Below are positions 1 through 64,000 of a stretch of DNA of 64,000 bases, one piece after another. The stretch covers positions 19,457-83,456 of the forward strand of contig JBCCXL010000017.1 of NCBI GenBank assembly GCA_039191605.1, read 5' to 3'. Position 1 is the first letter of the stretch. Each line of letters begins with the position of its first letter. The notes below the pieces were generated by a model, which had not been told where the DNA came from, did not search any database, and saw only the letters and a program-made list of their open reading frames with translations. This DNA comes from Acidobacteriota bacterium. Its GTDB lineage: Bacteria; Acidobacteriota; Thermoanaerobaculia; Multivoradales; JAHZIX01. A program made the position numbers and the translations under genes.

Positions 1-569
1 CGGTCACCACGTCCATGGTCCCTCCTGGCTGCGGGTGGGCACGCCTCCGGAGGTGGCCGAAGCGCGACTTCTGTCCACTCTGGCGGCGGTTTCCAGGGGG
101 GAGGAGGGCAGCGCGACGGCGGCGGGCCTCGATTTGCGGTGGCTGCCGACGGCGGGCGTCTGGGAAGTGCTCTGGAGTGGGCGAGGCCGGAGGCAGGGCG
201 ACGAGTCGCAGGCCGATCGAGAGCCTGGGGATGCGCAACCGCCGCGACTCGTTGCCCTCAGCGGTGGGGAGTCCCAGGCGCCGGTTTGGCTGCAGGCCGG
301 AGCAGCGCTTCGGGAGGAGGGCACCTGGCGCTGGCGACTCTCGTCGCCGCCGGGGATGCCCTCCCTCGGTCCGTGGCTCGCGGTGACCCTCCACGATCCC
401 CAAGAGAGCGCCGCGGAGGCGTTGACGGCGGCGCCGCTGAGGGTGGAGTTGCGGCGAGAGGATCGGTAGACGAAAAAAGCCGCGGAGGGAGCACCTTCCG
501 CGGCGATTCGAAGCTGCCTTGCCCGGTCGGGTTCGGCAGAGAAAGCTGATCGACAGGAATCTTGAGGCT

Positions 570-3047
570 TCAGGCGATGGCGGTGAGGTTTTCCTCCACC
601 TGCTCGGCGGGGAGGGGTAGCTTCTCGGCGGCCGTCCCGGCGGGGCTCCAGAGGTCGCTCAAGAAGGCCTCCCAGGTGTGCTCGCGAGCGGTCTTGAGGC
701 CCATGCGGGAGAGCTGACGCCGCAGCTCCTGCTGTCCGGCGATGTCGCGCATCGCCTGGGTCAGTCGGTCGGGGGCGGTGACGTCGACGATCAGGCCGGC
801 GTCGTGGGGAGCGACGATCTCCCGGGGGCCGCCCTCATTGCTGACGATGACCGGGATTCCGGAGGCGCAGGCTTCCAGCACCGCGTTGCCGAAGGTGTCG
901 GTGCGGCTGGGGAAGACGAAGGCGTCGGCGCTGGCGTAGGCGCGGGCCAGCTCTTCGCCCTCCAGGGTGCCGGTGAAGAGGGTGTCCGGCCCGCTGTAGC
1001 GCTCCTTGAGCTCCTCCAGGTAGGGTCCTTCGCCGACGATGGACAGCGTGGCCGCCAGGCCTTCTTCTCGCAGCTGGCGGAAGCTCTCGAAGAGCACGTC
1101 GAGGTTCTTCTCCTTGGAGACTCGTCCGACGTTGAGGAAGCGGAAATGGCGCTCCGGCAGGCCGCGGCTACCCCAGAAGCCGGGCTCTCGGCGGCCCGGG
1201 GCGAAGAGCTCGCGGTCGACGCCGCGGGGCATGATGCGCAGCTCGGTGCCGTCGAAGCCGCGGGCGGCGAGGTCGTCGAGATAGGCCTGGCTGGGCACGT
1301 AGAGCACGTCCATGCCGTTGAAGAACCAGCGCATGAAGGCCCAGGCGCTGCGCTCCAGAGTGGCGCTTCCGGTGAGGTGCCGCACGTAGACCGGGAAGTC
1401 GGTGTGGTAGATCCCGGTGACCCGCAGGTTGAGCAGGCGGGCGGCGAGCAGGCCGGCGACGCCCACCGGACCGGGGGTGCTGAGCACCACCTCGTCGAAG
1501 GCTTTTTCCTCGCAGTGACGCACGATGTCCAGCAGCGGCGGGAAGGCCAGCTGCTGGGAGCGATATTCCGGCAGCTCGAAGGTGTCCACCGGAGTGAAGT
1601 TGAGGTGGTCGAAGCCCTCCAGCTGCTCGCCCTCAAAGCAGGAGATGACCTGCAGCTCGCGACCGGAATGACAAGCCGCGCCGGCGGCGGTGCGCACGGT
1701 GCGGGCGACGCCGTTGATCTCGGTGAGGGTGTCGGTGAACCACGCCTTGCGCTCGCTCTTGTGGCGCATCGGGGCCGCCGCCGGGAAGCGCTCGGCGATC
1801 TGCTGGATGAATTTCTCATCCTTGTGCTGGGTGATGAAGGCGGCGAGATAGGGAGTTGCCGCCAGGGCCGCCGGGGCGAGCTTCGGCAGCGACTCCAGGG
1901 CGGCGAAGAGATTGCCGGAGAGCAGGCTCTCGAGCATTCGCTGGACGGTGCGCTGACCCAGGCGGTGGGAGAGGGTAGCGGCGGAGCGGAAGCTCGCTGG
2001 CGCGGAATCTTCAGTCTCCGGCAGCGCCCGGCGTCCGGCGAGGGTGCGGGAGATCTCCTGCAGATCGCCGCGGCTGAGGATCGAGGTGACGCCGCTGGAG
2101 TGCTCGCCCCCGAGGGCCCCCACCAGGGTGGTACGAGCCAGGGAGATGATGCTCTTGGAAGGCTTGAGGGAATCTGGCACCTCACCGTCCAGCATCATGT
2201 TCAGCAGGTCTTCGAAGCGCTCGCCGCCGGTGCTCTGGGCGGCAGCGGAAGTCTGCTCGCGGCGGCGGCGGTTCCACAGTCGGCCGATGGAGGAGAAGGA
2301 GCGCCCGAGCCTCAGGCTGTCGCCGTGAACGCCGCCGGGCAGGTGGCGGCCGCGGCGCAGGTGGCCGAGGAAATCCTCCACCCGCTCGGCGTCCGGGGTC
2401 TCGGTGTAGGCGGAGGCGATGTAGAGGCCGCTATGGTCATCGCTGCCGCCGGTGAAGTGCTTGATCCACGGCCGCATCATCAGCGGCTCGAGGCCCTGGC
2501 GCTCCGCCATTACCGCGAGGTCTTCTGCGGTGAGGCTTTGGAGGATGGCCTGCACCATGGTGCAGGCCCGGGGGTCGCGGGTTCCGTTGATGCCCTCGAA
2601 GCGGTCGAAGAGCAACAAGAGCTTCTCGAAGTGATCGACGCTAAAGGCGGTATTCACCCGGAAAAGGGCGTGGGCCACCGAGTGGAGGATGCGCTCTTGC
2701 CGCAGGTAGAAGGCCAGCTGGTAGAGGTCGTTGCGCAGGGAGTCGATGATTTTGAACTGCTGCTCGGTGATGCCGATCACCAGCAGGTGGATTTGGGCCT
2801 CGTCCTGGGGAAAGGAGGCGGTGACCTCGCAGGAGATGAAGGTGCCCGGCAGATGGGCGATCTCCAGGGCGCCGTCGATGGTGTCGTGGTCACTGATGGT
2901 GACGAAGTCCATCCCGCGCTCGCGACAGGTGTGGTAGATGTGCTCCGGCTCGGTGAAGCACTCCGGGGATCCCAGCTTCTTGAGGATCCATTCGGTGGGG
3001 TTGTCGGAGTACTTGCTGTGGACGTGGAGATCCGCTCTGGCTGTCAT
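570..3047 (-). CDS. PHP-domain phosphoesterase fused to a family 1/4 (GT-B) glycosyltransferase. The start is trimmed to the internal ATG with an upstream GGAG.
   Basis: The N-terminus reads MTARADLHVHSKYSDNPTEW...DFVTISDHDTIDGALEIAH, a PHP His/Asp metal motif. The C-terminal third reads EACASGIPVIVSNEGGPREIV...GLIVD, the typical GT1/GT4 EX7E region. The longer track ORF (to 3395) adds 116 aa with no support. Confidence 0.75.
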   Translation of the reverse strand: MTARADLHVHSKYSDNPTEWILKKLGSPECFTEPEHIYHTCRERGMDFVTISDHDTIDGALEIAHLPGTFISCEVTASFPQDEAQIHLLVIGITEQQFKIIDSLRNDLYQLAFYLRQERILHSVAHALFRVNTAFSVDHFEKLLLLFDRFEGINGTRDPRACTMVQAILQSLTAEDLAVMAERQGLEPLMMRPWIKHFTGGSDDHSGLYIASAYTETPDAERVEDFLGHLRRGRHLPGGVHGDSLRLGRSFSSIGRLWNRRRREQTSAAAQSTGGERFEDLLNMMLDGEVPDSLKPSKSIISLARTTLVGALGGEHSSGVTSILSRGDLQEISRTLAGRRALPETEDSAPASFRSAATLSHRLGQRTVQRMLESLLSGNLFAALESLPKLAPAALAATPYLAAFITQHKDEKFIQQIAERFPAAAPMRHKSERKAWFTDTLTEINGVARTVRTAAGAACHSGRELQVISCFEGEQLEGFDHLNFTPVDTFELPEYRSQQLAFPPLLDIVRHCEEKAFDEVVLSTPGPVGVAGLLAARLLNLRVTGIYHTDFPVYVRHLTGSATLERSAWAFMRWFFNGMDVLYVPSQAYLDDLAARGFDGTELRIMPRGVDRELFAPGRREPGFWGSRGLPERHFRFLNVGRVSKEKNLDVLFESFRQLREEGLAATLSIVGEGPYLEELKERYSGPDTLFTGTLEGEELARAYASADAFVFPSRTDTFGNAVLEACASGIPVIVSNEGGPREIVAPHDAGLIVDVTAPDRLTQAMRDIAGQQELRRQLSRMGLKTAREHTWEAFLSDLWSPAGTAAEKLPLPAEQVEENLTAIA

Positions 3048-3594
3048 CTTGTGGTGCTCCCGGAGTTCAGCGGCGTGATCGAGTCGCGGCTCATCAGGGG
3101 CAGGAGGGCCGGTACTGAGAGAGGACCGTGCGCTCGAGATCGCTCCCTGCGAGGTGCCCTTGGAAGGGGCCGAAAAGGGGACGACAAAGAAAATGGCGAA
3201 GCCCTCTGCCGAGACTCGAACAAAGCGCTCCCGGGATAGCAGCCTAAGAACGGGAGGTGGAATGACAATGGTCGCCCGGTCACGTAGGGGCGACGAAGTC
3301 GAGCGCTTTTGCCATAGGGATTCCGGGCGTTTGGCCGCACAGTGACAGCGGAATGAACATCCTCCAGGTTCCTGCTGCGGCAAACTCAGCGTCACATCCC
3401 GGAGCTACGGTGATCCTGCACACGCCCTGACTACCGCTGCAATGGAGTGCCGAAACCGATGACCGCTACCGCAGTTTCCCCGTCGCCCTCCGCTTCTGCC
3501 GTCAACGGCTCCCGGTCCGCTGGGGCGTCTGAGGCATCCACCTTCCCTTTCTCGCTATGGCAGCCAAAACAAGACTTCAAGACAAGCATCCCGA

Positions 3595-3633
3595 GCCCAA
3601 ACAAAAACCCCGAGCCGCTGGCTCGGGGTTTTG
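3595..3633 (-). terminator. Rho-independent terminator downstream of msrA
   Basis: A GC hairpin CCCCGAGCC-GCTG-GCTCGGGG lies immediately after the msrA stop. It is followed on the minus strand by TTTTTGTTT. Confidence 0.6.
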
Positions 3634-3671
3634 CTTCAAGGGCCCGGTTTTGAACAGGCTGTAGCGGGGTT

Positions 3672-4334
3672 TCAGCCGCTGACGGCGGCGCCCAGACCCA
3701 CCGGGCAGCTCACCCCGGTTCCCCCGATACCGCAATAACCTCCGGGATTCTTCGCCAGGTATTGCTGGTGATAGGCCTCGGCAAAGTAGAGCTTGGGAGC
3801 TTTTAGGATCTCGGTGGTGATCTCGCCGTAGCCGGCGCCCTGCAGCTGCTGCTGATAGAGGTCGCGGCTGGCCTCCGCCGCCTGCTTCTGGGCCTCGGAA
3901 GTGACGTAGATGCCGGAACGGTATTGCGTGCCCTGATCGTTGCCTTGGCGCATGCCTTGGGTGGGATCGTGGCTTTCCCAGAAGCGCTGCAGCAGGCTTT
4001 CGAAGCTGAGGGTCGCCGGATCGAAGACCACCAGCACCACCTCGTTGTGGCCGGTGAGGCCGGAGCACACTTCCTCATAGGTGGGGTTGGGGGTGAGGCC
4101 GGCGGCGTAGCCCACGGCGGTGGTGAACACTCCCTCGGCTTGCCACATCACCCGCTCTGCACCCCAGAAGCAGCCCATGCCGAAGAGCACTCGCTCGGTG
4201 CCTTGGGGATAGGGAGGGGCTAAGGGGGCGTCGAGGACGTGGTGCTTCGCAGGAACCGGGATGGCGGTCTCGCGGCCAGGGAGAGCCTGATTGGCGGTAG
4301 GAAGGACGAGTTTCTTGGGTGAGGTGAAGAACAT
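3672..4334 (-). CDS. msrA: peptide methionine sulfoxide reductase MsrA
   Basis: The GMGCFWG active-site motif is followed by the conserved MsrA core ([38 protein letters not shown]). Confidence 0.92.
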
Positions 4335-4531
4335 GGAAAGCCTCCTGGGGAATGGGGCTGATTGGGTCAGTCTAAGAGGTCAGCTGGATGTGCCCGTCCG
4401 GGGGGGGCGAGACTCGCAGGTTGCTGAGCTCAAGAAAATCGGGGCTGCTGCTGCCGGCCTGAGGCCCCTGGGGTGGGGGCTTCCCTAGGTCGGTGCTTCT
4501 CTGGAGGGTTGTGCTTCCTAAGGATTGTGCG

Positions 4532-4560
4532 TTGACGAGAGTCTGGGGATCGGTACTCTA
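4532..4560 (+). promoter_or_regulatory. candidate sigma70-like promoter (TTGACG-17-TACTCT) in the divergent msrA/CHAT intergenic region
   Basis: A -35 consensus TTGACG sits 17 nt from a weak -10, about 115 bp upstream of the CHAT gene start. This is sequence pattern only. Confidence 0.2.
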
Positions 4561-4672
4561 GGGCAGACCTAGACCTCTTTGTTTTGAGCATGAACGAGAT
4601 CGCTCGATCCATGGTTCATCGGTGGACCACAGGATCCTGGGATCCTGATCTTAGTCGAGGGAGTGTTGTCTT

Positions 4673-7600
4673 ATGTCCCGAGTCTTCCTGCGCACCCACA
4701 GCAGCTCTTTGGTGTGGGAGGTCGAGGGGGAGCATCCCCGCTCTCGCGATCTCACGCAAGAGGATACGCAGAAGCTGCGCCTGTGGATCGCCCGCTATGG
4801 GCGGCTCACGGCGAGACGCCAGGGGCTAGCGATCTCTGGCGCGGCGGCGGTCCAGCAGCTACGGGATCTCGGGCATTCCCTCTACCGCTGGCTCGACGGC
4901 TCCCAGCGCTGGCTGGAGCGGGTGCTGGCGGAGTCGATGGACCTGGATCTGGAGATCGTGGCTTCGGAAGTTCCCGAAGAGCAGGAGCTGCTGCTGCTGG
5001 ATCTTCCCTGGGAGATCCTCGCCCGGGACGGCGCGTTCCTGGCAGAGAATCCGCGGCGGCCCTTCAGCCCGGTGCGCCGGGTCGGTAGGGGAGGAGCGCC
5101 GCGGGCCCCTTCGGAGCATCGGCTGTCGATGGTCTTCATGGCCGCGGCGCCCGAAGGGCACGCGCAGCTGGACTTCGAAATCGAGGAGGCGGCGATTCTC
5201 GAAGCGGCCAGCGGCTTGGGGGCCGACCTGGCGGTGGAGGAGACCGGCAATCTGAGGCAGCTGGAGCTGCTGCTGCTGCGCCGCGGATTGCATCGGCAGT
5301 GCATCGACGTGGTGCATCTCTCCTGTCACGGTCTCGGGGGAGAGGACCCTCACCTGCTGCTGGAGGGAGAAGATGGCGCGGTTCAAAAGGCTTCTCCCCA
5401 GGAGCTTTGCACCAGCCTTCAGCCGGGACAGCTGCGGCTGATCTTCCTCTCTGCCTGCGAGACGGCGATGTCGAGCGCGCGGCCCACCTTGAGCCATGGC
5501 GCTTTTGGGTCGATGATCGCGCCGCTAATCGCCGACGGTGCCCCGGCGGTGCTGGGGTGGGGAGCCTCGGTGAGGGATCAGCAGGCCCTTCGATTCGCTT
5601 CTTGTCTCTATCAGCGGCTCTCCCGTCAGAGCACGCTGGAAGACGCGGTGGAGGACGCCAGGGCGGAGCTGATGGAGCGCTTCGGGGCCGGCAGCGATTG
5701 GCACCTGGCGCGGCTTTTTCTCGGAGCCGAGGGAGGGGGACGCCTCACCGTTGGCACTACCTCCCGGTGGTTGGGGAGGGGGGGCAGCGTAGCCGAGGCG
5801 GAACGATGGTTCGTCGGCCGCCGCCGGGAGATTCAAGAGTCGCTGCGCTACCTGGACCCCGATCGTGCCGACGGCGCTGGCGTTCTGCTCTTTGGCGCGC
5901 CGGGGATCGGCAAGTCCCGCCTCGCCCAGCGCCTCGCCCAGCGACTGGTGGGCAGTGAGCGAATGCGCCATCTATCCCTGAAGGAGGTGCAGGGGGAGGA
6001 GGATCTGCTGGCGAGACTGGCGCGCTTCGGGGGGCTCAATGTCGAAGAGGCGCTGGCGAAGCTGAACCGGCGGGAGCTCCGGCCTTCTTTGGAGCAGCGG
6101 CTGCGCAGCCTGCTGGATACTTTCTTTCATCGCGGAGATCCAGAGGCTAAACCCCTCTTGCTGGAGCTGGATGCCTTGGAGAGCTATTTGGAGCCTCAGG
6201 GTTTCGCGCCGCGGCGGGTGTTGGAGCAGCACGTAGATTGGCTCCACGATCTCATCGCCGCCTTCAGCGCCCACCGCTTGGGCAGTCGTCTGCTCTTGGT
6301 CAGTCGGCTTCAGCCGCAGCTGGAGGTTGGCAGGCGCTGTGTCTCGCAACATCTTCGCTATCTCTCGGTGCCGGCGATGAAGCCCTACGAGAGAGACAAA
6401 CTGACGCGGGCAGCGCTCGCCGCCAGCGGCGAGGATCACTCTCACTTGGCGACGGTGAAGGATTGGCGGCAGCGTTTGAATGCCGCCGCCGGTGGGCATC
6501 CCGGTCTACAGGAACTCTTGCTGCGGGCGCTCCAGGGTGCGCCTGGGGCCGAAGCTCTGGAGACCTTGGAGAGCTACCTGCAGCATCGCGAAGCTCCGCA
6601 ACAAGGTGCTGGAAGCTGGTGGCCCTATCTCGAGCAGATGGGCCTCCAGGAGCTCTACTCTCGGCTCCCTCCTGCGTCTCGTCGCCTGCTGCAGCTCCTC
6701 TCTCTTTCTCCCCTTCCGGTTCCGGCAGGGGAGCTGGTGGCGGCGGTGCGGCATGTGGGGATCTCGAACCCCGAGGAAGCGTCTCGGCCGCTGCTGGGCA
6801 GCGGCTTATTAGAGCGACTCTGGGCTCCCGGCTGGGATGGAGGCAAGGGGGCCGATGCTCTGGAGTGGTCGCCGACCCCTTGGGTGCGTCCGCTGCTGCC
6901 GAAGGCGGATGCCGATCAGGAGCGCCGATTCGCCGAGCAGCTGGGGCATCGTCTCGACCATCGGTGGTCCAATGAGCGCCCCGCATCTCGGGAGCAGAAG
7001 CAGGAGGTGGTGCGCCTCGCCGTTCTCGGGGCGGATCTCGAGCTGCTGAAGCGGCGGGGAGAAGATGAGCTGCTGCAGCTCTATTGGCAGGGGAGTTTCC
7101 GCCGAGCCCGAGATCGAGCGGAGGCGATGATCGCCGCCTTTGAACAGGCGCGACGATCGCCGCCGCCGGGGTTTCGATTGCGGCTCTCGGAAGCCCTCCA
7201 GCGTCTCGGGGAGCCGGTGGAGGCATTGCGTGCCTTCGAGCCTCTGGAGGACTCGCTATCGCGGTACCTGGTAGCAGAAGATCTAGTAGCAGAAGACCTG
7301 ACAGCAGAAGGCCCGTCGGCAGAAGACCGTTCTGCAGAAGCCCTGCCGGAAGCAGCCCGATCGGAAGCAGCTCAACTGGAACAAGCCCAACTGGAACAAG
7401 CTCAACTGGAACAAGCCCAATTGGAACAAGCCCAATTGGAACAAGACAGCGCCGGCGCGGCGCAACAGGAGGGGCTGAGGCCCGCAGATATTCCCAGCCT
7501 GCTGGTACACCTGGGCCGATTGCGCCTGCGGGCCGGTGAGCCCCAGCCTGCCCAGGAGGCCTTCGAGCGTGCGCTGAACGCCTGGGGAGCGCCGCAGGTC

Positions 7601-8482
7601 GAGGATTCCGGAGCTCGCCACGTCATCGAGGGAGAGCTCGGGCAGCTCTACCAAATCTTTGGCTGGTGGGAGCGGGCAGAGAAGATCTTCCGCCAGAAGG
7701 TGCAGGCGGCGAAGAGCAGAAAATACGGCGTCGATGTCGCCGCTGCGGGCCGGGTACAGCTGGGCCGGCTGCGGCTTCAGCGGGGAGACTTCGAGCAGGC
7801 GGAGGAGGAGCTGCTAGAGGCTCTGAGCCTGTTCCAGCGGGCCGGCCGTCGCCGCGATCTCGCGGTGGTGAGCTGGGACCTCGGAACTCTCGAGCTGTGG
7901 CGTGGGCAGGGAGAGCAGGCGCGGCGGCGCTTCGAGGCGGCTGCCCAGCATCTGAGGGAGAGCGATCGATTGGATCTCGCTCGGCTCGGCTGGCGCTGGG
8001 CTCGCTACCATCGACAATTCGGCGCCGCGGGAGAGGCCTTGGCTCAGGCGCAGGCAGCCGCTGAGGAGCTGCGCCGGCTCTACCCGCTGGAGTCCGCCCA
8101 CGCCGAGATCGAGGTCGCGCGCTGTGCCCTGAAGACATCCCGAGGGTCGTTGGGCGAGGAGGCTCTGGAGCGGGCGGAGTCGATCTTTACCTCTCACCGC
8201 GCGGCCCTCGGAGGGCTGGTGGTGCGGACAGTACGCGCGGAGCAGGCATTGCAACGCTCTCTCCGGGCGACCTCGATAGCGGAGCGAGAGATGCTGCTGA
8301 GATCCCAGCTGCTGGATCTAGCAGCTCTTTACGAGGACCTCCAAGAGCTGGGAGCTAGGGCCTATAGTGCTGCGACCCTTCGACTCTCCGCCGCGCTGCA
8401 TGCCGCCCTGGGAGAGCAGGCGAGAGCGCGAGATCTGGAGCAGCAGGCGCGTCAGGCACACCCCTCCCGAGCCGCTCCATAA
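4673..8482 (+). CDS. CHAT-domain (caspase-like peptidase) / P-loop NTPase (STAND-like) / TPR-repeat protein, 1269 aa
   Basis: CHAT His/Cys dyad context: VVHLSCHG and LIFLSACETA. Walker A: LLFGAPGIGKSRLAQRL. The C-terminal half is alpha-helical and TPR-like (EAEKIFRQKVQAA..., LGRLRLQRGDFEQAEE...). It contains an internal pentapeptide repeat block. Confidence 0.8.
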   Translation: MSRVFLRTHSSSLVWEVEGEHPRSRDLTQEDTQKLRLWIARYGRLTARRQGLAISGAAAVQQLRDLGHSLYRWLDGSQRWLERVLAESMDLDLEIVASEVPEEQELLLLDLPWEILARDGAFLAENPRRPFSPVRRVGRGGAPRAPSEHRLSMVFMAAAPEGHAQLDFEIEEAAILEAASGLGADLAVEETGNLRQLELLLLRRGLHRQCIDVVHLSCHGLGGEDPHLLLEGEDGAVQKASPQELCTSLQPGQLRLIFLSACETAMSSARPTLSHGAFGSMIAPLIADGAPAVLGWGASVRDQQALRFASCLYQRLSRQSTLEDAVEDARAELMERFGAGSDWHLARLFLGAEGGGRLTVGTTSRWLGRGGSVAEAERWFVGRRREIQESLRYLDPDRADGAGVLLFGAPGIGKSRLAQRLAQRLVGSERMRHLSLKEVQGEEDLLARLARFGGLNVEEALAKLNRRELRPSLEQRLRSLLDTFFHRGDPEAKPLLLELDALESYLEPQGFAPRRVLEQHVDWLHDLIAAFSAHRLGSRLLLVSRLQPQLEVGRRCVSQHLRYLSVPAMKPYERDKLTRAALAASGEDHSHLATVKDWRQRLNAAAGGHPGLQELLLRALQGAPGAEALETLESYLQHREAPQQGAGSWWPYLEQMGLQELYSRLPPASRRLLQLLSLSPLPVPAGELVAAVRHVGISNPEEASRPLLGSGLLERLWAPGWDGGKGADALEWSPTPWVRPLLPKADADQERRFAEQLGHRLDHRWSNERPASREQKQEVVRLAVLGADLELLKRRGEDELLQLYWQGSFRRARDRAEAMIAAFEQARRSPPPGFRLRLSEALQRLGEPVEALRAFEPLEDSLSRYLVAEDLVAEDLTAEGPSAEDRSAEALPEAARSEAAQLEQAQLEQAQLEQAQLEQAQLEQDSAGAAQQEGLRPADIPSLLVHLGRLRLRAGEPQPAQEAFERALNAWGAPQVEDSGARHVIEGELGQLYQIFGWWERAEKIFRQKVQAAKSRKYGVDVAAAGRVQLGRLRLQRGDFEQAEEELLEALSLFQRAGRRRDLAVVSWDLGTLELWRGQGEQARRRFEAAAQHLRESDRLDLARLGWRWARYHRQFGAAGEALAQAQAAAEELRRLYPLESAHAEIEVARCALKTSRGSLGEEALERAESIFTSHRAALGGLVVRTVRAEQALQRSLRATSIAEREMLLRSQLLDLAALYEDLQELGARAYSAATLRLSAALHAALGEQARARDLEQQARQAHPSRAAP
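7268..7447 (+). repeat. 15-bp tandem repeats within the CHAT gene, encoding pentapeptide repeats
   Basis: The block (VAEDL/TAEGP/SAEDR)x5 is followed by (LEQAQ)x5. The DNA reads gcagaagacctgaca... and caactggaacaagcc... Confidence 0.8.
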
Positions 8483-8590
8483 GGGGCGCAAGGGAGAGGT
8501 CCATATTGTCTGTTGGTCGGGTTCGTAGGCTGAGTTCTTCGCTGGGGCTCTTCGTTCAGAGCGCGGCGACGGAGCTCGGCAGGAAGAAAC

Positions 8591-9061
8591 TCATTTGGTC
8601 GCGGTGAAGGCGACGGCAGAGCTGAGGTTGGGAGGGTGCGGCGTGGCGAGAGGCGGAGGCGACTGGTCCGCTGGCCGCTGTAGTCGAATGAGGTGGAACC
8701 AGGCCAAGAAGGCGTCGAGCATGCGGAGAAAGACTTCGGCCTCTTCAGCGGATACCTGCTCGATTCCGAGGGCAGCGAGAACCTCACTCTGGGGCTTGCG
8801 CTTGCCTTCACCGATGGCCGAAAGATCTCGTGTCGCGCGGCCGTTGACCTCTTCCAGGGCGTTCAGCAGATCGAAGCGATCGGCTCCCATGGCGTCGAGG
8901 ATTTGGCCCACCGTCTCGAAGGTCGGCAGGGTCTTTTCGGTTTCATAGGCGCTGACCAGCGCCTTGGTCTTTCCGGCTCGTTCGGCTACGTCCTTTTGTA
9001 ACAAGTTGCGTTCGGTGCGAAGGTAGCGCAGGGCTCTGCCCAGGCCGTCGAATTCACCCAT
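8591..9061 (-). CDS. XRE-family helix-turn-helix transcriptional regulator
   Basis: The N-terminal LRYLRTERNLLQKDVAERAGKTKALVSAYETEKTLPTFETVGQIL is a classic HTH_XRE. Confidence 0.75.
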   Translation of the reverse strand: MGEFDGLGRALRYLRTERNLLQKDVAERAGKTKALVSAYETEKTLPTFETVGQILDAMGADRFDLLNALEEVNGRATRDLSAIGEGKRKPQSEVLAALGIEQVSAEEAEVFLRMLDAFLAWFHLIRLQRPADQSPPPLATPHPPNLSSAVAFTATK

Positions 9062-9234
9062 GAGTCAGGATCCGATAGTAGAGGAACGTGGGAGGGGGGA
9101 GCACTCATTGCGAATGACCATCAGATTGGATCGCTACCGATTAGCCGTAATTGACTTATGGCAGGCGTAGATTTTCTGTCCTGGAAAGTATACCGGATTT
9201 TGATTCGTCTGGCATTGAATCCTAAGAAGCAAAT

Positions 9235-9807
9235 TCATCCCTGCTCGGGAGGTACATCTTTTTCGTTGTTCGCGAGGTCCTCGAGGTCGGCGGGGGTGTA
9301 TTCCCCGGGGGGTGGGGGCGGTGCCAGGGTGTCGCTGACCTCTTGATCATCGGGAGCGGGGACGTCCCCTCCTGCGCCCGCGCCGCCTCCGCCTCGCTGT
9401 CCCGGTGCGCCGCCACCGCCCGGTGCCGAGGCTAGGGCCGGATCGTCGCCGGCTTCGTTGGCGGAGATGCCCAGCGCATCGAGAATTCGACTCGGATCAT
9501 CATCCCGGGCCTCCCGGGCCTCCGCGGCGCTGTCGTCCTCGTTGAGGCTGGGGTCGATGACGAAGTCCTCTGGATCGAAATCTGGAGACTCGTTCACCGC
9601 TTCCTGTCTCTCACCGGCCGGCGTAGCGTCGTTCACCGTCTCTTCGGCGGTGCTCCCTTCGCCCGCTGTGGATTCCACATCCTCCGCGGGAGGTGGGGAG
9701 CTACAGCCGGAGGCGAAGAGAAGCACCAGGAGAGGAGTAGCGAGGAGCGAGAGGGCGCTCAGCGGTGATCGCGGAGCGTCGAGAGGGGAGAGTTTTCGTA
9801 GCTTCAT
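9235..9807 (-). CDS. acidic low-complexity lipoprotein
   Basis: The trimmed start MKLRKL...LLVLLFASGCSS gives a lipobox signal peptide. The rest is D/E/P/G-rich and disordered. Confidence 0.5.
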   Translation of the reverse strand: MKLRKLSPLDAPRSPLSALSLLATPLLVLLFASGCSSPPPAEDVESTAGEGSTAEETVNDATPAGERQEAVNESPDFDPEDFVIDPSLNEDDSAAEAREARDDDPSRILDALGISANEAGDDPALASAPGGGGAPGQRGGGGAGAGGDVPAPDDQEVSDTLAPPPPPGEYTPADLEDLANNEKDVPPEQG

Positions 9808-9923
9808 GGGGTCGAGGGTCTCATCGCAAGGTGGGTGAGTGCTCAGGGTCACGGTGGGAATAGTGGCGAGTGGTGAAATAGCGGGGATTCGGGCCTTGAG
9901 CGAAGGTTTAGGGTGGTGGGCGA

Positions 9924-10409
9924 TCACGGCTGGCGGCAGAGCTGACTCAGCCCGTTGGCGGTAAAGAAGAGCAGCAGGCCGCCGCGCAGGCTCCAAGCTA
10001 CGGTACGAATCCAGTTGCTCGCCACCAGGCTTGCGTGGACAGCGGGATCAAAACCGGCGGCGAGACGCCCGTGAAGGGGGATCTGGATCAGGGCGGTGGA
10101 GAGCCAGATGACGGCCAGCAGCGCGATTCCGGCGAGCACCGCGGCGCGGGGCAGGAAGGGGGGGCGAGCGACTAGCAGCAGGCCTGCGGTGATCAGCTCC
10201 AGGAGCATCGCCGGGGCGACGATGGTGGTGATGCGCATCGCGTGGAGGCGCTCGTATTCCGCGAATCCGGCGGCGCCGACGGAGCCGAAGAGAGGGTAGT
10301 GAACCACCTGGATGGTCCAGATCAGGCCCACCAGGAAGAGAGTCGAACCCAGATGGAGCACGAAGGTGGCGTTGGCCAGAGTGTCCGGTGTGGGGGCGGA
10401 GGCGTTCAT
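9924..10409 (-). CDS. small multi-pass membrane protein (about 4 TM helices)
   Basis: Four hydrophobic helices are present. The start is trimmed to MNASAP so the gene does not overlap ligA. Confidence 0.5.
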   Translation of the reverse strand: MNASAPTPDTLANATFVLHLGSTLFLVGLIWTIQVVHYPLFGSVGAAGFAEYERLHAMRITTIVAPAMLLELITAGLLLVARPPFLPRAAVLAGIALLAVIWLSTALIQIPLHGRLAAGFDPAVHASLVASNWIRTVAWSLRGGLLLFFTANGLSQLCRQP

Positions 10410-10425
10410 GTGTCGGGCAATCCCG

Positions 10426-13403
<2,978 letters not shown>

Positions 13404-13441
13404 GTGGGCATCATCGCGGGGTGTGGTTCTCGGTTCGGGGC

Positions 13442-14350
13442 TCAGGCTGCGCTCGGCTGAGCGGAAGAGACGTCAGCGAGAGTCTTGCCGCGAGCCTTTT
13501 CGATGCGCTGGCTACGCTTCTGGAATTGGCCGATGGCGTATTCCGTGAACTGCTCTAGCTCGAGGCCGAAGGGCAGGGTGTCGTAGGCGGCGAAGAGCTC
13601 CTGGATCAGCAGGATGGCGGGGCCCAGCAGCTCCGCCAAGCGCTCTTCGATGGCTCGCCACACGCCGTCCCCGTGCTCCGCCACCAGGCGAGAGAGGAGG
13701 TAGACGCCGTAGGCCATATGACGGCTCTCGTCCCGCTGGAGATGGCGGACCGCCTGCTGCATGCCCGGCAGGATGCCGTTGCGCTCCAGCATGTGGCGGT
13801 AGGCGTGGTAGCCGGTCTCCGCCAGCACCCCCTCGACGATCATGTTGTAGGTCACCGAGGCGCGGGCCTGGGCCTCGGGAGAGGCGTCCTGTCGCAGCTG
13901 GGCGAGGGCGGTGGGCAGCTCCTGCTCGAAGATGATGCTGTAGCTGGGGGTGAAATAGCCGGAGAGGTCCCCCTGGTATTGGGTCACCTCCCGCAGGAAG
14001 CGATCGAAGAGCTCTACGTGCTTGGCTTCTTCCCACAGGAAGGAGGTGAGGTACATCTCTTCTTCCAGCCGTCCCTCGGAGGCGATCACGCCGATCAGCG
14101 GCAGCAGATCCACGGTGACGCTCTCCTCGCCGGCCTGGAAGAGAGTCGAGAGGCGCAGCAGCACGTCGCGCTCCAGCTCGTTGAGCTTCTCCCAATCCCG
14201 GCGATCCTGCTCGAAATCGATGTCCTGAGGATTCCAGATCCCGTGAGCCTTGGCCTTGGCCCAGAGTCGCATCGGGAAGGTTCCGTGGTCGAGGCCGCGG
14301 CGCGTGGTGTGCAGGCGGGGAGGCGTAGGGGACGTAGTCATGGGCGGCAC
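13442..14350 (-). CDS. R2-like ligand-binding oxidase / ferritin-like diiron-carboxylate protein (ribonucleotide reductase R2 fold)
   Basis: EEAKHVELF and DESRHMAYG carry the paired E..H motifs of the RNR-R2 / R2lox family. Confidence 0.65.
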   Translation of the reverse strand: MPPMTTSPTPPRLHTTRRGLDHGTFPMRLWAKAKAHGIWNPQDIDFEQDRRDWEKLNELERDVLLRLSTLFQAGEESVTVDLLPLIGVIASEGRLEEEMYLTSFLWEEAKHVELFDRFLREVTQYQGDLSGYFTPSYSIIFEQELPTALAQLRQDASPEAQARASVTYNMIVEGVLAETGYHAYRHMLERNGILPGMQQAVRHLQRDESRHMAYGVYLLSRLVAEHGDGVWRAIEERLAELLGPAILLIQELFAAYDTLPFGLELEQFTEYAIGQFQKRSQRIEKARGKTLADVSSAQPSAA

Positions 14351-14375
14351 CTCGTTGTGGTGAGAAAGGGGGGAG

Positions 14376-14438
14376 GCTTTGGCTTTCAGGGCTTGGCTTT
14401 CAGGGCTTGGCTTTCAGGGCTTGGCTTTCAGGGCTTGC
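14376..14438. repeat. 15-bp tandem direct repeat x4 (ggctttcagggcttg), intergenic
   Basis: Four perfect or near-perfect copies, read directly from the sequence. Confidence 0.9.
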
Positions 14439-14509
14439 TGATTGGGTGTCGGGGGCTGGGGTCGCGTGATCGGGGCTCGTGAATCAGGACGACGCTCAGG
14501 GAGATCCCG

Positions 14510-14974
14510 TCAGGACGACCAGCCCTCGGGGACGCTGGCCTCGAGATTGGCGGCGGTGCGCACCAGTTCGCGGGCGGCTTTGACCTGCGGAGTGAGCTTC
14601 GCCAGGCTGCCTCGGGCGAGGCGGATCTTGCCGCTCATCAGGGCAAGGAGGGGGTCGAGGTCAGATTCCAGCACTCGCTTCCACTGCGCCGGCTCGGCGG
14701 CGAGCACGAAGGGCGCCTCGGCGCGGTCTTCGTCGTTGGCCAGTCGGGCTTCGTGGCAGCGGCCGTGCTCGAGATCGAGGAAGACCGCCCGTTCACTGGG
14801 GATACCCAGATTGGGATCTGCGCTCATCACCAGCACCAGGGCTCCCTCCCAGCTGCTGGCAGCCTCGCGATAGGCCTCGCTGGTGTCCAGGGCGTCGCCC
14901 CAGGCCTGAGCCCATTCGGCGCTGAAGATCTCGGGAGGAGAGGAGGAATCGTCGCCTTTTATAGTTTGGTTCAT
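14510..14974 (-). CDS. SCP2 sterol/lipid-carrier domain protein
   Basis: The C-terminal LALMSGKIRLARGSLAKL is the SCP2 signature region. Confidence 0.65.
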   Translation of the reverse strand: MNQTIKGDDSSSPPEIFSAEWAQAWGDALDTSEAYREAASSWEGALVLVMSADPNLGIPSERAVFLDLEHGRCHEARLANDEDRAEAPFVLAAEPAQWKRVLESDLDPLLALMSGKIRLARGSLAKLTPQVKAARELVRTAANLEASVPEGWSS

Positions 14975-15064
14975 AGACCTGCTTTCCTACCACATTTTCG
15001 CCGAGGCCAGCACTCCGCCCTCGGCCCTGCTAGGATCGGCGCCCGAGGGAAGGAGAAGTACAGG

Positions 15065-16048
15065 ATGTCCGCAACCCAAACCAGCCCACCCCAGGCGCCG
15101 GCGCCGCCCCACGAGCGAACGCCGCAGGATCTCGAGTCCATGCCGTCGATGAAAGATGCCCGCCGCCGTGGCGATCGACCACCGGTCTCCGCCATCGTCA
15201 CCACCTTCAACGAGGAGCGCAATATCGCTGATTGCCTGCGCTCCATTCTGTGGTGCGACGAGATTTTGGTGGTGGATTCGTTTTCCACCGATCGCACTCC
15301 GGAAATCGTGCAGGCCTTCGAGGGCGTGCGCTTCATCCAGCGCACGTACTACGGATCCGCCGCGCAGAAGAATTGGGCGATGGATCAGGTGGAGCACGAC
15401 TGGATCTTGATCTTCGACGCCGACGAGCGCTGCATCGACGCGCTTCAGGACGAGATCGAATCCCTGCTCGCCCGAGGGCCCCGCCACGAGGCGTACACCA
15501 TTCGCCGCCGGGTGTATTTCATGGACCACCTGATCCGCTTCTCCGGCTGGCAGCACGACCAGGTGGTGCGGCTGATCCGCAAGGGCTCGGGTCGCTACCC
15601 CAACCGCCGAGTGCATGCGGACATGAAGACCAAGGGCCCGGCGCCGCTGTTGCGCAACCCGATGTTGCACTACATGGCGGACTCCTTCGACGAGTACTAC
15701 CCGCGGATCATGAAGTACAGCCTGTGGGGTGCCGCCCAGGCCTGGAAGGAAGGCAAGCGCGCGGGGGTGGCGGAGGTCTTCGGCCGCTCGGTGTGGCGCT
15801 TCCTGCGCACCTACCTGATTCAGGGAGGGATCCTGGACGGCATGTACGGCCTCGTCTTCTGCATGCTGCAGGCTTACGGGACCTACCTGAAGTGGTCGAT
15901 TCTCTGGGGCTGGAGAGTCAACGAGAGCCGCGGCATTCAGCCTGCCCTGCCGCTCTTCGATGACGACGAGAGCACCTGGCGCGGATTGGGGGAGGGGGCG
16001 GAATCCCCTGACTCTGCCGAGGGGGATGGCGGGGACGCTGCGTCCTGA
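15065..16048 (+). CDS. family 2 glycosyltransferase
   Basis: VSAIVTTFNEERNIADCL, VVDSFSTDRT and FDADER are the GT2 DxD context. The start is trimmed to the ATG after GGAGAAG. Confidence 0.8.
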   Translation: MSATQTSPPQAPAPPHERTPQDLESMPSMKDARRRGDRPPVSAIVTTFNEERNIADCLRSILWCDEILVVDSFSTDRTPEIVQAFEGVRFIQRTYYGSAAQKNWAMDQVEHDWILIFDADERCIDALQDEIESLLARGPRHEAYTIRRRVYFMDHLIRFSGWQHDQVVRLIRKGSGRYPNRRVHADMKTKGPAPLLRNPMLHYMADSFDEYYPRIMKYSLWGAAQAWKEGKRAGVAEVFGRSVWRFLRTYLIQGGILDGMYGLVFCMLQAYGTYLKWSILWGWRVNESRGIQPALPLFDDDESTWRGLGEGAESPDSAEGDGGDAAS

Positions 16049-16174
16049 CTCGGACCCCTCGCCATCGGCCTCATTGCACTTCGTCCAGAGGGTGAGTCAG
16101 CTCAGAGGAGCGTTCAACAGAGGCCGTGTAGCCAGAACCCTTTAGCGCCTGAAGTAGCTAGCAGAACCGGTTAG

Positions 16175-16456
16175 CTAGCAGCTGGCTCCCCAATTGGGGT
16201 GGTCCAGGGTGAAGCCTTCGTCACCGTCGTAATCCAGGGTGGCTCCATCCAGTTCCCGGGCGGCCATCGCGTCGAGCAGCAGCGGCAGGCCCGACGAGGT
16301 CTGGAGACTGAGATCGTCTTCCTGGGGGCGGCGGGAAACGTGGAGCCGAAAGCCCATGGCGCCGCAGCCACCGGCGAAGGCGATGCGCAGCGTTTCGTCG
16401 TCCCGCAGGTCGCGGTGGGCGGCATGGTGGGCGGCTTCGGTGCAGTGAATCCTCAT
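16175..16456 (-). CDS. HesB/IscA-like Fe-S cluster insertion protein (tentative)
   Basis: A 94-aa protein. MRIHCTEAAHHAA...LRIAFAGGCGAMGFRLHV resembles the IscA fold. The C-terminal Cys context is atypical. Confidence 0.45.
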   Translation of the reverse strand: MRIHCTEAAHHAAHRDLRDDETLRIAFAGGCGAMGFRLHVSRRPQEDDLSLQTSSGLPLLLDAMAARELDGATLDYDGDEGFTLDHPNWGASC

Positions 16457-16819
16457 AGTTATTGAGTTTATCTCAGCGCTTGCCGCGGGGCATTTGGCAC
16501 CTCTTTGGGGGCGATTCAGACCGCCATCTCTTCTCTGCCTTCGGAAGCCTTGAATAGGGTCTAGTGGGTAGTGGTAGCATGTTCTTCTGGGGCCCCGACG
16601 CAGCGTGCAAACGCTCCGTCGCCGCTCTCCTGGCGTCTGGTCCAGCGCTCTGAGACGCAACGCCGGTTCCGCAACTTAGACGCGCTGCGGCGTCCAAATC
16701 GGCGATCTCAAAGCTCAATCGAAGTCCAGGCGGTTTGCAGTCTGAGCTCTCCGTCCGACCCCTCAACCCCTTAGCGGTACCTCACCTGCATCGCCGAACA
16801 CACTGCATCGCCGAGAATC

Positions 16820-18703
16820 ATGTCCTCAAGTACGCTATCCCCAAGCTCCCCTTCCGCCGAACCGCCCCAGCTGCAGGTTGTCGATGACGTCGTGATCCGC
16901 TTTGCCGGAGACTCCGGCGACGGGATGCAGCTCACCGGGAACCAGTTCACCAATACCTCGGCCCTGGTGGGGAACGATCTATCCACGCTGCCAGACTTTC
17001 CCGCCGAAATCCGCGCACCAGCGGGCACTTTGCCCGGTGTCTCGGCATTCCAGGTGCGGATTGCGGACTTCGACATTCACACTCCGGGGGACGCGCCGGA
17101 CGTGCTGGTGGCGATGAATCCGGCGGCGCTGAAGAAGAACATCGGGGAGCTCAAGCCCAACGGCGTGATCATCGCCAACACGGATGAGTTCAACACTCGG
17201 AACTTCAAGAAGGCAAAGATCGAGTCGAATCCCCTGGAGGACGGCTCGCTGGACGGTTTCCGGCTCTTTCAGGTGGAGCTCACCACCCTGACCCGGAAGA
17301 CCCTGGAGTCGAGCCCGCTGGATACTCGCTCCAAGGACCGCTGCAAGAATCTCTTCGCCTTGGGGATGGTGTATTGGCTGTTCTCCCGGCCGCTGGAGAC
17401 CACCGAACAGTGGTTGGGCAAGAAGTTCGCGTCGAAGCCGGAGGTGGTCGAGGCGAACCTCGCTGTGCTGCGGGCCGGCTGGAATTACTGCGATATCACC
17501 GAAGCGTTCCAGATTCGCTATCAGGTGGAGCCCGCGCAGCTGGAGACGGGAACCTACCGGAACATCCACGGGAATAGCGCGATGGCGCTGGGGCTGGTGG
17601 CTGCCGGCCATCTCAGCGGTCTCCAGCTGTACCTCGGGGCCTACCCCATCACTCCCGCCAGCGACCTGCTCCATGAGTTGGCGCGGCACGCGAACCACGG
17701 GGTGATGACCTTCCAAGCGGAGGATGAGATCGCCGCCGTATGTGCTGCGATCGGTGCTTCCTATGGCGGGCATCTCGGCGTCACCGCGTCCAGCGGCCCA
17801 GGGATCGCCCTCAAAGGCGAGGCGATGAATCTGGCGGTGATGGTGGAGCTGCCCCTCGTGGTCGTCAACGTGCAGCGCGCGGGCCCCTCTACCGGAATGC
17901 CGACGAAGACCGAGCAGAGCGATTTGCTGCAGGTGCTCTTTGGACGGAATGGCGATTCGCCAGTGCCGGTGCTGGCGGCGGCGACGCCCGCCGACTGCTT
18001 CGATGTTGCCATCGAGGCCTGTCGCATCGCCCTGCGCTACATGGTGCCGGTGATGGTGCTCTCGGATGGCTACATCGCCAATGGCTCGGAACCCTGGAAG
18101 CTGCCGGATCCCGAGGTGCTGCCGGATTTGCGGCCGACTTTTCAGCCGCCGCCGGAGGAAGACAGTCCGCCCTTCGCTCCCTATTCCAGGGATGCCGAAA
18201 CCCTGGCCCGACCCTGGGCTCGACCGGGAACTCCTGGGCTGGAGCATCGCATCGGCGGCCTCGAGAAGGAAATGGGTAGCGGGAATGTCTCCTACGATCC
18301 CGCGAACCATGGGCAGATGACTCGGCTTCGGGCGGACAAGGTGGCTAGAGTGGCCCGCGAGATTCCTCCTCTCGAAGTGGATGGCCCCGACAGCGGTCGA
18401 TTGTTGGTTCTCGGTTGGGGGAGCACTGCAGGCCCGATCCAGGCGGCGGTGCGCATCGCGCGCAAGGAAGGGATCCCGGTTTCCCGAGCTCATTTGCGCT
18501 ACATCAACCCGTTCCCGTCGAACCTTTCCGAGGTTCTGAGCCGTTTCGAAACGGTGCTGGTTCCGGAGATGAACTCTGGACAGCTCGCTCTGCTACTGAG
18601 GGCCCACACCCTCAAGCCGGTGGAGAGTTATCCCAAGGTCGAGGGACGCCCCTTTACCCGAGACGAGATCGTCACCAAGATTCGCGAGCTCTTGGCAAGC
18701 TAA
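16820..18703 (+). CDS. korA: 2-oxoglutarate/2-oxoacid:ferredoxin oxidoreductase alpha subunit
   Basis: VIRFAGDSGDGMQLTGNQF and the pyruvate-flavodoxin oxidoreductase core domain are present. It is followed by the beta-subunit gene. Confidence 0.85.
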   Translation: MSSSTLSPSSPSAEPPQLQVVDDVVIRFAGDSGDGMQLTGNQFTNTSALVGNDLSTLPDFPAEIRAPAGTLPGVSAFQVRIADFDIHTPGDAPDVLVAMNPAALKKNIGELKPNGVIIANTDEFNTRNFKKAKIESNPLEDGSLDGFRLFQVELTTLTRKTLESSPLDTRSKDRCKNLFALGMVYWLFSRPLETTEQWLGKKFASKPEVVEANLAVLRAGWNYCDITEAFQIRYQVEPAQLETGTYRNIHGNSAMALGLVAAGHLSGLQLYLGAYPITPASDLLHELARHANHGVMTFQAEDEIAAVCAAIGASYGGHLGVTASSGPGIALKGEAMNLAVMVELPLVVVNVQRAGPSTGMPTKTEQSDLLQVLFGRNGDSPVPVLAAATPADCFDVAIEACRIALRYMVPVMVLSDGYIANGSEPWKLPDPEVLPDLRPTFQPPPEEDSPPFAPYSRDAETLARPWARPGTPGLEHRIGGLEKEMGSGNVSYDPANHGQMTRLRADKVARVAREIPPLEVDGPDSGRLLVLGWGSTAGPIQAAVRIARKEGIPVSRAHLRYINPFPSNLSEVLSRFETVLVPEMNSGQLALLLRAHTLKPVESYPKVEGRPFTRDEIVTKIRELLAS

Positions 18704-18801
18704 TCCCAGCCCTCGAAGGGCACTACGACCTTCGATATTCTGGCTACGGCCGTTGAAGATTCGTTCAACGCGGTTTATCCAACGCCTCGACGAGGTTTTT
18801 C

Positions 18802-19818
18802 ATGAGCAAGCCCCCAGCCCTGAAACTCAAGGATTTCCAGTCGGATCAGGATGTCCGCTGGTGCCCTGGATGCGGTGATTACGCCATTTTGAAGGCGGTG
18901 CAGGCGGTGTTCCCGACCCTCGGGATTCCGAAAGAGGAATTTGTCGTAGTCTCCGGGATTGGCTGCTCCAGCCGCTTCCCTTACTACATGAATACCTACG
19001 GCTTCCACACCATCCATGGCCGAGCGCCGGCGGTGGCCACCGGCCTGAAAATGAGCCGGCCAGAGCTGGAAGTCTGGGTGGTGACCGGCGATGGTGACGC
19101 GCTCTCCATCGGCGGCAATCACTTCCTGCATATGTTGCGGCGCAATGTAGGGCTGAAGGTGCTGCTCTTCAACAACCGAATCTACGGTTTGACCAAGGGC
19201 CAGTACTCGCCCACCAGTGAAGTGGGGAAGCGCACCAAGTCGACTCCCGACGGCTCGCTGGACAACCCCTTCAACCCGCTGGCGGTAGCTCTTGGAGCAG
19301 GCGCGACCTTCGTCGCCCGCGGAGTCGATATTTTTGTGCCGCATCTCAAGGCTGTGCTCCAGCGCGCCGCCGCCCATCGCGGAACGGCCTTTATCGAGAT
19401 CTATCAGAACTGCAACATCTTCAACGATGGGGCCTTCAAGAACGTCACCGACAAGGCGGTGAAGGACGAAGACGTGCTCTATCTGGAGCACGGCAAGCCG
19501 CTGGTCTACGGCAAGGAGAATCGTCGCGGTCTGCGCCGCAGAGGGTTTGGCCTCGAGGTGATTGAGCTCGGTCCCGACGATGCGGGGGTGGAGGAGTGCC
19601 TAGTCTTTGATGAGACCTGCTCCGACCCTGCCTTGGCCTTTGCTCTCGCCCACGTAATGCCGCCGGATGGACCTACTCCAGTAGGCGTGCTGCGGTCGGT
19701 CGAGGCGCCGACCTATGAATCGGGAGTACTCCAGAAGATGGAGGCCGCCGCGGATGAGCGCGGCCAAGGTACCCTTCAAGGTTTGCTTCATGGCGGCGAC
19801 ACCTGGACCGTCGACTGA
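18802..19818 (+). CDS. korB: 2-oxoglutarate/2-oxoacid:ferredoxin oxidoreductase beta subunit (TPP-binding)
   Basis: WCPGCGDYAIL and the GDGD..SIGGNH TPP motif. Confidence 0.85.
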   Translation: MSKPPALKLKDFQSDQDVRWCPGCGDYAILKAVQAVFPTLGIPKEEFVVVSGIGCSSRFPYYMNTYGFHTIHGRAPAVATGLKMSRPELEVWVVTGDGDALSIGGNHFLHMLRRNVGLKVLLFNNRIYGLTKGQYSPTSEVGKRTKSTPDGSLDNPFNPLAVALGAGATFVARGVDIFVPHLKAVLQRAAAHRGTAFIEIYQNCNIFNDGAFKNVTDKAVKDEDVLYLEHGKPLVYGKENRRGLRRRGFGLEVIELGPDDAGVEECLVFDETCSDPALAFALAHVMPPDGPTPVGVLRSVEAPTYESGVLQKMEAAADERGQGTLQGLLHGGDTWTVD

Positions 19819-21565
19819 CGGTTCCGAAGCATCCAATCCAGCATCTCCGGGCTCACCCGGAGACGGGGCTCCTAGGGCGTCCCGGGACGGCGTCCAGGAT
19901 CCGGCGGATTCCCGTCTCTGGCTGAAGATTGCCTGTGGTGTGGGCCTCAGCGTGGCGGTGCTTCACGCCGCCGCGGCGATCAGTGCCGGGGAGGTTTTCC
20001 ACAACGACGGGCTAGATTACGCGCAGATCGCCCGGGAGCTGGTGCGGGGGGAGGGTTTCGCCTCCCGTCAGGCGATCTATGCTCTGCATCTGGAATGGCT
20101 GTTGGCGGCGGATCAGCTGGAGCAGCCTTGGGCCAATCTTCACCGTTTCCCCCTGCCTTCCCTGACCCTGGCCCTGGCCTTTTGGCTCTTCGGGGCTTTG
20201 AGCTGGGTGATTCAGGTGCACTCTGCCCTCTGGGTGGGGGGGACGGCGGGTCTGCTGTGGTTGTGGGGGCGACGGGCTCTCGGCCGCTGGGGGGCGTGGG
20301 CCGCGGCCGGAACGGTAGCGGCCTCGGCGGGGCTGATGGAGGGGGTGCAAGGAGGAACGCCGGAGCCCCAGAGCGCCTTTCTCGCCACCCTCGCGCTCTA
20401 TCTGCTGTGGCGGCCCTCGACGCAGCGGGAGGGACCGCTGCCGCCGGGGCGACTGGCCTTCGTGGGGATGCTCGGTGGAGCGCTACTGCTCTCCCGCACC
20501 AACGCGGTGACCCTGCTTCCGGGGCTGATGTTGCTGGCGATGGAGTGGCGCTCCCGGCGAGACGGCCGGTGGTCCCGCCGCGCCCGCCCGCTAGCGGCTC
20601 TCTGCCTCTTGTTGTGGTACCTGGCGGCGGCGGCGCCGTGGATGGCGCGTAACGCAGCCCTCACCGGCAGCCCCACCTTTTCCCTGCACTCTTACTATCT
20701 GATGCCCTCCGGCGCGGTGCCGGGGGAAACCAAGAAGGATTTCACCCTGCCTTGGGTGCGTACCTTCGTGTCGCCGGCGGAATACTTTGCCGAGCATCAA
20801 GAGGAGGTTGTGAAGAAGTGGTGGGTGCGCACCAAGGTGCTGGCGCAGGACTTCCCGACCTTCGGCGGGGCGGTGCTGGCTTTGCCCCTGGCGCTACTGG
20901 CGCTGCGACGACGCTACGGCGGGGAGCTGGTCTCGACCCTGGGGGCCACCTTCTTGGCCTTCGCCGGAAACGCCTTGCTCTGTGGCTTTACCGACGTGAA
21001 TCCCGAGCGCTACTACTACTTCCTGCTGCCTCCCCTGCTGCTGGGGGCGGTGGCGGCCCTGGTGGGTTGGACCGGGGTAGAGCAGCGCGGGGCGGCGTGG
21101 CGGCAGCGGGCTCTGTTTACCGCGACGGCGTTGTTGCTGGCGGGGATCCCTCTGTTCATCGAACGCTGGCAGTTCCTCTCGACCAAGGCGTCCACCCGCA
21201 TCGATCTCGAGCAGTTGGCGGAGGTCACCGCGGCGACGGAGGCGGGGGACGTGGTGTTGAGCGATCGCTCGGCCCAGGTGGTTTGGCATACGGATCGCCG
21301 CTCTGTCCGCGCCCACTACGCCACCTGCGCCACTCATCCCTGCAGCGGCCTGCCGGTGGTTGCGGCGCTGGAGATGGATAACGCCTACGGCATCGTTGAT
21401 GCGGTCTACCTGACGCCCTTCTGGAGCCGGAAGCCGGAACGAGCGGCGATGGTGGAGAGGCTGCTGGCCCGGCCAGAGTTTCGGGCCCGCTACGATTGTG
21501 AGGATAGTGCTCCACCCTTCGACGACGGAGCGATCTTTTGTCGCCGTCACCGTGGGCCTCCATGA
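19790..21565 (+). CDS. polytopic membrane glycosyltransferase, ArnT/PMT-like (GT39/GT83-type), tentative
   Basis: There are about 12 TM helices. The N-terminal loop DGLDYAQIARELVRGEGF resembles the ArnT/PMT catalytic loop. The start is uncertain and overlaps the korB end. Confidence 0.45.
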   Translation: MAATPGPSTDGSEASNPASPGSPGDGAPRASRDGVQDPADSRLWLKIACGVGLSVAVLHAAAAISAGEVFHNDGLDYAQIARELVRGEGFASRQAIYALHLEWLLAADQLEQPWANLHRFPLPSLTLALAFWLFGALSWVIQVHSALWVGGTAGLLWLWGRRALGRWGAWAAAGTVAASAGLMEGVQGGTPEPQSAFLATLALYLLWRPSTQREGPLPPGRLAFVGMLGGALLLSRTNAVTLLPGLMLLAMEWRSRRDGRWSRRARPLAALCLLLWYLAAAAPWMARNAALTGSPTFSLHSYYLMPSGAVPGETKKDFTLPWVRTFVSPAEYFAEHQEEVVKKWWVRTKVLAQDFPTFGGAVLALPLALLALRRRYGGELVSTLGATFLAFAGNALLCGFTDVNPERYYYFLLPPLLLGAVAALVGWTGVEQRGAAWRQRALFTATALLLAGIPLFIERWQFLSTKASTRIDLEQLAEVTAATEAGDVVLSDRSAQVVWHTDRRSVRAHYATCATHPCSGLPVVAALEMDNAYGIVDAVYLTPFWSRKPERAAMVERLLARPEFRARYDCEDSAPPFDDGAIFCRRHRGPP

Positions 21566-22127
21566 TCGGTGAGCGCGGCATAGCCGTCAGCTCTCGCTGT
21601 TTTTAGGTACTGAAATTTGGCAGGAAGTTAAGTTGAACGAATGCATTTGAAGTTGGACAAAAGTTTGACGAGCCGGAGGTTGCTTCGACATGGCCGACTT
21701 CGTGTGTTAAAACAGCGGACGATCTCGACAACGCGGAGCAGATTCTCGGCCGTTACCGCCGGTGTTGGTAAGAGCTCTTCCTCAGCGCTCGCTCCCTTCC
21801 AGATATCGAGCAGGTACCCAGCCTCGGGATTCTCGAGGCCGCTGCCCACTGAGGCTGCCTGCCGAAGCTTCCTGGCTCCCTGGTTTTGCCCCCGCTTCTC
21901 GGGGAACGCTACGTCTCGGGATCGTGATTCACGACCTCTTGTCCGCCGCCGCTCTGCTCTACGGTGCCCCGTTTGATGGCGCCTTGGCCCAGCGTCTCGG
22001 CCTTCCACTCGCTTCCCCTTCCGGATCGCTCAGCGGTCCCTGAGCTCTTCCAGTCGACGAGGGCTCGGCGCGTCGCCTCGGCACGCGACACCCTTGCTGG
22101 AACCCTAAGCTACGGAGCCCCCGCACG

Positions 22128-24308
22128 ATGAACTCCCTTCGCATTCCCACTCTGCAAATCGCCGACATCGAGCTGCCCCGGGAGGTCGCCAGGCTAGGAG
22201 ATCTGGCCTACAACCTGTGGTGGACCTGGTCTCCTGAGGCTCGCCAGCTCTTCTCGTCCATCGATGGCGAGACCTGGGCGCGCTACCGCAGTCCGATTCA
22301 GCTGCTGATCAACGTCGACGCCTCCCGCTGGGAATCGCTGGTCTCCAGCTCCACCTTCATGGCCAAGTATGGCGCGGTGGTCCAGGAATTCGATCGCTAT
22401 ATGAACGAGCTGGACAACACGTGGTTCCATCGTCGCTTCCCGGACCACGGCAAGGACGTGGTGGCCTATTTCTCGATGGAATACGGGGTTCATAGCTCCC
22501 TGGCGGTGTACTCCGGCGGCCTCGGGGTGCTCTCCGGAGATCATTGCAAGAGCGCCAGTGACCTCGGCCTACCCTTCATTGCGGTGGGTTTGATGTATCG
22601 CCACGGCTATTTCCAGCAGACCATCGATGCGGAAGGGCTGCAGCAGCATTCCTATCCGGAATACGACTTCAGCCGCTTGCCGATCCGCCCAGCGCTGACC
22701 CCCAACGGCCGCCCCCTCACCGTCGAGGTACCGCTGCTGGATCGCTCCATCTTCGCCAAGGTTTGGACCGCCCAGGTGGGGCGCGTTCCCCTGCTGCTGC
22801 TGGATACGGATGTCCCGCGCAACGATCCGGCGGATCGTCCGATCACCGACCTGCTCTACGTTCAGGGCCGCGAGATGCGCCTGATTCAGGAGATGGTGGT
22901 GGGCATCGGCGGGGTGAAGGCTCTGGAGGAGCTGGGGGTCAAGCCCTCGGTTTGGCACATCAACGAGGGGCATTGCGCCTTCCTGCAGCTCGAGCGCCTG
23001 CGGCGCCGGCTGGGTTCCGGCCAGTCTTGGGGAGAGGCCTTCGAGGACGTGCGCCGGAGCACCGTATTCACCACTCACACGCCGGTCACCGCCGGCAATG
23101 AGCAATTCGACCGAGATCTCGCCGGCCGCTATTTGCAGCCCTGGGGGGAGACCCTGGGCCAGAGCACCGAGACCCTGCTGGATCTCGGCGCCGAGCGTGA
23201 GGGGCTGAATCATCCCAACCTCAACCTCACCGCTCTGGCATTGCGCACCAGCTGCCACGCTAACGGCGTTTCGCAGCTCAATGGGGAAGTAGCGGACCGT
23301 ATGTGGCGTCACCTCTTCCCCCATGTTTCGGAGTCCGAGCCGGTGATCTCCGGGATCACCAACGGGGTGCATACCGGAACCTGGATCGGTACCGAGACCC
23401 GCAGTCTGCTGGAGCGTCATCTCGGGCGCCGCTGGCCCGAGCTGCTGTCGGATCCGGGCAACGCCTGGGAACAGATCCGCGCGATTCCGGATCGCGAGCT
23501 GTGGGAGGTCCACCTCGCTCAGAAGGCGCGCCTGGGCCGCTTTACGCTGTCTCGGACCCGCGAGCAGCTCTCTCGCCACGGGGCATCCCCGGGGCAGCTG
23601 CGGCGAGCGGCGGAGCTCTATGATCCCAACACTCTGACCATCGGCTTTGCCCGCCGCTTCGCCACCTACAAGCGGGCCAACCTGGTGTTCTCGGACCTGG
23701 ATCGATTCCGCCGCTTGATCACGGCCATCGATCAGCCGGTGCAGCTCTTCTTCGCCGGCAAGGCCCACCCGGCGGATCGCCCCGGCCAGGAGCTGATCCA
23801 GCGGATCTTCGAGCTCACCCGGGACTCGTCGCTGGAGGGTAAGGTCTTCTTCATCGAGAATTACGACATGCGGGTTGGGGCGATGCTGGTGCAGGGGGTC
23901 GACATCTGGCTCAACAACCCGCGCAAGCCTCTGGAGGCCAGCGGCACCAGCGGTCAGAAGGCGGCGATGAACGGGGTGCTGAACTTCAGCATCCTCGACG
24001 GATGGTGGCCGGAAGGCTACGATGGCCTCAACGGCTGGGCCATCGATCCGGGGCAAGATCATGGCGATGCCGGAGCGCAGGACGCGGCGGATGCCGCGGC
24101 TCTCTATGACCTTCTGGAGTTCGAGATCAAGCCTCTCTACTATCAGCGCGATGGCGAGGGGTTGCCCACCGGCTGGGTGCGCCGCATGAAGGACGCCATG
24201 GCCACGATCATTCCTCGATTCTCCGCCAACCGCATGGTGCGCGACTACGTGGAGCGCGCCTACCTGCCCACCGTTCGCAGCCATGGTGCGGTCCTGAGCT
24301 CCAGCTGA
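22128..24308 (+). CDS. glgP: alpha-glucan phosphorylase (GT35, GlgP family)
   Basis: YFSMEYG...SGGLGVLSGDHCKSASDLGLPFIAVGLMYRHGYFQQ and the C-terminal PLP region. Confidence 0.9.
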   Translation: MNSLRIPTLQIADIELPREVARLGDLAYNLWWTWSPEARQLFSSIDGETWARYRSPIQLLINVDASRWESLVSSSTFMAKYGAVVQEFDRYMNELDNTWFHRRFPDHGKDVVAYFSMEYGVHSSLAVYSGGLGVLSGDHCKSASDLGLPFIAVGLMYRHGYFQQTIDAEGLQQHSYPEYDFSRLPIRPALTPNGRPLTVEVPLLDRSIFAKVWTAQVGRVPLLLLDTDVPRNDPADRPITDLLYVQGREMRLIQEMVVGIGGVKALEELGVKPSVWHINEGHCAFLQLERLRRRLGSGQSWGEAFEDVRRSTVFTTHTPVTAGNEQFDRDLAGRYLQPWGETLGQSTETLLDLGAEREGLNHPNLNLTALALRTSCHANGVSQLNGEVADRMWRHLFPHVSESEPVISGITNGVHTGTWIGTETRSLLERHLGRRWPELLSDPGNAWEQIRAIPDRELWEVHLAQKARLGRFTLSRTREQLSRHGASPGQLRRAAELYDPNTLTIGFARRFATYKRANLVFSDLDRFRRLITAIDQPVQLFFAGKAHPADRPGQELIQRIFELTRDSSLEGKVFFIENYDMRVGAMLVQGVDIWLNNPRKPLEASGTSGQKAAMNGVLNFSILDGWWPEGYDGLNGWAIDPGQDHGDAGAQDAADAAALYDLLEFEIKPLYYQRDGEGLPTGWVRRMKDAMATIIPRFSANRMVRDYVERAYLPTVRSHGAVLSSS

Positions 24309-24387
24309 GGAACGCCTGAGGCGGCGGGCGCCAGGAGCCCGCCGCGCTTCGCGTTGGGCTCCGGCATCTTGCGGGAGATTTCAGCCA

Positions 24388-25983
24388 GTGTCTTCAAGCG
24401 TCGACTCCACCGCTCTTCCGTCCCCCTCTTCCTCTACTCTCTCGCCGCGGCAGCGGGAGTTGCTGGAGCGATGGGGAGAAATCCGTGATCTGGACGCCGC
24501 CACTGCCGTTCTGCAGTGGGACCAGGAAACTCAGATGCCGCCGCAGGGGGTCGAGCCTCGGGCCCGGGTGCTCGCGACCCTAGCCGGCCAGCGCCACCGG
24601 CAGCTGACGGATCCGCGCCTGGTGGATCTGGTAGAGGCCTGCGCTGACGAGCTCAACACGGGGGAGCTGGCGGCCCAGGAGCTAGAGCAGGGGGAGGCTG
24701 CCGCCGCCGCTCGGGTGCGCGAGGCGCGCAAGCTGATTCAGCGCACCGCGGCGGTGCCGGAAACCCTGGCCCGGGAGCTGGCGGAGGTCGAGGCGCGAGG
24801 CATGGTGGCGTGGGAGCAGGCCCGAGAGCAGGGGGACTTCGAGCTGTGGCGGCCTCTGCTGGAACATATGGTGGCGCTGAAGCACGATCAGGCCCGCTGC
24901 TGGCTGGACTGCACCGAGGGGGCCGACGGGCCCTACGACACCCTGCTGGAGAGCTTTGAGCCGGGGGCTCGGGAGCGAACTCTAGCGCCCCTCTTTGAGC
25001 AGCTGACGGATGAATTGGTGCCCCTGGTGCGGGCGGTGGCGGAGAGCGGAGTGGAGGTCGATGAGTCTCCCGCCCGCGGCGACTTCCCGGAGGCCGCCCA
25101 GCGCGCCTTGGGCTTTGAGGTGGCGAAGGCCATCGGCTTTGATTTTCAGCGCGGCCGTCTCGATCTCTCAACCCATCCCTTCTGTGTCGGATTCTCCCCT
25201 TCGGACGTGCGCCTCACCTGGCGATTCGAAGAGCAGGATTGGCGCCCCGGGCTGTACGGGATCCTCCACGAAGCCGGCCACGGTCTCTACGAGCAGGGGC
25301 TGCCGGAGGAGGAGTCCGCCTCGCCTCTCGGCGTCGCCGTCTCTCTGGGGATTCACGAATCCCAGTCTCGCCTCTGGGAGAACCTCGTCGGGCGTTCCCG
25401 TCCTTTCCTGCGCTGGCTGCTGGGGCCGCTGCGTCGTCATCTCGATCTCGGTGATGGGGTCAGCGTCGAAACCCTGTGGCCGGCTCTCCACACCGTCAAA
25501 CCGACCTTGATTCGGGTGGAGGCGGATGAGGGCACCTACAACCTCCACGTCGCTGCCCGCTTCGATCTCGAACGACGCCTGTTCCGCGGCGAGATCTCGG
25601 TCGGCGAGCTGCCGGAGCTCTGGGACGAGACCTATGAGCGCCTGCTGGGGATCCGAGCAGAGAATCCAGCGGATGGCGTGCTCCAGGACGTGCATTGGTC
25701 GATGGGAGCCTTCGGCTACTTCCCGACCTACACTCTGGGCACCCTCGCCGCCTCCCAGCTCTACGCCGCCGCCGAGTCGGAGCTAGGTGATCTTCCGGCG
25801 GCCCTGGAGCGTGGGGAGTGTGCCGAGCTGCTGGCCTGGCTGCGGCGGCATATCCACCGCTGGGGCAGCCAATACTCCGCTGATCAGCTACTGCAGGAGG
25901 CCACCGGCGCTGAGCTGAGCCCGCAACCCTTCCTGCAAGATCTGCGGGCCAATGCGCGGGCGGTCTACGGCGTCAGCGTCTGA
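24388..25983 (+). CDS. M32 carboxypeptidase (carboxypeptidase Taq family)
   Basis: HEAGHGLYEQG (HExxH), HESQSRLWEN and GTYNLH are M32 signatures. Confidence 0.85.
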   Translation: MSSSVDSTALPSPSSSTLSPRQRELLERWGEIRDLDAATAVLQWDQETQMPPQGVEPRARVLATLAGQRHRQLTDPRLVDLVEACADELNTGELAAQELEQGEAAAAARVREARKLIQRTAAVPETLARELAEVEARGMVAWEQAREQGDFELWRPLLEHMVALKHDQARCWLDCTEGADGPYDTLLESFEPGARERTLAPLFEQLTDELVPLVRAVAESGVEVDESPARGDFPEAAQRALGFEVAKAIGFDFQRGRLDLSTHPFCVGFSPSDVRLTWRFEEQDWRPGLYGILHEAGHGLYEQGLPEEESASPLGVAVSLGIHESQSRLWENLVGRSRPFLRWLLGPLRRHLDLGDGVSVETLWPALHTVKPTLIRVEADEGTYNLHVAARFDLERRLFRGEISVGELPELWDETYERLLGIRAENPADGVLQDVHWSMGAFGYFPTYTLGTLAASQLYAAAESELGDLPAALERGECAELLAWLRRHIHRWGSQYSADQLLQEATGAELSPQPFLQDLRANARAVYGVSV

Positions 25984-26159
25984 GAGCGCGGCGACGTAGC
26001 GTCCGCAGGCTGCTGCTCAATCTATTGGTCTGATCCCCGGAGGCTGGTTTCGCCTCCCGGGGAGGGCCTGGCCATGGGCGAGCGATGGGTTGCTCGGAGA
26101 GGTTTTGGTTGGGGAGGTGTGGGTAGGGGAGAGGAGATGTGGTTCGGGGGATAGAAAAA

Positions 26160-26196
26160 GCGCCTCTCGGCCCGGTGTTTCGGGCTGAGAGGCGCA
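26160..26196 (-). terminator. Rho-independent terminator (minus strand) downstream of the DUF2911 gene
   Basis: A 13-bp stem GCCTCTCGGCCCG / CGGGCTGAGAGGC with one mismatch is followed on the minus strand by CTTTTTCTAT. Confidence 0.5.
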
Positions 26197-26220
26197 ATGC
26201 TGAGGCTAGGAATCCTAGAG

Positions 26221-26290
26221 CTGGCCATGCTGAGACTGGCCATGCTGAAACTGGCCATTCTGAAACTGGCCATTCTGAAACTGGCAACCT
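26221..26290. repeat. 15-bp tandem direct repeat, about 4.5 copies (ctggccatgctgaaa), intergenic
   Basis: Read directly. It also generates a spurious antisense ORF beginning MPVSEWPVSEWPVSAWPVSAWP. Confidence 0.9.
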
Positions 26291-26312
26291 CTAGGATTGA
26301 GTCGTCCGCTAC

Positions 26313-27200
26313 TCAGGCTTTGTTCTGCCATTTGTCGACCTGCTGCTGCAGGATGGTGAGATCCTGGCCAACTCCCGGAGAGTTGGTGTCGGCCATATCT
26401 GCCGCCTGGCTAGCGGTGTCGATGGCGGCGTCGACCTGGTCGGTGGCGGCGAGGATGCGAGCCTTGAGGGCGAGGGTCCAGTACATCGGAGCGTTGTTGG
26501 CGAGGCCCGTGACCCACTCCAGCGCCTCATCGAGGTTGGTGCGCTCCTGGTAGAAATACTGGGCCCAATTCCACACCATACGGCCTTCTGCGGGGGTCGC
26601 AGCGGCGACCTGCTCGCGGGCGGTTTCGACGACGATCGCGGAGGTGTCGAAGCTCACCGTGAAGGGCACGCGGGTGGTGCCCCAATGCACCGCTACCGTC
26701 GCGGATTCAGTGTCCTTAGGCTCGATGGCGATGTGGAATTGCTCCTGGTGGGGGGCCTCCTCCGCCTTGGCTTCCACCCGCAGGACATCGAGCTTCGAGT
26801 CGTATTGGAAGGCTCCCCACTGGGCGGCGTCGGAGTTGAAGATCACCGTCCAGCCCTTTTCGCTGGGGATCGTGAACACGCCGTAGAGCCCGGCCCGCAG
26901 CACCTTGCCCTGGATCTTGGCGTCGTGGCTGAGGGTCAGCGTGGTGGCCTCGTTGGCGCCGGTGCGCCAGACCTCGCCCCAGGGCACCAGCTCGCCCCAG
27001 ATTTCGCGGTCGCGGGCGAAGGGACGGCTATAGCTGATCTCGACGGTCGACAGACCGACGGTCTGCGACACGGTGGCCGCAGGGCTGACCCGAGGCGGTC
27101 CGGCCTGGGCCGCTACCAGGGCGGGGACCACGAGGGCGAGCAGCGCTAGCAGCGCGATACTGCGGCGCAGGGAAAGAGGAAGGTGACGGACTGTGTTCAT
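26313..27200 (-). CDS. secreted DUF2911-family protein
   Basis: Signal peptide IALLALLALVVPALVAAQA. GELVPWGEVWRTGANEATTLT is the DUF2911 core. Confidence 0.65.
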   Translation of the reverse strand: MNTVRHLPLSLRRSIALLALLALVVPALVAAQAGPPRVSPAATVSQTVGLSTVEISYSRPFARDREIWGELVPWGEVWRTGANEATTLTLSHDAKIQGKVLRAGLYGVFTIPSEKGWTVIFNSDAAQWGAFQYDSKLDVLRVEAKAEEAPHQEQFHIAIEPKDTESATVAVHWGTTRVPFTVSFDTSAIVVETAREQVAAATPAEGRMVWNWAQYFYQERTNLDEALEWVTGLANNAPMYWTLALKARILAATDQVDAAIDTASQAADMADTNSPGVGQDLTILQQQVDKWQNKA

Positions 27201-27603
27201 GGGAAGTCTCCTTGAGGGATTTTCTATGAGAAGGACCAGGGCCTAAGGAAAGATGTAGGGGTGCGACACTTTGCGGTCTGTCGTCGATTCAAATCAGTTG
27301 GCTGGTAGCCGAGAGCAGCCTTAGGAGGCTAAGCTCAACGCGAGTTCTGCCGTGGTGACTCGACTCACCTTGGCTCAGCTATTTATCATTATCTGTGGAC
27401 GAAGCTCGAGGTTCCTTAGCAACTATCTACGGCGGGGAGGGCCTGAAGTTCGTCGCAGCTCTCACTGCTTACGAGCTTCGGCCGCTGGCTGCGGCTGTCG
27501 CAACCCATGCGGCGCCAACGTCCTCAATCGCGGCTCGGGCTCATTCTCGGTGCTTCGAAGCCCTTTGGGGTATCAGGAGTTTCCCGGACCCCGTTCCCGG
27601 GCC

Positions 27604-27642
27604 CTGAGCTCCCGGAGCCTGAGCTCCCGGAGCCTCACCTCC
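27604..27642. repeat. 15-bp tandem repeat x2 plus a partial copy (ctgagctcccggagc)
   Basis: Read directly. It lies upstream of the gene at 27680. Confidence 0.7.
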
Positions 27643-27679
27643 ACCCGATCTTCCACTTCCTGACGCCCCTTCAGCTACC

Positions 27680-28546
27680 GTGACCCAGCCGTTGACTCCA
27701 GCCTCCCGCGATGGATTTCGCCGCACCGTGTTTTACAGCCTGATGGCCGGGATGACGCCGCTGATCCCGATTCCCTGGGTGGACGATCAGGTGCTGGGAT
27801 GGGTGCGCGCCCGCATGGTGCGGACCCAGGGCCGCAGCGCCGGCTACGAGATTGGAGATCGGGCGCAGGCGGCGCTCCTCGGCCAGGAGCGAATCGATGC
27901 CGTCGGTGGCTGCTTCGGGTGGATGTTGAGCCTGCCCTTTCGGGTGGTCTTCTATCTGCTGAAGAAGATCTTCAAAAAGCTGGTGTTGATCTTCACCCTG
28001 AAGGATTGCGTCGACGTCTTCTCGACGACCTTCCACGAGGGATACCTACTCACCCGAGCGATGGAGCGGCGAGTGGTGGCGCCGGAGGAGCTGGCGCCGC
28101 GGGCCGAGATCTATGCGGCGCGCCACCTGCGTTGGGCGGTGGCGGCGACCTGTGAGCAGGTTGATACTTCCCCGGTCCGCCGTCTGGTCAAAGGGGTCTT
28201 CGGCGGCTCCCGCCGCGTGCTGCTGCGCGGCGCTCGGCTCTTGGTAGTGCTGCGCAACCGTCTGCGGCGCCTTCCCCAGGAGCCGGATGCCGGCGGTGAT
28301 GGAGCTCGGGTAGGTGGCGTTGGGGCAGGTGGAGCCGCAGTGAGGGCTGGAACGGAAGAGGCTATCGCTGCCGCGGAGGCCGAGGAAGAGGGGCTCACCG
28401 GCGGTTTGGTGGATCGGCTGACCAAGGCGCTGAGCGAGGAAGGGGAATACCTCAAGCATCTCGACGAGGTCTTCCTCGAGCGCTGGTCTTTGGAGTCTGG
28501 GGGTGGGCGGCCTGGGGACGGGCGCGATTCGGGCGCGATGTCTTGA
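27680..28546 (+). CDS. hypothetical protein (hydrophobic N-terminal segment, G/A-rich C-terminus)
   Basis: ORF with coding-like composition. No recognisable motif. Confidence 0.4.
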   Translation: MTQPLTPASRDGFRRTVFYSLMAGMTPLIPIPWVDDQVLGWVRARMVRTQGRSAGYEIGDRAQAALLGQERIDAVGGCFGWMLSLPFRVVFYLLKKIFKKLVLIFTLKDCVDVFSTTFHEGYLLTRAMERRVVAPEELAPRAEIYAARHLRWAVAATCEQVDTSPVRRLVKGVFGGSRRVLLRGARLLVVLRNRLRRLPQEPDAGGDGARVGGVGAGGAAVRAGTEEAIAAAEAEEEGLTGGLVDRLTKALSEEGEYLKHLDEVFLERWSLESGGGRPGDGRDSGAMS

Positions 28547-28647
28547 GGGAGCGGTATCTTAAGTAGCGATACCTCGAGGGAGCTTTGGGAGCGATGAGGC
28601 GGAGCCCGTTGCCCTGCTTCCTGTGCTGTCCCTATTCCCTCTGGCGC

Positions 28648-29898
28648 TCAGGAATCCGCCTCCTGCCGGAGGGTGCCACCCGCCCCCAGGGAGCCTAGAA
28701 CCTTCTCCAACAGCGCCATTTCCTCCGCCGACGCCAGGCGCCAATGGCCGGTGTTGCGGCGGCGCTCGATGGCCGGCTGGGTGTAGCGTACCGAGGTCAC
28801 CAGCTTGCCTTCCTGGTTGAAGACGTGGGCTCGCCCCCGTTCGCCGAGGACCACCAGGGTTTGGCGACGGGTGTCGTAGAGAATGTCCTGACGCCCGGCG
28901 CGGTGAAGGTCCCGCAGCGCCATAGGGGTGGGGCGATCGCCCTGAAGATGCCGCTGCTGGGCATGCTCGGTGCGCCGGGAGCGGGCGCGGCGGGTGCGTT
29001 CCAGGCGGCGAGCGAGGCCGGCGAGGATCGCCTCGACCCGCTCGTCTAGGCGGCTGGCGGAGAGCCGCTTGCGGCGGGCTCCGAGGCTGTCCAAAGCCTT
29101 CTGAGCCCAGCGCAGGGCGCTGCCCCAGGGCAGGCGGCCGAGGCGCGTGTAGAGCTGCTCCAGGGATTCGTCCCCGAGGTTGGCGACGACGACGTTGAGG
29201 GTCATGCGCCGCCGTCGCTGTTGCTTACCGCCGCCTCGGGATGAGAGAGCCTGGAAGGTCACGCCGACAGACCCGAGGGTGCCGTCGGCGGCGGGAAGGC
29301 TGTACCAGCCGGCCATCACCTGGCCGTGGAGCCGGTAGCCGCTGTGGGGATCGTGGTATGCCTCGATGAGGTCGCGCATCAGCTCTTGCCCGGCGACAAC
29401 CCGGGTGAGGAAGCGAGAGGGAGTGGTGTAGAGGGCCTCGACTTCCGGATCCTGCCGCGCCAGCAGGTATTGGCCGAAGTCTTCGAAGCGAGGAATGCCG
29501 GTGCTGCCGTAGCCGGCGAAGATCTGGCGCGGGTCCAGCGGTCGGGAGTGGGCGCAGTCGGCGCTGGCGCAGCGCAGGCAATAGACCCGCCCCGGCTGGG
29601 CTACGGAGCGATGGGTGATGAGTGCCTGGAGGGCATTGTCGACGCTGTGCTGGAAGGCCTCTCGGGCCTTGGTGATGGAGTCCCCGCGACCGTCCAGGGG
29701 CAGGCTCCAGTCGAGATGAAGGGCGTCTCTCTGGGTCTCCAGCAAATGCCCCCAGGGGTGACTCTCGATGCGCTTGCGGGCCTGGCGGGAGAGCTCTTCG
29801 AGGGCGGCGGTGAGGGCGTCCCGGGGAGGGCCTGAATTCTGCCGCGAGTTGCCGTCTCCGGATGGGGCAGGGGTTGGTCGAGGTCTGTGACGCTTCAT
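28648..29898 (-). CDS. hypothetical protein, Arg-rich
   Basis: Start trimmed to MKRHRPRPTP. No recognisable domain. Confidence 0.4.
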   Translation of the reverse strand: MKRHRPRPTPAPSGDGNSRQNSGPPRDALTAALEELSRQARKRIESHPWGHLLETQRDALHLDWSLPLDGRGDSITKAREAFQHSVDNALQALITHRSVAQPGRVYCLRCASADCAHSRPLDPRQIFAGYGSTGIPRFEDFGQYLLARQDPEVEALYTTPSRFLTRVVAGQELMRDLIEAYHDPHSGYRLHGQVMAGWYSLPAADGTLGSVGVTFQALSSRGGGKQQRRRRMTLNVVVANLGDESLEQLYTRLGRLPWGSALRWAQKALDSLGARRKRLSASRLDERVEAILAGLARRLERTRRARSRRTEHAQQRHLQGDRPTPMALRDLHRAGRQDILYDTRRQTLVVLGERGRAHVFNQEGKLVTSVRYTQPAIERRRNTGHWRLASAEEMALLEKVLGSLGAGGTLRQEADS

Positions 29899-30240
29899 GG
29901 CAGCTGCGATGGGGATACAGGGGGAAGCCTGCGGAGGTGGAAGAAGCTTCCTGGGAGTCTCCACCGTGAAGCGGTGGATGGATTCCTCCGGGTGACTCCC
30001 GAGGGCTAGACCAGTGTACCGCCTGAGCTTCTCGCGGAGCCGGCTCGGGAGCCTTACGGAGGGTCGCGAGAGGAGCCTGAAACCTTCGGATCTTCCTCCT
30101 CGTTGTCCTCTATATCCCCCTGCTGGTATTCGCTGGCGTCGGGGCGGAGGATGAGCGCGCCGTCGCCGACCTGAGGATCGGGAGAGTAGCGGCGAGGTAC
30201 AATAGAAAGGTCGGCTCGGCCGACGACACTTCCCGCTGAA

Positions 30241-30349
30241 GATCACAGCGATCTGAAGATCGCGGCGTTTGAAGATTGCGGCATTCGAAGATCATCGCGT
30301 CTGAAGAGCACCGCGTCTAAAGAGCATCACGTCTGAAGATCACCGCATA
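30241..30349. repeat. 16-bp tandem direct repeat, about 6.8 copies (tgaagatcgcggcgtt and variants)
   Basis: Read directly. It lies 75 bp upstream of the SPFH gene start. Confidence 0.9.
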
Positions 30350-30424
30350 GAGCGCGACCGCCGCCGCGTCCGCCCCGCGAACCCGGTGGCACCCAGCGCT
30401 GAACCCCCCTACGGAGGATTCAAT

Positions 30425-31615
30425 ATGGGCCTGATGGATAAGCTCCGCGCCGAGCTCATCGACATCATCGAGTGGATCGATGATTCGCAGCACACCTTGG
30501 TTTGGCGATTCCCTCGCTACCACAACCAGATCAAGAACGGCGCTCAGCTCATCGTGCGTCCGGGGCAGAAGGCGATCTTCGTCGATCGCGGACAGATCGC
30601 CGATGTTTTCGACCCGGGGCAATATCAGCTCACCACCGCCAATCTGCCGATCCTCAGCACCCTTCAGGGATGGAAGTACGGCTTCGAGAGCCCGTTCAAA
30701 TGCGAGGTGTACTTCATCTCCACTCGACAGCTGACGGATTTGAAGTGGGGCACCCCGAATCCCATCATGATGCGGGATGCGGACTTCGGGCCGATCCGCA
30801 TTCGCGCCTTCGGTACTTACGCCCTGAAGGCGGTGGAGCCCAAAGCGCTGCTGGAGCAGCTGGTGGGGACGGACGGCAATTTCGAGGCCGACGAGCTCAG
30901 CGAGCTGATGCGTTCGATGATCACCTCCAGCTTCGCGGATCTGCTGGGGGAGTCCCAGATCGCCGCCCTGGATCTGGCAGCCCGCTACAGCGAGCTCTCC
31001 GAGAGTCTGCGGCGCAAGGTGCTGGAGCGGGTGGATGACGAGTACGGTCTAGATGTAACCCAGCTCTTCATCGTTAACATCTCCCTGCCGGAAGAGGTGG
31101 AGAAGGCCCTCGATACCCGCACCAGCATGGGGGTGATCGGGGACATGAACCGCTTCCAGCAGTATCAGATGGGGCAGGCGATGACCGCCGCCGCCAACAA
31201 TCCCTCCGGCGGTGGCGCTGCGGAGGGCATGGGCCTGGGCATGGGCTTCGCCATGGCCAGTCAGATGATGGGGCAGATGCCTCAGGCCGGCGCTGCCGGC
31301 GCTGGTGGTTTCCCTCAGGCCGGGGGAGCGGCTCCGCCGCCGGTGGCTCCGCCGCCCCAATGGCACGTGGTCTCCGGTGGCCAATCCGCGGGGCCCTTCA
31401 CTCCGCAGCAGGTGGTGCAGGGCATCGGGGCGGGGCAGGTGAATCCCCAGACCCTGGTTTGGACCGCCGGGATGGGGCAGTGGACCCCTGCGGGGCAGGT
31501 GCCGCAGCTGGCGGGCTACTTCCGCAGCGCTCCGCCGCCAGCTCCGCCGTCGCCGCCGACCCCACCGGCCGGTGGCGGTGCTGTCGGTGGCGGAACGGTG
31601 GGCGGAAGCGAGTAA
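30425..31615 (+). CDS. SPFH/band-7 domain protein with Gly/Pro-rich linker and C-terminal GYF-like (DUF4339-type) domain
   Basis: MGLMDKLRAELIDIIEW...QLIVRPGQKAIFVDRGQI matches the SPFH family (annotated in databases as virion core protein-like). The C-terminal WHVVSGGQSAGPFTPQQV...LVWTAGMGQWTPAGQVPQL is GYF-like. A GGAGGA RBS is present. Confidence 0.7.
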   Translation: MGLMDKLRAELIDIIEWIDDSQHTLVWRFPRYHNQIKNGAQLIVRPGQKAIFVDRGQIADVFDPGQYQLTTANLPILSTLQGWKYGFESPFKCEVYFISTRQLTDLKWGTPNPIMMRDADFGPIRIRAFGTYALKAVEPKALLEQLVGTDGNFEADELSELMRSMITSSFADLLGESQIAALDLAARYSELSESLRRKVLERVDDEYGLDVTQLFIVNISLPEEVEKALDTRTSMGVIGDMNRFQQYQMGQAMTAAANNPSGGGAAEGMGLGMGFAMASQMMGQMPQAGAAGAGGFPQAGGAAPPPVAPPPQWHVVSGGQSAGPFTPQQVVQGIGAGQVNPQTLVWTAGMGQWTPAGQVPQLAGYFRSAPPPAPPSPPTPPAGGGAVGGGTVGGSE

Positions 31616-31619
31616 AGGG

Positions 31620-32786
31620 ATGAGCGCTCCCAGCGCTCCCGCTGCCGCGGCGGATGTCGCGGCGGCAGATGTGACGCAGAGCGAAGCGGTCCCCCGGCCC
31701 TCCATCGAGAAGGGGCGGGGGCATATCTTTCCCTGCGAATCCTGCGGCGCCGACCTGGAATTCCACATCGGGCAGCAGCAGCTGCGCTGCCCCTTCTGTG
31801 GCTTTTCCAAGGAGCTGGTGTTTGGCGAAGAGGAGAGCATCGACGAGCAGGACTTCAGCGCCATGCTGGAGCGGCTCGTGGAGCTGCGGCGGGAGAAGGG
31901 GACGGGGGAAGAGAGCCTCAAAGCGCAGGAGGTGGATTGCGCCTCCTGCGGCGCGAAGGTGGAGTTCACCGGCACTCTGACCTCTACCCGATGTCCCTAT
32001 TGCGGCTCGCCGATTCAGCGCGAGGGGGTGCACCGCACCAGCTCGCGGATCCCGGTGGATGGCGTGGTGCCCTTCCGCATCGAGAAGCGCCGCGCTCAAT
32101 CCAATCTCAAGCGCTGGGTGGGGAAGCTGTGGTTTGCTCCCAACGCCTTTAAGAAGGCGGGGATCGACGGCAAGTTCGACGGCGTTTACCTGCCCTATTG
32201 GACCTTCGATTCGATGACCTTCACCCGCTATCGCGGCAAGCGGGGAGAGCATTATTACGTCACCGTCGGCACCGGCAAGAACCGCACTCGCACCCGCCGC
32301 ACCCGCTGGTATCCGGCTTCCGGTCGCTTCCAGCTCTTCTTCGACGATGTACTCTCGGTGGCCCACACGGCGCTGCCGGAGAACCTGATTCGGGCGCTGG
32401 AGCCGTGGCCGCTGGAGGAAGCCAAGCCCTTCCACGAGGACATCTTGGCGGGGCATACCGCCCGCACCTACGACATTCCGCTGGATCGCGGCTTCGAGGA
32501 TGGCCGGCAGCGCATCGATGAAGCGCTGCGGGAGCAGGTGCGCACCCGAATCGGCGGTGACACTCAGCGTATCGACGACATCGACACCCATTACGACGCC
32601 ATCACCTACAAGCACATGCTGCTGCCGGTGTGGCTGTTGTCCTACCGCTACAGCGGCAAGGTCTACCAGGTGGTGGTGAACGCCGCCACTGGGGAAGTGC
32701 AGGGGGAGCGCCCCTACAGCATGTGGAAGATCGCCTTCACCGGGTTGGCGGTGCTGATGCTGGTCTTCTTGATCCTGTCGGTCTGA
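31620..32786 (+). CDS. double zinc-ribbon protein with C-terminal TM anchor
   Basis: Two zinc-ribbon pairs: CESCGA...CPFCG and CASCGA...CPYCG. A conserved roughly 250-aa domain follows, then a terminal TM helix (IAFTGLAVLMLVFLILSV). The start lies 5 nt after the SPFH stop. Confidence 0.6.
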   Translation: MSAPSAPAAAADVAAADVTQSEAVPRPSIEKGRGHIFPCESCGADLEFHIGQQQLRCPFCGFSKELVFGEEESIDEQDFSAMLERLVELRREKGTGEESLKAQEVDCASCGAKVEFTGTLTSTRCPYCGSPIQREGVHRTSSRIPVDGVVPFRIEKRRAQSNLKRWVGKLWFAPNAFKKAGIDGKFDGVYLPYWTFDSMTFTRYRGKRGEHYYVTVGTGKNRTRTRRTRWYPASGRFQLFFDDVLSVAHTALPENLIRALEPWPLEEAKPFHEDILAGHTARTYDIPLDRGFEDGRQRIDEALREQVRTRIGGDTQRIDDIDTHYDAITYKHMLLPVWLLSYRYSGKVYQVVVNAATGEVQGERPYSMWKIAFTGLAVLMLVFLILSV

Positions 32787-32926
32787 GCTCCGCTCGTCTT
32801 CCAGAGCTCCGCCCTGTTGAAGGGAGTCTCTCTATACCGGCGGCCTCTCGAGGCCGCCGGGTGCTTTCACTCTAGGGGAGGGTCTTGCTGGGGGACGGCC
32901 CTACCCGGGAGCGGGTTCGGCCGGGC

Positions 32927-35227
32927 TCAGCTGGGGGGGAGGACGGGCTTCAGGGTCTCGCCGTCATCTTGCAGCAGCAGGAGGTGGAAGCCGCGGCGGG
33001 AGCTCATGCGCACGAAGCCCTCGTAGCCGGTGAAGGTCTCCTCGAAGAACCAGCCGCCTTCCTGTTTGGCGGTGATCTCCTTGTAGGCCTGCAGCACCTC
33101 CGGCGAGAAGTCCGGAGCGATGAGCAGGGCGCCGCCGATGTCGCCGGTTTTGACCCGGGCGGTCTTGGCGCGGACCACTTTGTCGCAGAAGTCCTGCAGT
33201 CCCTGCGGATCCAGGTAGCCGCAATAGTCCGCCACGTGGAGCACCTTGCCCTTCTCGTCGAAGGTCACCAGATCGAAGGAGTCGGAGCGGGCGTCGTCGG
33301 TGGGGTGCGGCAGGGTGTGATGCAGCAGCGCGCGACGAACCAGGAAGATCCAGGCGACGAGATATTTCCAGCTGCGATCCTTGTCCCTCTCGTGGAAGTA
33401 GGACGGTAGCTCCTTCAGCAGGTAGTCGAGGAATCGGTAGACCGGATCCGTCGGCAGCAGGCCGGAGCGCATCGCCGCGGTGAGGCCTTCGCCGAGGTGG
33501 GGGGTGATGCGGAAAGAGAGCACCCGCTGAATGCCGCCGGTCTGCTTGAGCAGGGCGAGCACCTTGGAGGTGGTCGACGCGGTGGCCCCGAGGTCGGTGT
33601 TGCCGGAGAGGCTCACCGGCTCGACTTCCAGCTCCACGTCCTCGAGGCGCTGGCGCAGGGAGATGAGCAGAGGCTGGGTGTGACGCTCCTCGACCCAGGC
33701 GCGAACGGCGACGTCGGAGACCCACTCCTGCCAGGGCTGATCGAGGGCCACGTCGCTCCAATCTCCGGCGTAGAGGGTGAGCACGATTCGGCCGCGATCG
33801 AAGAGCAGGTAGCCGCAGCCCTCGCCGCGGCGCAGCCGCATCTGCCCCGAGAAGCTCTCGTTGGCCAGCTTGTCCGCCAGCGCCGGAAGATGGGTGTAGG
33901 AAGAATCGAGATCCGCATGACGAGCAGGGCCAGGGCTCAGGAGCGACGCCAGGTTCTGCATTACCCCGGTGGGGATGGAGTCCGGCAGCGGGTGCAGAAC
34001 GGGCTCGGAGATCTGCGAGAGACGGGCGGTGGCGGCGTTGCCGGTGAGGCTGGGATCGGTGGTGTCCACCGCGCCGATGATCAGGCCTCCCTCCACCAGC
34101 AGGCAGACGGAATCGACGAAGGCGGCCCCGGCGTAATAGGGAGCGTTGAGGGGCTGTTCCTGAAGTCTCTGCAGCAGCTGATCGGTGGATTGGCGATCGA
34201 GGCGCCGCTCCGGCCAGTTCTTGACGATCTCCAGCACCATGGCGCCGCGGTCCCCCGGCAGGTTGAGCACCATCGGGGTGGTCTTGGTGAGATCCGTTTG
34301 ATCCGTGGTGACCGTTCCGCCCCCCGCCGGAGGCAGGGTCTCGAGGCGCAGGGTCTGGCCGGGGCCGGTGCTGGCATCGCACAGCGGGCGCAGGGCGTCG
34401 GCCATCTCCCGGGCGTTCTCGTAGCGCTCCTTGCGGTCTTTCTTCAGCGCCCGGTGGAGCACTGCCTGCAGTGCGGCAGGCACGTCCGGCAGGTGATCCT
34501 CCAGCGGTCTCGCCGGCTCCCGCAGGATGGCGTTGGCGACCTCCATGAAGCTCTTGCCGTCGAAGGGGTAATGACCGGTGAGCACGTGGAAGAGCAGCAC
34601 GCCGCTGGCGAAGAGGTCCGAGCGACCGTCGATATCTTCTGCCCGCAGCTGCTCCGGGCTGGCGAATTTAGGCGTCGCCAACACCAGGCCCGCCTGGGTC
34701 TGCACCAGATCCGAGCCCTGCACGTGGGCAATTCCGAAATCGGTGACCTTGAGTCGGCCCTCGCCGACGATCATCAGATTGGAGGGCTTGATGTCGCGGT
34801 GGATTACGCCGCTGCGGTGGGCGAGATCCAGCGCCTCGAGAAGGTCCACGATCACTCGGCAGGCGCGGGGAATGTCCAGCGGTCCGCGCTTCTCGAGGAT
34901 CTCCTCCAAAGTAAGTCCATCGAGCCATTCCATGGCGATGTAGGGAACGCCGTCCTCTTCGCCGATGCCATAGATAGTGGCGACGCCGGGGTGAGCGAGG
35001 GCCGCGGCGGCTCTCGCCTCCTGGAGAAATCGCTTGCGCGCCTCCTCCGCCACTTTCGGCTGCTGGCTTTCGAGCAGGTGGGGGCGCAGGGCCTTGATCG
35101 CCACTCGGCGCTTGAGCAGAGGCTCCTCAGCGCGGAAGACGAGGCCCATGGCTCCTTCGCCGATCTGGGCATCGATGCGGTAGGGGAAGGTGCGGGTCGG
35201 GGTCTTGGGGGGCGGAAATTGCGTCAT
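32927..35227 (-). CDS. Ser/Thr protein kinase with large C-terminal domain of unknown function
   Basis: GEGAMGLVFRA...VAIK, HRDIKPSNLMI, VTDFGIA and SPEQ are Hanks kinase subdomains I-VIII. Confidence 0.85.
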   Translation of the reverse strand: MTQFPPPKTPTRTFPYRIDAQIGEGAMGLVFRAEEPLLKRRVAIKALRPHLLESQQPKVAEEARKRFLQEARAAAALAHPGVATIYGIGEEDGVPYIAMEWLDGLTLEEILEKRGPLDIPRACRVIVDLLEALDLAHRSGVIHRDIKPSNLMIVGEGRLKVTDFGIAHVQGSDLVQTQAGLVLATPKFASPEQLRAEDIDGRSDLFASGVLLFHVLTGHYPFDGKSFMEVANAILREPARPLEDHLPDVPAALQAVLHRALKKDRKERYENAREMADALRPLCDASTGPGQTLRLETLPPAGGGTVTTDQTDLTKTTPMVLNLPGDRGAMVLEIVKNWPERRLDRQSTDQLLQRLQEQPLNAPYYAGAAFVDSVCLLVEGGLIIGAVDTTDPSLTGNAATARLSQISEPVLHPLPDSIPTGVMQNLASLLSPGPARHADLDSSYTHLPALADKLANESFSGQMRLRRGEGCGYLLFDRGRIVLTLYAGDWSDVALDQPWQEWVSDVAVRAWVEERHTQPLLISLRQRLEDVELEVEPVSLSGNTDLGATASTTSKVLALLKQTGGIQRVLSFRITPHLGEGLTAAMRSGLLPTDPVYRFLDYLLKELPSYFHERDKDRSWKYLVAWIFLVRRALLHHTLPHPTDDARSDSFDLVTFDEKGKVLHVADYCGYLDPQGLQDFCDKVVRAKTARVKTGDIGGALLIAPDFSPEVLQAYKEITAKQEGGWFFEETFTGYEGFVRMSSRRGFHLLLLQDDGETLKPVLPPS

Positions 35228-35603
35228 CGCTTGGAGCTTACGGAGGTAAGGGGCGGTCGGATCACCCGGAGCAGAAAGCTCGTGGGGGAATCGTGGCCGA
35301 GAAAATGGGCAAAGAGGGCCGCTGCCGCGGTGGCGGGAAGCTCGGCGCTTCCATCGCCAGACCGAGGTCAGGGGCCAGTAGTTTACCGAATGCGATGCAA
35401 CGGCGCTCGTTATGAATCCATCAACGCTGCAACGATCTCTCCCTTGGCGTCGCCAAGGGGCTGTTTGGAGGCGGTCAGGACAGGTTCGTTAGGACAGGCA
35501 GTCAGGGCAGAGGCGTTTGAGACATGAGGCGGAGGGCGGGGTTTAGGCGCGGTCGAAGGGGTGCGTAGGTCTTCGGGGTGTCCGCTGCGATAGTCTTGAC
35601 GAT

Positions 35604-38600
35604 GTGGCGACAATCCCGGGACCCTCAGCGGATCCGTCCTCAGCGGTGGAAGAGCTCGATCCTGAAGATCGAGGCGAGGAGAGGAGTGCGTCCACAGAGG
35701 CGGAGGATGCCGGCTGGCGCCGGGTTAGCGCGCAGCTAGAGGCGGTCATCGATCAGCTCGATGGTCTGCGCGGAGAGGTCTCCACCCTGCGGCGCAGGCT
35801 CGACGTGCTGGAGGAGCAGAGAGAGGCGCAAGGAGCGGCGGACTCTGCCCTCGAAGGTGTTGCGGCCCAGGGCTCCGCCACGGTTGTCTCGACGGGCGAA
35901 CCTTCGGCCGATGGCGATTCCCTGGCGACGGTGACCAACGAGGCGGCCAGCCTTGAGACCGTCGGCATTGATACGGCCAGTGCGGAGAGGACCAGCGCTG
36001 ATTTAACCGGTGCTGATTTAGCCAGTCTTGGGGCAGCCGATGCGGAGACCGTCAACGGCGAGACCTCGAGCCCCGACGGAGCCGTAGAGGACGGGCAGCA
36101 GGAAGGGAAACCCTCCAAGGGACGGATGGCGGAAGCGGTGGCCGCGGCGCGAAAACGCGTGGTGGCGGCGGCGCCGTCGCCGCCGCCGGAGCGGGCCCAG
36201 GCGCTGGAGACCACCATCGGCGCGGTGTGGTTCAGTCGAGTCGGCCTGGCGCTGTTGATGGTCTTCTTCGCTCTCTTTGCGCGCTGGGTGGTGCCGGCTC
36301 TCTCGCCGGCCCTACGGGTCACCGCCAGCTACCTGGCGGCGGTGCTGCTGGGCTTTGTCGGCCTGCGTCTCTCGCAGCGCCTTCCGACCTTCGGTCGCTC
36401 GGTAGTAGCGGGGGGGCTGGCGGTGGCCTTCTTCACCTCCTTCGCCGCTCATTTCGTTCCCCCCATGGCCTGTCTGCCGCTGGTGGCCTCACTGCTCTTG
36501 ATGGCGGCCTTCGTGGTCGCTCTCTTGATCTGCGCGGAGCAATGGGACGCCCCGGGGATCGCAGGCCTGGCGCTCACTTTGGGCTACGTCGCCGCCTTTG
36601 TCGCCAGCTACGACGCCGAGATCTTTTCCATGGCGGCCATCGTCTTCCTCGCCGCCGCGGCGGTGGGGTTGGTGGTGCGCCACGACTGGCTTCCCCTGGG
36701 CTTCTACTCGGTTCTCGCTACCTTCAGCTTCAACCTGCTGACCTGGTTGGCGAACCCCGCCTTGGCGGCGAACGAGGACCGCTTCGCCCTCAATCTCGCC
36801 GCCCTGACGGCGTATTACCTGCTCTACGTCTCCGTCGATCTGGTGTTCCATCATCGCCTGGCGCGGCGCGGGATCGCCGCCTTCCCGCAGCGAGATCGGG
36901 TCGCCGGGCGCTGCATCGGAGCGACGGCGGTGGCCGCCTTCGGCGTGCAGGGGGTGCTGCTCTTCCACTCCATCCCCAGCCATTGGCAGCAGGTTCACCT
37001 CTTCCTCGCCGCCGCGGCCCTCTTCCAGCTGGTGCTCACGGTCGTTCACCGCATCTTCGACGGTGGGGAGCGCATGCTGCACCTCACTTCGGCGGTGACC
37101 TTCGTCACCCTCGCGCTCTTCGCTTCGGTGGGGGGGCTGGCCCTCAACATGGCGCTGGCGGCGGAGGCGCTGCTGCTGCTGGTCCTCGGCAGGACCACCG
37201 GAAATTGGTTCCTGCGGCCTTTGTCCCAGAGCGTCTTGGTGGTGAATTTCTTCCACTTCTGGTTCTCCGAGGCGCGGGAGGTCAACAGCTGGCCCCTCTT
37301 CCTCGGGGCGGTGGTGATGGCCTCGGTGTACTTCGTCAAATCCCACCACAACGACACCTGGGCGCCGGTGCCGGACGAGGCGCGCTTTTCGCCGGTGGGG
37401 GGCTTCTCCCGCTGGTGGCGCAAGGCCTACGGCCGCGCCAGCACGCCCATCGCCTATTGGCAGACCCTCTCCGGCGCGGCGCTGATCTCCTATCAATGTG
37501 ACCTCTTTCTGGCCGCTCCCTACAACGCGCTGATGTTGGTGGGGCTGGCGGCCATTACCTTCGCCGCCGGGATCGCATTTCATAGCGCGCCGATTCTGCA
37601 GGGCGTGGCGCTGATGCAGATCTCCGCCGCCATTCTGCTCCTGCGCCAGCTCATCGAGGCGCCGGCCCGATGGCCTTCGTGGACCCGGGAAGTGAACCAG
37701 GGGGTGGTACTGGCCCTCGCCCTCCTCGCCCTGGCGGCGGTTTGGGTCGCCCGGCATCGCCATCGCCGCACCTATATGCGCTTCGCCAGCGCGGCCTTGC
37801 TGGCCACCGGCCTCGGGGCCTTGGGGGCCGGGCTGACCCCCGCGGTGGCGAGCCACCGCCTTCTGGCCCTCGGCCTGCCGGCGGTGGTGGCGGTGGTGAT
37901 GTGGATCTCCATCGAGATCTGGCCTTCGGCGCCGCGGCCGGTGGCGGAGCTGTCCCGCCGCCTGGCTCGCTTCTATCGCGGCACCCGCCGCCGCCGCGCC
38001 GTATTTGCCGCCTTTGCGGCGACCGCACCCTTCGCTTCGGCGGGAGCGGTGCTGGAGCCCTTCTCCGCCCTCGCCTGGCTCTCCCTCTGGGGACTTGCCC
38101 TCGCCGCTGCGGCGCTGGTTCGCGGCAGCGCCTATCTGCTGCTCGGCGTGCTGATTCATCAGCTGGTCTCCGGGGCCCTGGTGATCTTCCACCTCTCCAC
38201 CGGATCCGCCGCCCACAACCTGCTGAAGTGGTGGGTGGTGACGGCGATGGTGGTGGTGGCGGCGGCCCTCTTCCATCGTGCCGGAGCGGTGCGTCGGGCC
38301 TCCTTCGGGGTGGTGGGCTTCGTGGTCTTCTTCGAGAGCCTGCTGATCCTCGCCATCACCGCCGTGGCTCCGGAGCAGCGATTCGACCCGGTGTGGATCT
38401 GGGCGCTGCCGCTGGCGGGGCTGTGGTGGGTGATCGAAGCGCTGCGGGCCTGCCCGGTGCGCTGTCCGGTGACCACCAGCTCCTGGCAGGACCGCTGGGG
38501 GAGCCGCTGGCTGCCCCGCTGGTGCCACCCCGGCGCCGGGGTGGGATCGATCCTCACCGCGGCGGTGCTGGGCTGCATCCTGGGCCGTGCTCTGCCCACC

Positions 38601-40100
38601 GCCGCCGAGGCTCTGGGAGCGATGGCGCTGGCGGCTCTGCTGCTGCTGGCGGCGACGGTATTGCGCAGCAGCCCCTACCTGATGGCCGGTCTGCTGACTC
38701 TCCTCGGGCTGATGCTGGGGCACCGCACCCTTTACCTCGGCGACCTCAGCGGCGGCACTCTGCTGGAATGGACCACGGTGTCGACGCCGGTGCTGGCCGC
38801 CGCCGCTCTGCTCTGGGCGGCGCCGCGGTGGCGCCGGGGGTCCTTCTTCTGGGGCGGCCTGGTGGCCCTCACCCTCGGCCTGGTGGCCCTCGCTCAGCTG
38901 ATCTTCGAGGCGCCCACCGGGGGAGCGCCGCGCTGGCTGTGGGGCCTGAGCTTCGCCGCCTGCTGGCTGGCTTTGGAGCAGCTGCAGCGGGGCGTGGTGG
39001 CGGCTTCGGAGGGCGCCACGGCGGACTGGCGGGACGAGCTGGATCTTCGCCGGCTGCTGCAATGTGGCCGCGGACTGGCGGTGGCGCTGTCGGCGGTGAC
39101 GGCCCTGCTGCTGGTGGCGATGACCTGGCGTCAGGTGCCGGATCCCATCGTGATGGTCTCGGTGGTGCTGGCCTACGCGATCTTCTTTGTCGCTTTGACC
39201 GCGTGGTGGAAGAGCCCGCCCCTGGCGGCGGCCTTCGCGGTGTGCTTGCTGGTAGTCCATCCGCTGATTTACTGGCGGGTGGGTGCACGGGATGCGGCGG
39301 GGGAATCGCCGCTGCTGGCGGCGGCGGTGCTGGTGGTGACGCTGGTGGCGGGGGCGGCGGTGGAGGCGATCTTCCGCGCCCAGGAGGTCGCCGGTCAGCG
39401 GCGTCCCGCCTGGTGGGGGGCTTGGTATCCCTACGCCTCTGGCTTTGCTCTTTCCGCCTTGGTGCTGGCGGCGATGGGGGAGGAATTCTTCGGCGCGCCG
39501 GCCTACGCAACCCCTCTTCAGCTGGTGCCGGCGGTCCTCGCCCTGGCGGCGGCCCTACGCTTCGAGCTGCGATGGCTGGCGCGGGCTAGTCTGCTCTACG
39601 CAGCGCTGATGGTCCTCGCCCAAGCGGTGCTGGCGGCGTGGCTGCCGGCGTGGCGGGCGGAGCTCGCCCATGCGACCTTGTTCACCCTCGCCCTGCTGGT
39701 GCTGATGGAGCGCCTGGTGGCTTGGGTGCCCGCGGAGCGACTCTCCGAGGGGCAGCGAGCCTTGGCCTTGACCTATCGCTGGGGTTTGGTAGCTGGGGGC
39801 GGAGTACTGGCGGCGTGGTGCTTCTCCTGGGCAGAGGAGGTCGGTGGCCTGTGGGCGACCGCCAGCTGGAGCCTGCTGGCCCTGTTGTGGATGGGGCTGG
39901 GCTTTGCCTGGCGCAGCGTAGAGTACCGGCGGGTGGCGCTGGTTCTCTTCTTCGCCGCGATCCTTCGCCTCTTCTTCCTCGATGTCCCGAGGCTGGATCT
40001 GATTTACAGCATGATGGCCTTTCTCTGCCTGGGAGTGACCATGGTTCTCGCTTCGTACCTCTACAACCGCTACCGAGAAGAGATCGGACGATGGTTATGA
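35604..40100 (+). CDS. giant polytopic membrane protein (DUF2339-like). It has an N-terminal coiled coil followed by more than 30 predicted TM helices.
   Basis: Coiled coil: LEAVIDQLDGLRGEVSTLRRRLDVLEEQ. Hydrophobic helices then run for about 1300 aa. Confidence 0.6.
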   Translation: MATIPGPSADPSSAVEELDPEDRGEERSASTEAEDAGWRRVSAQLEAVIDQLDGLRGEVSTLRRRLDVLEEQREAQGAADSALEGVAAQGSATVVSTGEPSADGDSLATVTNEAASLETVGIDTASAERTSADLTGADLASLGAADAETVNGETSSPDGAVEDGQQEGKPSKGRMAEAVAAARKRVVAAAPSPPPERAQALETTIGAVWFSRVGLALLMVFFALFARWVVPALSPALRVTASYLAAVLLGFVGLRLSQRLPTFGRSVVAGGLAVAFFTSFAAHFVPPMACLPLVASLLLMAAFVVALLICAEQWDAPGIAGLALTLGYVAAFVASYDAEIFSMAAIVFLAAAAVGLVVRHDWLPLGFYSVLATFSFNLLTWLANPALAANEDRFALNLAALTAYYLLYVSVDLVFHHRLARRGIAAFPQRDRVAGRCIGATAVAAFGVQGVLLFHSIPSHWQQVHLFLAAAALFQLVLTVVHRIFDGGERMLHLTSAVTFVTLALFASVGGLALNMALAAEALLLLVLGRTTGNWFLRPLSQSVLVVNFFHFWFSEAREVNSWPLFLGAVVMASVYFVKSHHNDTWAPVPDEARFSPVGGFSRWWRKAYGRASTPIAYWQTLSGAALISYQCDLFLAAPYNALMLVGLAAITFAAGIAFHSAPILQGVALMQISAAILLLRQLIEAPARWPSWTREVNQGVVLALALLALAAVWVARHRHRRTYMRFASAALLATGLGALGAGLTPAVASHRLLALGLPAVVAVVMWISIEIWPSAPRPVAELSRRLARFYRGTRRRRAVFAAFAATAPFASAGAVLEPFSALAWLSLWGLALAAAALVRGSAYLLLGVLIHQLVSGALVIFHLSTGSAAHNLLKWWVVTAMVVVAAALFHRAGAVRRASFGVVGFVVFFESLLILAITAVAPEQRFDPVWIWALPLAGLWWVIEALRACPVRCPVTTSSWQDRWGSRWLPRWCHPGAGVGSILTAAVLGCILGRALPTAAEALGAMALAALLLLAATVLRSSPYLMAGLLTLLGLMLGHRTLYLGDLSGGTLLEWTTVSTPVLAAAALLWAAPRWRRGSFFWGGLVALTLGLVALAQLIFEAPTGGAPRWLWGLSFAACWLALEQLQRGVVAASEGATADWRDELDLRRLLQCGRGLAVALSAVTALLLVAMTWRQVPDPIVMVSVVLAYAIFFVALTAWWKSPPLAAAFAVCLLVVHPLIYWRVGARDAAGESPLLAAAVLVVTLVAGAAVEAIFRAQEVAGQRRPAWWGAWYPYASGFALSALVLAAMGEEFFGAPAYATPLQLVPAVLALAAALRFELRWLARASLLYAALMVLAQAVLAAWLPAWRAELAHATLFTLALLVLMERLVAWVPAERLSEGQRALALTYRWGLVAGGGVLAAWCFSWAEEVGGLWATASWSLLALLWMGLGFAWRSVEYRRVALVLFFAAILRLFFLDVPRLDLIYSMMAFLCLGVTMVLASYLYNRYREEIGRWL

Positions 40101-40957
40101 GCACAGCAAGGCTAGTGATTCTTGGACCGCTCCTCTTCGCAGGCGTCGCTCTCGCGCTGCCGGTGGAGCAAGCTCTCGCGGCGTCGGCTGCGTCGTCGTC
40201 GGTGGAGGAGGCCGGGCTGCAGCCGGGGTCGGTGGTGCGCTGGCCCGGCGCCGCTACCGCCTGCGCTATCGACGGTCAGGCTGTGGAGCCGGTGGCGGGG
40301 GAATGTCTCTTTCCGGTGGATCTACTGGCTACCGGCTCGGTGACCCTGGAGCGCACGGTGGCGGGGAAGCGGCAGCGCACCACCGCCACCATTGGCGACT
40401 ACCCCTATCCGCAGCAGCATATTCAGCTCAAGGACACCTCGAGGGTGAACCTTTCCCCCGCCAACCAGCAGCGCGCGGCGCGGGAGCGCCAGCGTATCGA
40501 TGTGCTCTGGGATCGCCCCGCCGAGAGGCGATTCCGCCTTCCCCTGGCGGCGCCCCTGGACCCCTTGCCGGAAGGTGGCCGCTTCGGGTCCCGGCGGGTG
40601 TTCAACGGGGAGCCCCGAAATCCCCATACCGGATCCGATTACGCGGTGCCGGCGGGAACCCCGGTGCTCTCCGTCGCGGCGGGAAGGGTGATGCTGGCGG
40701 AGGAGCATTTCTTCGCCGGCAACAGCGTGTTCATCGACCATGGGGACCAGCTGGTGAGCATGTACTTCCACCTTCGAGACCTCGAGGTCGAGGCCGGTGA
40801 CGAGGTGGAGCGAGGCCAGCTGGTGGGTACCGTGGGGTCCACCGGGCGGTCGACGGGGCCCCATCTGCACCTCGGGCTGCGGTGGAAGAACCGCCGGGTG
40901 GATCCGGCGGTGATGATGACGCCCCCGGCGGAGCTCACGACCCTAGCGCAGCCCTGA
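40097..40957 (+). CDS. M23 family (LytM-type) metallopeptidase, secreted
   Basis: Signal peptide MSTARLVILGPLLFAGVALA. HTGSDYAVPAGTPV and GSTGRSTGPHLHLGLR are the HxxxD and HxH M23 motifs. Its ATG overlaps the upstream stop (ATGA). Confidence 0.8.
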   Translation: MSTARLVILGPLLFAGVALALPVEQALAASAASSSVEEAGLQPGSVVRWPGAATACAIDGQAVEPVAGECLFPVDLLATGSVTLERTVAGKRQRTTATIGDYPYPQQHIQLKDTSRVNLSPANQQRAARERQRIDVLWDRPAERRFRLPLAAPLDPLPEGGRFGSRRVFNGEPRNPHTGSDYAVPAGTPVLSVAAGRVMLAEEHFFAGNSVFIDHGDQLVSMYFHLRDLEVEAGDEVERGQLVGTVGSTGRSTGPHLHLGLRWKNRRVDPAVMMTPPAELTTLAQP

Positions 40958-41150
40958 GGCATCGCTCAGAGACTTAGCGCCAGAGATCCAGCACCAGAGA
41001 CGTCGCGCAGCCCGGAGGGCATCGCGGAACCTGCTGCTGCCCAGGTTCTGCTCACCCCAGGCTCAGCCGCCTAGACTCAGCCGTGTGGGCTGCTGTTCCT
41101 GAGCGATTATTTTTCTTCGGCGAGCTTCTGCGAGAAGCCGGCGCGGGGGA

Positions 41151-41645
41151 TCAATTCCCGCCGGGCGGTCGGGCGGTGCGGAACTCCAGGCTGGTGCCGG
41201 CGGCGATCTCCTCGACCTCCACCACCCGCATCGGGGTGTCCGAGTCCCAGTCCACCTCCAGCTGAATCTGCACCTTGTCGCCGATCTCGATACCCTCGAG
41301 CTGCTCGTCATCGCTCACCGGGAAGGGCATGGTCATGGAGTCCATGCCGCTGACCTCACCCTGCCAGTTGACGAAGTCGTCGATGGCCTCATGGTGGATC
41401 ATCAGCTCCGAGGCGGGGTTTTCCTCATCGGGAACCTGACGCACCTCGCCCCGCACCTCGTAGCGCTGCACGTCGTCATCTCCCGCCGCGCCGTGAGAGC
41501 TCGAGGAGTCCGCGCAGCCGGGGGCGAGGAGAAGGGGGAGGAGGGCGAGGGAGAGGAGGCCGCGAAAGATGAGGGAGCGCCAGCGAGTTGCAGCCGTCTG
41601 AATCAAAGCGGCAGAGGAGAAGCAGGACCGGGCTGAATGATGCAT
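41151..41645 (-). CDS. small lipoprotein, possible metal-binding (Met/His-rich motif)
   Basis: The LLAPGCADSS lipobox and a MIHHEA...MDSMTMPF motif. Only the 164 C-terminal codons of a 507-aa track ORF are supported. Confidence 0.45.
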   Translation of the reverse strand: MHHSARSCFSSAALIQTAATRWRSLIFRGLLSLALLPLLLAPGCADSSSSHGAAGDDDVQRYEVRGEVRQVPDEENPASELMIHHEAIDDFVNWQGEVSGMDSMTMPFPVSDDEQLEGIEIGDKVQIQLEVDWDSDTPMRVVEVEEIAAGTSLEFRTARPPGGN

Positions 41646-41786
41646 CTTGAGCTCCGACAGCGTCGTACAGATGGGTGAGGGGGAGCGATTGCCGAGAACC
41701 GGCGGAATCGAGCCCACATGGTAATCTGAGAGCCTGCGGCGTGCTATCAGAAAGACCAAAAAGACCACGACCGCAAGGAGACTCCC

Positions 41787-42701
41787 ATGACTTCGAAGTC
41801 GCGTTCGCCCTGGATGCTTCGCTCTCTCGGTTCTCTCACTGTCGGCGCCTTCACCCTCGGCTTGATCCTGTGCTGCGGGGTGCCGGCGGAGGGCTCTCCG
41901 GAAGCTGCTGCCGAGGGGGATGGAGAATGGCGCACGGCGTCGATCTGGGACGACGGGCTCGCGGAATTCGCGGCCTATTCGGTGGACTGGTTCCACTACG
42001 GACGCTCTTATCCCGGGCGAGCCCTGTTGATCACCGTCAAGGAGCCCTGGGCTCCAGATCTGGAGGTCAAGGCCGACTACGCGCGGAAGGATGGCTTCGA
42101 GGTGCTGAAGCTGAATCACGTGCGCGACGTGGCGACGGGGATCTACACCTATCACCAGATGGGTAGCCTCTTCTGGCGTCGCGACGACGGTGAGCTGCGC
42201 AAGGCGGCCTTCACCAGCTCGGAGGCCTGCGGCATCACCACCGCGGAGGTGCTCGGAGGCCAGCTGGAGACCCGCTCCTACTTCGATGGTCAGGGGAACC
42301 GCAAGCAATCGCTGCCGGAGGGAGCCCTGCTGCGGGATGGTCTCGCCGTCAGTCTGCGCTCTTACGTCGATGCGGAGTCGGGGGAGGGAACCCTGAGCGT
42401 CTTTCCCACCCTGCTGGCGGCGCGGCTGCCGTCGTTGGAAGGCTACGAGGTCAAGCTCTCCCGCTCTCCTCGTCCGGGCTTCGAGACCGGCGCTGGGACC
42501 TTCGATGCGGTAGAGATCCGGCTCGAGGGAGCCTCGGGTACGGATTCCTACATCTTCGACGCCGCGGTGCCCCACCCTCTGCTGGAGCTTCGGCAGGCGG
42601 ACGGAACCACCTACCGTCTGGAGAAGATCGAGCGCCTGCCCTATTGGCAGATGAGCGCGCCGGGAGCCGAGCACTGGCTACCGGAAGGGGTTCGACACTG
42701 A
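41787..42701 (+). CDS. secreted hypothetical protein
   Basis: The N-terminus has a signal or TM segment (LGSLTVGAFTLGLILCCGVPA) and coding-like composition. It is preferred over the antisense ORF. Confidence 0.45.
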   Translation: MTSKSRSPWMLRSLGSLTVGAFTLGLILCCGVPAEGSPEAAAEGDGEWRTASIWDDGLAEFAAYSVDWFHYGRSYPGRALLITVKEPWAPDLEVKADYARKDGFEVLKLNHVRDVATGIYTYHQMGSLFWRRDDGELRKAAFTSSEACGITTAEVLGGQLETRSYFDGQGNRKQSLPEGALLRDGLAVSLRSYVDAESGEGTLSVFPTLLAARLPSLEGYEVKLSRSPRPGFETGAGTFDAVEIRLEGASGTDSYIFDAAVPHPLLELRQADGTTYRLEKIERLPYWQMSAPGAEHWLPEGVRH

Positions 42702-42724
42702 GCGCGGCGGCCCCCGCCCAAGCC

Positions 42725-43654
42725 TTGTCGGAGACCCTCTTCTACCTCAATCGACGGGCCGGGAGCGGCCGCGCCGCCGAGGTCTGGCGGCGCCTGGTCG
42801 CGGCGCGACCGGAGCTGGCTTCGGCTCGCTGTATTGACGCCCACGATCCACAGGCTGGCGCCGCGGCGCTGGAGTCCCATCTCTCTTCTGCCGAGCCCCC
42901 GGCCGGCGCCGGGAGGCGAGTGATCGCCATCGGCGGTGACGGCACCCTCCATTGGGTGATCCAGCGGCTGCTCGCCCAATCTCCCGGCTCTCGGCCGGCG
43001 GTGGGGATTGTCCCCGCCGGCACCGGCTCGGATTTCGCCCGCCATCTCGGTCTGCCGAAGGGGCCGGAGGCGGCTCTCCATCGCGCGCTGTCGGCGGCGC
43101 CGCGGCCCATCGACGTGATCGCCGCCGAGACCCTAGGTGAAGACGGCGCCGTGACGGGCTGCCGCTACGTCTTCAACGTCGCCTCCCTGGGGCTCTCAGG
43201 GATGGTGGCGGAGCGAGTCAACGCGATGGGGGATCGCGGGGCCTTTCCCTTCGTCCGGGCTACGGTGCACGGAATCCTGCGCTACCGTTCCCGCCGCTGC
43301 CGAATCCGCATTGATGGCGAGGATTCTTACGAGGGCGGACTCTTTCTCTTGGCGGTGGCCAACGCGCCCTACTTCGGCAAGGCGATGCACATCGCTCCCG
43401 GAGCTCAGATCGACGACGGCCTGCTGGACGTGGTGCTGATCGAGCCCCTGAGCCGCGCCGAGTCTCTGCTGCGGCTACCGCAGATCTTCTTTGGTGCCCA
43501 CGTGAGCTCGAAGAAAGTGCGCTGTCTTCGAGCCCGGACGGTAGAGGTCGAGCCGCTGGAGGCGATGCCCTCGCTGGAGCTCGACGGGGAGCTTTGGGAT
43601 CCGCCGCCGCTGCGCTTCCGGGTGCTGCCGCAGGCGGCGGCCTTCCTCTACTAG
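42725..43654 (+). CDS. diacylglycerol kinase-family lipid kinase (YegS/BmrU type)
   Basis: VIAIGGDGTLHWV is the GGDGT motif and a C-terminal accessory domain is present. A TTG start was chosen to avoid overlap. An alternative ATG lies at 42644. Confidence 0.75.
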   Translation: MSETLFYLNRRAGSGRAAEVWRRLVAARPELASARCIDAHDPQAGAAALESHLSSAEPPAGAGRRVIAIGGDGTLHWVIQRLLAQSPGSRPAVGIVPAGTGSDFARHLGLPKGPEAALHRALSAAPRPIDVIAAETLGEDGAVTGCRYVFNVASLGLSGMVAERVNAMGDRGAFPFVRATVHGILRYRSRRCRIRIDGEDSYEGGLFLLAVANAPYFGKAMHIAPGAQIDDGLLDVVLIEPLSRAESLLRLPQIFFGAHVSSKKVRCLRARTVEVEPLEAMPSLELDGELWDPPPLRFRVLPQAAAFLY

Positions 43655-44041
43655 CCCTCCTAGAGGGCCTAGGGAGCCGTTCTCAAGGCATAGGCAGCGA
43701 CCTGGTACTCCAGGGCCGAAAGGCGAAGCCATCGCCCGTGGGTCTGACGAGGCTGGATTCAGGACCCTGAGGCTTCCTTGGGGTAGAAGTGCGTTATGCT
43801 ATCGGCTGATTCAATCAGAGTCTAAAGCTATCTACCGGGCTTGCCCCGGCATCCCTTTCCCTGTCATTTCCTGAAGCTCGCCAACCGGCTCCACCCTACC
43901 GGGCATCCAGAGACCCATACGGATCATTCACGTCGCGTCGAACCGACCGCAACGCGGCCCCCCCGCTGCGCCGGGTCTCAGATCGGCAGCCCTGCCGCCG
44001 ATCCTTAAATAGCGAGGGGACGCAAGGAGGATTTCGAGACC

Positions 44042-44677
44042 ATGAAGAAATGTATCTTGTCCGCAGCGGCGCTTCTGCTGGCGGCGATGCTCTTGCCCGC
44101 GACGGCGGAGGCACAGTCGAGCTCTGAGAGCCGTCGTGGAGCCGACTCCGCCGAGGAGAGCTCGAAGGTCGCCCTCGGCATTGGCGTGGGTATCGTCAAG
44201 CCGGAGAGCGATTCCGATATGTACCTCACCGCGAGCCTTCGCTTCCGCATCGGCGAAGGCTGGGAAGACGAGGACGATCGCCGCAGCTACAACCGTCGCG
44301 GCGACCGCGGGATCCGCGGCTACCTGGAGCCCGAGATCGGCTACTGGAAGCAGGACGGGACGGCCAATCGACCGGACACTGAAGATCTGCTGCTCGGCGT
44401 CAATCTGCTGGGGGTGGTGCCGACCCGCAATGCCGAATATTTCATCGGCGTTGGCTTCGGCGTTCACTTCATCGACACTGAGTTCACTCCCGCGGATACC
44501 AGCTTCGAGGCGATCGACGACTCGGATACCGCCATCGGCGCGAACCTTCAGGTGGGCCTGGACGTCAACATCAGCCAGAACGTCGCTCTCTTCGGAGTCG
44601 GCCGCTTCGATCTGGTGGAGGACGTGCGGGATGAAACTCAGCTGAAGGTCTATGGCGGCCTGCGCTTCAAGTTCTGA
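44042..44677 (+). CDS. outer-membrane beta-barrel protein (OmpA-like / OMP_b-brl)
   Basis: Signal peptide, alternating amphipathic strands and a C-terminal GGLRFKF ending in Phe. An AAGGAGGA RBS is present. Confidence 0.7.
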   Translation: MKKCILSAAALLLAAMLLPATAEAQSSSESRRGADSAEESSKVALGIGVGIVKPESDSDMYLTASLRFRIGEGWEDEDDRRSYNRRGDRGIRGYLEPEIGYWKQDGTANRPDTEDLLLGVNLLGVVPTRNAEYFIGVGFGVHFIDTEFTPADTSFEAIDDSDTAIGANLQVGLDVNISQNVALFGVGRFDLVEDVRDETQLKVYGGLRFKF

Positions 44678-44815
44678 GGTGCTCGAGCCAGCGCTGCTGC
44701 ACCTTGCAGCGGATCAAGAAGAGCCCAGCATCCTTTAGGGAAGCTGGGCTCTTTTCGTTTTCGTAGTTTCGTTTCGCCTTTGTCGAGGCGCAGGGTGCTC
44801 GGTCAAGAGTCCTGA

Positions 44816-46544
44816 TCAGGAGTCGAGGATCAGCTCCGCATCCTCTTCCAGCGCTCCCCGCTGGTGCAGGTGGATCCAGTGGGCCTCCACCTGGCGGGTG
44901 GCCACCGGTACCACCTCCGGCGCTAGCCCTTCGTAGACCTGGGGCACCAGCTCGTCGAGTCGCCGGATGCCGGCGTTCCAGGCTTTGAGCACCAGATGCT
45001 CTCGCCACTGCCGGTGCCGCCGGGTCTCCCGCAGCCGCTGGCTGCCGTCGGTGGTCGGCGGGCCGTGGGAGGGGAAGAGAGTGCGCGGAGCGAGGTCTTC
45101 CATGCGCTGCAGGGAGGCGAGGTATTGGCCCATGTCTCCGTCCGGCGGATCGATGACGATGGTGCCGAGACCGGCGATGAGGTCTCCAGCCAGCAGAGAG
45201 CCGAAGGTCTCGTCGTAGAAGCAGAGATGCCCCGGAGCATGGCCGGGGGTGTGGAAGACTCGCACCGGGAAGGGGCGTTTTCCGCCGAGAACGACTCGAT
45301 CCCCTTCGTGCAGCAGCTCGTCCACCTCAAGGCCGACCCGCTGCAGCCGCTGGGCGGTGAGGGGATGGGCGGAGACCGGTAGATTGAAGCGAGTGCGCAG
45401 CGCCTGCACTCCGCCGACGTGATCTGGATTGTGGTGGGTGATCCAGATGCCCCGCAGGGTGATGCCGTGGTGTTCTTGGAGATCTTCCATCGCCGCGATC
45501 AGGGCATCGATCTCCCGCTCGAAGGGCGAGCCGGGGTCTACCAACACCGCTTCTTCCAGGCCCAGCACGAAGGCGTTGATGTGGGTCGCCGGGGGTAGGG
45601 TGGGGCAGAACAGGGGCAGGGTGACCACCCCTGGCCGCAGCTCGAAGCGACGGAAGGGGCCCAGGAGGGTCTCCCGGGGGTTGCGCAGTCGCTCGAGGCT
45701 CCTTTCCGGCGGGGTTTCCGCCAGCACCCGAAGGATATGGAGGATCGGTGGAGAGGTGATCACTTCTCCCGCCTCCCAGGCGGCCAGACCCTGGTGGGGT
45801 TCGATCCACTCCCCCTCCACCAGCTCGCCGCCGTCGACCTCCGGCTCGGCGTCCGCCTCGACTTCGAGGAGAAAGAAGCGATTGTCGAAGCGCACCGGCA
45901 TGAAGGGGGGAGTCATCCACCGTCCGGCGAAAATCAGTCGTCCAGCGTCGAGATGAATAGGCTCGAGATCCAGCCGGCGCAGCGCTTCCGGGAAGGCGAG
46001 GCGATCGGTCAGCAGCTGGCGCCGCACCTCCTCTCGCCGCCCCGCCTCGAGGGCGGGCGCAGAGGGCAGCAGGGGCAGCAGCCCGACCTCCTCGAAGAGC
46101 TCCCGCAGCGCCCCGACGGCGACCCCCGGAAGGGCGTCCGGCTCGGGGCTCTGCTCTCGCAGGTGAGAGCTCGGCTGGGTTTGGCCGGGGGGGATGAGGT
46201 CTAGCCCCTGGGGCTGGGCGCTGAGGGAGATCTCGGCGTCTTTGGCCTCCAGCCGTCCGCCGGGGAAGGCGTGCCAGCCACCCATGAAGCGCAGCCGCGG
46301 ATTACGGCGCACCCAGTAGACCTCCAAGGTGCCGTCGTCGCGCCTCCGCCAGGGCACCACCGCCGCTGAAGGACGGGTGCTGGGGGGCTTTTCCTTGATC
46401 GCCTCCCGAGCGCGGTCCAGCAGGCGTTCGTAGAGCGTGCGGCCGGCGGGGGTGGAGAGCTCCGAGGCCTGGCCGGCCCCCTGGGGAGAGGAAGAATCCA
46501 TCGCGTCAGCGGGGGCGGAAGGTCGCTTCTGGGTATCGCTCATG
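44816..46544 (-). CDS. NUDIX-like hydrolase domain fused to an MBL-fold metallo-hydrolase
   Basis: The N-terminal WHAFPGGRLE...ELFEEVGL has a NUDIX-box-like GX5EX7REUXEEXGU pattern. The C-terminal ITHHNPDHVGG (HxHxDH) and downstream His/Asp mark the MBL fold. Confidence 0.65.
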
Positions 46545-46818
46545 AGGGTGTTCGAGCAGCGGAAAAGGCTGCCGCGCCGTCGGGAACGGCGAAGAAATGA
46601 CCCTACCACGGGCCTGCCGTCGCGCCGGGAAGTGTCGATGCCGTGGCGGCCGGTGCTGTTGCGGTCGGTGCTTCTTCGGGGGATGGCTAAACCACAACGC
46701 CCCCGCCGGGGCGGGGGCGTTGGGAACCGGGGCTTTCCCCGGCCGCCGATGGCTCAATGACGATGCCTGTCAGTAGCTACATCGGTCAGGAGCCCTCTCG
46801 GTATGTAGCGACGGTCGT

Positions 46819-47745
46819 TCAGCGAGCTGCCGTGGCAGGAGCGGCCTCGATCAGCATCTCGGTGACGCCGCCGGCGGGGGTGCGCAGGAAGGTGGCGCTG
46901 CCCTTGACCTCGTCGTAGAGGCAGGCGATGACGCTCGTACCGGCGTCACAGCGATCTTCCAGGCTGGCGGCGAAGCGAGTCTGCCAGTCTTCGCATACGG
47001 TGGCGACGCGCTCGACGGTGGAGGCGCCGGAGCCCGGCACCAGGATCTCTTCCCGCAGGGCCTGGGCCACCAGCTCACCGGCCTGTCGCCCGCAGAGGTC
47101 CTCGGAGAGGTCGACGAAATAATCCGGATCGTCGTCCCCGGCCTCGTGGTGGCAGTAGTGATCGTAGAACTGGAACGAGGCGGCCATGGAGAGCAGACTG
47201 GCGACCTCACGGCCAAGATGCCAGCCGGCATCCTCGGTGGAGAGCAGAGCGCGGGCCGCCTGGCCCAGCTCCGAGTCCACCGCCGCCCCCTCCTGGGCGG
47301 GCTCCAGCAGCGCCCGGCTCCACAGCTCGGTGCTGTCCGCCAGGGCCTGGAGATCCTCGTGGCCCAGGGCGGAGCCGAGGCTGCGGGGAGTGCAGATGCC
47401 GTCACAGATGCCGCCGGCCCAGCCCGGCTCTTCCCAGATCACGTCGCAGCCGGTGCCGATGTTGCCGCTGGGTTTGTTGACCCGGAAGTTGCAGATGTCC
47501 TCGACGGTGAAGGAGCCGGGACCGTAATTGCAGCGATCCGCCGGCTTGCAGTCGCCGGAGAAGTAGCAGGTGCAGTTGGGCATATCCGGCCACACGCTAG
47601 CGTCCCAGCCGCGGGCGTTGCCGCCCTCGAACTCGTCGTCGAAGATGGTGGTTTGGGCCTGCGCCGGAGCGGCGAAGAAGGCGAACGAGGCCAGCGCCAA
47701 CAGGGCGATGGCAAAGCCAGTGAAGGCATATCGAGAGAGTTTCAT
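46819..47745 (-). CDS. secreted Cys-rich hypothetical protein
   Basis: Signal peptide AIALLALASFAFFAAPAQA and an N-terminal Cys-rich region (NCTCYFSGDCKPADRCNYGPG). Confidence 0.5.
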   Translation of the reverse strand: MKLSRYAFTGFAIALLALASFAFFAAPAQAQTTIFDDEFEGGNARGWDASVWPDMPNCTCYFSGDCKPADRCNYGPGSFTVEDICNFRVNKPSGNIGTGCDVIWEEPGWAGGICDGICTPRSLGSALGHEDLQALADSTELWSRALLEPAQEGAAVDSELGQAARALLSTEDAGWHLGREVASLLSMAASFQFYDHYCHHEAGDDDPDYFVDLSEDLCGRQAGELVAQALREEILVPGSGASTVERVATVCEDWQTRFAASLEDRCDAGTSVIACLYDEVKGSATFLRTPAGGVTEMLIEAAPATAAR

Positions 47746-47911
47746 TACGGGACTCCCCCCCTTTTTGGACAGAGACTAGATGGGATGGTCGACAGAATCG
47801 GTGCGTAATGCTAACACCCTTCGAAGCGGACTGTGCCTCGTCTAGCTCTCTAAGATCGAAAAATCTGCTTGAATGCGCAATTTGTAACCCGTCGACGCCC
47901 AGCGCCCTTGT

Positions 47912-48565
47912 TTATCGGCCCGGCTTAGGGCGTGAGATCGCAGTCGTGGTGGCCGCATTCGATGTCGTTGCAATAGCAGCAGGTGAACTTTGGCCCCACG
48001 CATTCTTCGCATTCCTCCCGCACATGCCTTCTAGGGCACAGGGGCTGCTGCTGCAGTGCTTGATGACCTTGTTGCGGATTTCGCTCGTAGGTGTGGCTGG
48101 CACACTGGGGTCGGAGAGACTGACCTCGAATTCAAATTGTCTCAGATCAGTCTTTGCGTCGGCGATGAGCTCGGCGTTCTCGCCGGTGAGGGTCCACACG
48201 GCGATTCGGTCATCGCTAGCCTGAGGCCATAGTCCTCCCAGGGAGGGAGCGCCGCCGGGCATGGTTGTCGTCACCACGGCGGTGCGCTGGGTCACTTCGG
48301 TGTCGCCTCGAAGCGTTTGGCCTTCCGAGGTCTTGGCGTAGTCGATACCCAATACCAGTGCCAGCAAGGTATGACTGGGTTCGGAGTAAATCTTGGCCCC
48401 GTGTTGGAAGGCCTCGCCGAATTCCAGGCGCAGCTGGAGATCCCCATTGGCGGAGCTCGAGCCGATCACGATTAGATCGGCCTCGGCGGTGGAGCCCTGA
48501 GCAGAGACGGGCACCGTGGCGAAGCTGAAGCATAGGAAAAGCGCGGCGGTGAGCTGATAGCGCAT
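47912..48565 (-). CDS. secreted hypothetical protein
   Basis: Signal peptide MRYQLTAALFLCFSFATVPVSAQ. The 3' end is uncertain. Confidence 0.35.
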   Translation of the reverse strand: MRYQLTAALFLCFSFATVPVSAQGSTAEADLIVIGSSSANGDLQLRLEFGEAFQHGAKIYSEPSHTLLALVLGIDYAKTSEGQTLRGDTEVTQRTAVVTTTMPGGAPSLGGLWPQASDDRIAVWTLTGENAELIADAKTDLRQFEFEVSLSDPSVPATPTSEIRNKVIKHCSSSPCALEGMCGRNAKNAWGQSSPAAIATTSNAATTTAISRPKPGR

Positions 48566-48645
48566 AGATTTGAGCCTCCTCTAAGACATTAGGCCAGCTA
48601 TTTATCAAAAATGGTAGCAGATGGTTTTTTTGGGGATGTACCTAG

Positions 48646-48685
48646 AGCAAAAAAGAAAACGCCGCGCCCCCGAAGGGAGCGCGGC
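48646..48685 (-). terminator. Rho-independent terminator downstream of the ornithine aminotransferase gene
   Basis: Hairpin GCCGCGC-(loop)-GCGCGGC, followed on the minus strand by TTTTCTTTTTTG. Confidence 0.6.
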
Positions 48686-48759
48686 ATTCTGAGTTGAGAC
48701 GTCGAGCGAGGCAAGGCGTCGAGCGAGTCGGCCGGATCAGCAGACCCTAGCTCAGCAGA

Positions 48760-50028
48760 TCAGACGGTGACCGGCTTGAGAACCTGGGTCTCCATGAGGT
48801 CGGTTTCGGCCTCCTCGGTGCTGCGGGCGAGGACGGAGATGATCTTCTCCAGCGCCCAGTCCAGCTCCTGACGGGTGATGGTGAGGGGCGGAGCGAGACG
48901 GATGACGTGCTCGTGGGTTTCCTTGCACAGGATGCCGTCCTGCTGCAGAGACTCGCAGAAGCGACGGGCGCCGCCGGCCTCGGCCTTGAGCTCGATGCCG
49001 ATCCACAGGCCCTTGCCGCGAATTTCGTGGACGTAGGGGCTGTCGATGGCCTTCAGGCGCTCGATGGCGTACTCGCCGAGGATGGCGGAGTTCTCGATCA
49101 TGCCTTCGTCTACCAGCGCCTGCATGGCGGCGCGGGCCACCGAGGCGGCGACGGGGTTGCCGCCGTAGGTGGAGCCGTGATCGCCGGGGTGGAAGACTCC
49201 CATCACCTCGTCGTCGGCGAGCATCGCCGAGACCGGGTAGAGGCCGCCGGAGAGGGCCTTGCCGATCACCACGATGTCCGGGCGAATGTTGGAGTGCTCG
49301 TAGCAGAAGAGCTTGCCGGTACGGCCCAGGCCGCTCTGGATCTCGTCGCAGATCAGCAGGGAGTTGTAGTCGTGGGTGAGCTGGCGCACTCGGGACAGGA
49401 AGTCGGTCTCCGGCACGATGATGCCGCCCTCGCCCTGGATCGGCTCCACCATCACCGCGGCGACGTTGGGGTGCATGGCGGCGGCCACCGCGTCAGCATC
49501 GCCGTAGGGCAGAATGCGAAAGCCCGGGGTGAAGGGGCCGAAGCCGCTCTTGTACTGCTCCTCCGAAGAGAAGCCCACAATGGTGGTGGTGCGGCCGTGG
49601 AAGTTGTTGTCGAAGACCAGGATCTCCGCCTGATCCTTCGGCACGCCCTTCACCGTGTAGGCCCACTTTCGGGCCGCCTTGATGGCGGTCTCCACCGCCT
49701 CGGCGCCGGTGTTCATGGGCAGCACCTTGTCGAAGCCGGTGAGCTGCGAGAGCTCCTTATAGAAGATGCCCAGCTGATCGTTGCGGAAGGCGCGGGAAGT
49801 CAGAGCCATGCGGCAGCTCTGCTCGATCATCACCTTCAGCAGGCGAGGGTGACAATGGCCCTGGTTCACCGCGGAGTAGGCGGCGAGACAGTCCATATAG
49901 CGTCGCCCTTCCACGTCCCAAACCCAAACCCCGTCGCCGCGAGTCAGGACGACGTCCAGCGGGTGATAGTTGTGGGCGCCGTAGCGATCTTCCAGAGCGA
50001 TGTAGTCGGCGGTGCTGTGGGCCTTCAT
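48760..50028 (-). CDS. rocD: ornithine--oxo-acid aminotransferase (class III PLP aminotransferase)
   Basis: HNYHPLDVVLTRGDGVWVWDVEGRRYMDCLAAYSAVNQGHCHP closely matches the OAT N-terminus. The PLP Lys context DIVVIGKALSGG is present. Start trimmed to MKAHST with a GGAGG RBS. Confidence 0.88.
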   Translation of the reverse strand: MKAHSTADYIALEDRYGAHNYHPLDVVLTRGDGVWVWDVEGRRYMDCLAAYSAVNQGHCHPRLLKVMIEQSCRMALTSRAFRNDQLGIFYKELSQLTGFDKVLPMNTGAEAVETAIKAARKWAYTVKGVPKDQAEILVFDNNFHGRTTTIVGFSSEEQYKSGFGPFTPGFRILPYGDADAVAAAMHPNVAAVMVEPIQGEGGIIVPETDFLSRVRQLTHDYNSLLICDEIQSGLGRTGKLFCYEHSNIRPDIVVIGKALSGGLYPVSAMLADDEVMGVFHPGDHGSTYGGNPVAASVARAAMQALVDEGMIENSAILGEYAIERLKAIDSPYVHEIRGKGLWIGIELKAEAGGARRFCESLQQDGILCKETHEHVIRLAPPLTITRQELDWALEKIISVLARSTEEAETDLMETQVLKPVTV

Positions 50029-50294
50029 GGGGGCTACCTCCGGTGGGATTTGTCGAGAATTCTCTCGAGAGGGTTCCTTCAACGGGCTCCGGCGGGGAGA
50101 AGATGAGGGCAGGGGAGGGCCGATGGACGGCCGAGGGAGTGTGCCGGAGGCGGGGTGTACGGTTAGCGCTGTTGATGACGCCGACCCAGGATCCTATACG
50201 TGCTGACCCCTCGGAAGATAGAGGTACCGGCGAAGGAAAGAGAAAGCCGGCAGGAATCCTCTGTTCGTATCCTCCGTAGTATGATCTGGAGGCT

Positions 50295-51377
50295 GTGATG
50301 AAGGACCCGAATACTCCCCCCGACCCCCTCGCCCCGCAGGACGCCCGTGACCCGGAAGCGGTCACCTCTGGAGCTCCCACCGCTGCTGGAGCCGACCCGG
50401 TCGTCGACCAGGCTGCCGAGGATGCCGCGGCCAGCGTGGCGCCAACCAGCAACGTGGCGACGGACAGCAGCGTGGCGGCGGGCGCCGCGGATGCGCAAAC
50501 CGTCATGACTCTGGAGGGCTCCCTGCAGCCGTCCGAGACAGGCTTCTCAGAGACAGACGCTGGGAACGCCGCGGTGGAAACCTCAGATCTAGCGGCGGAA
50601 GCTGAGTCTTTCGCAGCTTCGGGCGCCGCCTCGACGCCCGGGGTGCCGGTACCCATTCCGCCGACGCTGCGGGCGGTGAACTCCGCGACGGCGATCTGGC
50701 GGGACTGGATCGCCCCTTTGGTGATCATCCTCGCCCTGGTGCTCTCTTTCCGCTCCGCGCTGGCGGACTGGAACGACGTGCCCACCGGCTCGATGCTGCC
50801 GACGATCATCGAGGGCGACCGGATCTACGTCAACAAATTGGCCTATAGCCTGCGCTTCCCCCTCTCCACCGTGCATTTGGTGAGCTGGGATGGTCCTGAG
50901 CGGGGAGACATCATCGTCTTTCTCTCGCCGGAAGACCGCAAGCGGCTGGTCAAGCGGGTGGTGGGCGTGCCCGGGGACGTCATCGAGCTGCAGGACAACC
51001 GGCTGATCCTCAACGGCGAGCCGGTGACCTACGATCACCTGGACGAAACGATTTACCACACCGAGACCGTCGAGCGCCTGGAGCGCCTCAACGTGCTGCT
51101 GTGGCAGGAAGATCTCGGGGACCGTAACCACGCGGTGGCCTTGCAGCCCTTCCCCCGGGCCTCGGTGCTGAGCGATACCTTCGGCCCGGTAGAAGTGCCC
51201 GAAAACGAATATTTCGTCATGGGCGATAACCGAGACGTCAGCCGTGATTCCCGATTCTTCGGCACCGTCGATCGCTCCCTGATTCTCGGCGAGGCGACGG
51301 CGGTGATGTTCTCGAACCCGCCCGCCGATCCCTTCTACTCGATGCGCGGCGATCGTTGGTTCGTCTCCCTCGACTGA
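50295..51377 (+). CDS. lepB: signal peptidase I with a long acidic N-terminal extension
   Basis: A TM segment, then GSMLPTI (catalytic Ser), KRVVGVPGD (Lys) and GDNRDVSRDSRFFG (box E). Confidence 0.85.
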   Translation: MMKDPNTPPDPLAPQDARDPEAVTSGAPTAAGADPVVDQAAEDAAASVAPTSNVATDSSVAAGAADAQTVMTLEGSLQPSETGFSETDAGNAAVETSDLAAEAESFAASGAASTPGVPVPIPPTLRAVNSATAIWRDWIAPLVIILALVLSFRSALADWNDVPTGSMLPTIIEGDRIYVNKLAYSLRFPLSTVHLVSWDGPERGDIIVFLSPEDRKRLVKRVVGVPGDVIELQDNRLILNGEPVTYDHLDETIYHTETVERLERLNVLLWQEDLGDRNHAVALQPFPRASVLSDTFGPVEVPENEYFVMGDNRDVSRDSRFFGTVDRSLILGEATAVMFSNPPADPFYSMRGDRWFVSLD

Positions 51378-51421
51378 TCGCGCGGGCGAGGTGATGCCCT
51401 CCCGGCAGGGGCTGCGGCACT

Positions 51422-54400
51422 GTGTCTTTAATGTGCCCTGTGTCTCCTAATCTAGGGTCAGCTGACGTCGATGGGCTCCTGGGGCTCGACGCCCTGGAGT
51501 CGGCGGTTGATGAGCACCCTAAATTAGGGCCGACGGTGGTGCATCGAGCGCGCCTCGAGGCCCAGCCCCGGCGTTCGGGGACTTTGGAGAAGGAGCTGCC
51601 GGAAGCGCTGCTGCAGATCCTGCGGGAGCGCGGGGTGGAGAATCTGTGGAGCCACCAGGCGGAGGCCCTGGATCTCGCCCGCCGGGGAGAGGACGTGCTG
51701 GTGACGACCCCCACCGCGTCCGGCAAGTCCTTGGTCTTTCAGCTGCCGGTGCTGGAAGAGGCGCTGAAGGGAGGGGAGGGCAGGGCTCTTTGGCTCTTCC
51801 CCCTCAAGGCCTTGGCCCAGGATCAGCGCGCCAAGCTGATGGAGATGGCCTCTGCCGTGGGGGTAGAGGAGAACTTCTGCGCCATCTATGACGGCGATAC
51901 GCCGCGCTCGCTGCGGCCGAAGATCCGCGCCGATCCGCCGCGGGTGCTGATCACCAACCCCGACATGCTGCACTTGGGTTTGCTGGCCCACTGGAATAGC
52001 TGGCGGCCCTTTTTCGCCTCGCTGCGCTGGCTGGTGCTGGACGAGCTGCACACCTATCGCGGCGTTTTCGGCAGCCACTTTCATCACGTGCTGGCGAGGC
52101 TCCAGCGCTTGTGTGCTCGGCTCGGCGCTCGCCCCGCGGTGATCGCCTCCTCCGCTACCGCCGACAACGCTGAGAGCTTCGCCGCGACCCTGATTCGGCG
52201 CCAGCTCACCACCATCGAGACCAGCGGCGCCCCGCGGGAGGCCCGCCGCTTCGTGCTGCTGCGCCCCTCCGCCAGCCCCTACACCGCGGCCCTGGACCTG
52301 CTCTGCCTGTGCCTGGAGCACGGCATGAAGACCATCGTCTTCACCAAGGCCCGGCGCATCACCGAGCTGCTCTATTCCTGGCTGCGGCGGCGGGATCCGG
52401 CGCTGGCGGCGCGGGTGCGCTCCTATCGGGCGGGCTTCCTGCCGCAGGAGCGCCGGCGAATCGAGGGCCGCCTGGCTTCGGGGGAGCTGGATGGGGTGAT
52501 CTCCACCTCGGCGCTGGAGATGGGGATCGACATCGGAGGCCTGGATGCCTGCATTCTGGTGGGTTACCCCGGCAGCGTGATGGCCACCTGGCAGCGCAGC
52601 GGCCGGGTAGGGCGCAGCGGGCGGGAATCCCTCACCGTGATGGTGGCGCTGCCGGATGCTCTGGACCAATACTTCCTCGATCACCCCCAGGAGCTGCTGG
52701 AGCGGCCCTGCGAGCGGCTGATCATCAACCCGAGGAACCGCCCGGTGGCGGAGGCCCACCTGCGCTGTGCGGCGGCGGAGCTGACGCTTTCCCGGGAGCT
52801 GGACGAGGATTACCTGGCCGACCAGGAAGAGGCGGTGGAGGCTCTGGTGGCGGCAGGAGATCTGCTGGAGGACGCCTCCGGCAGCGAGCTCTTCTGCGTT
52901 CGCCGTCGGCCCCACCGAGATGTCGCTCTGCGCGGCAGCGGCGGGACCCTCGAGGTGCGCCTGGATGGTGGCGAGGGAGCGGTGGTCGGCACTCTGGACG
53001 CCGGCCGAGCGCTGCGGGAGGCGCACCCCGGGGCGATCTATCTTCACGGCGGGCGCTCCTTTCGAATCGAGGCGCTGGATCTAGACTCCCAGCGCGCCCT
53101 GGCGGTGGCGGAAGAGGCGGATTACTTCACCACGCCGATGGCCCATAAGGAGACGGAGATCCTGGAGGTCCTGGAGCGGCGGGACGATGGTCCCCTCACC
53201 GCCTGGTTGGCGAGGCTGCAGGTGCGGGAACAGGTCACCGGCTACGAGCGCAAGCGGCTGCTGGATCAGGAGGTGCTCACCCGGCGGGACCTGGTGATGC
53301 CGAAGACCGAGATGGAGACGGTGGGGCTGCTCTTCGCCGCGGGGCCCGCCATCGAGGATGCCCTGAGGCGGGCGGAGCAGGGCTTCATGGGGGCGCTCCA
53401 CGCTTCGGAGCACGCCGCGATTTCTCTGATGCCGGCCTTCGCTCTGTGCGATCGCGGGGATATCGGCGGCATCTCGATCCCCTTCCACCCCCAGGTGGGA
53501 GCCGGGGCGGTGTTCATCTACGACGGGCATCACGGCGGCATGGGGCTGGCGCAGGAGGCCTTCCAACGCTTGCCGGAGCTGCTGTTGCGGGTGCGGGAGC
53601 TGCTGGACGCCTGCCCCTGTGAAATCGGCTGTCCCAGCTGTATCCAGAGCCCGAAGTGCGGCAACGGGAATCGACCCCTAGACAAGGCCGGAGCGGCCCA
53701 CCTTCTGCGCCTGCTGCTGGCGGAAGAGGCCCTTCCGGAGCCTTCTGATCCGCGCCTGGAGATCACCTTCGCGGCGCCGGAGGACGAGTCCAAGAAAGGC
53801 GAGGAAGGGGCCTCGGCCCCCGCCTGGGGAGGGATTCTTCGAGAGCCGGGGGCGAAGGTGGATTCGGCTCCGGTGGAAGAGCCCGCAGCGGTTGCGCAGC
53901 GCACTCTGCCGGTGGGAGAGCTCTCTCATCGCGAGGGTTCACGGTGCGGTAGTGAAGGGGGCCCGGCGGCGGTCGGCGCGTCGACGAGCCCCGAGGTGCC
54001 TAAGGCGAAGGCTGGATCATCGAAGACCGGCTCATCGAAGAAGGGGACATCCAAAGCTGGCTCATCCAAGGGTGGCTCATCCAAGAGCGGGCCATCGAAG
54101 GCCGTCTCGTCGGGGTCTGCGTCTCCAAGCCCTGCGTCTCCAAGCCCTGGGCCGTCTGGATCCGCGTCGTCGGGTTCTGGCGACTTACCTCTCACCGTGC
54201 TTTTCGACCTCGAGACGAAGCGCTCGGCGCAGGAGGTGGGGGGGTGGAATCGAGCCCACCGCATGGGCATCGCCATCGGCGTCGTCTGCTTCCTGGAGGA
54301 AGGCCGATTGGAGGTCTATCCCGAGGATCGGGTGGGGGAGCTTCACGCCGATCTCCGCCGGGCTTCTCTGGTGATCGGCTTCAACAGCCGGCGCTTCGAT

Positions 54401-54727
54401 TACGCGGTGCTCTCCGGCTATACCGGGGAGGACTACAGCCGCACCTTACCGACGCTCGATCTGCTGGAAGACCTGCAACGGCGCATCGGTCGCCGGGTGA
54501 GCCTCGATAGCCTCACCGCCGCCACTCTCGGCGCCAAGAAGAGCGCCGACGGGCTACAGAGCCTGGAATGGGTGAAGCAGGGGCGGCTGGACCTGGTGGA
54601 ATCCTATTGCCGCCGCGACGTCGAGCTGCTGCGAGACCTCTATCTCTTCGGGCGCCGGGAGGGCTACGTCCAGTTCACCCGCCGCAAGACCGGCGGCGAG
54701 GTGGAGAGAGTGGAGGTCGATTGGTGA
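51422..54727 (+). CDS. MrfA/YprA-like DEAD/DEAH-box helicase with DUF1998 (4-Cys) domain, fused through a Ser/Gly/Lys repeat linker to a DnaQ-like 3'-5' exonuclease (MrfB/YprB-like)
   Basis: Helicase motifs: TPTASGKS (motif I) and VLDELH (motif II). DUF1998 Cys cluster: CPCEIGCPSCIQSPKCGN. C-terminal exonuclease motifs: FDLET (Exo I), FNSRRFDYAVL (Exo II) and YCRRDVELLRDLY (Exo III). Confidence 0.8.
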   Translation: MSLMCPVSPNLGSADVDGLLGLDALESAVDEHPKLGPTVVHRARLEAQPRRSGTLEKELPEALLQILRERGVENLWSHQAEALDLARRGEDVLVTTPTASGKSLVFQLPVLEEALKGGEGRALWLFPLKALAQDQRAKLMEMASAVGVEENFCAIYDGDTPRSLRPKIRADPPRVLITNPDMLHLGLLAHWNSWRPFFASLRWLVLDELHTYRGVFGSHFHHVLARLQRLCARLGARPAVIASSATADNAESFAATLIRRQLTTIETSGAPREARRFVLLRPSASPYTAALDLLCLCLEHGMKTIVFTKARRITELLYSWLRRRDPALAARVRSYRAGFLPQERRRIEGRLASGELDGVISTSALEMGIDIGGLDACILVGYPGSVMATWQRSGRVGRSGRESLTVMVALPDALDQYFLDHPQELLERPCERLIINPRNRPVAEAHLRCAAAELTLSRELDEDYLADQEEAVEALVAAGDLLEDASGSELFCVRRRPHRDVALRGSGGTLEVRLDGGEGAVVGTLDAGRALREAHPGAIYLHGGRSFRIEALDLDSQRALAVAEEADYFTTPMAHKETEILEVLERRDDGPLTAWLARLQVREQVTGYERKRLLDQEVLTRRDLVMPKTEMETVGLLFAAGPAIEDALRRAEQGFMGALHASEHAAISLMPAFALCDRGDIGGISIPFHPQVGAGAVFIYDGHHGGMGLAQEAFQRLPELLLRVRELLDACPCEIGCPSCIQSPKCGNGNRPLDKAGAAHLLRLLLAEEALPEPSDPRLEITFAAPEDESKKGEEGASAPAWGGILREPGAKVDSAPVEEPAAVAQRTLPVGELSHREGSRCGSEGGPAAVGASTSPEVPKAKAGSSKTGSSKKGTSKAGSSKGGSSKSGPSKAVSSGSASPSPASPSPGPSGSASSGSGDLPLTVLFDLETKRSAQEVGGWNRAHRMGIAIGVVCFLEEGRLEVYPEDRVGELHADLRRASLVIGFNSRRFDYAVLSGYTGEDYSRTLPTLDLLEDLQRRIGRRVSLDSLTAATLGAKKSADGLQSLEWVKQGRLDLVESYCRRDVELLRDLYLFGRREGYVQFTRRKTGGEVERVEVDW
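54016..54120 (+). repeat. 15-bp tandem repeats x7 inside the helicase gene, encoding the (G/S)SSK-type linker
   Basis: The DNA reads gctcatcgaagaccg / gctcatcgaagaagg / ggacatccaaagctg ... This encodes GSSKTGSSKKGTSKAGSSKGGSSKSGPSKAVSS. Confidence 0.8.
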
Positions 54728-54883
54728 GATCCGAGGGAAAATCTCGGATCTCGGCTGGGCACCCCTAACCTGGAATGCTGCCGCTGACGGCATGCCGCCG
54801 CCTGGATTTTTCTGAATTGCTTCCGCCGACCGACTTCCGCTGAAAAGGGGGAGCGGAGACCGGCCCGACCGACTCAGCTGCAC

Positions 54884-55243
54884 TCAGAGGTTGTCGACCA
54901 CCTCGAGGAGCTGCTGCAGGTCGAAGGGCTTCTTGATGTACGCCGCGGCGCCCCCGTCCAGCGCTCGCTGGGTGTCTTCTTCCTTGCCCTCGGTGGACAC
55001 CACCACCACGGGAATCCCCGCCAGGGCGTCGTCGGACTTGACTCGGCCGAGGAACTCCAGGCCGTTCATGTTGGGCATGTTGATGTCGAGCAGGATGGCG
55101 TCCACATCCGGGTGGTCGCTGAGCATGCGGAGCCCCTCCACGCCATCATTGGCGTGGACCAGATCGTATTGACGCAGCATCACGCCGAACATCTTGTGGA
55201 TCAGCTTCGAGTCGTCGACGATGAGGAACTTTTTCTGCGCCAC
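54884..55243 (-). CDS. cheY: CheY-like single-domain response regulator
   Basis: FLIVDDS, LLDINMP, VVVVSTEG and KPF are the REC signatures (Asp, Asp, Thr, Lys). Confidence 0.85.
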   Translation of the reverse strand: MAQKKFLIVDDSKLIHKMFGVMLRQYDLVHANDGVEGLRMLSDHPDVDAILLDINMPNMNGLEFLGRVKSDDALAGIPVVVVSTEGKEEDTQRALDGGAAAYIKKPFDLQQLLEVVDNL

Positions 55244-55881
55244 GGTGAATGGGCCTCCAATTCACGGCCTCTGAAGGTGTCCGGCGGCCAGATCTAGCTC
55301 AGTGGGGTTTTGAAATGCCCTGAGAACGATCTGCTAGGGGTCTGTAGCCCCGGCGGTCGGCGGACGTTGGCCATTTCGACAAACCGCTCGATTCCTGCCC
55401 CTGGAGTAGGCAGCCAGGGAGCGCTCTCCCTGGGACGTTCTTTGGCGTCCTATGCCGTTGGGGAATGGAATCGAGGGAAGGGACCAGGCAAGAGCGCCTG
55501 GAATCGCCGGTAGACTAGCCTAAGGCCTGTTTCTACGCAAGCTTCGACCTGCGCTGCGATCCCTCTCCGAAGGGGTTGTTGGGAGGGCGCTGCCGGATCC
55601 TTCTTAGGCGAGCCTCAGACCTTCATCGACGAGTGCTCGTCTCTTGACATGGGGCGATGGCGGCGGGAGACTCTTCGTCTCTGTTTCGACACGGTTCCCA
55701 GCTTTGCGCCGCGCATCTCGCGGGGCCCGCCTCTCGATGTCCGGTTTCGTCTCTTCGCGCCCCAGCCGCGCCATTCGGTGCCTTCGCTTCGAGCTTCCTT
55801 TCGCACCGGAGGCTCCGTCGGCCGCCCTAGGGACCCTCCGTCGTCGGGACCTTTCACCCATTCCTCAAGGTTGAGAGCGCC

Positions 55882-57591
55882 ATGGACAGCGCATTCAAGG
55901 AGTTATTAGAAGACTTCGTCCTGGAGGCGCGAGAGCGCGCCGACACGGTAGAGGAGATGCTGCTGTCGCTGGCGGAGGCCAGTGCCGAGGAGCGAGAGCA
56001 GAAGGTCGCCCGGGCGAAGCGCCAGCTCCACACTCTGAAGGGCAATTCGGGGATGATGGGCTTTGGCGAGCTGCAGACGCTGGCCCACGAGATCGAGGAC
56101 GCCGTCGAGGCGCTGGATCTGGAGTCGCCGGAGATCGACGAGCTCCTGCAGCAGCTGGATCGCTTTCGGCTGCTGTTGCGCCAACAGGTCGCGAGTCAGC
56201 TGGAGGGAGGGGAAGACTCCGACGAGGACAGGACCCGGGCCGGTGACGAGCCCTCCGAAGCGGACGGGGTCTCGGCTGGGGAATCCGCTGAACAGGAGAC
56301 CGGTTCCGACGACGAAGGAGCCGAGGCCCGGGCGGATAGCCCCGGCGAGGATCCGCAGGAGCAAGAGCAGGAGCAGGAGGAGGTCAGCCGAGAGCTCGCC
56401 TCCGGCGGCGTTCGGGTGCTCTTCAGCGAGCTGGACGGCCTGGTAGAGCTGCTGGCGGAGGTTCTGCTCTATCGCAACCGCCTGGGGGATTCCCTCGGAC
56501 AGGTTCGCCAGCTGCTGCCGGGGGAGAACCGGGAACAGAGCGACGCCTGGGACGAGAGCGAGGCGGTGCGTCAATCTCTGGAGCAGGTGCTGGATTTTCT
56601 TCAGGAGCGCATTCTGCGGCTGCGTATGGTGCCGCTGGCGACCCTCTTCCGCCATCTGTCTCGCATCGTTCATGACGAGTCCCGTCGGGAGCAGAAGAAG
56701 GTGCGCTTCGTCACCGACGGTGGCGATACCCCGCTGGACAAAGCTCTTCTGGAGCTCGCCAGCGAGGCCCTCGGACACCTGGTGCGCAACGCCGTGAACC
56801 ACGGGGCGGAGCGCCCCGCGGAGCGCAAGGCGGCGGGGAAGGACGAGACCGCCGTGCTGCGGCTCTCGGCGGCGGTGAAGGGCCAGGAGGTCCATATCGA
56901 GGTCGAGGATGACGGCGGCGGGATCCACTACGAATCCCTGGAGGCGCTAGCGCGAGCGCGCGGCTTGCCCCACCGCACCCGGGCGGATCTCGACGCCCTG
57001 ATTTTCGAGGCGGGGGTTTCCACCCGTTCATCGACCTCCCTCTCGGCGGGGCGCGGCGTCGGCCTGGCGGCGGTGGCTTCGGCGGTGCGGCGCCACGGCG
57101 GGCGCATCGACCTTTCCTCGATGCCGGGGGAGGGGACTCGCTTCCTGCTTCGCCTGCCTCTGTCGGTCTCCATCACCCGGGCTTTGCTGCTGCGGGTGGA
57201 TGGCGAGGTCTACGCTCTGCCGCTGGGGGCGGTGATCGAGAGCCTGCGCCTGGAGATCGACGCCCTGGAGCGGGTCGGCGGGCGAGAGATCTTCCGCTGG
57301 CGGGGGCAGCTGGTGCCGGTTCTCGATCTCGGACAGTGGTTCCGCACCGCTATCGATCCACGAAGTCAGGGCTTCGTGGTGATCGTGGAGGCCCTGGGGC
57401 GCCACCGTGCGGTGGTGGTAGACGAGCTGGTGGGGATCCGGGACATCGTGGTGAAAGGCCTCGATCCCCTGCTCGGCTCTCCGCCGGGACTCTCCGGCTC
57501 CACCATCCTCGGCGATGGGCGAGCGGTGCTGATTCTCGATCCTTCGGCGCTCACCGAGCAGATCTCGACAGATTCGGCGGCGGTGGGGTGA
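55882..57591 (+). CDS. cheA: CheA-type histidine kinase (Hpt-dimerisation-HATPase-CheW)
   Basis: Hpt: QLHTLKGNSGMMGF. HATPase: LVRNAVNHGAE, DDGGGI and GRGVGL. The C-terminal CheW-like domain is present. Confidence 0.9.
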   Translation: MDSAFKELLEDFVLEARERADTVEEMLLSLAEASAEEREQKVARAKRQLHTLKGNSGMMGFGELQTLAHEIEDAVEALDLESPEIDELLQQLDRFRLLLRQQVASQLEGGEDSDEDRTRAGDEPSEADGVSAGESAEQETGSDDEGAEARADSPGEDPQEQEQEQEEVSRELASGGVRVLFSELDGLVELLAEVLLYRNRLGDSLGQVRQLLPGENREQSDAWDESEAVRQSLEQVLDFLQERILRLRMVPLATLFRHLSRIVHDESRREQKKVRFVTDGGDTPLDKALLELASEALGHLVRNAVNHGAERPAERKAAGKDETAVLRLSAAVKGQEVHIEVEDDGGGIHYESLEALARARGLPHRTRADLDALIFEAGVSTRSSTSLSAGRGVGLAAVASAVRRHGGRIDLSSMPGEGTRFLLRLPLSVSITRALLLRVDGEVYALPLGAVIESLRLEIDALERVGGREIFRWRGQLVPVLDLGQWFRTAIDPRSQGFVVIVEALGRHRAVVVDELVGIRDIVVKGLDPLLGSPPGLSGSTILGDGRAVLILDPSALTEQISTDSAAVG

Positions 57592-57595
57592 GCCG

Positions 57596-58132
57596 ATGAG
57601 CGCAACTCCCGAAGTAGGCGCTAGCGCCTCTGCCCTGTCGCCGACCCTGGCATCGGGCTCAGCCCAGGAGCCCGCCGAAGAGAGCCGGGCACAGTCTCCC
57701 TGGGTACTCTGCGAAAGCGGAGGGATGGCCTTCGCCGTCGATCTGGATCGGGTGGTGGAGGTCTTTGGCGCTTCCTCTCTGCTGCCGGCTCCCGACGACG
57801 CCCCGGAAGCGGTGATCGCCATCGCCCAGGGAGGCGGCCTGCGGGTTCCGGTGGTGTCTTTAGCTCGCCAGCTGGGGGTGGAGGAGGCGGTGGAGGCGAA
57901 TCGGCGGCGAGTGCTGGTGGTGTCCTCCCAGGGTCGCGCCATCGGTCTGGAGGTGGATCGGGTGCGCAGCATTCTGGCCCTGGAGCGCGCCGGCCGGCAG
58001 CCGGTACCGAGGGTTCTAGCCGGCATCAGCGGCGGGCTTCCGGCCATTGCTGGCTTCGCTTTTCACCAGCAGCGCTGGCTGATGTTGTTGGAGGTCGACG
58101 GTCTGCTCTCGCCGCGATGGGGCCGGTCTTGA
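57596..58132 (+). CDS. cheW: CheW-like coupling protein
   Basis: WVLCESGGMAFAVDLDRVVEV and the downstream beta-sandwich pattern. The start lies 4 nt after the cheA stop. Confidence 0.7.
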   Translation: MSATPEVGASASALSPTLASGSAQEPAEESRAQSPWVLCESGGMAFAVDLDRVVEVFGASSLLPAPDDAPEAVIAIAQGGGLRVPVVSLARQLGVEEAVEANRRRVLVVSSQGRAIGLEVDRVRSILALERAGRQPVPRVLAGISGGLPAIAGFAFHQQRWLMLLEVDGLLSPRWGRS

Positions 58133-58565
58133 TAGGCTCGCCAGCCTGGCTCGCGGGAAGGGATCGAAGGAGCGGCTCTCGGTCCGATGAATCCCTTGCC
58201 CGAGACCATCGGTTGGCTTCCTTCCTGCACTGCTTTCCCCTACCTTCTCTCGTGGCGGCCATCGGCGCCGCGATCCGGGTCTCTCATCCCCTGCGTCCCG
58301 CAGATGAATCCTGCATCCACGGCGCCCCTCGGGGCCTGTCGACGGTGGTCCCGACGGAGATTTCCGCTCTTCGCGGGGTCCTGCGGCAGCCCAAGGCCTG
58401 CGCTCTCTAGGGAGCCGGGCCATTCCGCAGCTGCGGTCCTCGGGTCCTCTCGTTTCGACCTTCCCGGGCTCAAAGATCCTGCAGGTAGCGATGACAGAAG
58501 ATGGGCAGGACAGAAGACGGATCGGCAGAAGAGCTTCAAGCATCGGCATCTCAGACTTCGAAATT

Positions 58566-58700
58566 CAAAGACATCGACGGCCAAGACAGTGATGGCCAAG
58601 ACAGTGATGGCTAAGACAGTGATGGCTAAGACATCGACGGCCAAGAAAACGACAGTCAAGAAAACGATAGATAAGACAGCGACAGTCAAGACATCGACAT
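58566..58700. repeat. 15-bp tandem direct repeat x9 (ccaagacagtgatgg and variants), between cheW and the HEAT-repeat gene
   Basis: Read directly. The spurious ORFs over it encode KTVMAKTVMAKTV repeats. Confidence 0.9.
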
Positions 58701-58872
58701 CCCTGGGAGAGCGCCGCGGTGCACCTTCGCCGCGACGCAGCTTCAGCAGGTGGATTGTTCACCCGACTTTCCTCCTAGTGGTTCCAGCGGCGGTGGTTCC
58801 GGGGACCATGCTCCGGCGCCCACCCCGAGCCCACCGATCGATAGTGACGACGTAGCGAGAGGATCATCGACC

Positions 58873-60789
58873 ATGGCCCAATCCAATCCCCAGAGCGAAC
58901 CCAGCTGGGAGGAGTGCATCGAGCTACTCGAGCGCCTGCCCTCTATGTCCGTGCCGGAGCGTGTCGAGGCCATCGCGCTTCTCGTGCGCAACTCCAGTCC
59001 CGGAATCCGGGGGCGGGCTCTGCGGATGGGGGCTGCGGCCCTCTCCGACGACGTCCTCACCAGCTACTTGCGCAACGACGATGACGGCGTGCTGCGCAAC
59101 GCCGGTCTCGAGATGCTCAAGATGCGGGGTAATCGCGGCTTTTCCCTCGCTATCCACCTGCTCAAGGACCCGGACTACGACGTCGCCCTGCAGGCGGTGC
59201 TGATCCTCGACCACCTCAAGGATCCCCGCGCCCTCGAGGCGCTGCGGGGCCAGCTCCGCCACGAGGACATCAACGTCGTGCAGGCGGTGATCGTCGCTAT
59301 CGGTCACCTCGGGGACGCTCGCACCATTCCCGACCTGCTGCCCTACCTGGAAGGGGAATCGTGGCTGCAGGTAGCGGCGGTCGAGGCGCTGGGAGATATT
59401 CGCTCGCCGGTGGCGGTGCCTCATCTCGCCCAGCTGCTGACGGATCTGATGGTGGGGCCGATGGCCGCCGAGGCGCTGGCGCGCATCGGTGGCGAAGAGG
59501 CCTACCGCTTCCTCGCCGAGCACTGGCTGCGCTTCCGCCAGGAGCTGGACACGGAGACCACCCTGGGCCTGCTGGCCCACGTGCTGGAGGGGCTGCCGAA
59601 GTTCCCGGAGGAGGCCGAGGGGCTGCGCCCCGCGCTGGCGCAGCAGCTTCAGGGCGAGAGCGCCTCGATCCGCCTGCCGGCGGCGCGCTGTCTGCTGGCC
59701 CTGGGGCCCGGCAGCGAAGATCGCGCGGCGCTGGAGCAGCTGGTCGACCAGCAGCTGGATCCGCTGCTGCTGCCGGCCTGTCTGTCCGGGCGCCGCGATC
59801 TCATCGCCCGCCTGCTGCTCTCGCCGGATCAGCGCCGCGCCTGGGGCTTCCTGCTCTGCGCCCGCTTCCCGGAGCACATCCCCACCGAGGAGCTGGTGAC
59901 GGCTCTCTCCCGGCCGATGGAGCCGGAGTGGCTGGAGCTCTTGGTGAGGACCCTGTCGAAGGTGGAGAGCCGGCGGGTGGCGTCCGCCCTGCTGGACCTC
60001 TACCGCTCCCTCGGCAGCGGCGAGCGCTCGGCGCTGGCGCCGGTGCTCACCGCCCACGGCAGCCACCTGCGAACCCTGCTCAGCGAGCGAGACGACCTCC
60101 AGACCAAGACTCGGCTGGTGCTCTCGGTGCTGCTGGAGGAGCGGGTGGAGACCGCGGCGGCGGAGATTCAGCAGCTGCCGGAGGAAGACCGTCTCGAAGT
60201 GTTGGCGCAGATCACCGATCGCTCCGCCCTCACCCGGCTGCTGCCCTGGCGCCAGTGGATCGAACTCAGCCCCGACCGCTATGGCCCCATCGCCGCCGAG
60301 GTGGCGGTTCACGGCGGCCCCCGGGACCTGCGGCCGCAGCTGCGCTCCCTGCTGGAGCAATTCCCCGGCCCAGAGCTGGTGCGGGCGATGGGCGAGCTGG
60401 GGGATTCGGAGAGCGTTCCGACGCTAGTGGCCCTGCTGCAAGGCGGGGACGGCGCGCTGGATCTCATCGTGCTGGAATCCCTGGGGCGCATCGGCGGACC
60501 CCAGGTGCGGCGCACCCTGCGGGATGTGGCGGAGGGCAGCGGGGACGCCAAGCGGGCCCGCATCGCGTACCGCGCCCTCTCGCTCTGCGCCACCGATGAG
60601 GACGACGCCTTCTTCCGCGATGCGGCGGATCACGGAGATTGGTATGTGCGCTTGGCCTGTGCCGAGGTCCTCGGCCGGTTCCAGCGGCCGGAGAATCTCT
60701 CGGTGCTGGCTCAGCTAGCCTCGGACCCGGTCTCCATCGTCGCCCAGCGGGCGATGGCTCTGCTCGAATCGGAGGGTGTCGGCAAGTGA
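58873..60789 (+). CDS. HEAT/PBS-lyase-like repeat protein of the chemosensory cluster
   Basis: Recurrent ...R..A...LG......V..L..LL.D.. HEAT-like units (VPHLAQLLTD, VPTLVALLQGGD, DWYVRLACAEVLGR). Start trimmed to MAQSNPQ. Confidence 0.7.
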   Translation: MAQSNPQSEPSWEECIELLERLPSMSVPERVEAIALLVRNSSPGIRGRALRMGAAALSDDVLTSYLRNDDDGVLRNAGLEMLKMRGNRGFSLAIHLLKDPDYDVALQAVLILDHLKDPRALEALRGQLRHEDINVVQAVIVAIGHLGDARTIPDLLPYLEGESWLQVAAVEALGDIRSPVAVPHLAQLLTDLMVGPMAAEALARIGGEEAYRFLAEHWLRFRQELDTETTLGLLAHVLEGLPKFPEEAEGLRPALAQQLQGESASIRLPAARCLLALGPGSEDRAALEQLVDQQLDPLLLPACLSGRRDLIARLLLSPDQRRAWGFLLCARFPEHIPTEELVTALSRPMEPEWLELLVRTLSKVESRRVASALLDLYRSLGSGERSALAPVLTAHGSHLRTLLSERDDLQTKTRLVLSVLLEERVETAAAEIQQLPEEDRLEVLAQITDRSALTRLLPWRQWIELSPDRYGPIAAEVAVHGGPRDLRPQLRSLLEQFPGPELVRAMGELGDSESVPTLVALLQGGDGALDLIVLESLGRIGGPQVRRTLRDVAEGSGDAKRARIAYRALSLCATDEDDAFFRDAADHGDWYVRLACAEVLGRFQRPENLSVLAQLASDPVSIVAQRAMALLESEGVGK

Positions 60790-61631
60790 TCCGAGAGATC
60801 GCGCCGCTGACGCGCGAGGAGCAGGCCCTCTTCAACGAGGTGCTCTCCAAGGAGTTCGGGCTCTATTTTCCGGAGTCCAAACGGCAGATCCTCGAGTCTC
60901 GCCTCGAGCCGAGGGTGCGTGAGCTGCGGCTGCGTCGGTTCTTCGACTACTACCTCAAGGTGCAGGTGGATCTCGCCCAGGAGGCGCCGTATCTGGTGCG
61001 CCTGGTGACCAATAACGAGACCTACTTCTTCCGCGAGAAGGCTCAGTTCGAGGCGCTCTTCGGCCCTGCCCTGCAGGATTGGGTGGCCGGGGCGGTGACG
61101 CCGGGTGTGGTGCGCATTCTCTCTGCCGGCTGTTCCTCCGGGGAGGAGCCCTACACCCTGAACATCTACGCCAAGCAGGCGCGCTTTCGCCTCGGCACCA
61201 CCGAGATTCAGGTCGAGGCCTTCGATATCGACACCGAGCGCCTCCACATGGCGCGCAGCGGGATCTATCGGGAGCGTTCCTTGCGGGCGATGTCCGACGA
61301 GCTGGTGGAGCGCTACTTCCGCACCCACGACAACGGGTTGTGGGAGCTCAAGCCGGCCTTTCGCCGCGGGGTGAATTTCCGCGAGGGCAACATCATCACC
61401 AGCGATGCCTACCGCACCTCGGTGGGCTACGACGCGATCTTCTGCCGCAACGTGCTGATCTACTTCTCCGAGGTGGCCCTTCACCAGGCGATCGAGAATT
61501 TCGCCAGCGCCCTGCGCCCCGGCGGTCTGCTCTTTCTCGGGCATTCGGAATCCATCATCGGGCTGTCCCGTCACCTGGAGACCGTGCGCTTGGATAACTG
61601 CATCGCCTATCGCAAGGTAGCGGAGCGGTGA
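60786..61631 (+). CDS. cheR: CheR-type chemotaxis protein methyltransferase
   Basis: The N-terminal helical domain plus ETYFFRE, RILSAGCSSGEEPYTL and IFCRNVLIYF SAM-MTase motifs. The GTG start overlaps the HEAT gene stop (GTGA). Confidence 0.85.
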   Translation: MIREIAPLTREEQALFNEVLSKEFGLYFPESKRQILESRLEPRVRELRLRRFFDYYLKVQVDLAQEAPYLVRLVTNNETYFFREKAQFEALFGPALQDWVAGAVTPGVVRILSAGCSSGEEPYTLNIYAKQARFRLGTTEIQVEAFDIDTERLHMARSGIYRERSLRAMSDELVERYFRTHDNGLWELKPAFRRGVNFREGNIITSDAYRTSVGYDAIFCRNVLIYFSEVALHQAIENFASALRPGGLLFLGHSESIIGLSRHLETVRLDNCIAYRKVAER

Positions 61632-62845
61632 ATAGCTCCTCCAGCAGCGGGCCGCTGCGCGTTGCGGTGGTGGATGACTCGAGCTTCGTGCGCAAGGCCA
61701 TCAGCCGCATGCTGGAGAACGACGAGCGCATCGATATCGTCGGACAGGCGGCGAGCGGTGAGGAGCTGCTCACCCATCTGCTGGAATGGGCGCCCGACGC
61801 CATCACGCTGGATCTCTCGATGCCCGGCATGGGCGGCCTGCAGACCCTCGATCGGGTGATGGCGGTGCGCCCGACGCCGGTGATCATCCTCTCTACCCAC
61901 TCGGCGAAAGATGCTCCGCTGACCATCGAGGCGCTGCACCGCGGCGCCATGGACTTCATCGACAAGCAGCAATACTCGCTGGTGGATTTCGAGTCTCTGC
62001 GGGCGGTGATCCTCGAGAAGCTGCTTTCGGTGCGCTCGGCGAGTCTGCCGTCGCCGCGCCGGGGCGGTACCGGTGAGCAGCCGGCGGCGAAGACCAGCCC
62101 GCGGTCTTCGAAGCCCACGGCGCGGGGAAAATTGGGGAAAAGCCCCCAGTCCCAATCCCAGTCTCGATCTCGAACCGGGCCCCAATCCCGGGCACAGCCC
62201 CGGACTCGAGGCGAGGCCGGCGCCGTGCGCCGAGCCCCGGTGCAGCCCTCCCCGCGCTTCGACGTGCTGCTGGTGGGGGCCTCCACCGGGGGGCCGCCGA
62301 CGATCCAGAAGCTGCTAGAAGATCTCGGCGCTACGGTGTCGGTCCCGGTGCTGGTGGTGCAGCACATGCCCAAGGGGTTCACCCGAGCCTTTGCCGACCG
62401 CCTCAACTCTCACCTCGAGGTCAGCGTGCGGGAAGCCTCCGACGGCGAGCGATTGGAGCTCTCCACGGTGTATCTCGCCCCCGCGGGCATGCATCTGCGG
62501 GTCGCCCGCCGCGAGGATCAGCTCTTCGCCCAGCTCACCGAGAGCCCCCGCCACCTCACCCACCGCCCCTCGGTGGACGTGCTCTTCGAATCCGCCGCGC
62601 GGGTGGTGGGACGCCGCTGTCTCGCCGCCCTGCTCACCGGCATGGGCAGCGACGGTGCCCAGGGGATGGCCCGCATCGCCGATGCTGGAGGCTACACCGT
62701 GGTGCAGGATATGGAATCCTGCGTCGTCTACGGCATGCCGCGGGCGGCGAAGAATCTGCGAGCGGTGCGCGAAGAGCTCTCCCTGGACGTTCTCGGAGGA
62801 CGCCTCCAGCAGCTCCTCGGCGCTCCGCAGCCGGGCTCCGGGTAG
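61628..62845 (+). CDS. cheB: CheB-type methylesterase with N-terminal receiver domain
   Basis: REC: VAVVDDS, TLDLSMP and KQQ. CheB catalytic region: LLVGASTGGP, VLVVQHMPKGFT and GMGSDG. The GTG start overlaps the cheR stop. Confidence 0.9.
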   Translation: MNSSSSSGPLRVAVVDDSSFVRKAISRMLENDERIDIVGQAASGEELLTHLLEWAPDAITLDLSMPGMGGLQTLDRVMAVRPTPVIILSTHSAKDAPLTIEALHRGAMDFIDKQQYSLVDFESLRAVILEKLLSVRSASLPSPRRGGTGEQPAAKTSPRSSKPTARGKLGKSPQSQSQSRSRTGPQSRAQPRTRGEAGAVRRAPVQPSPRFDVLLVGASTGGPPTIQKLLEDLGATVSVPVLVVQHMPKGFTRAFADRLNSHLEVSVREASDGERLELSTVYLAPAGMHLRVARREDQLFAQLTESPRHLTHRPSVDVLFESAARVVGRRCLAALLTGMGSDGAQGMARIADAGGYTVVQDMESCVVYGMPRAAKNLRAVREELSLDVLGGRLQQLLGAPQPGSG

Positions 62846-63002
62846 TCCCGGGGGGACACGACGGCCACAGGCCTGAGGGGGGGCGACCTGGAGAGGTCTC
62901 GAGGGGTGAGTTCTGGGGCGATGGGTCTGCTAACATCCGCCGTGAGCTACCCCTTCCGAAGTCCCCCAATATCCCTCTGACCCTAGGAGCGTTCCTGCCG
63001 CG

Positions 63003-63680
63003 ATGGCCGCACGAAAGAAAGGCTCTTCCCGCTCTGCCTCCGCCGGATCCCGTTCCCGAGGCAAGGCCCCGGCGAAGAAGGACGAAGAACAGACCGTGAG
63101 CCAGGGCGAAGGTTCGGCGGACGAGGCGTCGTCAGAGGAGACGGCGCAGCCGGAGATCGACTCGGAGCTGGATCGGGTCTTTCAGCTGGCGGACGAGCTC
63201 AACGAGGCGGAGATCGAGCAGGAGGCACAGGAGAAAGCTAGCTCTTGGGTCACCTTCCGGGTAGCGGAGGAGATCTACGCCCTGCCGGTAGCGAGGGTGC
63301 AGGAGGTGATCAAGGTGGGGCCAGTGACGCCGGTGCCCCACACCCCGGTCTCGGTGCGCGGGGTCACCAACCTGCGAGGGCGAGTGCTGACGGTGGTGGA
63401 TTTGAGAATCCGCTTCGGCTTGGCGGAGAACGCCCTCAGCGAGCACCACCGGATCCTGGTGAGCCTCACCAGCAGCGGCCCGGTGGGGCTGCTGGTGGAC
63501 TCCGTCAGCCAGATGATCGCCGTGCGTCCCAGCGAGGTGGTGCCGCCGCCGGACGACGCCGCCACCGACGATGCGATTACCGGAGTGGTCTCTCAGCGCG
63601 ACGAGCTCACCTCTCTGCTCTCTCTAGAAGCTTTGCTACAAAGTCTGACCGCCGCCGCCAGCGCCAGTCACGGCGCCTAG
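63003..63680 (+). CDS. cheW: CheW-like protein with a charged N-terminal extension
   Basis: WVTFRVAEEIYALPVARVQEVIKVG...VRGVTNLRGRVLTVVDLR is a CheW domain. Confidence 0.7.
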   Translation: MAARKKGSSRSASAGSRSRGKAPAKKDEEQTVSQGEGSADEASSEETAQPEIDSELDRVFQLADELNEAEIEQEAQEKASSWVTFRVAEEIYALPVARVQEVIKVGPVTPVPHTPVSVRGVTNLRGRVLTVVDLRIRFGLAENALSEHHRILVSLTSSGPVGLLVDSVSQMIAVRPSEVVPPPDDAATDDAITGVVSQRDELTSLLSLEALLQSLTAAASASHGA

Positions 63681-63709
63681 TCGTCCCGCCCTCCGCAGCG
63701 CTATCTTTT

Positions 63710-63790
63710 GAGAGGCTATGTCTTGAGAGGCTTATGTCCTAGGCAGGCTATGTCCTGGGCAGGCTATGTCCTGGCGAGGCTGTGTCTTGG
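63710..63790. repeat. 15/16-bp tandem direct repeat, about 5 copies (ggcaggctatgtcct), intergenic after cheW
   Basis: Read directly. Confidence 0.85.
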
Positions 63791-63919
63791 GAAGAGATCT
63801 GGCCCCAGCAGGAGATGTCGTCCCAGCAGACCTGGGACTTCGCGGCGACCTCATTAATTGATCTCTTGGAGAGTGACTGAAGGTCCTCTTCATCGCATTC
63901 CCACGTCCGGAGAAAGCTC

Positions 63920-64000
63920 ATGGAATCACCTGATCAGCCCTCTTCTCCATCCGCTAGTTCGTCGCCTTCCTCGAGCTCGTCGGCTTCCTCTGGTTCGTCG
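63920..64000 (+). CDS. 5' end of a Ser/Pro-rich protein, truncated by the window edge
   Basis: An ATG follows GGAGAAAG. The sequence is MESPDQPSSPSASSSPSSSSSASSGSS. Confidence 0.3.
   Translation, partial: MESPDQPSSPSASSSPSSSSSASSGSS

Follow-up and report, generated by a model that had tools for sequence, protein, structure and literature searches.

A receptor-less chemosensory gene cluster encoding a HEAT-repeat protein in an Acidobacteriota bacterium, a probable derivative of an MCP-containing operon family

We analyzed a 64,000-nucleotide stretch of DNA from an uncultured Acidobacteriota bacterium (hereafter the window), in which positions 54884 to 63680 hold a chemosensory gene cluster. 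As listed in Table 1, the divergent cheY gene is followed by cheA, cheW1, a long spacer, a gene for a HEAT-repeat protein, cheR, cheB, and cheW2; the Pfam matches confirm the gene content that a first-pass annotation had claimed for this region.

Table 1. Features of the chemosensory cluster, with positions counted from the first nucleotide of the window.
Feature	Position	Strand	Description
cheY	54884..55243	-	119 aa single-domain response regulator, divergent from cheA; Pfam Response_reg 1.2e-24
cheY/cheA divergent spacer	55244..55881		638 bp, apparently non-coding
cheA	55882..57591	+	569 aa; Pfam Hpt 1e-12, HATPase_c 1.7e-18, CheW 4.1e-27
cheW1	57596..58132	+	178 aa divergent CheW paralogue; Pfam CheW 3.6e-15
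cheW1/HEAT spacer	58133..58872		740 bp, found only in the window's genome; TRF repeat inside
HEAT-repeat protein	58873..60789	+	638 aa; Pfam HEAT_2 6.7e-38, HEAT_PBS 1.4e-16
cheR	60786..61631	+	281 aa methyltransferase; Pfam CheR 1.8e-49, CheR_N 3.4e-08
cheB	61628..62845	+	405 aa, REC + methylesterase; Pfam CheB_methylest 7.3e-60, Response_reg 1.1e-20
cheW2	63003..63680	+	225 aa canonical CheW; Pfam CheW 6e-34
16-nt tandem repeat, 5.7 copies	63700..63789		TRF; lies in the 240 bp that separate cheW2 from the M28 peptidase gene

All seven open reading frames are full length, with intact catalytic residues and a gene-like GC3 of 0.75–0.90. The CheY translation shows the acid pocket residues DD10–11, D53, T/S83–84, and K104. 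CheA consists of an Hpt domain (P1) with the phospho-His motif HTLKG, an acidic linker, a kinase core, and P5; neither Pfam nor inspection of the translation revealed a P2 domain or a receiver, and the NCBIfam CheA equivalogs score far under their cut-offs (271 versus 950 bits and 250 versus 793 bits). CheB carries the catalytic motifs GASTGG, QHMP, and GMGSDG together with the phospho-acceptor Asp and scores 354.9 bits against the NCBIfam CheB model, above the cut-off of 293. The cheR start is a GTG at 60786 that overlaps the stop codon of the HEAT gene (GTGA) and gives a protein of 281 aa compared with 278–283 aa in relatives. This overlap adds to the 4-nt overlap of cheB with cheR, which had been proposed and is borne out, so that translational coupling extends from HEAT through cheR to cheB. 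The charged N-terminal extension ascribed to the second CheW is likewise present and is a low-complexity stretch of 80 aa rich in Lys, Ser, and Glu.

The start of the HEAT gene was placed at the ATG at 58873, replacing an upstream GTG. The AF2 model of the protein (pLDDT 94.3) is all-alpha with about 41 helices, and we confidently predict from it an all-helical solenoid. A Foldseek search of the PDB with this model returned only generic HEAT solenoids (SF3b1, karyopherin-beta2, CAND1, and alphaRep), and no enzymatic domain was found in the model or by the search. There are 592 homologues; among the 120 matches listed, identity is 53–67%, length is about 632 aa, and the hosts are mostly Acidobacteriota/Thermoanaerobaculia. 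Judged by sequence similarity, the HEAT protein is thus a member of a conserved Acidobacteriota/Thermoanaerobaculia family with 52–67% identity.

The cluster had also been described as devoid of a methyl-accepting chemoreceptor (MCP) gene, and this was confirmed. A tblastn search of the 64-kb window with the Tsr signalling domain did not reveal one (best E 1.4), and phmmer with a relative's MCP as query detected none either. The same operon does not continue into a receptor gene just outside the window: the 5 kb beyond it hold no MCP gene, and the contig runs on into a gene for an 835-aa M28 peptidase and then a reprolysin-like protein. Because all catalytic motifs of the cluster are intact, the receptor or receptors are probably encoded elsewhere in the genome.

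To place this arrangement among its relatives, we assembled a comparison set of about 80 related loci and surveyed gene order in 78 genome loci. The Acidobacteriota HEAT-type che operon family that emerges is defined here from MAGs and is uncharacterized. Its widespread order, cheY|cheA-cheW-(small secreted protein)-MCP-HEAT-cheR-cheB, is the ancestral one. In the HEAT tree, 38 MCP-containing loci are basal and widespread, including Nitrospirota and Gemmatimonadales MAGs, and the MCP-less loci form a monophyletic clade nested among MCP-containing Acidobacteriota clusters. This clade comprises at least seven genomes (the window's, L007, L008, L069 with L076, L085, L086, and L087), which share the synteny helicase / cheY / cheA-cheW1-HEAT-cheR-cheB-cheW2 / M28 peptidase. 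Protein identities within the clade are 66–73% for CheY, 52–61% for CheA, 59–66% for HEAT, 65–67% for CheR, and 58–62% for CheB; shared synteny at such identities means that the arrangement is old and that all of its genes have been maintained.

The window cluster has the features of this operon family, namely the orthologous HEAT gene followed by cheR-cheB, cheA-cheW upstream, and a divergent cheY. Compared with the MCP-containing operons of Acidobacteriota/Thermoanaerobaculia, its HEAT protein is orthologous, equal in length, and 52–57% identical, and its CheY, CheA, CheR, and CheB are orthologous at 48–63% identity; the CheW of those operons, which has a charged N terminus, corresponds to CheW2. 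However, those operons have one CheW, and between cheW and HEAT they encode a HAMP-containing transmembrane MCP (about 690 aa), usually along with a signal-peptide protein (about 150 aa). Both are absent from the window clade, which has the extra CheW1 and has cheW2 at the 3' end. In this clade, then, the sensor module of secreted protein and transmembrane MCP was lost, CheW1 stands in its place between cheA and HEAT, and the canonical cheW was relocated to the end of the operon, after cheB, as cheW2.

The two CheW proteins differ markedly. CheW2 keeps the motif VRGVTNLRG, including the arginine that corresponds to E. coli R62, and is 43% identical to the CheW of the MCP-containing Acidobacteriota locus L004 but only 27% identical to CheW1; by these comparisons its orthologue in MCP-containing relatives is the CheW encoded directly after cheA. 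CheW1, with only 31–39% identity within the MCP-less clade against 59–73% for the neighboring genes, is fast-evolving, and the CheW1 sequences form a clade of their own in the CheW tree. Arg62 of the NLRG motif is missing from the window's CheW1 and is replaced in six of seven CheW1 sequences overall (by G/G/H/Q/H/T), whereas it is present in all 11 canonical CheW or CheW2 sequences compared. In the relative L007, cheW1 and the HEAT gene form a single open reading frame (P0005, 822 aa), found in two assemblies, and in four further relatives the two genes lie 10–68 bp apart. The AF2 model of the L007 fusion was uninformative, its CheW part having a pLDDT below 50.

These findings raise the question of whether the array needs a receptor at all. 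If the HEAT protein, docked through the Arg62-less CheW1, controlled CheA, and if the substrate of CheR and CheB were something other than an MCP, perhaps the HEAT protein, the cluster would encode a receptor-independent chemosensory array in which CheW1-HEAT has replaced the sensor. Such an array would fit the position of CheW1 in the exact place of the ancestral secreted-protein/MCP module, its lack of Arg62, which is retained in canonical CheW proteins, the L007 fusion, the translational coupling from HEAT to cheB, and the failure to find an MCP in roughly 170 kb sampled around seven MCP-less clusters. However, R62 of CheW2 is intact in every clade member whose contig extends to cheW2, which points to a conventional receptor partner, and MCP-containing clusters conserve the HEAT family just as well, which means that it already had its role before the MCP was lost. 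To our knowledge, moreover, CheR and CheB act on MCP-type coiled coils only. In Myxococcus and Geobacter, in addition, MCP-less clusters occur alongside many orphan MCPs (PMC3945109, PMC2577667). We therefore regard an MCP-independent array as distinctly improbable; the most parsimonious account of the receptor-less cluster places the receptor gene elsewhere, and canonical CheW, CheR, and CheB with intact motifs have been kept in at least seven genomes.

The first-pass annotation had further called the two spacers flanking cheA-cheW1 unusually long for a compact operon. Measured against relatives this is correct: the cheY/cheA spacer is 638 bp in the window compared with about 225–395 bp, and cheW1 and HEAT, 740 bp apart in the window, are fused or 10–259 bp apart. 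Within the window's genome, however, such lengths are ordinary, as about a dozen spacers of 300–1000 bp and many 14–16-nt tandem repeats occur there, and long repeat-bearing spacers also adjoin housekeeping genes; the long spacers are a trait of this genome and not of the chemosensory system. The 740-bp spacer contains a 15-nt tandem repeat (8.7 copies, 58568–58698, TRF) and matches contig L089, from an independent assembly, at 100% identity. The open reading frames in both spacers lack a gene-like codon pattern (GC3 of 0.38–0.72 compared with 0.75–0.90 in genes), and neither spacer matched Rfam or showed DNA similarity to related loci. tblastn detected no MCP remnant in the 740-bp spacer (best E 0.5). 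Separately, the spacer between cheW2 and the next gene measures 240 bp in the window and 30–44 bp in L086 and L076, and in L007 it holds a second HEAT gene.

The 740-bp repeat-bearing insertion breaks the closeness of cheW1 and HEAT seen in relatives and might alter their expression. One could go further and regard the cluster as a decaying remnant that lost its receptor, had its operon disrupted by repeat-bearing insertions, and no longer functions in the window's genome. The insertion and the lengthened 638-bp promoter region are indeed unique to the window, no sigma-70 consensus was found in the latter, and CheW1 evolves fast. Against decay, the 740-bp spacer contains no terminator-like site, comparable spacers are common genome-wide beside housekeeping genes, and the seven reading frames are full length with gene-like GC3 and intact catalytic residues. 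Further, the layout persists in at least seven genomes at about 52–73% identity, the two CheW proteins excepted, which indicates long-term selection. Loss of function is thus very hard to reconcile with these results, and we give it hardly any weight.

Overall, the results favor, with a probability of about 0.6, an intact and maintained, receptor-less derivative of the Acidobacteriota HEAT-type che operon, with receptors encoded elsewhere, the HEAT protein as a scaffold, and a non-flagellar output. In such a pathway, CheA would autophosphorylate and then phosphorylate both the single-domain CheY and CheB; CheW2 would link CheA to at least one MCP whose gene lies in another part of the genome; and CheR and CheB would methylate and demethylate any such MCP, providing adaptation. 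The HEAT solenoid would serve as a protein-protein scaffold attached to the kinase complex via CheW1, a proposal prompted by the tight gene coupling and by the CheW1–HEAT fusion that occurs naturally in one relative; from this fusion and the adjacency of the genes we infer a CheW1-HEAT contact. The analogy with CheY7-Cpc7 of Myxococcus suggests that the HEAT protein may also be a partner of phospho-CheY; in that case the pathway would act on a non-flagellar cellular function and not on a motor switch.

The non-motility output, suggested likewise by analogy, has to be weighed against ordinary chemotaxis, in which the cluster would steer flagellar or type IV pilus motility, receptors and motor genes would lie elsewhere, and the role of the HEAT protein would be an accessory one, for example bringing CheR and CheB to receptors. 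The complete core of CheA, CheW, CheY, CheR, and CheB with intact motifs is compatible with this, and the invariant, coupled HEAT-cheR-cheB adjacency would suit an adaptation accessory. However, Pfam searches of the large open reading frames of the window, together with the Pfam records of the relatives' flanks, revealed no flagellar, pilus, CheZ, CheC, CheD, or CheV genes, and CheA is without a P2 domain. In addition, the described HEAT-containing systems, Che7 and the Che8/beta-group, have been tied to development, stress, or matrix, not to taxis (PMC9040617, PMC2577667). Control of motility is, on balance, unlikely.

The cluster had originally been likened to the Che7 pathway, and part of this comparison stands. 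The Che7 system of Myxococcus xanthus, with its HEAT protein Cpc7, was reportedly the subject of Darnell et al. in 2014 (J Bacteriol 196:3160). The fatty-acid desaturase Des7 belongs to that system, and its receptor, Mcp7, is cytoplasmic, whereas the MCPs of the window's relatives are transmembrane proteins with a HAMP domain. A desaturase near the cluster had been suggested as a check; Pfam scans of the window's large open reading frames and of the relatives' flanks found no equivalent of Des7. By locus tag, the che7 genes run from MXAN_6965 to 6959 in the order cheY-cheA-cheW-mcp-(one gene)-cheR-cheB (PMC3945109), which equals the ancestral order found in the 38 MCP-containing relatives. As in Che7, a HEAT/PBS-lyase-like protein is encoded within the window cluster, its stop codon overlapping the cheR start, and CheA has no receiver. 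The HEAT protein Cpc7 binds the single-domain CheY7 (PMC11514114, PMC9040617), but it is described with 27 helices (PMC11514114) compared with about 41 in the window model, and Che7 includes an MCP gene, which the window cluster does not.

Among described systems, a closer analogue is the MCP-less Che8 cluster of Myxococcus (MXAN_4751–4759 in M. xanthus), which is equivalent to the beta-group che clusters that Tran et al. (2008) described for the delta-proteobacterium Geobacter (PMC2577667); Che7 fits less well. No mcp gene lies in these clusters (PMC6194562, PMC2577667). Che8 has two cheW genes (CheW188 and CheW174 in L088 and L090), a CheA with Hpt and P5 but no receiver, and a single-domain CheY, and in Myxococcus/Pyxidicoccus (L088, L090) it carries a 658/659-aa HEAT protein directly upstream of overlapping or adjacent cheR-cheB. 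In contrast to the window cluster, Che8 has two flanking CheY genes, a small membrane protein of 125–133 aa ahead of the HEAT gene, both cheW genes between cheA and HEAT, Arg62 in both CheW proteins, and a far longer CheA8 (about 860 aa compared with 569 aa).

The likeness of the two HEAT proteins does not, as far as alignments tell, go beyond generic repeat similarity: hhalign aligned the window HEAT with the Che8 HEAT over 497 collinear columns (97.3% probability, E 1.7e-11), but an unrelated Chloroflexaceae HEAT protein scored nearly equally (96.8%, E 2e-10), and BLASTP against the Che8 HEAT gave short, non-collinear repeat matches only. The window proteins are only 33–40% identical to those of Che8 (L088) compared with 48–63% to those of the MCP-containing Acidobacteriota locus L004; given this and the nested position of the clade in the HEAT tree, the MCP-less state is convergent. 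Preliminary work connects the system with extracellular matrix in Geobacter, and in M. xanthus cross-talk occurs between CheA8 and an orphan regulator (PMC9040617). In its arrangement the Acidobacteriota cluster resembles the poorly understood Che8 and Che7 systems of Myxococcus.

Six-frame ORF listing and Pfam scans bore out the che gene list of the first-pass annotation, with two starts corrected, those of the HEAT-repeat gene and of cheR (the new starts are listed in the table; the CheR proteins of relatives have 278–283 aa). Because the start of cheR overlaps the stop codon of the HEAT gene, and cheB overlaps cheR, the three genes form one translationally coupled unit, of which the cheR-cheB overlap had already been noted. 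The charged N-terminal extension described on the second cheW is also present, in CheW2, the canonical CheW encoded after cheB. The catalytic and phospho-acceptor motifs of CheA (HTLKG), CheY (DD, D53, T/S and K) and CheB (phospho-acceptor Asp, GASTGG, QHMP and GMGSDG) are all in place.

Features of the locus, the window and related loci (L-handles), with the identity of each Che or HEAT protein to its counterparts in the window clade
Feature	Position	Strand	Identity	Remarks
cheY	54884–55243	−	66–73%	ORF + Pfam
cheA	55882–57591		52–61%	Hpt, HATPase_c, CheW-like P5; acidic linker where P2 would be; receiver absent
cheW1	57596–58132		31–39%	ORF + Pfam
HEAT-repeat gene	start ATG 58873		59–66%	638 aa; start behind GAGAGGA ribosome-binding-like motif
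cheR	start GTG 60786		65–67%	281 aa; start overlaps HEAT stop codon as GTGA
cheB	61628–62845		58–62%	4-nt overlap with cheR
cheW2	63003–63680		43–47%	first ~80 residues a Lys/Ser/Glu-rich low-complexity extension
M28 peptidase gene	63920–64000; L001 2484–4991			835 aa
MrfA-like helicase gene	51422–54727			DEAD/Helicase_C/MZB; 1101 aa
AAA_16 + TPR protein gene	4673–8482			STAND-like; 1269 aa
ORF in cheW1/HEAT spacer	58187–58855			222 aa; rejected as a gene
14–16-nt repeat arrays	7354–7445, 14379–14437, 26221–26285, 27595–27635, 30236–30346, 54006–54149, 58568–58698, 63700–63789
cheW1~HEAT fusion ORF (P0005)	L002/L007 10001–12469			822 aa
Second HEAT paralogue	L007 14977–16932; L002 15544–17499			651 aa
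Signal-peptide-like protein gene	L004 7326–7778			~150 aa
Che8 HEAT genes	L088 10001–11977; L090 8001–9980			658/659 aa

Consistent with the earlier view that the cluster lacks a chemoreceptor (MCP) gene, tblastn with the signalling domain of Tsr as query yielded no MCP anywhere in the 64 kb of the window (best E 1.4), and a phmmer search with the MCP of a relative did not find one at the window either. An MCP lying just outside the window would have spoken against that view; the downstream flank was read from a 7.3-kb Logan contig that carries the exact CheW2 and reaches 5 kb beyond the window: the genes next after cheW2 encode an M28 peptidase and then a reprolysin-like protein, with no MCP in the flanking 5 kb. 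When scanned with Pfam, the remaining large ORFs of the window proved to be housekeeping and miscellaneous genes, and flagellar, pilus, desaturase and accessory che genes were all absent from them, leaving the suggested link to a desaturase unsupported. Downstream of cheW2 and in its orientation, the window and the related loci L007, L076 and L086 all encode an M28 peptidase of ~800 aa whose N-terminus is rich in Ser. In two of these loci only 30–44 bp separate the two genes, and the peptidase gene may share a transcript with the che genes.

An Acidobacteriota MAG encodes a protein 100% identical to the HEAT protein of the window, which has 592 homologues; among the 120 listed, identity is 53–67% and length ~632 aa, and most carry an Acidobacteriota or Thermoanaerobaculia label. 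The Acidobacteriota HEAT family is large, with hundreds of orthologues. Gene order, assigned by phmmer, was surveyed at 78 genome loci and several metagenome loci. The dominant layout, found at 38 loci, some of them in Nitrospirota and Gemmatimonadales MAGs, contains a transmembrane MCP of ~690 aa that has HAMP and MCPsignal domains, in the order cheY(−)/cheA-cheW-(signal-peptide protein of ~150 aa)-MCP-HEAT-cheR-cheB, and its cheW carries a charged N-terminal extension. The conserved ~150-aa protein between cheW and the MCP has a signal-peptide-like N-terminus and no Pfam match on record; its gene occupies this place in L004 and about 25 further loci. The protein, which disappeared along with the MCP from the window clade, may act as the receptor's partner in the periplasm. 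One sub-clade has its MCP displaced, as a divergent gene upstream of cheA, and the MCP is also absent from two other small lineages (L024; L047 and L053).

None of the loci of the window clade (the window, L085, L087, L007, L008, L086 and L069 with L076) contains an MCP, and all share the synteny aminotransferase/signal peptidase/DEAD-MZB helicase/cheY/cheA-cheW1-HEAT-cheR-cheB-cheW2/M28 peptidase. A neighbour-joining tree built from the HEAT proteins recovers the clade as monophyletic, at a position inside the MCP-containing lineages, so that the receptor-less state is derived. By the divergence within the clade (see table), the receptor-less layout is old, with all of its genes retained. About 18 genomes (L043–L045, L049, L050, L052, L055–L059, L062–L066, L080, L081) carry a HEAT paralogue of a monophyletic sub-family, of the same length and about 50% identity, that has no che gene nearer than 10 kb, and the scaffold apparently works outside che operons too. 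The receptor-containing, receptor-displaced, receptor-less and stand-alone HEAT variants make up a natural evolutionary series.

The most interesting feature of the window clade is the mostly Arg62-less CheW1, coupled or fused to the HEAT scaffold. In a tree of CheW proteins, CheW2 (43% identical to the CheW of L004) fell among the canonical CheW proteins with a long extension from operons that have an MCP, and the CheW1 sequences formed a separate, long-branched clade. Arg62 of CheW forms a conserved salt bridge to Glu38 and is required for the function of the signalling complex. When numbered by alignment to E. coli CheW, this residue of the NLRG motif was kept in 11 of 11 canonical CheW/CheW2 proteins and replaced (by G, G, H, Q, H and T) in six of seven CheW1 proteins. 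Further, cheW1 and the HEAT gene lie close together in relatives, with 10–68 bp between them in four genomes and 259 bp in a fifth, and in L007 they are one continuous ORF, seen in two assemblies, in which no stop separates "...REKGLGA" from "MANQEE..."; its product is a natural CheW~HEAT fusion. The same locus encodes, straight after cheW2, a second HEAT paralogue that is 59% identical to the window protein, and the window has at that position only a 240-bp repeat-bearing spacer.

AlphaFold2 modelled the HEAT protein, from a 56-sequence alignment, as an all-helical solenoid of ~41 helices (pLDDT 94.3). Foldseek comparison of this model with the PDB returned only generic HEAT solenoids (SF3b1, karyopherin-beta2, CAND1 and designed alphaRep), and NCBIfam gave sub-threshold similarity to the NblB and CpcE repeats. 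The modelled protein looks like a protein-binding scaffold, with no sign of an enzyme. The AlphaFold2 model of the CheW1~HEAT fusion holds no docking information, because its CheW part has a pLDDT below 50.

The cheY/cheA and cheW1/HEAT spacers are indeed long, at 638 and 740 bp; their length, which had been taken as unusual for a compact operon, is not a feature of the system. About 12 spacers of 300–1000 bp occur in this genome, and 14–16-nt tandem repeats lie at eight places in the window, mostly in intergenic spacers, in arrays of 2–9 copies whose unit differs per array; the array inside the 740-bp spacer has 8.7 copies of a 15-nt unit. Because long spacers and repeats are this widespread, the long che gaps are a trait of the genome, which looks to have a genome-wide minisatellite habit. 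Some arrays lie within coding sequence. The STAND-like gene contains a 15/30-nt tandem repeat within its coding region, and the helicase gene, which adjoins cheY and is syntenic in relatives, carries in-frame 15-nt repeats near its 3′ end and encodes a protein about 25–60 aa longer than its orthologues (1040–1075 aa). Contig L089, assembled independently, carries the 740-bp spacer at 100% identity, and the spacer is therefore not a scaffolding artefact.

The spacers were also searched for hidden elements. No spacer ORF had gene-like codon-position GC (GC3 0.38–0.72 versus 0.75–0.90 in the che genes). The 222-aa ORF, which repeats AKTVM in frame and weakly matches HC2, was rejected as a hidden small gene (GC3 0.65, GC1 0.55), and the remaining spacer ORFs were likewise non-coding in composition. 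Decay of a former MCP within the 740-bp spacer was rejected too, the best tblastn E value being 0.5 with 11 MCPs, the small secreted protein and the second HEAT paralogue as queries. Comparison of the spacer DNA with all related loci (blastn and tblastx) yielded nothing above chance, and an Rfam search of 54500–64000 at E ≤ 1 gave just two sub-threshold chance matches, both within the HEAT gene. Neither spacer contains a sigma-70-type site; the 740-bp spacer is also free of terminator-like sites, all of which fell within genes or in the cheY/cheA spacer. Apart from its genome-specific repeat-bearing spacers, the window is an ordinary member of its clade.

Overall, the locus is a receptor-less, independently evolved and newly found form of the HEAT-type chemosensory operon, for which we infer the following function and output. 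CheA would phosphorylate CheY and CheB, and CheW2, CheR and CheB would act on receptors whose genes lie elsewhere. The HEAT scaffold would be attached to the kinase complex via CheW1 and, by analogy with CheY7 and Cpc7 of Myxococcus xanthus, would receive phospho-CheY. The main rival explanation, that the HEAT protein and CheW1 replace the receptor altogether, is less likely because a canonical CheW, CheR and CheB have been retained. Attachment through CheW1 is suggested by the gain of an Arg62-less CheW, its coupling or fusion to HEAT and the invariable coupling of HEAT with cheR and cheB, from which comes our idea that the solenoid could be a physical part of the kinase complex, tethered via a CheW-like domain. 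If true, this would bear on chemosensory roles in a phylum for which little is known about such signalling, and would clarify the wiring of Che7/Che8-type systems. HEAT proteins recur in these poorly understood chemotaxis-like operons (Myxococcus Che7 and Che8 and the Geobacter beta-group), and to our knowledge the function of the MCP-less HEAT-type clusters is not known.

The Che7 cluster of M. xanthus comprises, in order, cheY7 (MXAN_6965), cheA7 (6964), cheW7 (6963), mcp7 (6962), one unlisted gene, cheR7 (6960) and cheB7 (6959) (PMC3945109), the same gene order as in the ancestral Acidobacteriota operon, and its HEAT protein Cpc7 binds CheY7 (PMC11514114, PMC9040617). Che8 has no MCP and is made up of two CheY, CheA8, two CheW, CheR8 and CheB8 (PMC3945109, PMC6194562). 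The Geobacter beta-group clusters, which are common to M. xanthus, also have no mcp; their function is not known, although preliminary evidence ties them to extracellular matrix regulation (PMC2577667). Because the M. xanthus che8 cluster is reported to have a conserved counterpart in G. sulfurreducens (PMC2330069), we infer from these two studies that Che8 and the beta group are the same. A profile search from remote members of the HEAT family led to a Pyxidicoccus HEAT protein, whose locus, like the equivalent one in Myxococcus, reads RR124-CheA-CheW188-CheW174-small membrane protein-HEAT(658/659 aa)-CheR290-CheB345-RR126 with no MCP; matching gene lengths identify it as Che8. The membrane protein (125–133 aa) and the HEAT protein lie between cheW8a and cheR8, and neither appears in the che-protein tables of PMC3945109. 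In M. xanthus, Cpc7 is presumably MXAN_6961 and the Che8 HEAT protein presumably MXAN_4754. A homology search from the Pyxidicoccus protein gave matches dominated by Che8-type orthologues, and we do not claim orthology of the window HEAT protein to that of Che8, as their hhalign score was almost matched by an unrelated-HEAT control. The Che7-like label of the first-pass annotation had the class of system right but was imprecise as to the closest relative, Che8 being the cluster that the locus resembles more. It looks, and probably works, like Che8 but is not its orthologue: its proteins are far closer to those of the MCP-containing Acidobacteriota operons.

Follow-up and report, generated by a model that had tools for sequence, protein, structure and literature searches.

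A nine-unit 15-bp tandem array in a long non-coding spacer of an Acidobacteriota chemosensory operon: probably a slippage-generated minisatellite

In a chemosensory operon of a Thermoanaerobaculia-like Acidobacteriota bacterium, 740 bp separate cheW from the gene for a HEAT-repeat protein, and within them nine 15-bp units follow one another head to tail. The question that this locus raises is what such a spacer and its repeats are: a missed gene, a functional RNA, a regulatory device for the genes downstream, or simply non-coding repeat DNA. We followed it through the 64-kb stretch of DNA that carries the locus (64,000 nucleotides, called the window in what follows and the source of all coordinates given without a locus name) and through related loci, and we consider it probable that the array is a slippage-generated non-coding minisatellite of the VNTR type, lying in a lineage-specific spacer. 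The genes and signals around the gap are the following.

51422–54727, DEAD/MZB helicase (Pfam)
54884–55243, minus strand, stand-alone receiver (Pfam)
55882–57591, CheA (Pfam)
57596–58132, plus strand, cheW, the upstream neighbour of the gap, intact (Pfam, alignment)
58133–58872, plus strand, lineage-specific non-coding spacer of 740 bp from cheW to the HEAT gene (relatives' junctions, similarity searches, codon usage, Pfam and Rfam)
58857–58875, plus strand, Shine-Dalgarno site of the HEAT gene, GAGAGGA (58857–58863), with its ATG (58873) (sequence, homologues, gene call)
58873–60789, HEAT-repeat protein of 638 aa (Pfam)

Downstream of the HEAT gene, Pfam identifies CheR, CheB and then a second CheW at 63003–63680. 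A preliminary description of this DNA, made from its letters, had called cheA and cheW tight, and they are indeed 4 nt apart; the distance of about 740 bp that it gave between cheW and the HEAT gene proved to be exactly 740 bp. The C-terminus of CheW aligns with the CheW ends of relatives, and the start of the HEAT gene agrees with its homologues in both protein length (631 to 645 aa) and N-terminus.

The nine-copy 15-bp array that had been noticed between these two genes is present, as Tandem Repeats Finder, a repeat search and the self-identity of the array at a lag of 15 (0.81, z = 13.3 against shuffles) all indicate. It does not lie at the centre of the gap, as had been supposed, but in its 3′ part (midpoint 58633, against 58502 for the gap), 172 nt upstream of the HEAT start codon. 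Tandem Repeats Finder delimits it at 58568–58698, with a period of 15, 8.7 copies, 81% matches and a score of 101, and finds higher-order periods of 30 and 60 nested in it, while the repeat search finds the copies in register at a spacing of exactly 15 bp. Laid out along the array, the unit register gives nine head-to-tail units that together span 58566–58700.

58566, unit 1, CAAAGACATCGACGG
58581, unit 2, CCAAGACAGTGATGG
58596, unit 3, CCAAGACAGTGATGG
58611, unit 4, CTAAGACAGTGATGG
58626, unit 5, CTAAGACATCGACGG
58641, unit 6, CCAAGAAAACGACAG
58656, unit 7, TCAAGAAAACGATAG
58671, unit 8, ATAAGACAGCGACAG
58686, unit 9, TCAAGACATCGACAT

Units 2 and 3 are exact copies of the unit quoted in the preliminary description, ccaagacagtgatgg, and unit 4 has one mismatch to it, a single C-to-T change; the other six of the nine units (1 and 5 to 9) carry four to six mismatches each. 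The diverged units fall into sub-types, with ...ACATCGACGG in units 1, 5 and 9, ...AAAACGA[C/T]AG in units 6 and 7, and ...ACAGCGACAG in unit 8. Upstream of the array, a weaker lag-15 signal at 58440–58565 (z = 3.9) corresponds to decayed units, among them GACAGAAGATGG / GACAGAAGACGG, so the footprint of the repeats is really about 58476–58700, which accounts for at most 225 of the 740 bp of the gap. The repeat features of the spacer are thus three in number.

58566–58700, no strand, nine-unit 15-bp tandem array (minisatellite) (Tandem Repeats Finder, repeat search, unit register, lag-15 identity, composition)
58581–58625, no strand, array core of three near-identical units (unit register and mismatch count)
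58476–58565, no strand, decayed units with a 15/16-bp periodicity (lag-15 z = 3.9 for 58440–58565; one repeat family)

The array is well above chance expectation. With up to three mismatches allowed, the quoted unit has seven matches in the window where 1.17 would be expected, and all window matches with zero or one mismatch fall inside the array. The array is also the most AT-rich part of the region, being 49% GC and A/G-rich on the plus strand between flanks of 66 to 70% GC. Its core is young, and it is the part of the array likeliest to be able to slip. Neither the quoted 15-mer nor CAGAAGAC or CAAGACAT is enriched outside arrays in the window, and we rejected the possibility that the unit is a dispersed motif, as matches with at most one mismatch occur only in the array and those with three are at chance level in these 64 kb of the genome. 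We also rejected the possibility that the units are copies of the HEAT ribosome-binding site and start, the alignment scores being reached by about 7 to 39% of random segments, depending on the array.

How unusual such a junction is can be judged from relatives. Homologues of the HEAT protein are abundant in Thermoanaerobaculia and other Acidobacteriota MAGs, with full-length identities of at most 67%; the closest relative found, L068, has a partial HEAT match of 76%. We compared loci with the order helicase, receiver, cheA, cheW, HEAT, cheR, cheB and cheW, and in these same-order relatives the cheW-HEAT junction measures −4 to 96 bp or is replaced by a CheW-HEAT fusion, as in the following examples.

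L002, junction of 56–68 bp
L006, junction of 67 bp
L010, junction of 15 bp
L034, junction of 70 bp
L068, junction of 7 bp
L044 and L052, junction of 2 bp
L026 and L046, overlap of 4 bp
L004, CheW and HEAT in one 822-aa ORF

Across about 70 relatives, the HEAT gene is separated from the gene before it by a median of 63 bp and by 257 bp at most, the latter figure after three gene-calling artefacts and one mis-called coding region had been dropped. Given that the junctions of relatives are this short, or fused, the 740 bp represent a lineage-specific expansion. It had been suggested that the spacer decouples the kinase genes from the adaptation genes, and in the physical sense it does so: because the gap is non-coding, as detailed below, and exceptional for an operon of this type, cheA-cheW is physically uncoupled from HEAT-cheR-cheB by 740 bp in place of the −4 to 96 bp or outright fusion of relatives.

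As for where the spacer came from, blastn of the gap against the window, all related loci and plasmids found no match beyond the gap itself, and on this result we rejected a mobile element or a foreign insertion as its source. The roughly 500 bp outside the array footprint are thus similar to nothing in the window, the related loci or the plasmids. A weak lag-13 signal (z = 3.1) runs through 58133–58300, and this stretch may be an older, decayed array.

Two further observations concern the same junctions. The divergent region between the receiver gene and cheA (55244–55881) is 638 bp long, against 224 to 394 bp in relatives (L006 and L002), and therefore other junctions of the locus are also expanded in this genome. 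In L004 (5001–7469, and likewise in L005 and L009), CheW and the HEAT-repeat protein are fused in a single 822-aa ORF, and the fusion contig of L004 carries a second cheW and then a HEAT gene downstream. Such an arrangement suggests that the CheW and HEAT proteins work together physically in chemosensory operons of this kind.

A spacer so much longer than those of relatives might be an assembly artefact, with the spacer itself or the unit count resulting from a mis-assembled metagenomic repeat. The sequence does come from a MAG, and assemblies do break inside comparable arrays, as L099 and L102 illustrate. Nevertheless, a separate Logan assembly of SRR22824305 (L001) is identical to the window over all 6273 bp, the whole gap included, which makes mis-assembly unlikely; the 135-bp array is made up mostly of distinct units, and for this reason is resolvable with short reads; and the flanking genes are intact. 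An artefact is hardly credible in view of this agreement.

If the spacer is real, it could still encode a protein. The cheW gene ends in two consecutive stops, TGA TAG, after which the same frame stays open for 240 codons and closes with a TAG at 58853–58855, only 17 nt before the HEAT ATG and adjoining its Shine-Dalgarno site. Most of this open frame belongs to one ORF.

58187–58855, plus strand, 222-codon ORF spanning the spacer in the cheW frame, not considered a gene

The ORF starts 55 nt past the cheW stop, and an AAGGAG lies 14 nt upstream of its ATG at 58187. In this frame, the array reads KTSTA-KTVMA-KTVMA-KTVMA-KTSTA-KKTTV-KKTID-KTATV-KTSTS, and in the other plus-strand frames it holds TGA or TAA stops. 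That the cheW frame should remain open along the entire spacer is somewhat unexpected, the probability of an open frame of such length arising by chance being about 0.015 to 0.04 in dinucleotide shuffles.

One could imagine, then, that the spacer is translated, with termination at the end of the ORF followed by reinitiation at the HEAT start, or that it is the relic of a low-complexity C-terminal tail of CheW. Besides the open frame, the stop close to the HEAT ATG and the AAGGAG, a period of 15 bp keeps the frame at any copy number, and real proteins of the window contain pentapeptide repeats derived from 15-bp units (54006–54112 and 7273–7445). For a relic, one could point to the repeat-bearing CheW tail of L002 and to the CheW-HEAT fusion of L004. 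The composition of the ORF, however, is not that of a gene. Its third-position GC is about 0.65, against 0.75 to 0.88 in neighbouring genes, and gene-like third-position GC is absent from every frame of the gap. By a codon-usage log-likelihood for which 30 genes of the window served as the training set, the ORF scores −0.38 per codon where genes score 0.10 to 0.67. No gene scores so low, and the value also falls under the 5th percentile for 50-codon stretches taken from genes; each of the six frames of the gap is negative, from −0.17 to −0.67 per codon.

Similarity searches gave the same answer. Pfam found no family above cutoff in the six ORFs or peptides of the gap, and the sole match of the spanning ORF, to the histone-like HC2 family with 19.7 bits against a cutoff of 40, reflects its lysine-rich composition. 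A phmmer search of the 222-aa ORF against 1.84 billion representative proteins returned 0 homologues, all gap peptides with a length of 25 aa or more remained without a tblastn match in about 100 related loci (E ≥ 0.03), and an exact look-up found no protein from the gap on record in the NCBI annotation. On the strength of Pfam, phmmer, tblastn, annotation, third-position GC and codon usage, we ruled out a hidden gene, and the earlier designation of the gap as non-coding is borne out by all the coding tests that we ran. As regards a CheW tail, the residues R, S, P, C and W abound in the predicted sequence of the ORF, which sets it apart from natural tails, and CheW ends where the CheW of relatives ends, at the two consecutive stops. 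Furthermore, the arrays that precede HEAT in L018 and L019 repeat every 14 and 16 bp and are thus unable to keep a frame; the occurrence of these periods rules out a coding role for the array class as a whole. We therefore regard a translated spacer, or a vestige of CheW, as very unlikely.

A coupling of this kind does have a parallel elsewhere, as it has been proposed that the small ORFs in mycobacterial MIRUs couple termination with reinitiation. Supply and colleagues are said to have described MIRUs in 1997 as tandem repeats in the intercistronic regions of operons such as senX3-regX3. The present locus is like them in that tandem repeats lie between co-directional genes of a signal-transduction operon, and in that an ORF sharing the frame of the upstream gene traverses the repeats and stops shortly before the start of the downstream one. 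However, MIRU units are 40 to 100 bp long and dispersed at dozens of loci, whereas the units here are 15 bp long and have no copies elsewhere in the window; the ORFs of MIRUs overlap the stop and start codons on either side, whereas this one begins 55 nt past the cheW stop and lacks a coding signal.

The spacer could also act as an RNA, with the unit serving as a multi-site platform for an RNA-binding protein (a sponge of the CsrB/RsmZ type) or with the array giving rise to an antisense or small RNA. Nine evenly spaced, purine-rich and largely unstructured units would suit a platform, the arrays of L002 and L018 contain GGA motifs, and the minus strand of the array folds with a z-score of −2.74. 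The remaining evidence runs against such a role. Rfam found nothing in the gap at the gathering threshold, nor even at E ≤ 1, and the plus strand is no more stably folded than its shuffles (z = −0.31 for the array, +0.23 for the gap as a whole); together, these results rule out a known RNA family or a structured RNA. On neither strand of the gap do a promoter and a terminator bracket a small RNA. A sponge of the CsrB/RsmZ type presents GGA in hairpin loops and has its own promoter and terminator, whereas the array has no GGA in any of its nine units, no promoter and no terminator. Moreover, the arrays share no common motif, and this one is not conserved in relatives. We consider a functional RNA extremely unlikely.

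A more general possibility, raised in the preliminary description, is that the array is a regulatory spacer or contains an internal promoter. The cheA-cheW transcript would then be terminated or attenuated, HEAT-cheR-cheB-cheW2 would be expressed separately, and the number of units would tune the output, with the spacer containing a promoter or, built from the repeated unit, a target for a factor that binds DNA or RNA. Several observations are in keeping with this possibility. The spacer is about three times as long as the longest equivalent junction in about 70 relatives, its array is the most AT-rich part of the region, other arrays fill divergent promoter regions elsewhere in the window (14379–14437 and 30236–30346), and arrays recur upstream of HEAT in L002, L018 and L019. 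In addition, many relatives have HEAT-cheR-cheB after a conserved leader of about 150 bp and without a cheW within 4 kb upstream, from which it follows that independent expression of HEAT-cheR-cheB occurs in the family. For instance, L047, L054 and L075 share such a leader of about 150 bp upstream of HEAT (around 3827–3976), ccgggtatactt ... ggaaaggagt, and the combination of this leader with the absence of cheW makes HEAT-cheR-cheB seem a separate transcription unit in those genomes.

Despite this, our scans of the gap lend no support to the proposed promoter. At the scan threshold, no sigma-70-like promoter was found in the gap, and when the scan was loosened its one match was at chance level, outside the array and overlapping the HEAT Shine-Dalgarno site; patterns of the sigma-54 and ECF-like types were not found in the gap either. 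There is likewise no intrinsic terminator in the gap, the only two matches both lying inside cheW, and the hairpin after cheW folds with a z-score of just −0.61. For operators or iterons, one would expect a period in helical phase (about 10.5 or 21 bp) and a cognate binding protein close by, whereas a spacing of 15 bp places successive sites on different faces of the helix, and the units at equivalent positions in other genomes have no significant motif in common. The neighbouring response regulator (54884–55243) consists of a receiver domain only. Finally, the recurrence of arrays at the HEAT junction is not significant, as described below, and similar arrays adjoin unrelated genes and are also found between convergent genes. 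Taking both sides together, a regulatory spacer seems unlikely to us.

Two known types of repeat that can affect expression may be compared with the array. In the contingency loci of Neisseria and Haemophilus, units of 1 to 9 nt separate the −35 from the −10 element or fall within reading frames, and a change of one unit switches expression. Repeat number could in principle alter downstream expression reversibly in our locus as well, but the unit here is 15 bp long, has no detectable promoter around it and lies 172 nt before a start codon, outside any gene. The REP/BIME elements of enterobacteria (for example, in malE-malF) are palindromic, form stable hairpins and are dispersed genome-wide. 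The array resembles them as a non-coding intra-operon repeat able to give unequal upstream and downstream expression, and differs from them in consisting of direct repeats that fold no better than shuffles and are unique.

The array is not alone in the window. Tandem Repeats Finder reports nine rows with a period of 14–16 and at least 3.5 copies in these 64 kb, and about eight arrays of such periods are present besides the one studied. Arrays of this kind in the window include the following.

7273–7445, array of period 15, in-frame within a protein-coding gene
14379–14437, array of 14 × 4.2, between divergent ribonucleotide-reductase and glycosyltransferase genes
26221–26285, array of 15 × 4.3, between convergent M32 peptidase and DUF2911 genes
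27595–27642, array of 15 × 2.7, intergenic
30236–30346, array of 16 × 6.9, filling a divergent intergenic region beside an SPFH gene
54006–54149, array of period 15, in-frame within a protein-coding gene
63700–63789, array of 16 × 5.7, between cheW2 and an M28 peptidase gene

Of the arrays that Tandem Repeats Finder reports in the window, every one that reaches 3.5 copies with a period of 10 or more has a period of 14–16, and their density is about 5 to 8 times that in 691 kb of related loci. The units of different arrays are unrelated beyond marginal similarity, and the neighbouring genes are as diverse as those for ribonucleotide reductase, a glycosyltransferase, an M32 peptidase, DUF2911 and SPFH proteins. 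The presence of about eight other arrays of this period beside unrelated genes weakens the idea of a device specific to the operon: in our reading, the array is one case of a genome-wide tendency to intergenic arrays of period 14–16, and not a chemosensory-operon device. A common origin of the arrays across genomes was tried and rejected, since the best cyclic matches are marginal (window against L018, 11/14, with p = 0.015 uncorrected for 119 comparisons). Our search of the literature found nothing on such arrays in Acidobacteria.

Arrays that differ from this one directly precede the HEAT gene in three relatives, other Thermoanaerobaculia genomes, whose junctions are the longest true junctions among the relatives.

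L002, 4898–4950, array of 15 × 3.5, straddling the cheW stop
L018, 3833–3961, array of 14 × 9.4, upstream of HEAT
L019, 3831–3941, array of 16 × 7.0, upstream of HEAT

This recurrence could be a hint of selection. Nevertheless, HEAT-upstream junctions make up 79 of the 466 junctions and have 3 of the 7 non-coding arrays, which is no significant enrichment (p of about 0.1), in a set of loci that were fetched because they contain HEAT.

The L018 array also gave us a view of length variation. Seven more contigs (L096 to L102), which come from different samples, encode exactly the HEAT protein of L018 (P0050), and between strains with this identical protein the 14-bp array of the L018 type differs by a 27-bp indel of two units. 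L018 and L096 have the short form, and L097, L098, L100 and L101 have the long one; the two remaining Logan assemblies, L099 and L102, end inside the array. Since whole units are gained or lost between strains in this array, arrays of such a class are true VNTRs. A second strain of the source organism was found neither in the collections nor in a metagenome scan, which yielded no close relative; only one sample carries the organism, a look-up of its receiver protein returned no record, and the nine-unit array may be length-variable between strains only by analogy with that of L018.

The likeness to known minisatellites is close. Bacterial VNTR or minisatellite loci are intergenic repeats with units of about 9 to 100 bp that are used in MLVA typing, for example, in Yersinia pestis, Burkholderia pseudomallei and Pseudomonas aeruginosa. 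The array shares with them head-to-tail units in the range of about 10 to 100 bp in non-coding DNA, tandem beyond chance and belonging neither to a conserved gene nor to a structured RNA; it mixes diverged old units with identical young ones at a locus that is unique and not dispersed; and, in a related genome, a similar array gains or loses entire units from strain to strain. It differs from them in that its genome and clade show a narrow preference for periods of 14–16 bp and a high density of arrays.

For these reasons, we favour a VNTR-type minisatellite, and we infer slippage as the mechanism that produced it at this locus. The array would have arisen and grown by slipped-strand mispairing or by unequal recombination between adjoining units. 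Point mutations would have set its old units (1, 5 to 9 and the decayed ones at 58476–58565) apart, and the core of three units (58581–58625) would be a recent expansion that is still able to gain and lose units. Most of the array may no longer slip, given its degeneracy (81% matches).

Any effect of the minisatellite and its spacer on coupling, polarity or stoichiometry would most likely be passive, through an untranslated stretch of 740 nt in the RNA from cheW to the HEAT gene, the latter presumably being translated from its own Shine-Dalgarno site, uncoupled from cheW. Transcripts may be partly lost in this ribosome-free spacer, for example, through the action of Rho on one particular stretch.

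58180–58310, plus strand, C-rich and pyrimidine-rich tract in the spacer (C/G 1.55–1.76; GC skew −0.10 to −0.17)

The C/G ratio of the tract exceeds the 95th percentile of coding windows (1.46), and the tract could be a candidate Rho-loading region. Loss of transcripts there would lower HEAT-CheR-CheB-CheW2 relative to CheA-CheW.

The immediate value of these results lies mainly in annotation: the 740-bp gap between cheW and HEAT is real non-coding DNA with a minisatellite in it, rather than an overlooked gene, an RNA family or a promoter that can be recognised. Strain typing could use the repeat as a marker, and it warns that short-read assemblies may break at such arrays. The finding would carry greater weight if the spacer resets the ratio of CheA-CheW to HEAT-CheR-CheB, which are tightly coupled or fused in relatives, or if the preference for 14–16 bp is due to a specific mechanism by which Acidobacteriota generate repeats, or to selection for spacers that can be tuned. 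Simple slippage does not account for the clustering of periods at 14–16 across unrelated units. One could therefore go further and propose that Acidobacteriota of the Thermoanaerobaculia type possess a distinct class of non-coding arrays, with a period fixed at 14–16 bp and a mechanism of their own in place of generic slippage, which repeatedly colonise the junctions in front of genes, among them the one before HEAT-CheR-CheB, and act there as evolvable, length-tunable spacers setting the ratio of CheA-CheW to the adaptation proteins, a proposal that we regard as improbable.

A few minor observations concern repeats and calls elsewhere. ARAGORN reports an 84-nt tRNA-Pro (CGG) at 38978–39061, inside a long ORF (35604–40100), and this is probably a false positive, as the Rfam tRNA model is silent there at its gathering threshold. 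Some 15-bp arrays are translated: that at 54006–54112 gives K-x-G-S-S pentapeptide repeats in the C-terminal tail of the DEAD/MZB helicase, that at 7273–7445 gives A-E-D-L-x and E-Q-A-Q-L pentapeptides in a 1269-aa AAA_16 protein, and a 15-bp array in L002 (9286–9342) encodes A-S-K-S-Q in the N-terminal part of the second CheW. Lastly, the array at 26221–26285 is bracketed by a perfect 10-bp inverted repeat (aatcctagag / ctctaggatt, at 26211–26220 and 26289–26298), and it looks as if this array had expanded inside the loop of a terminator-like hairpin.
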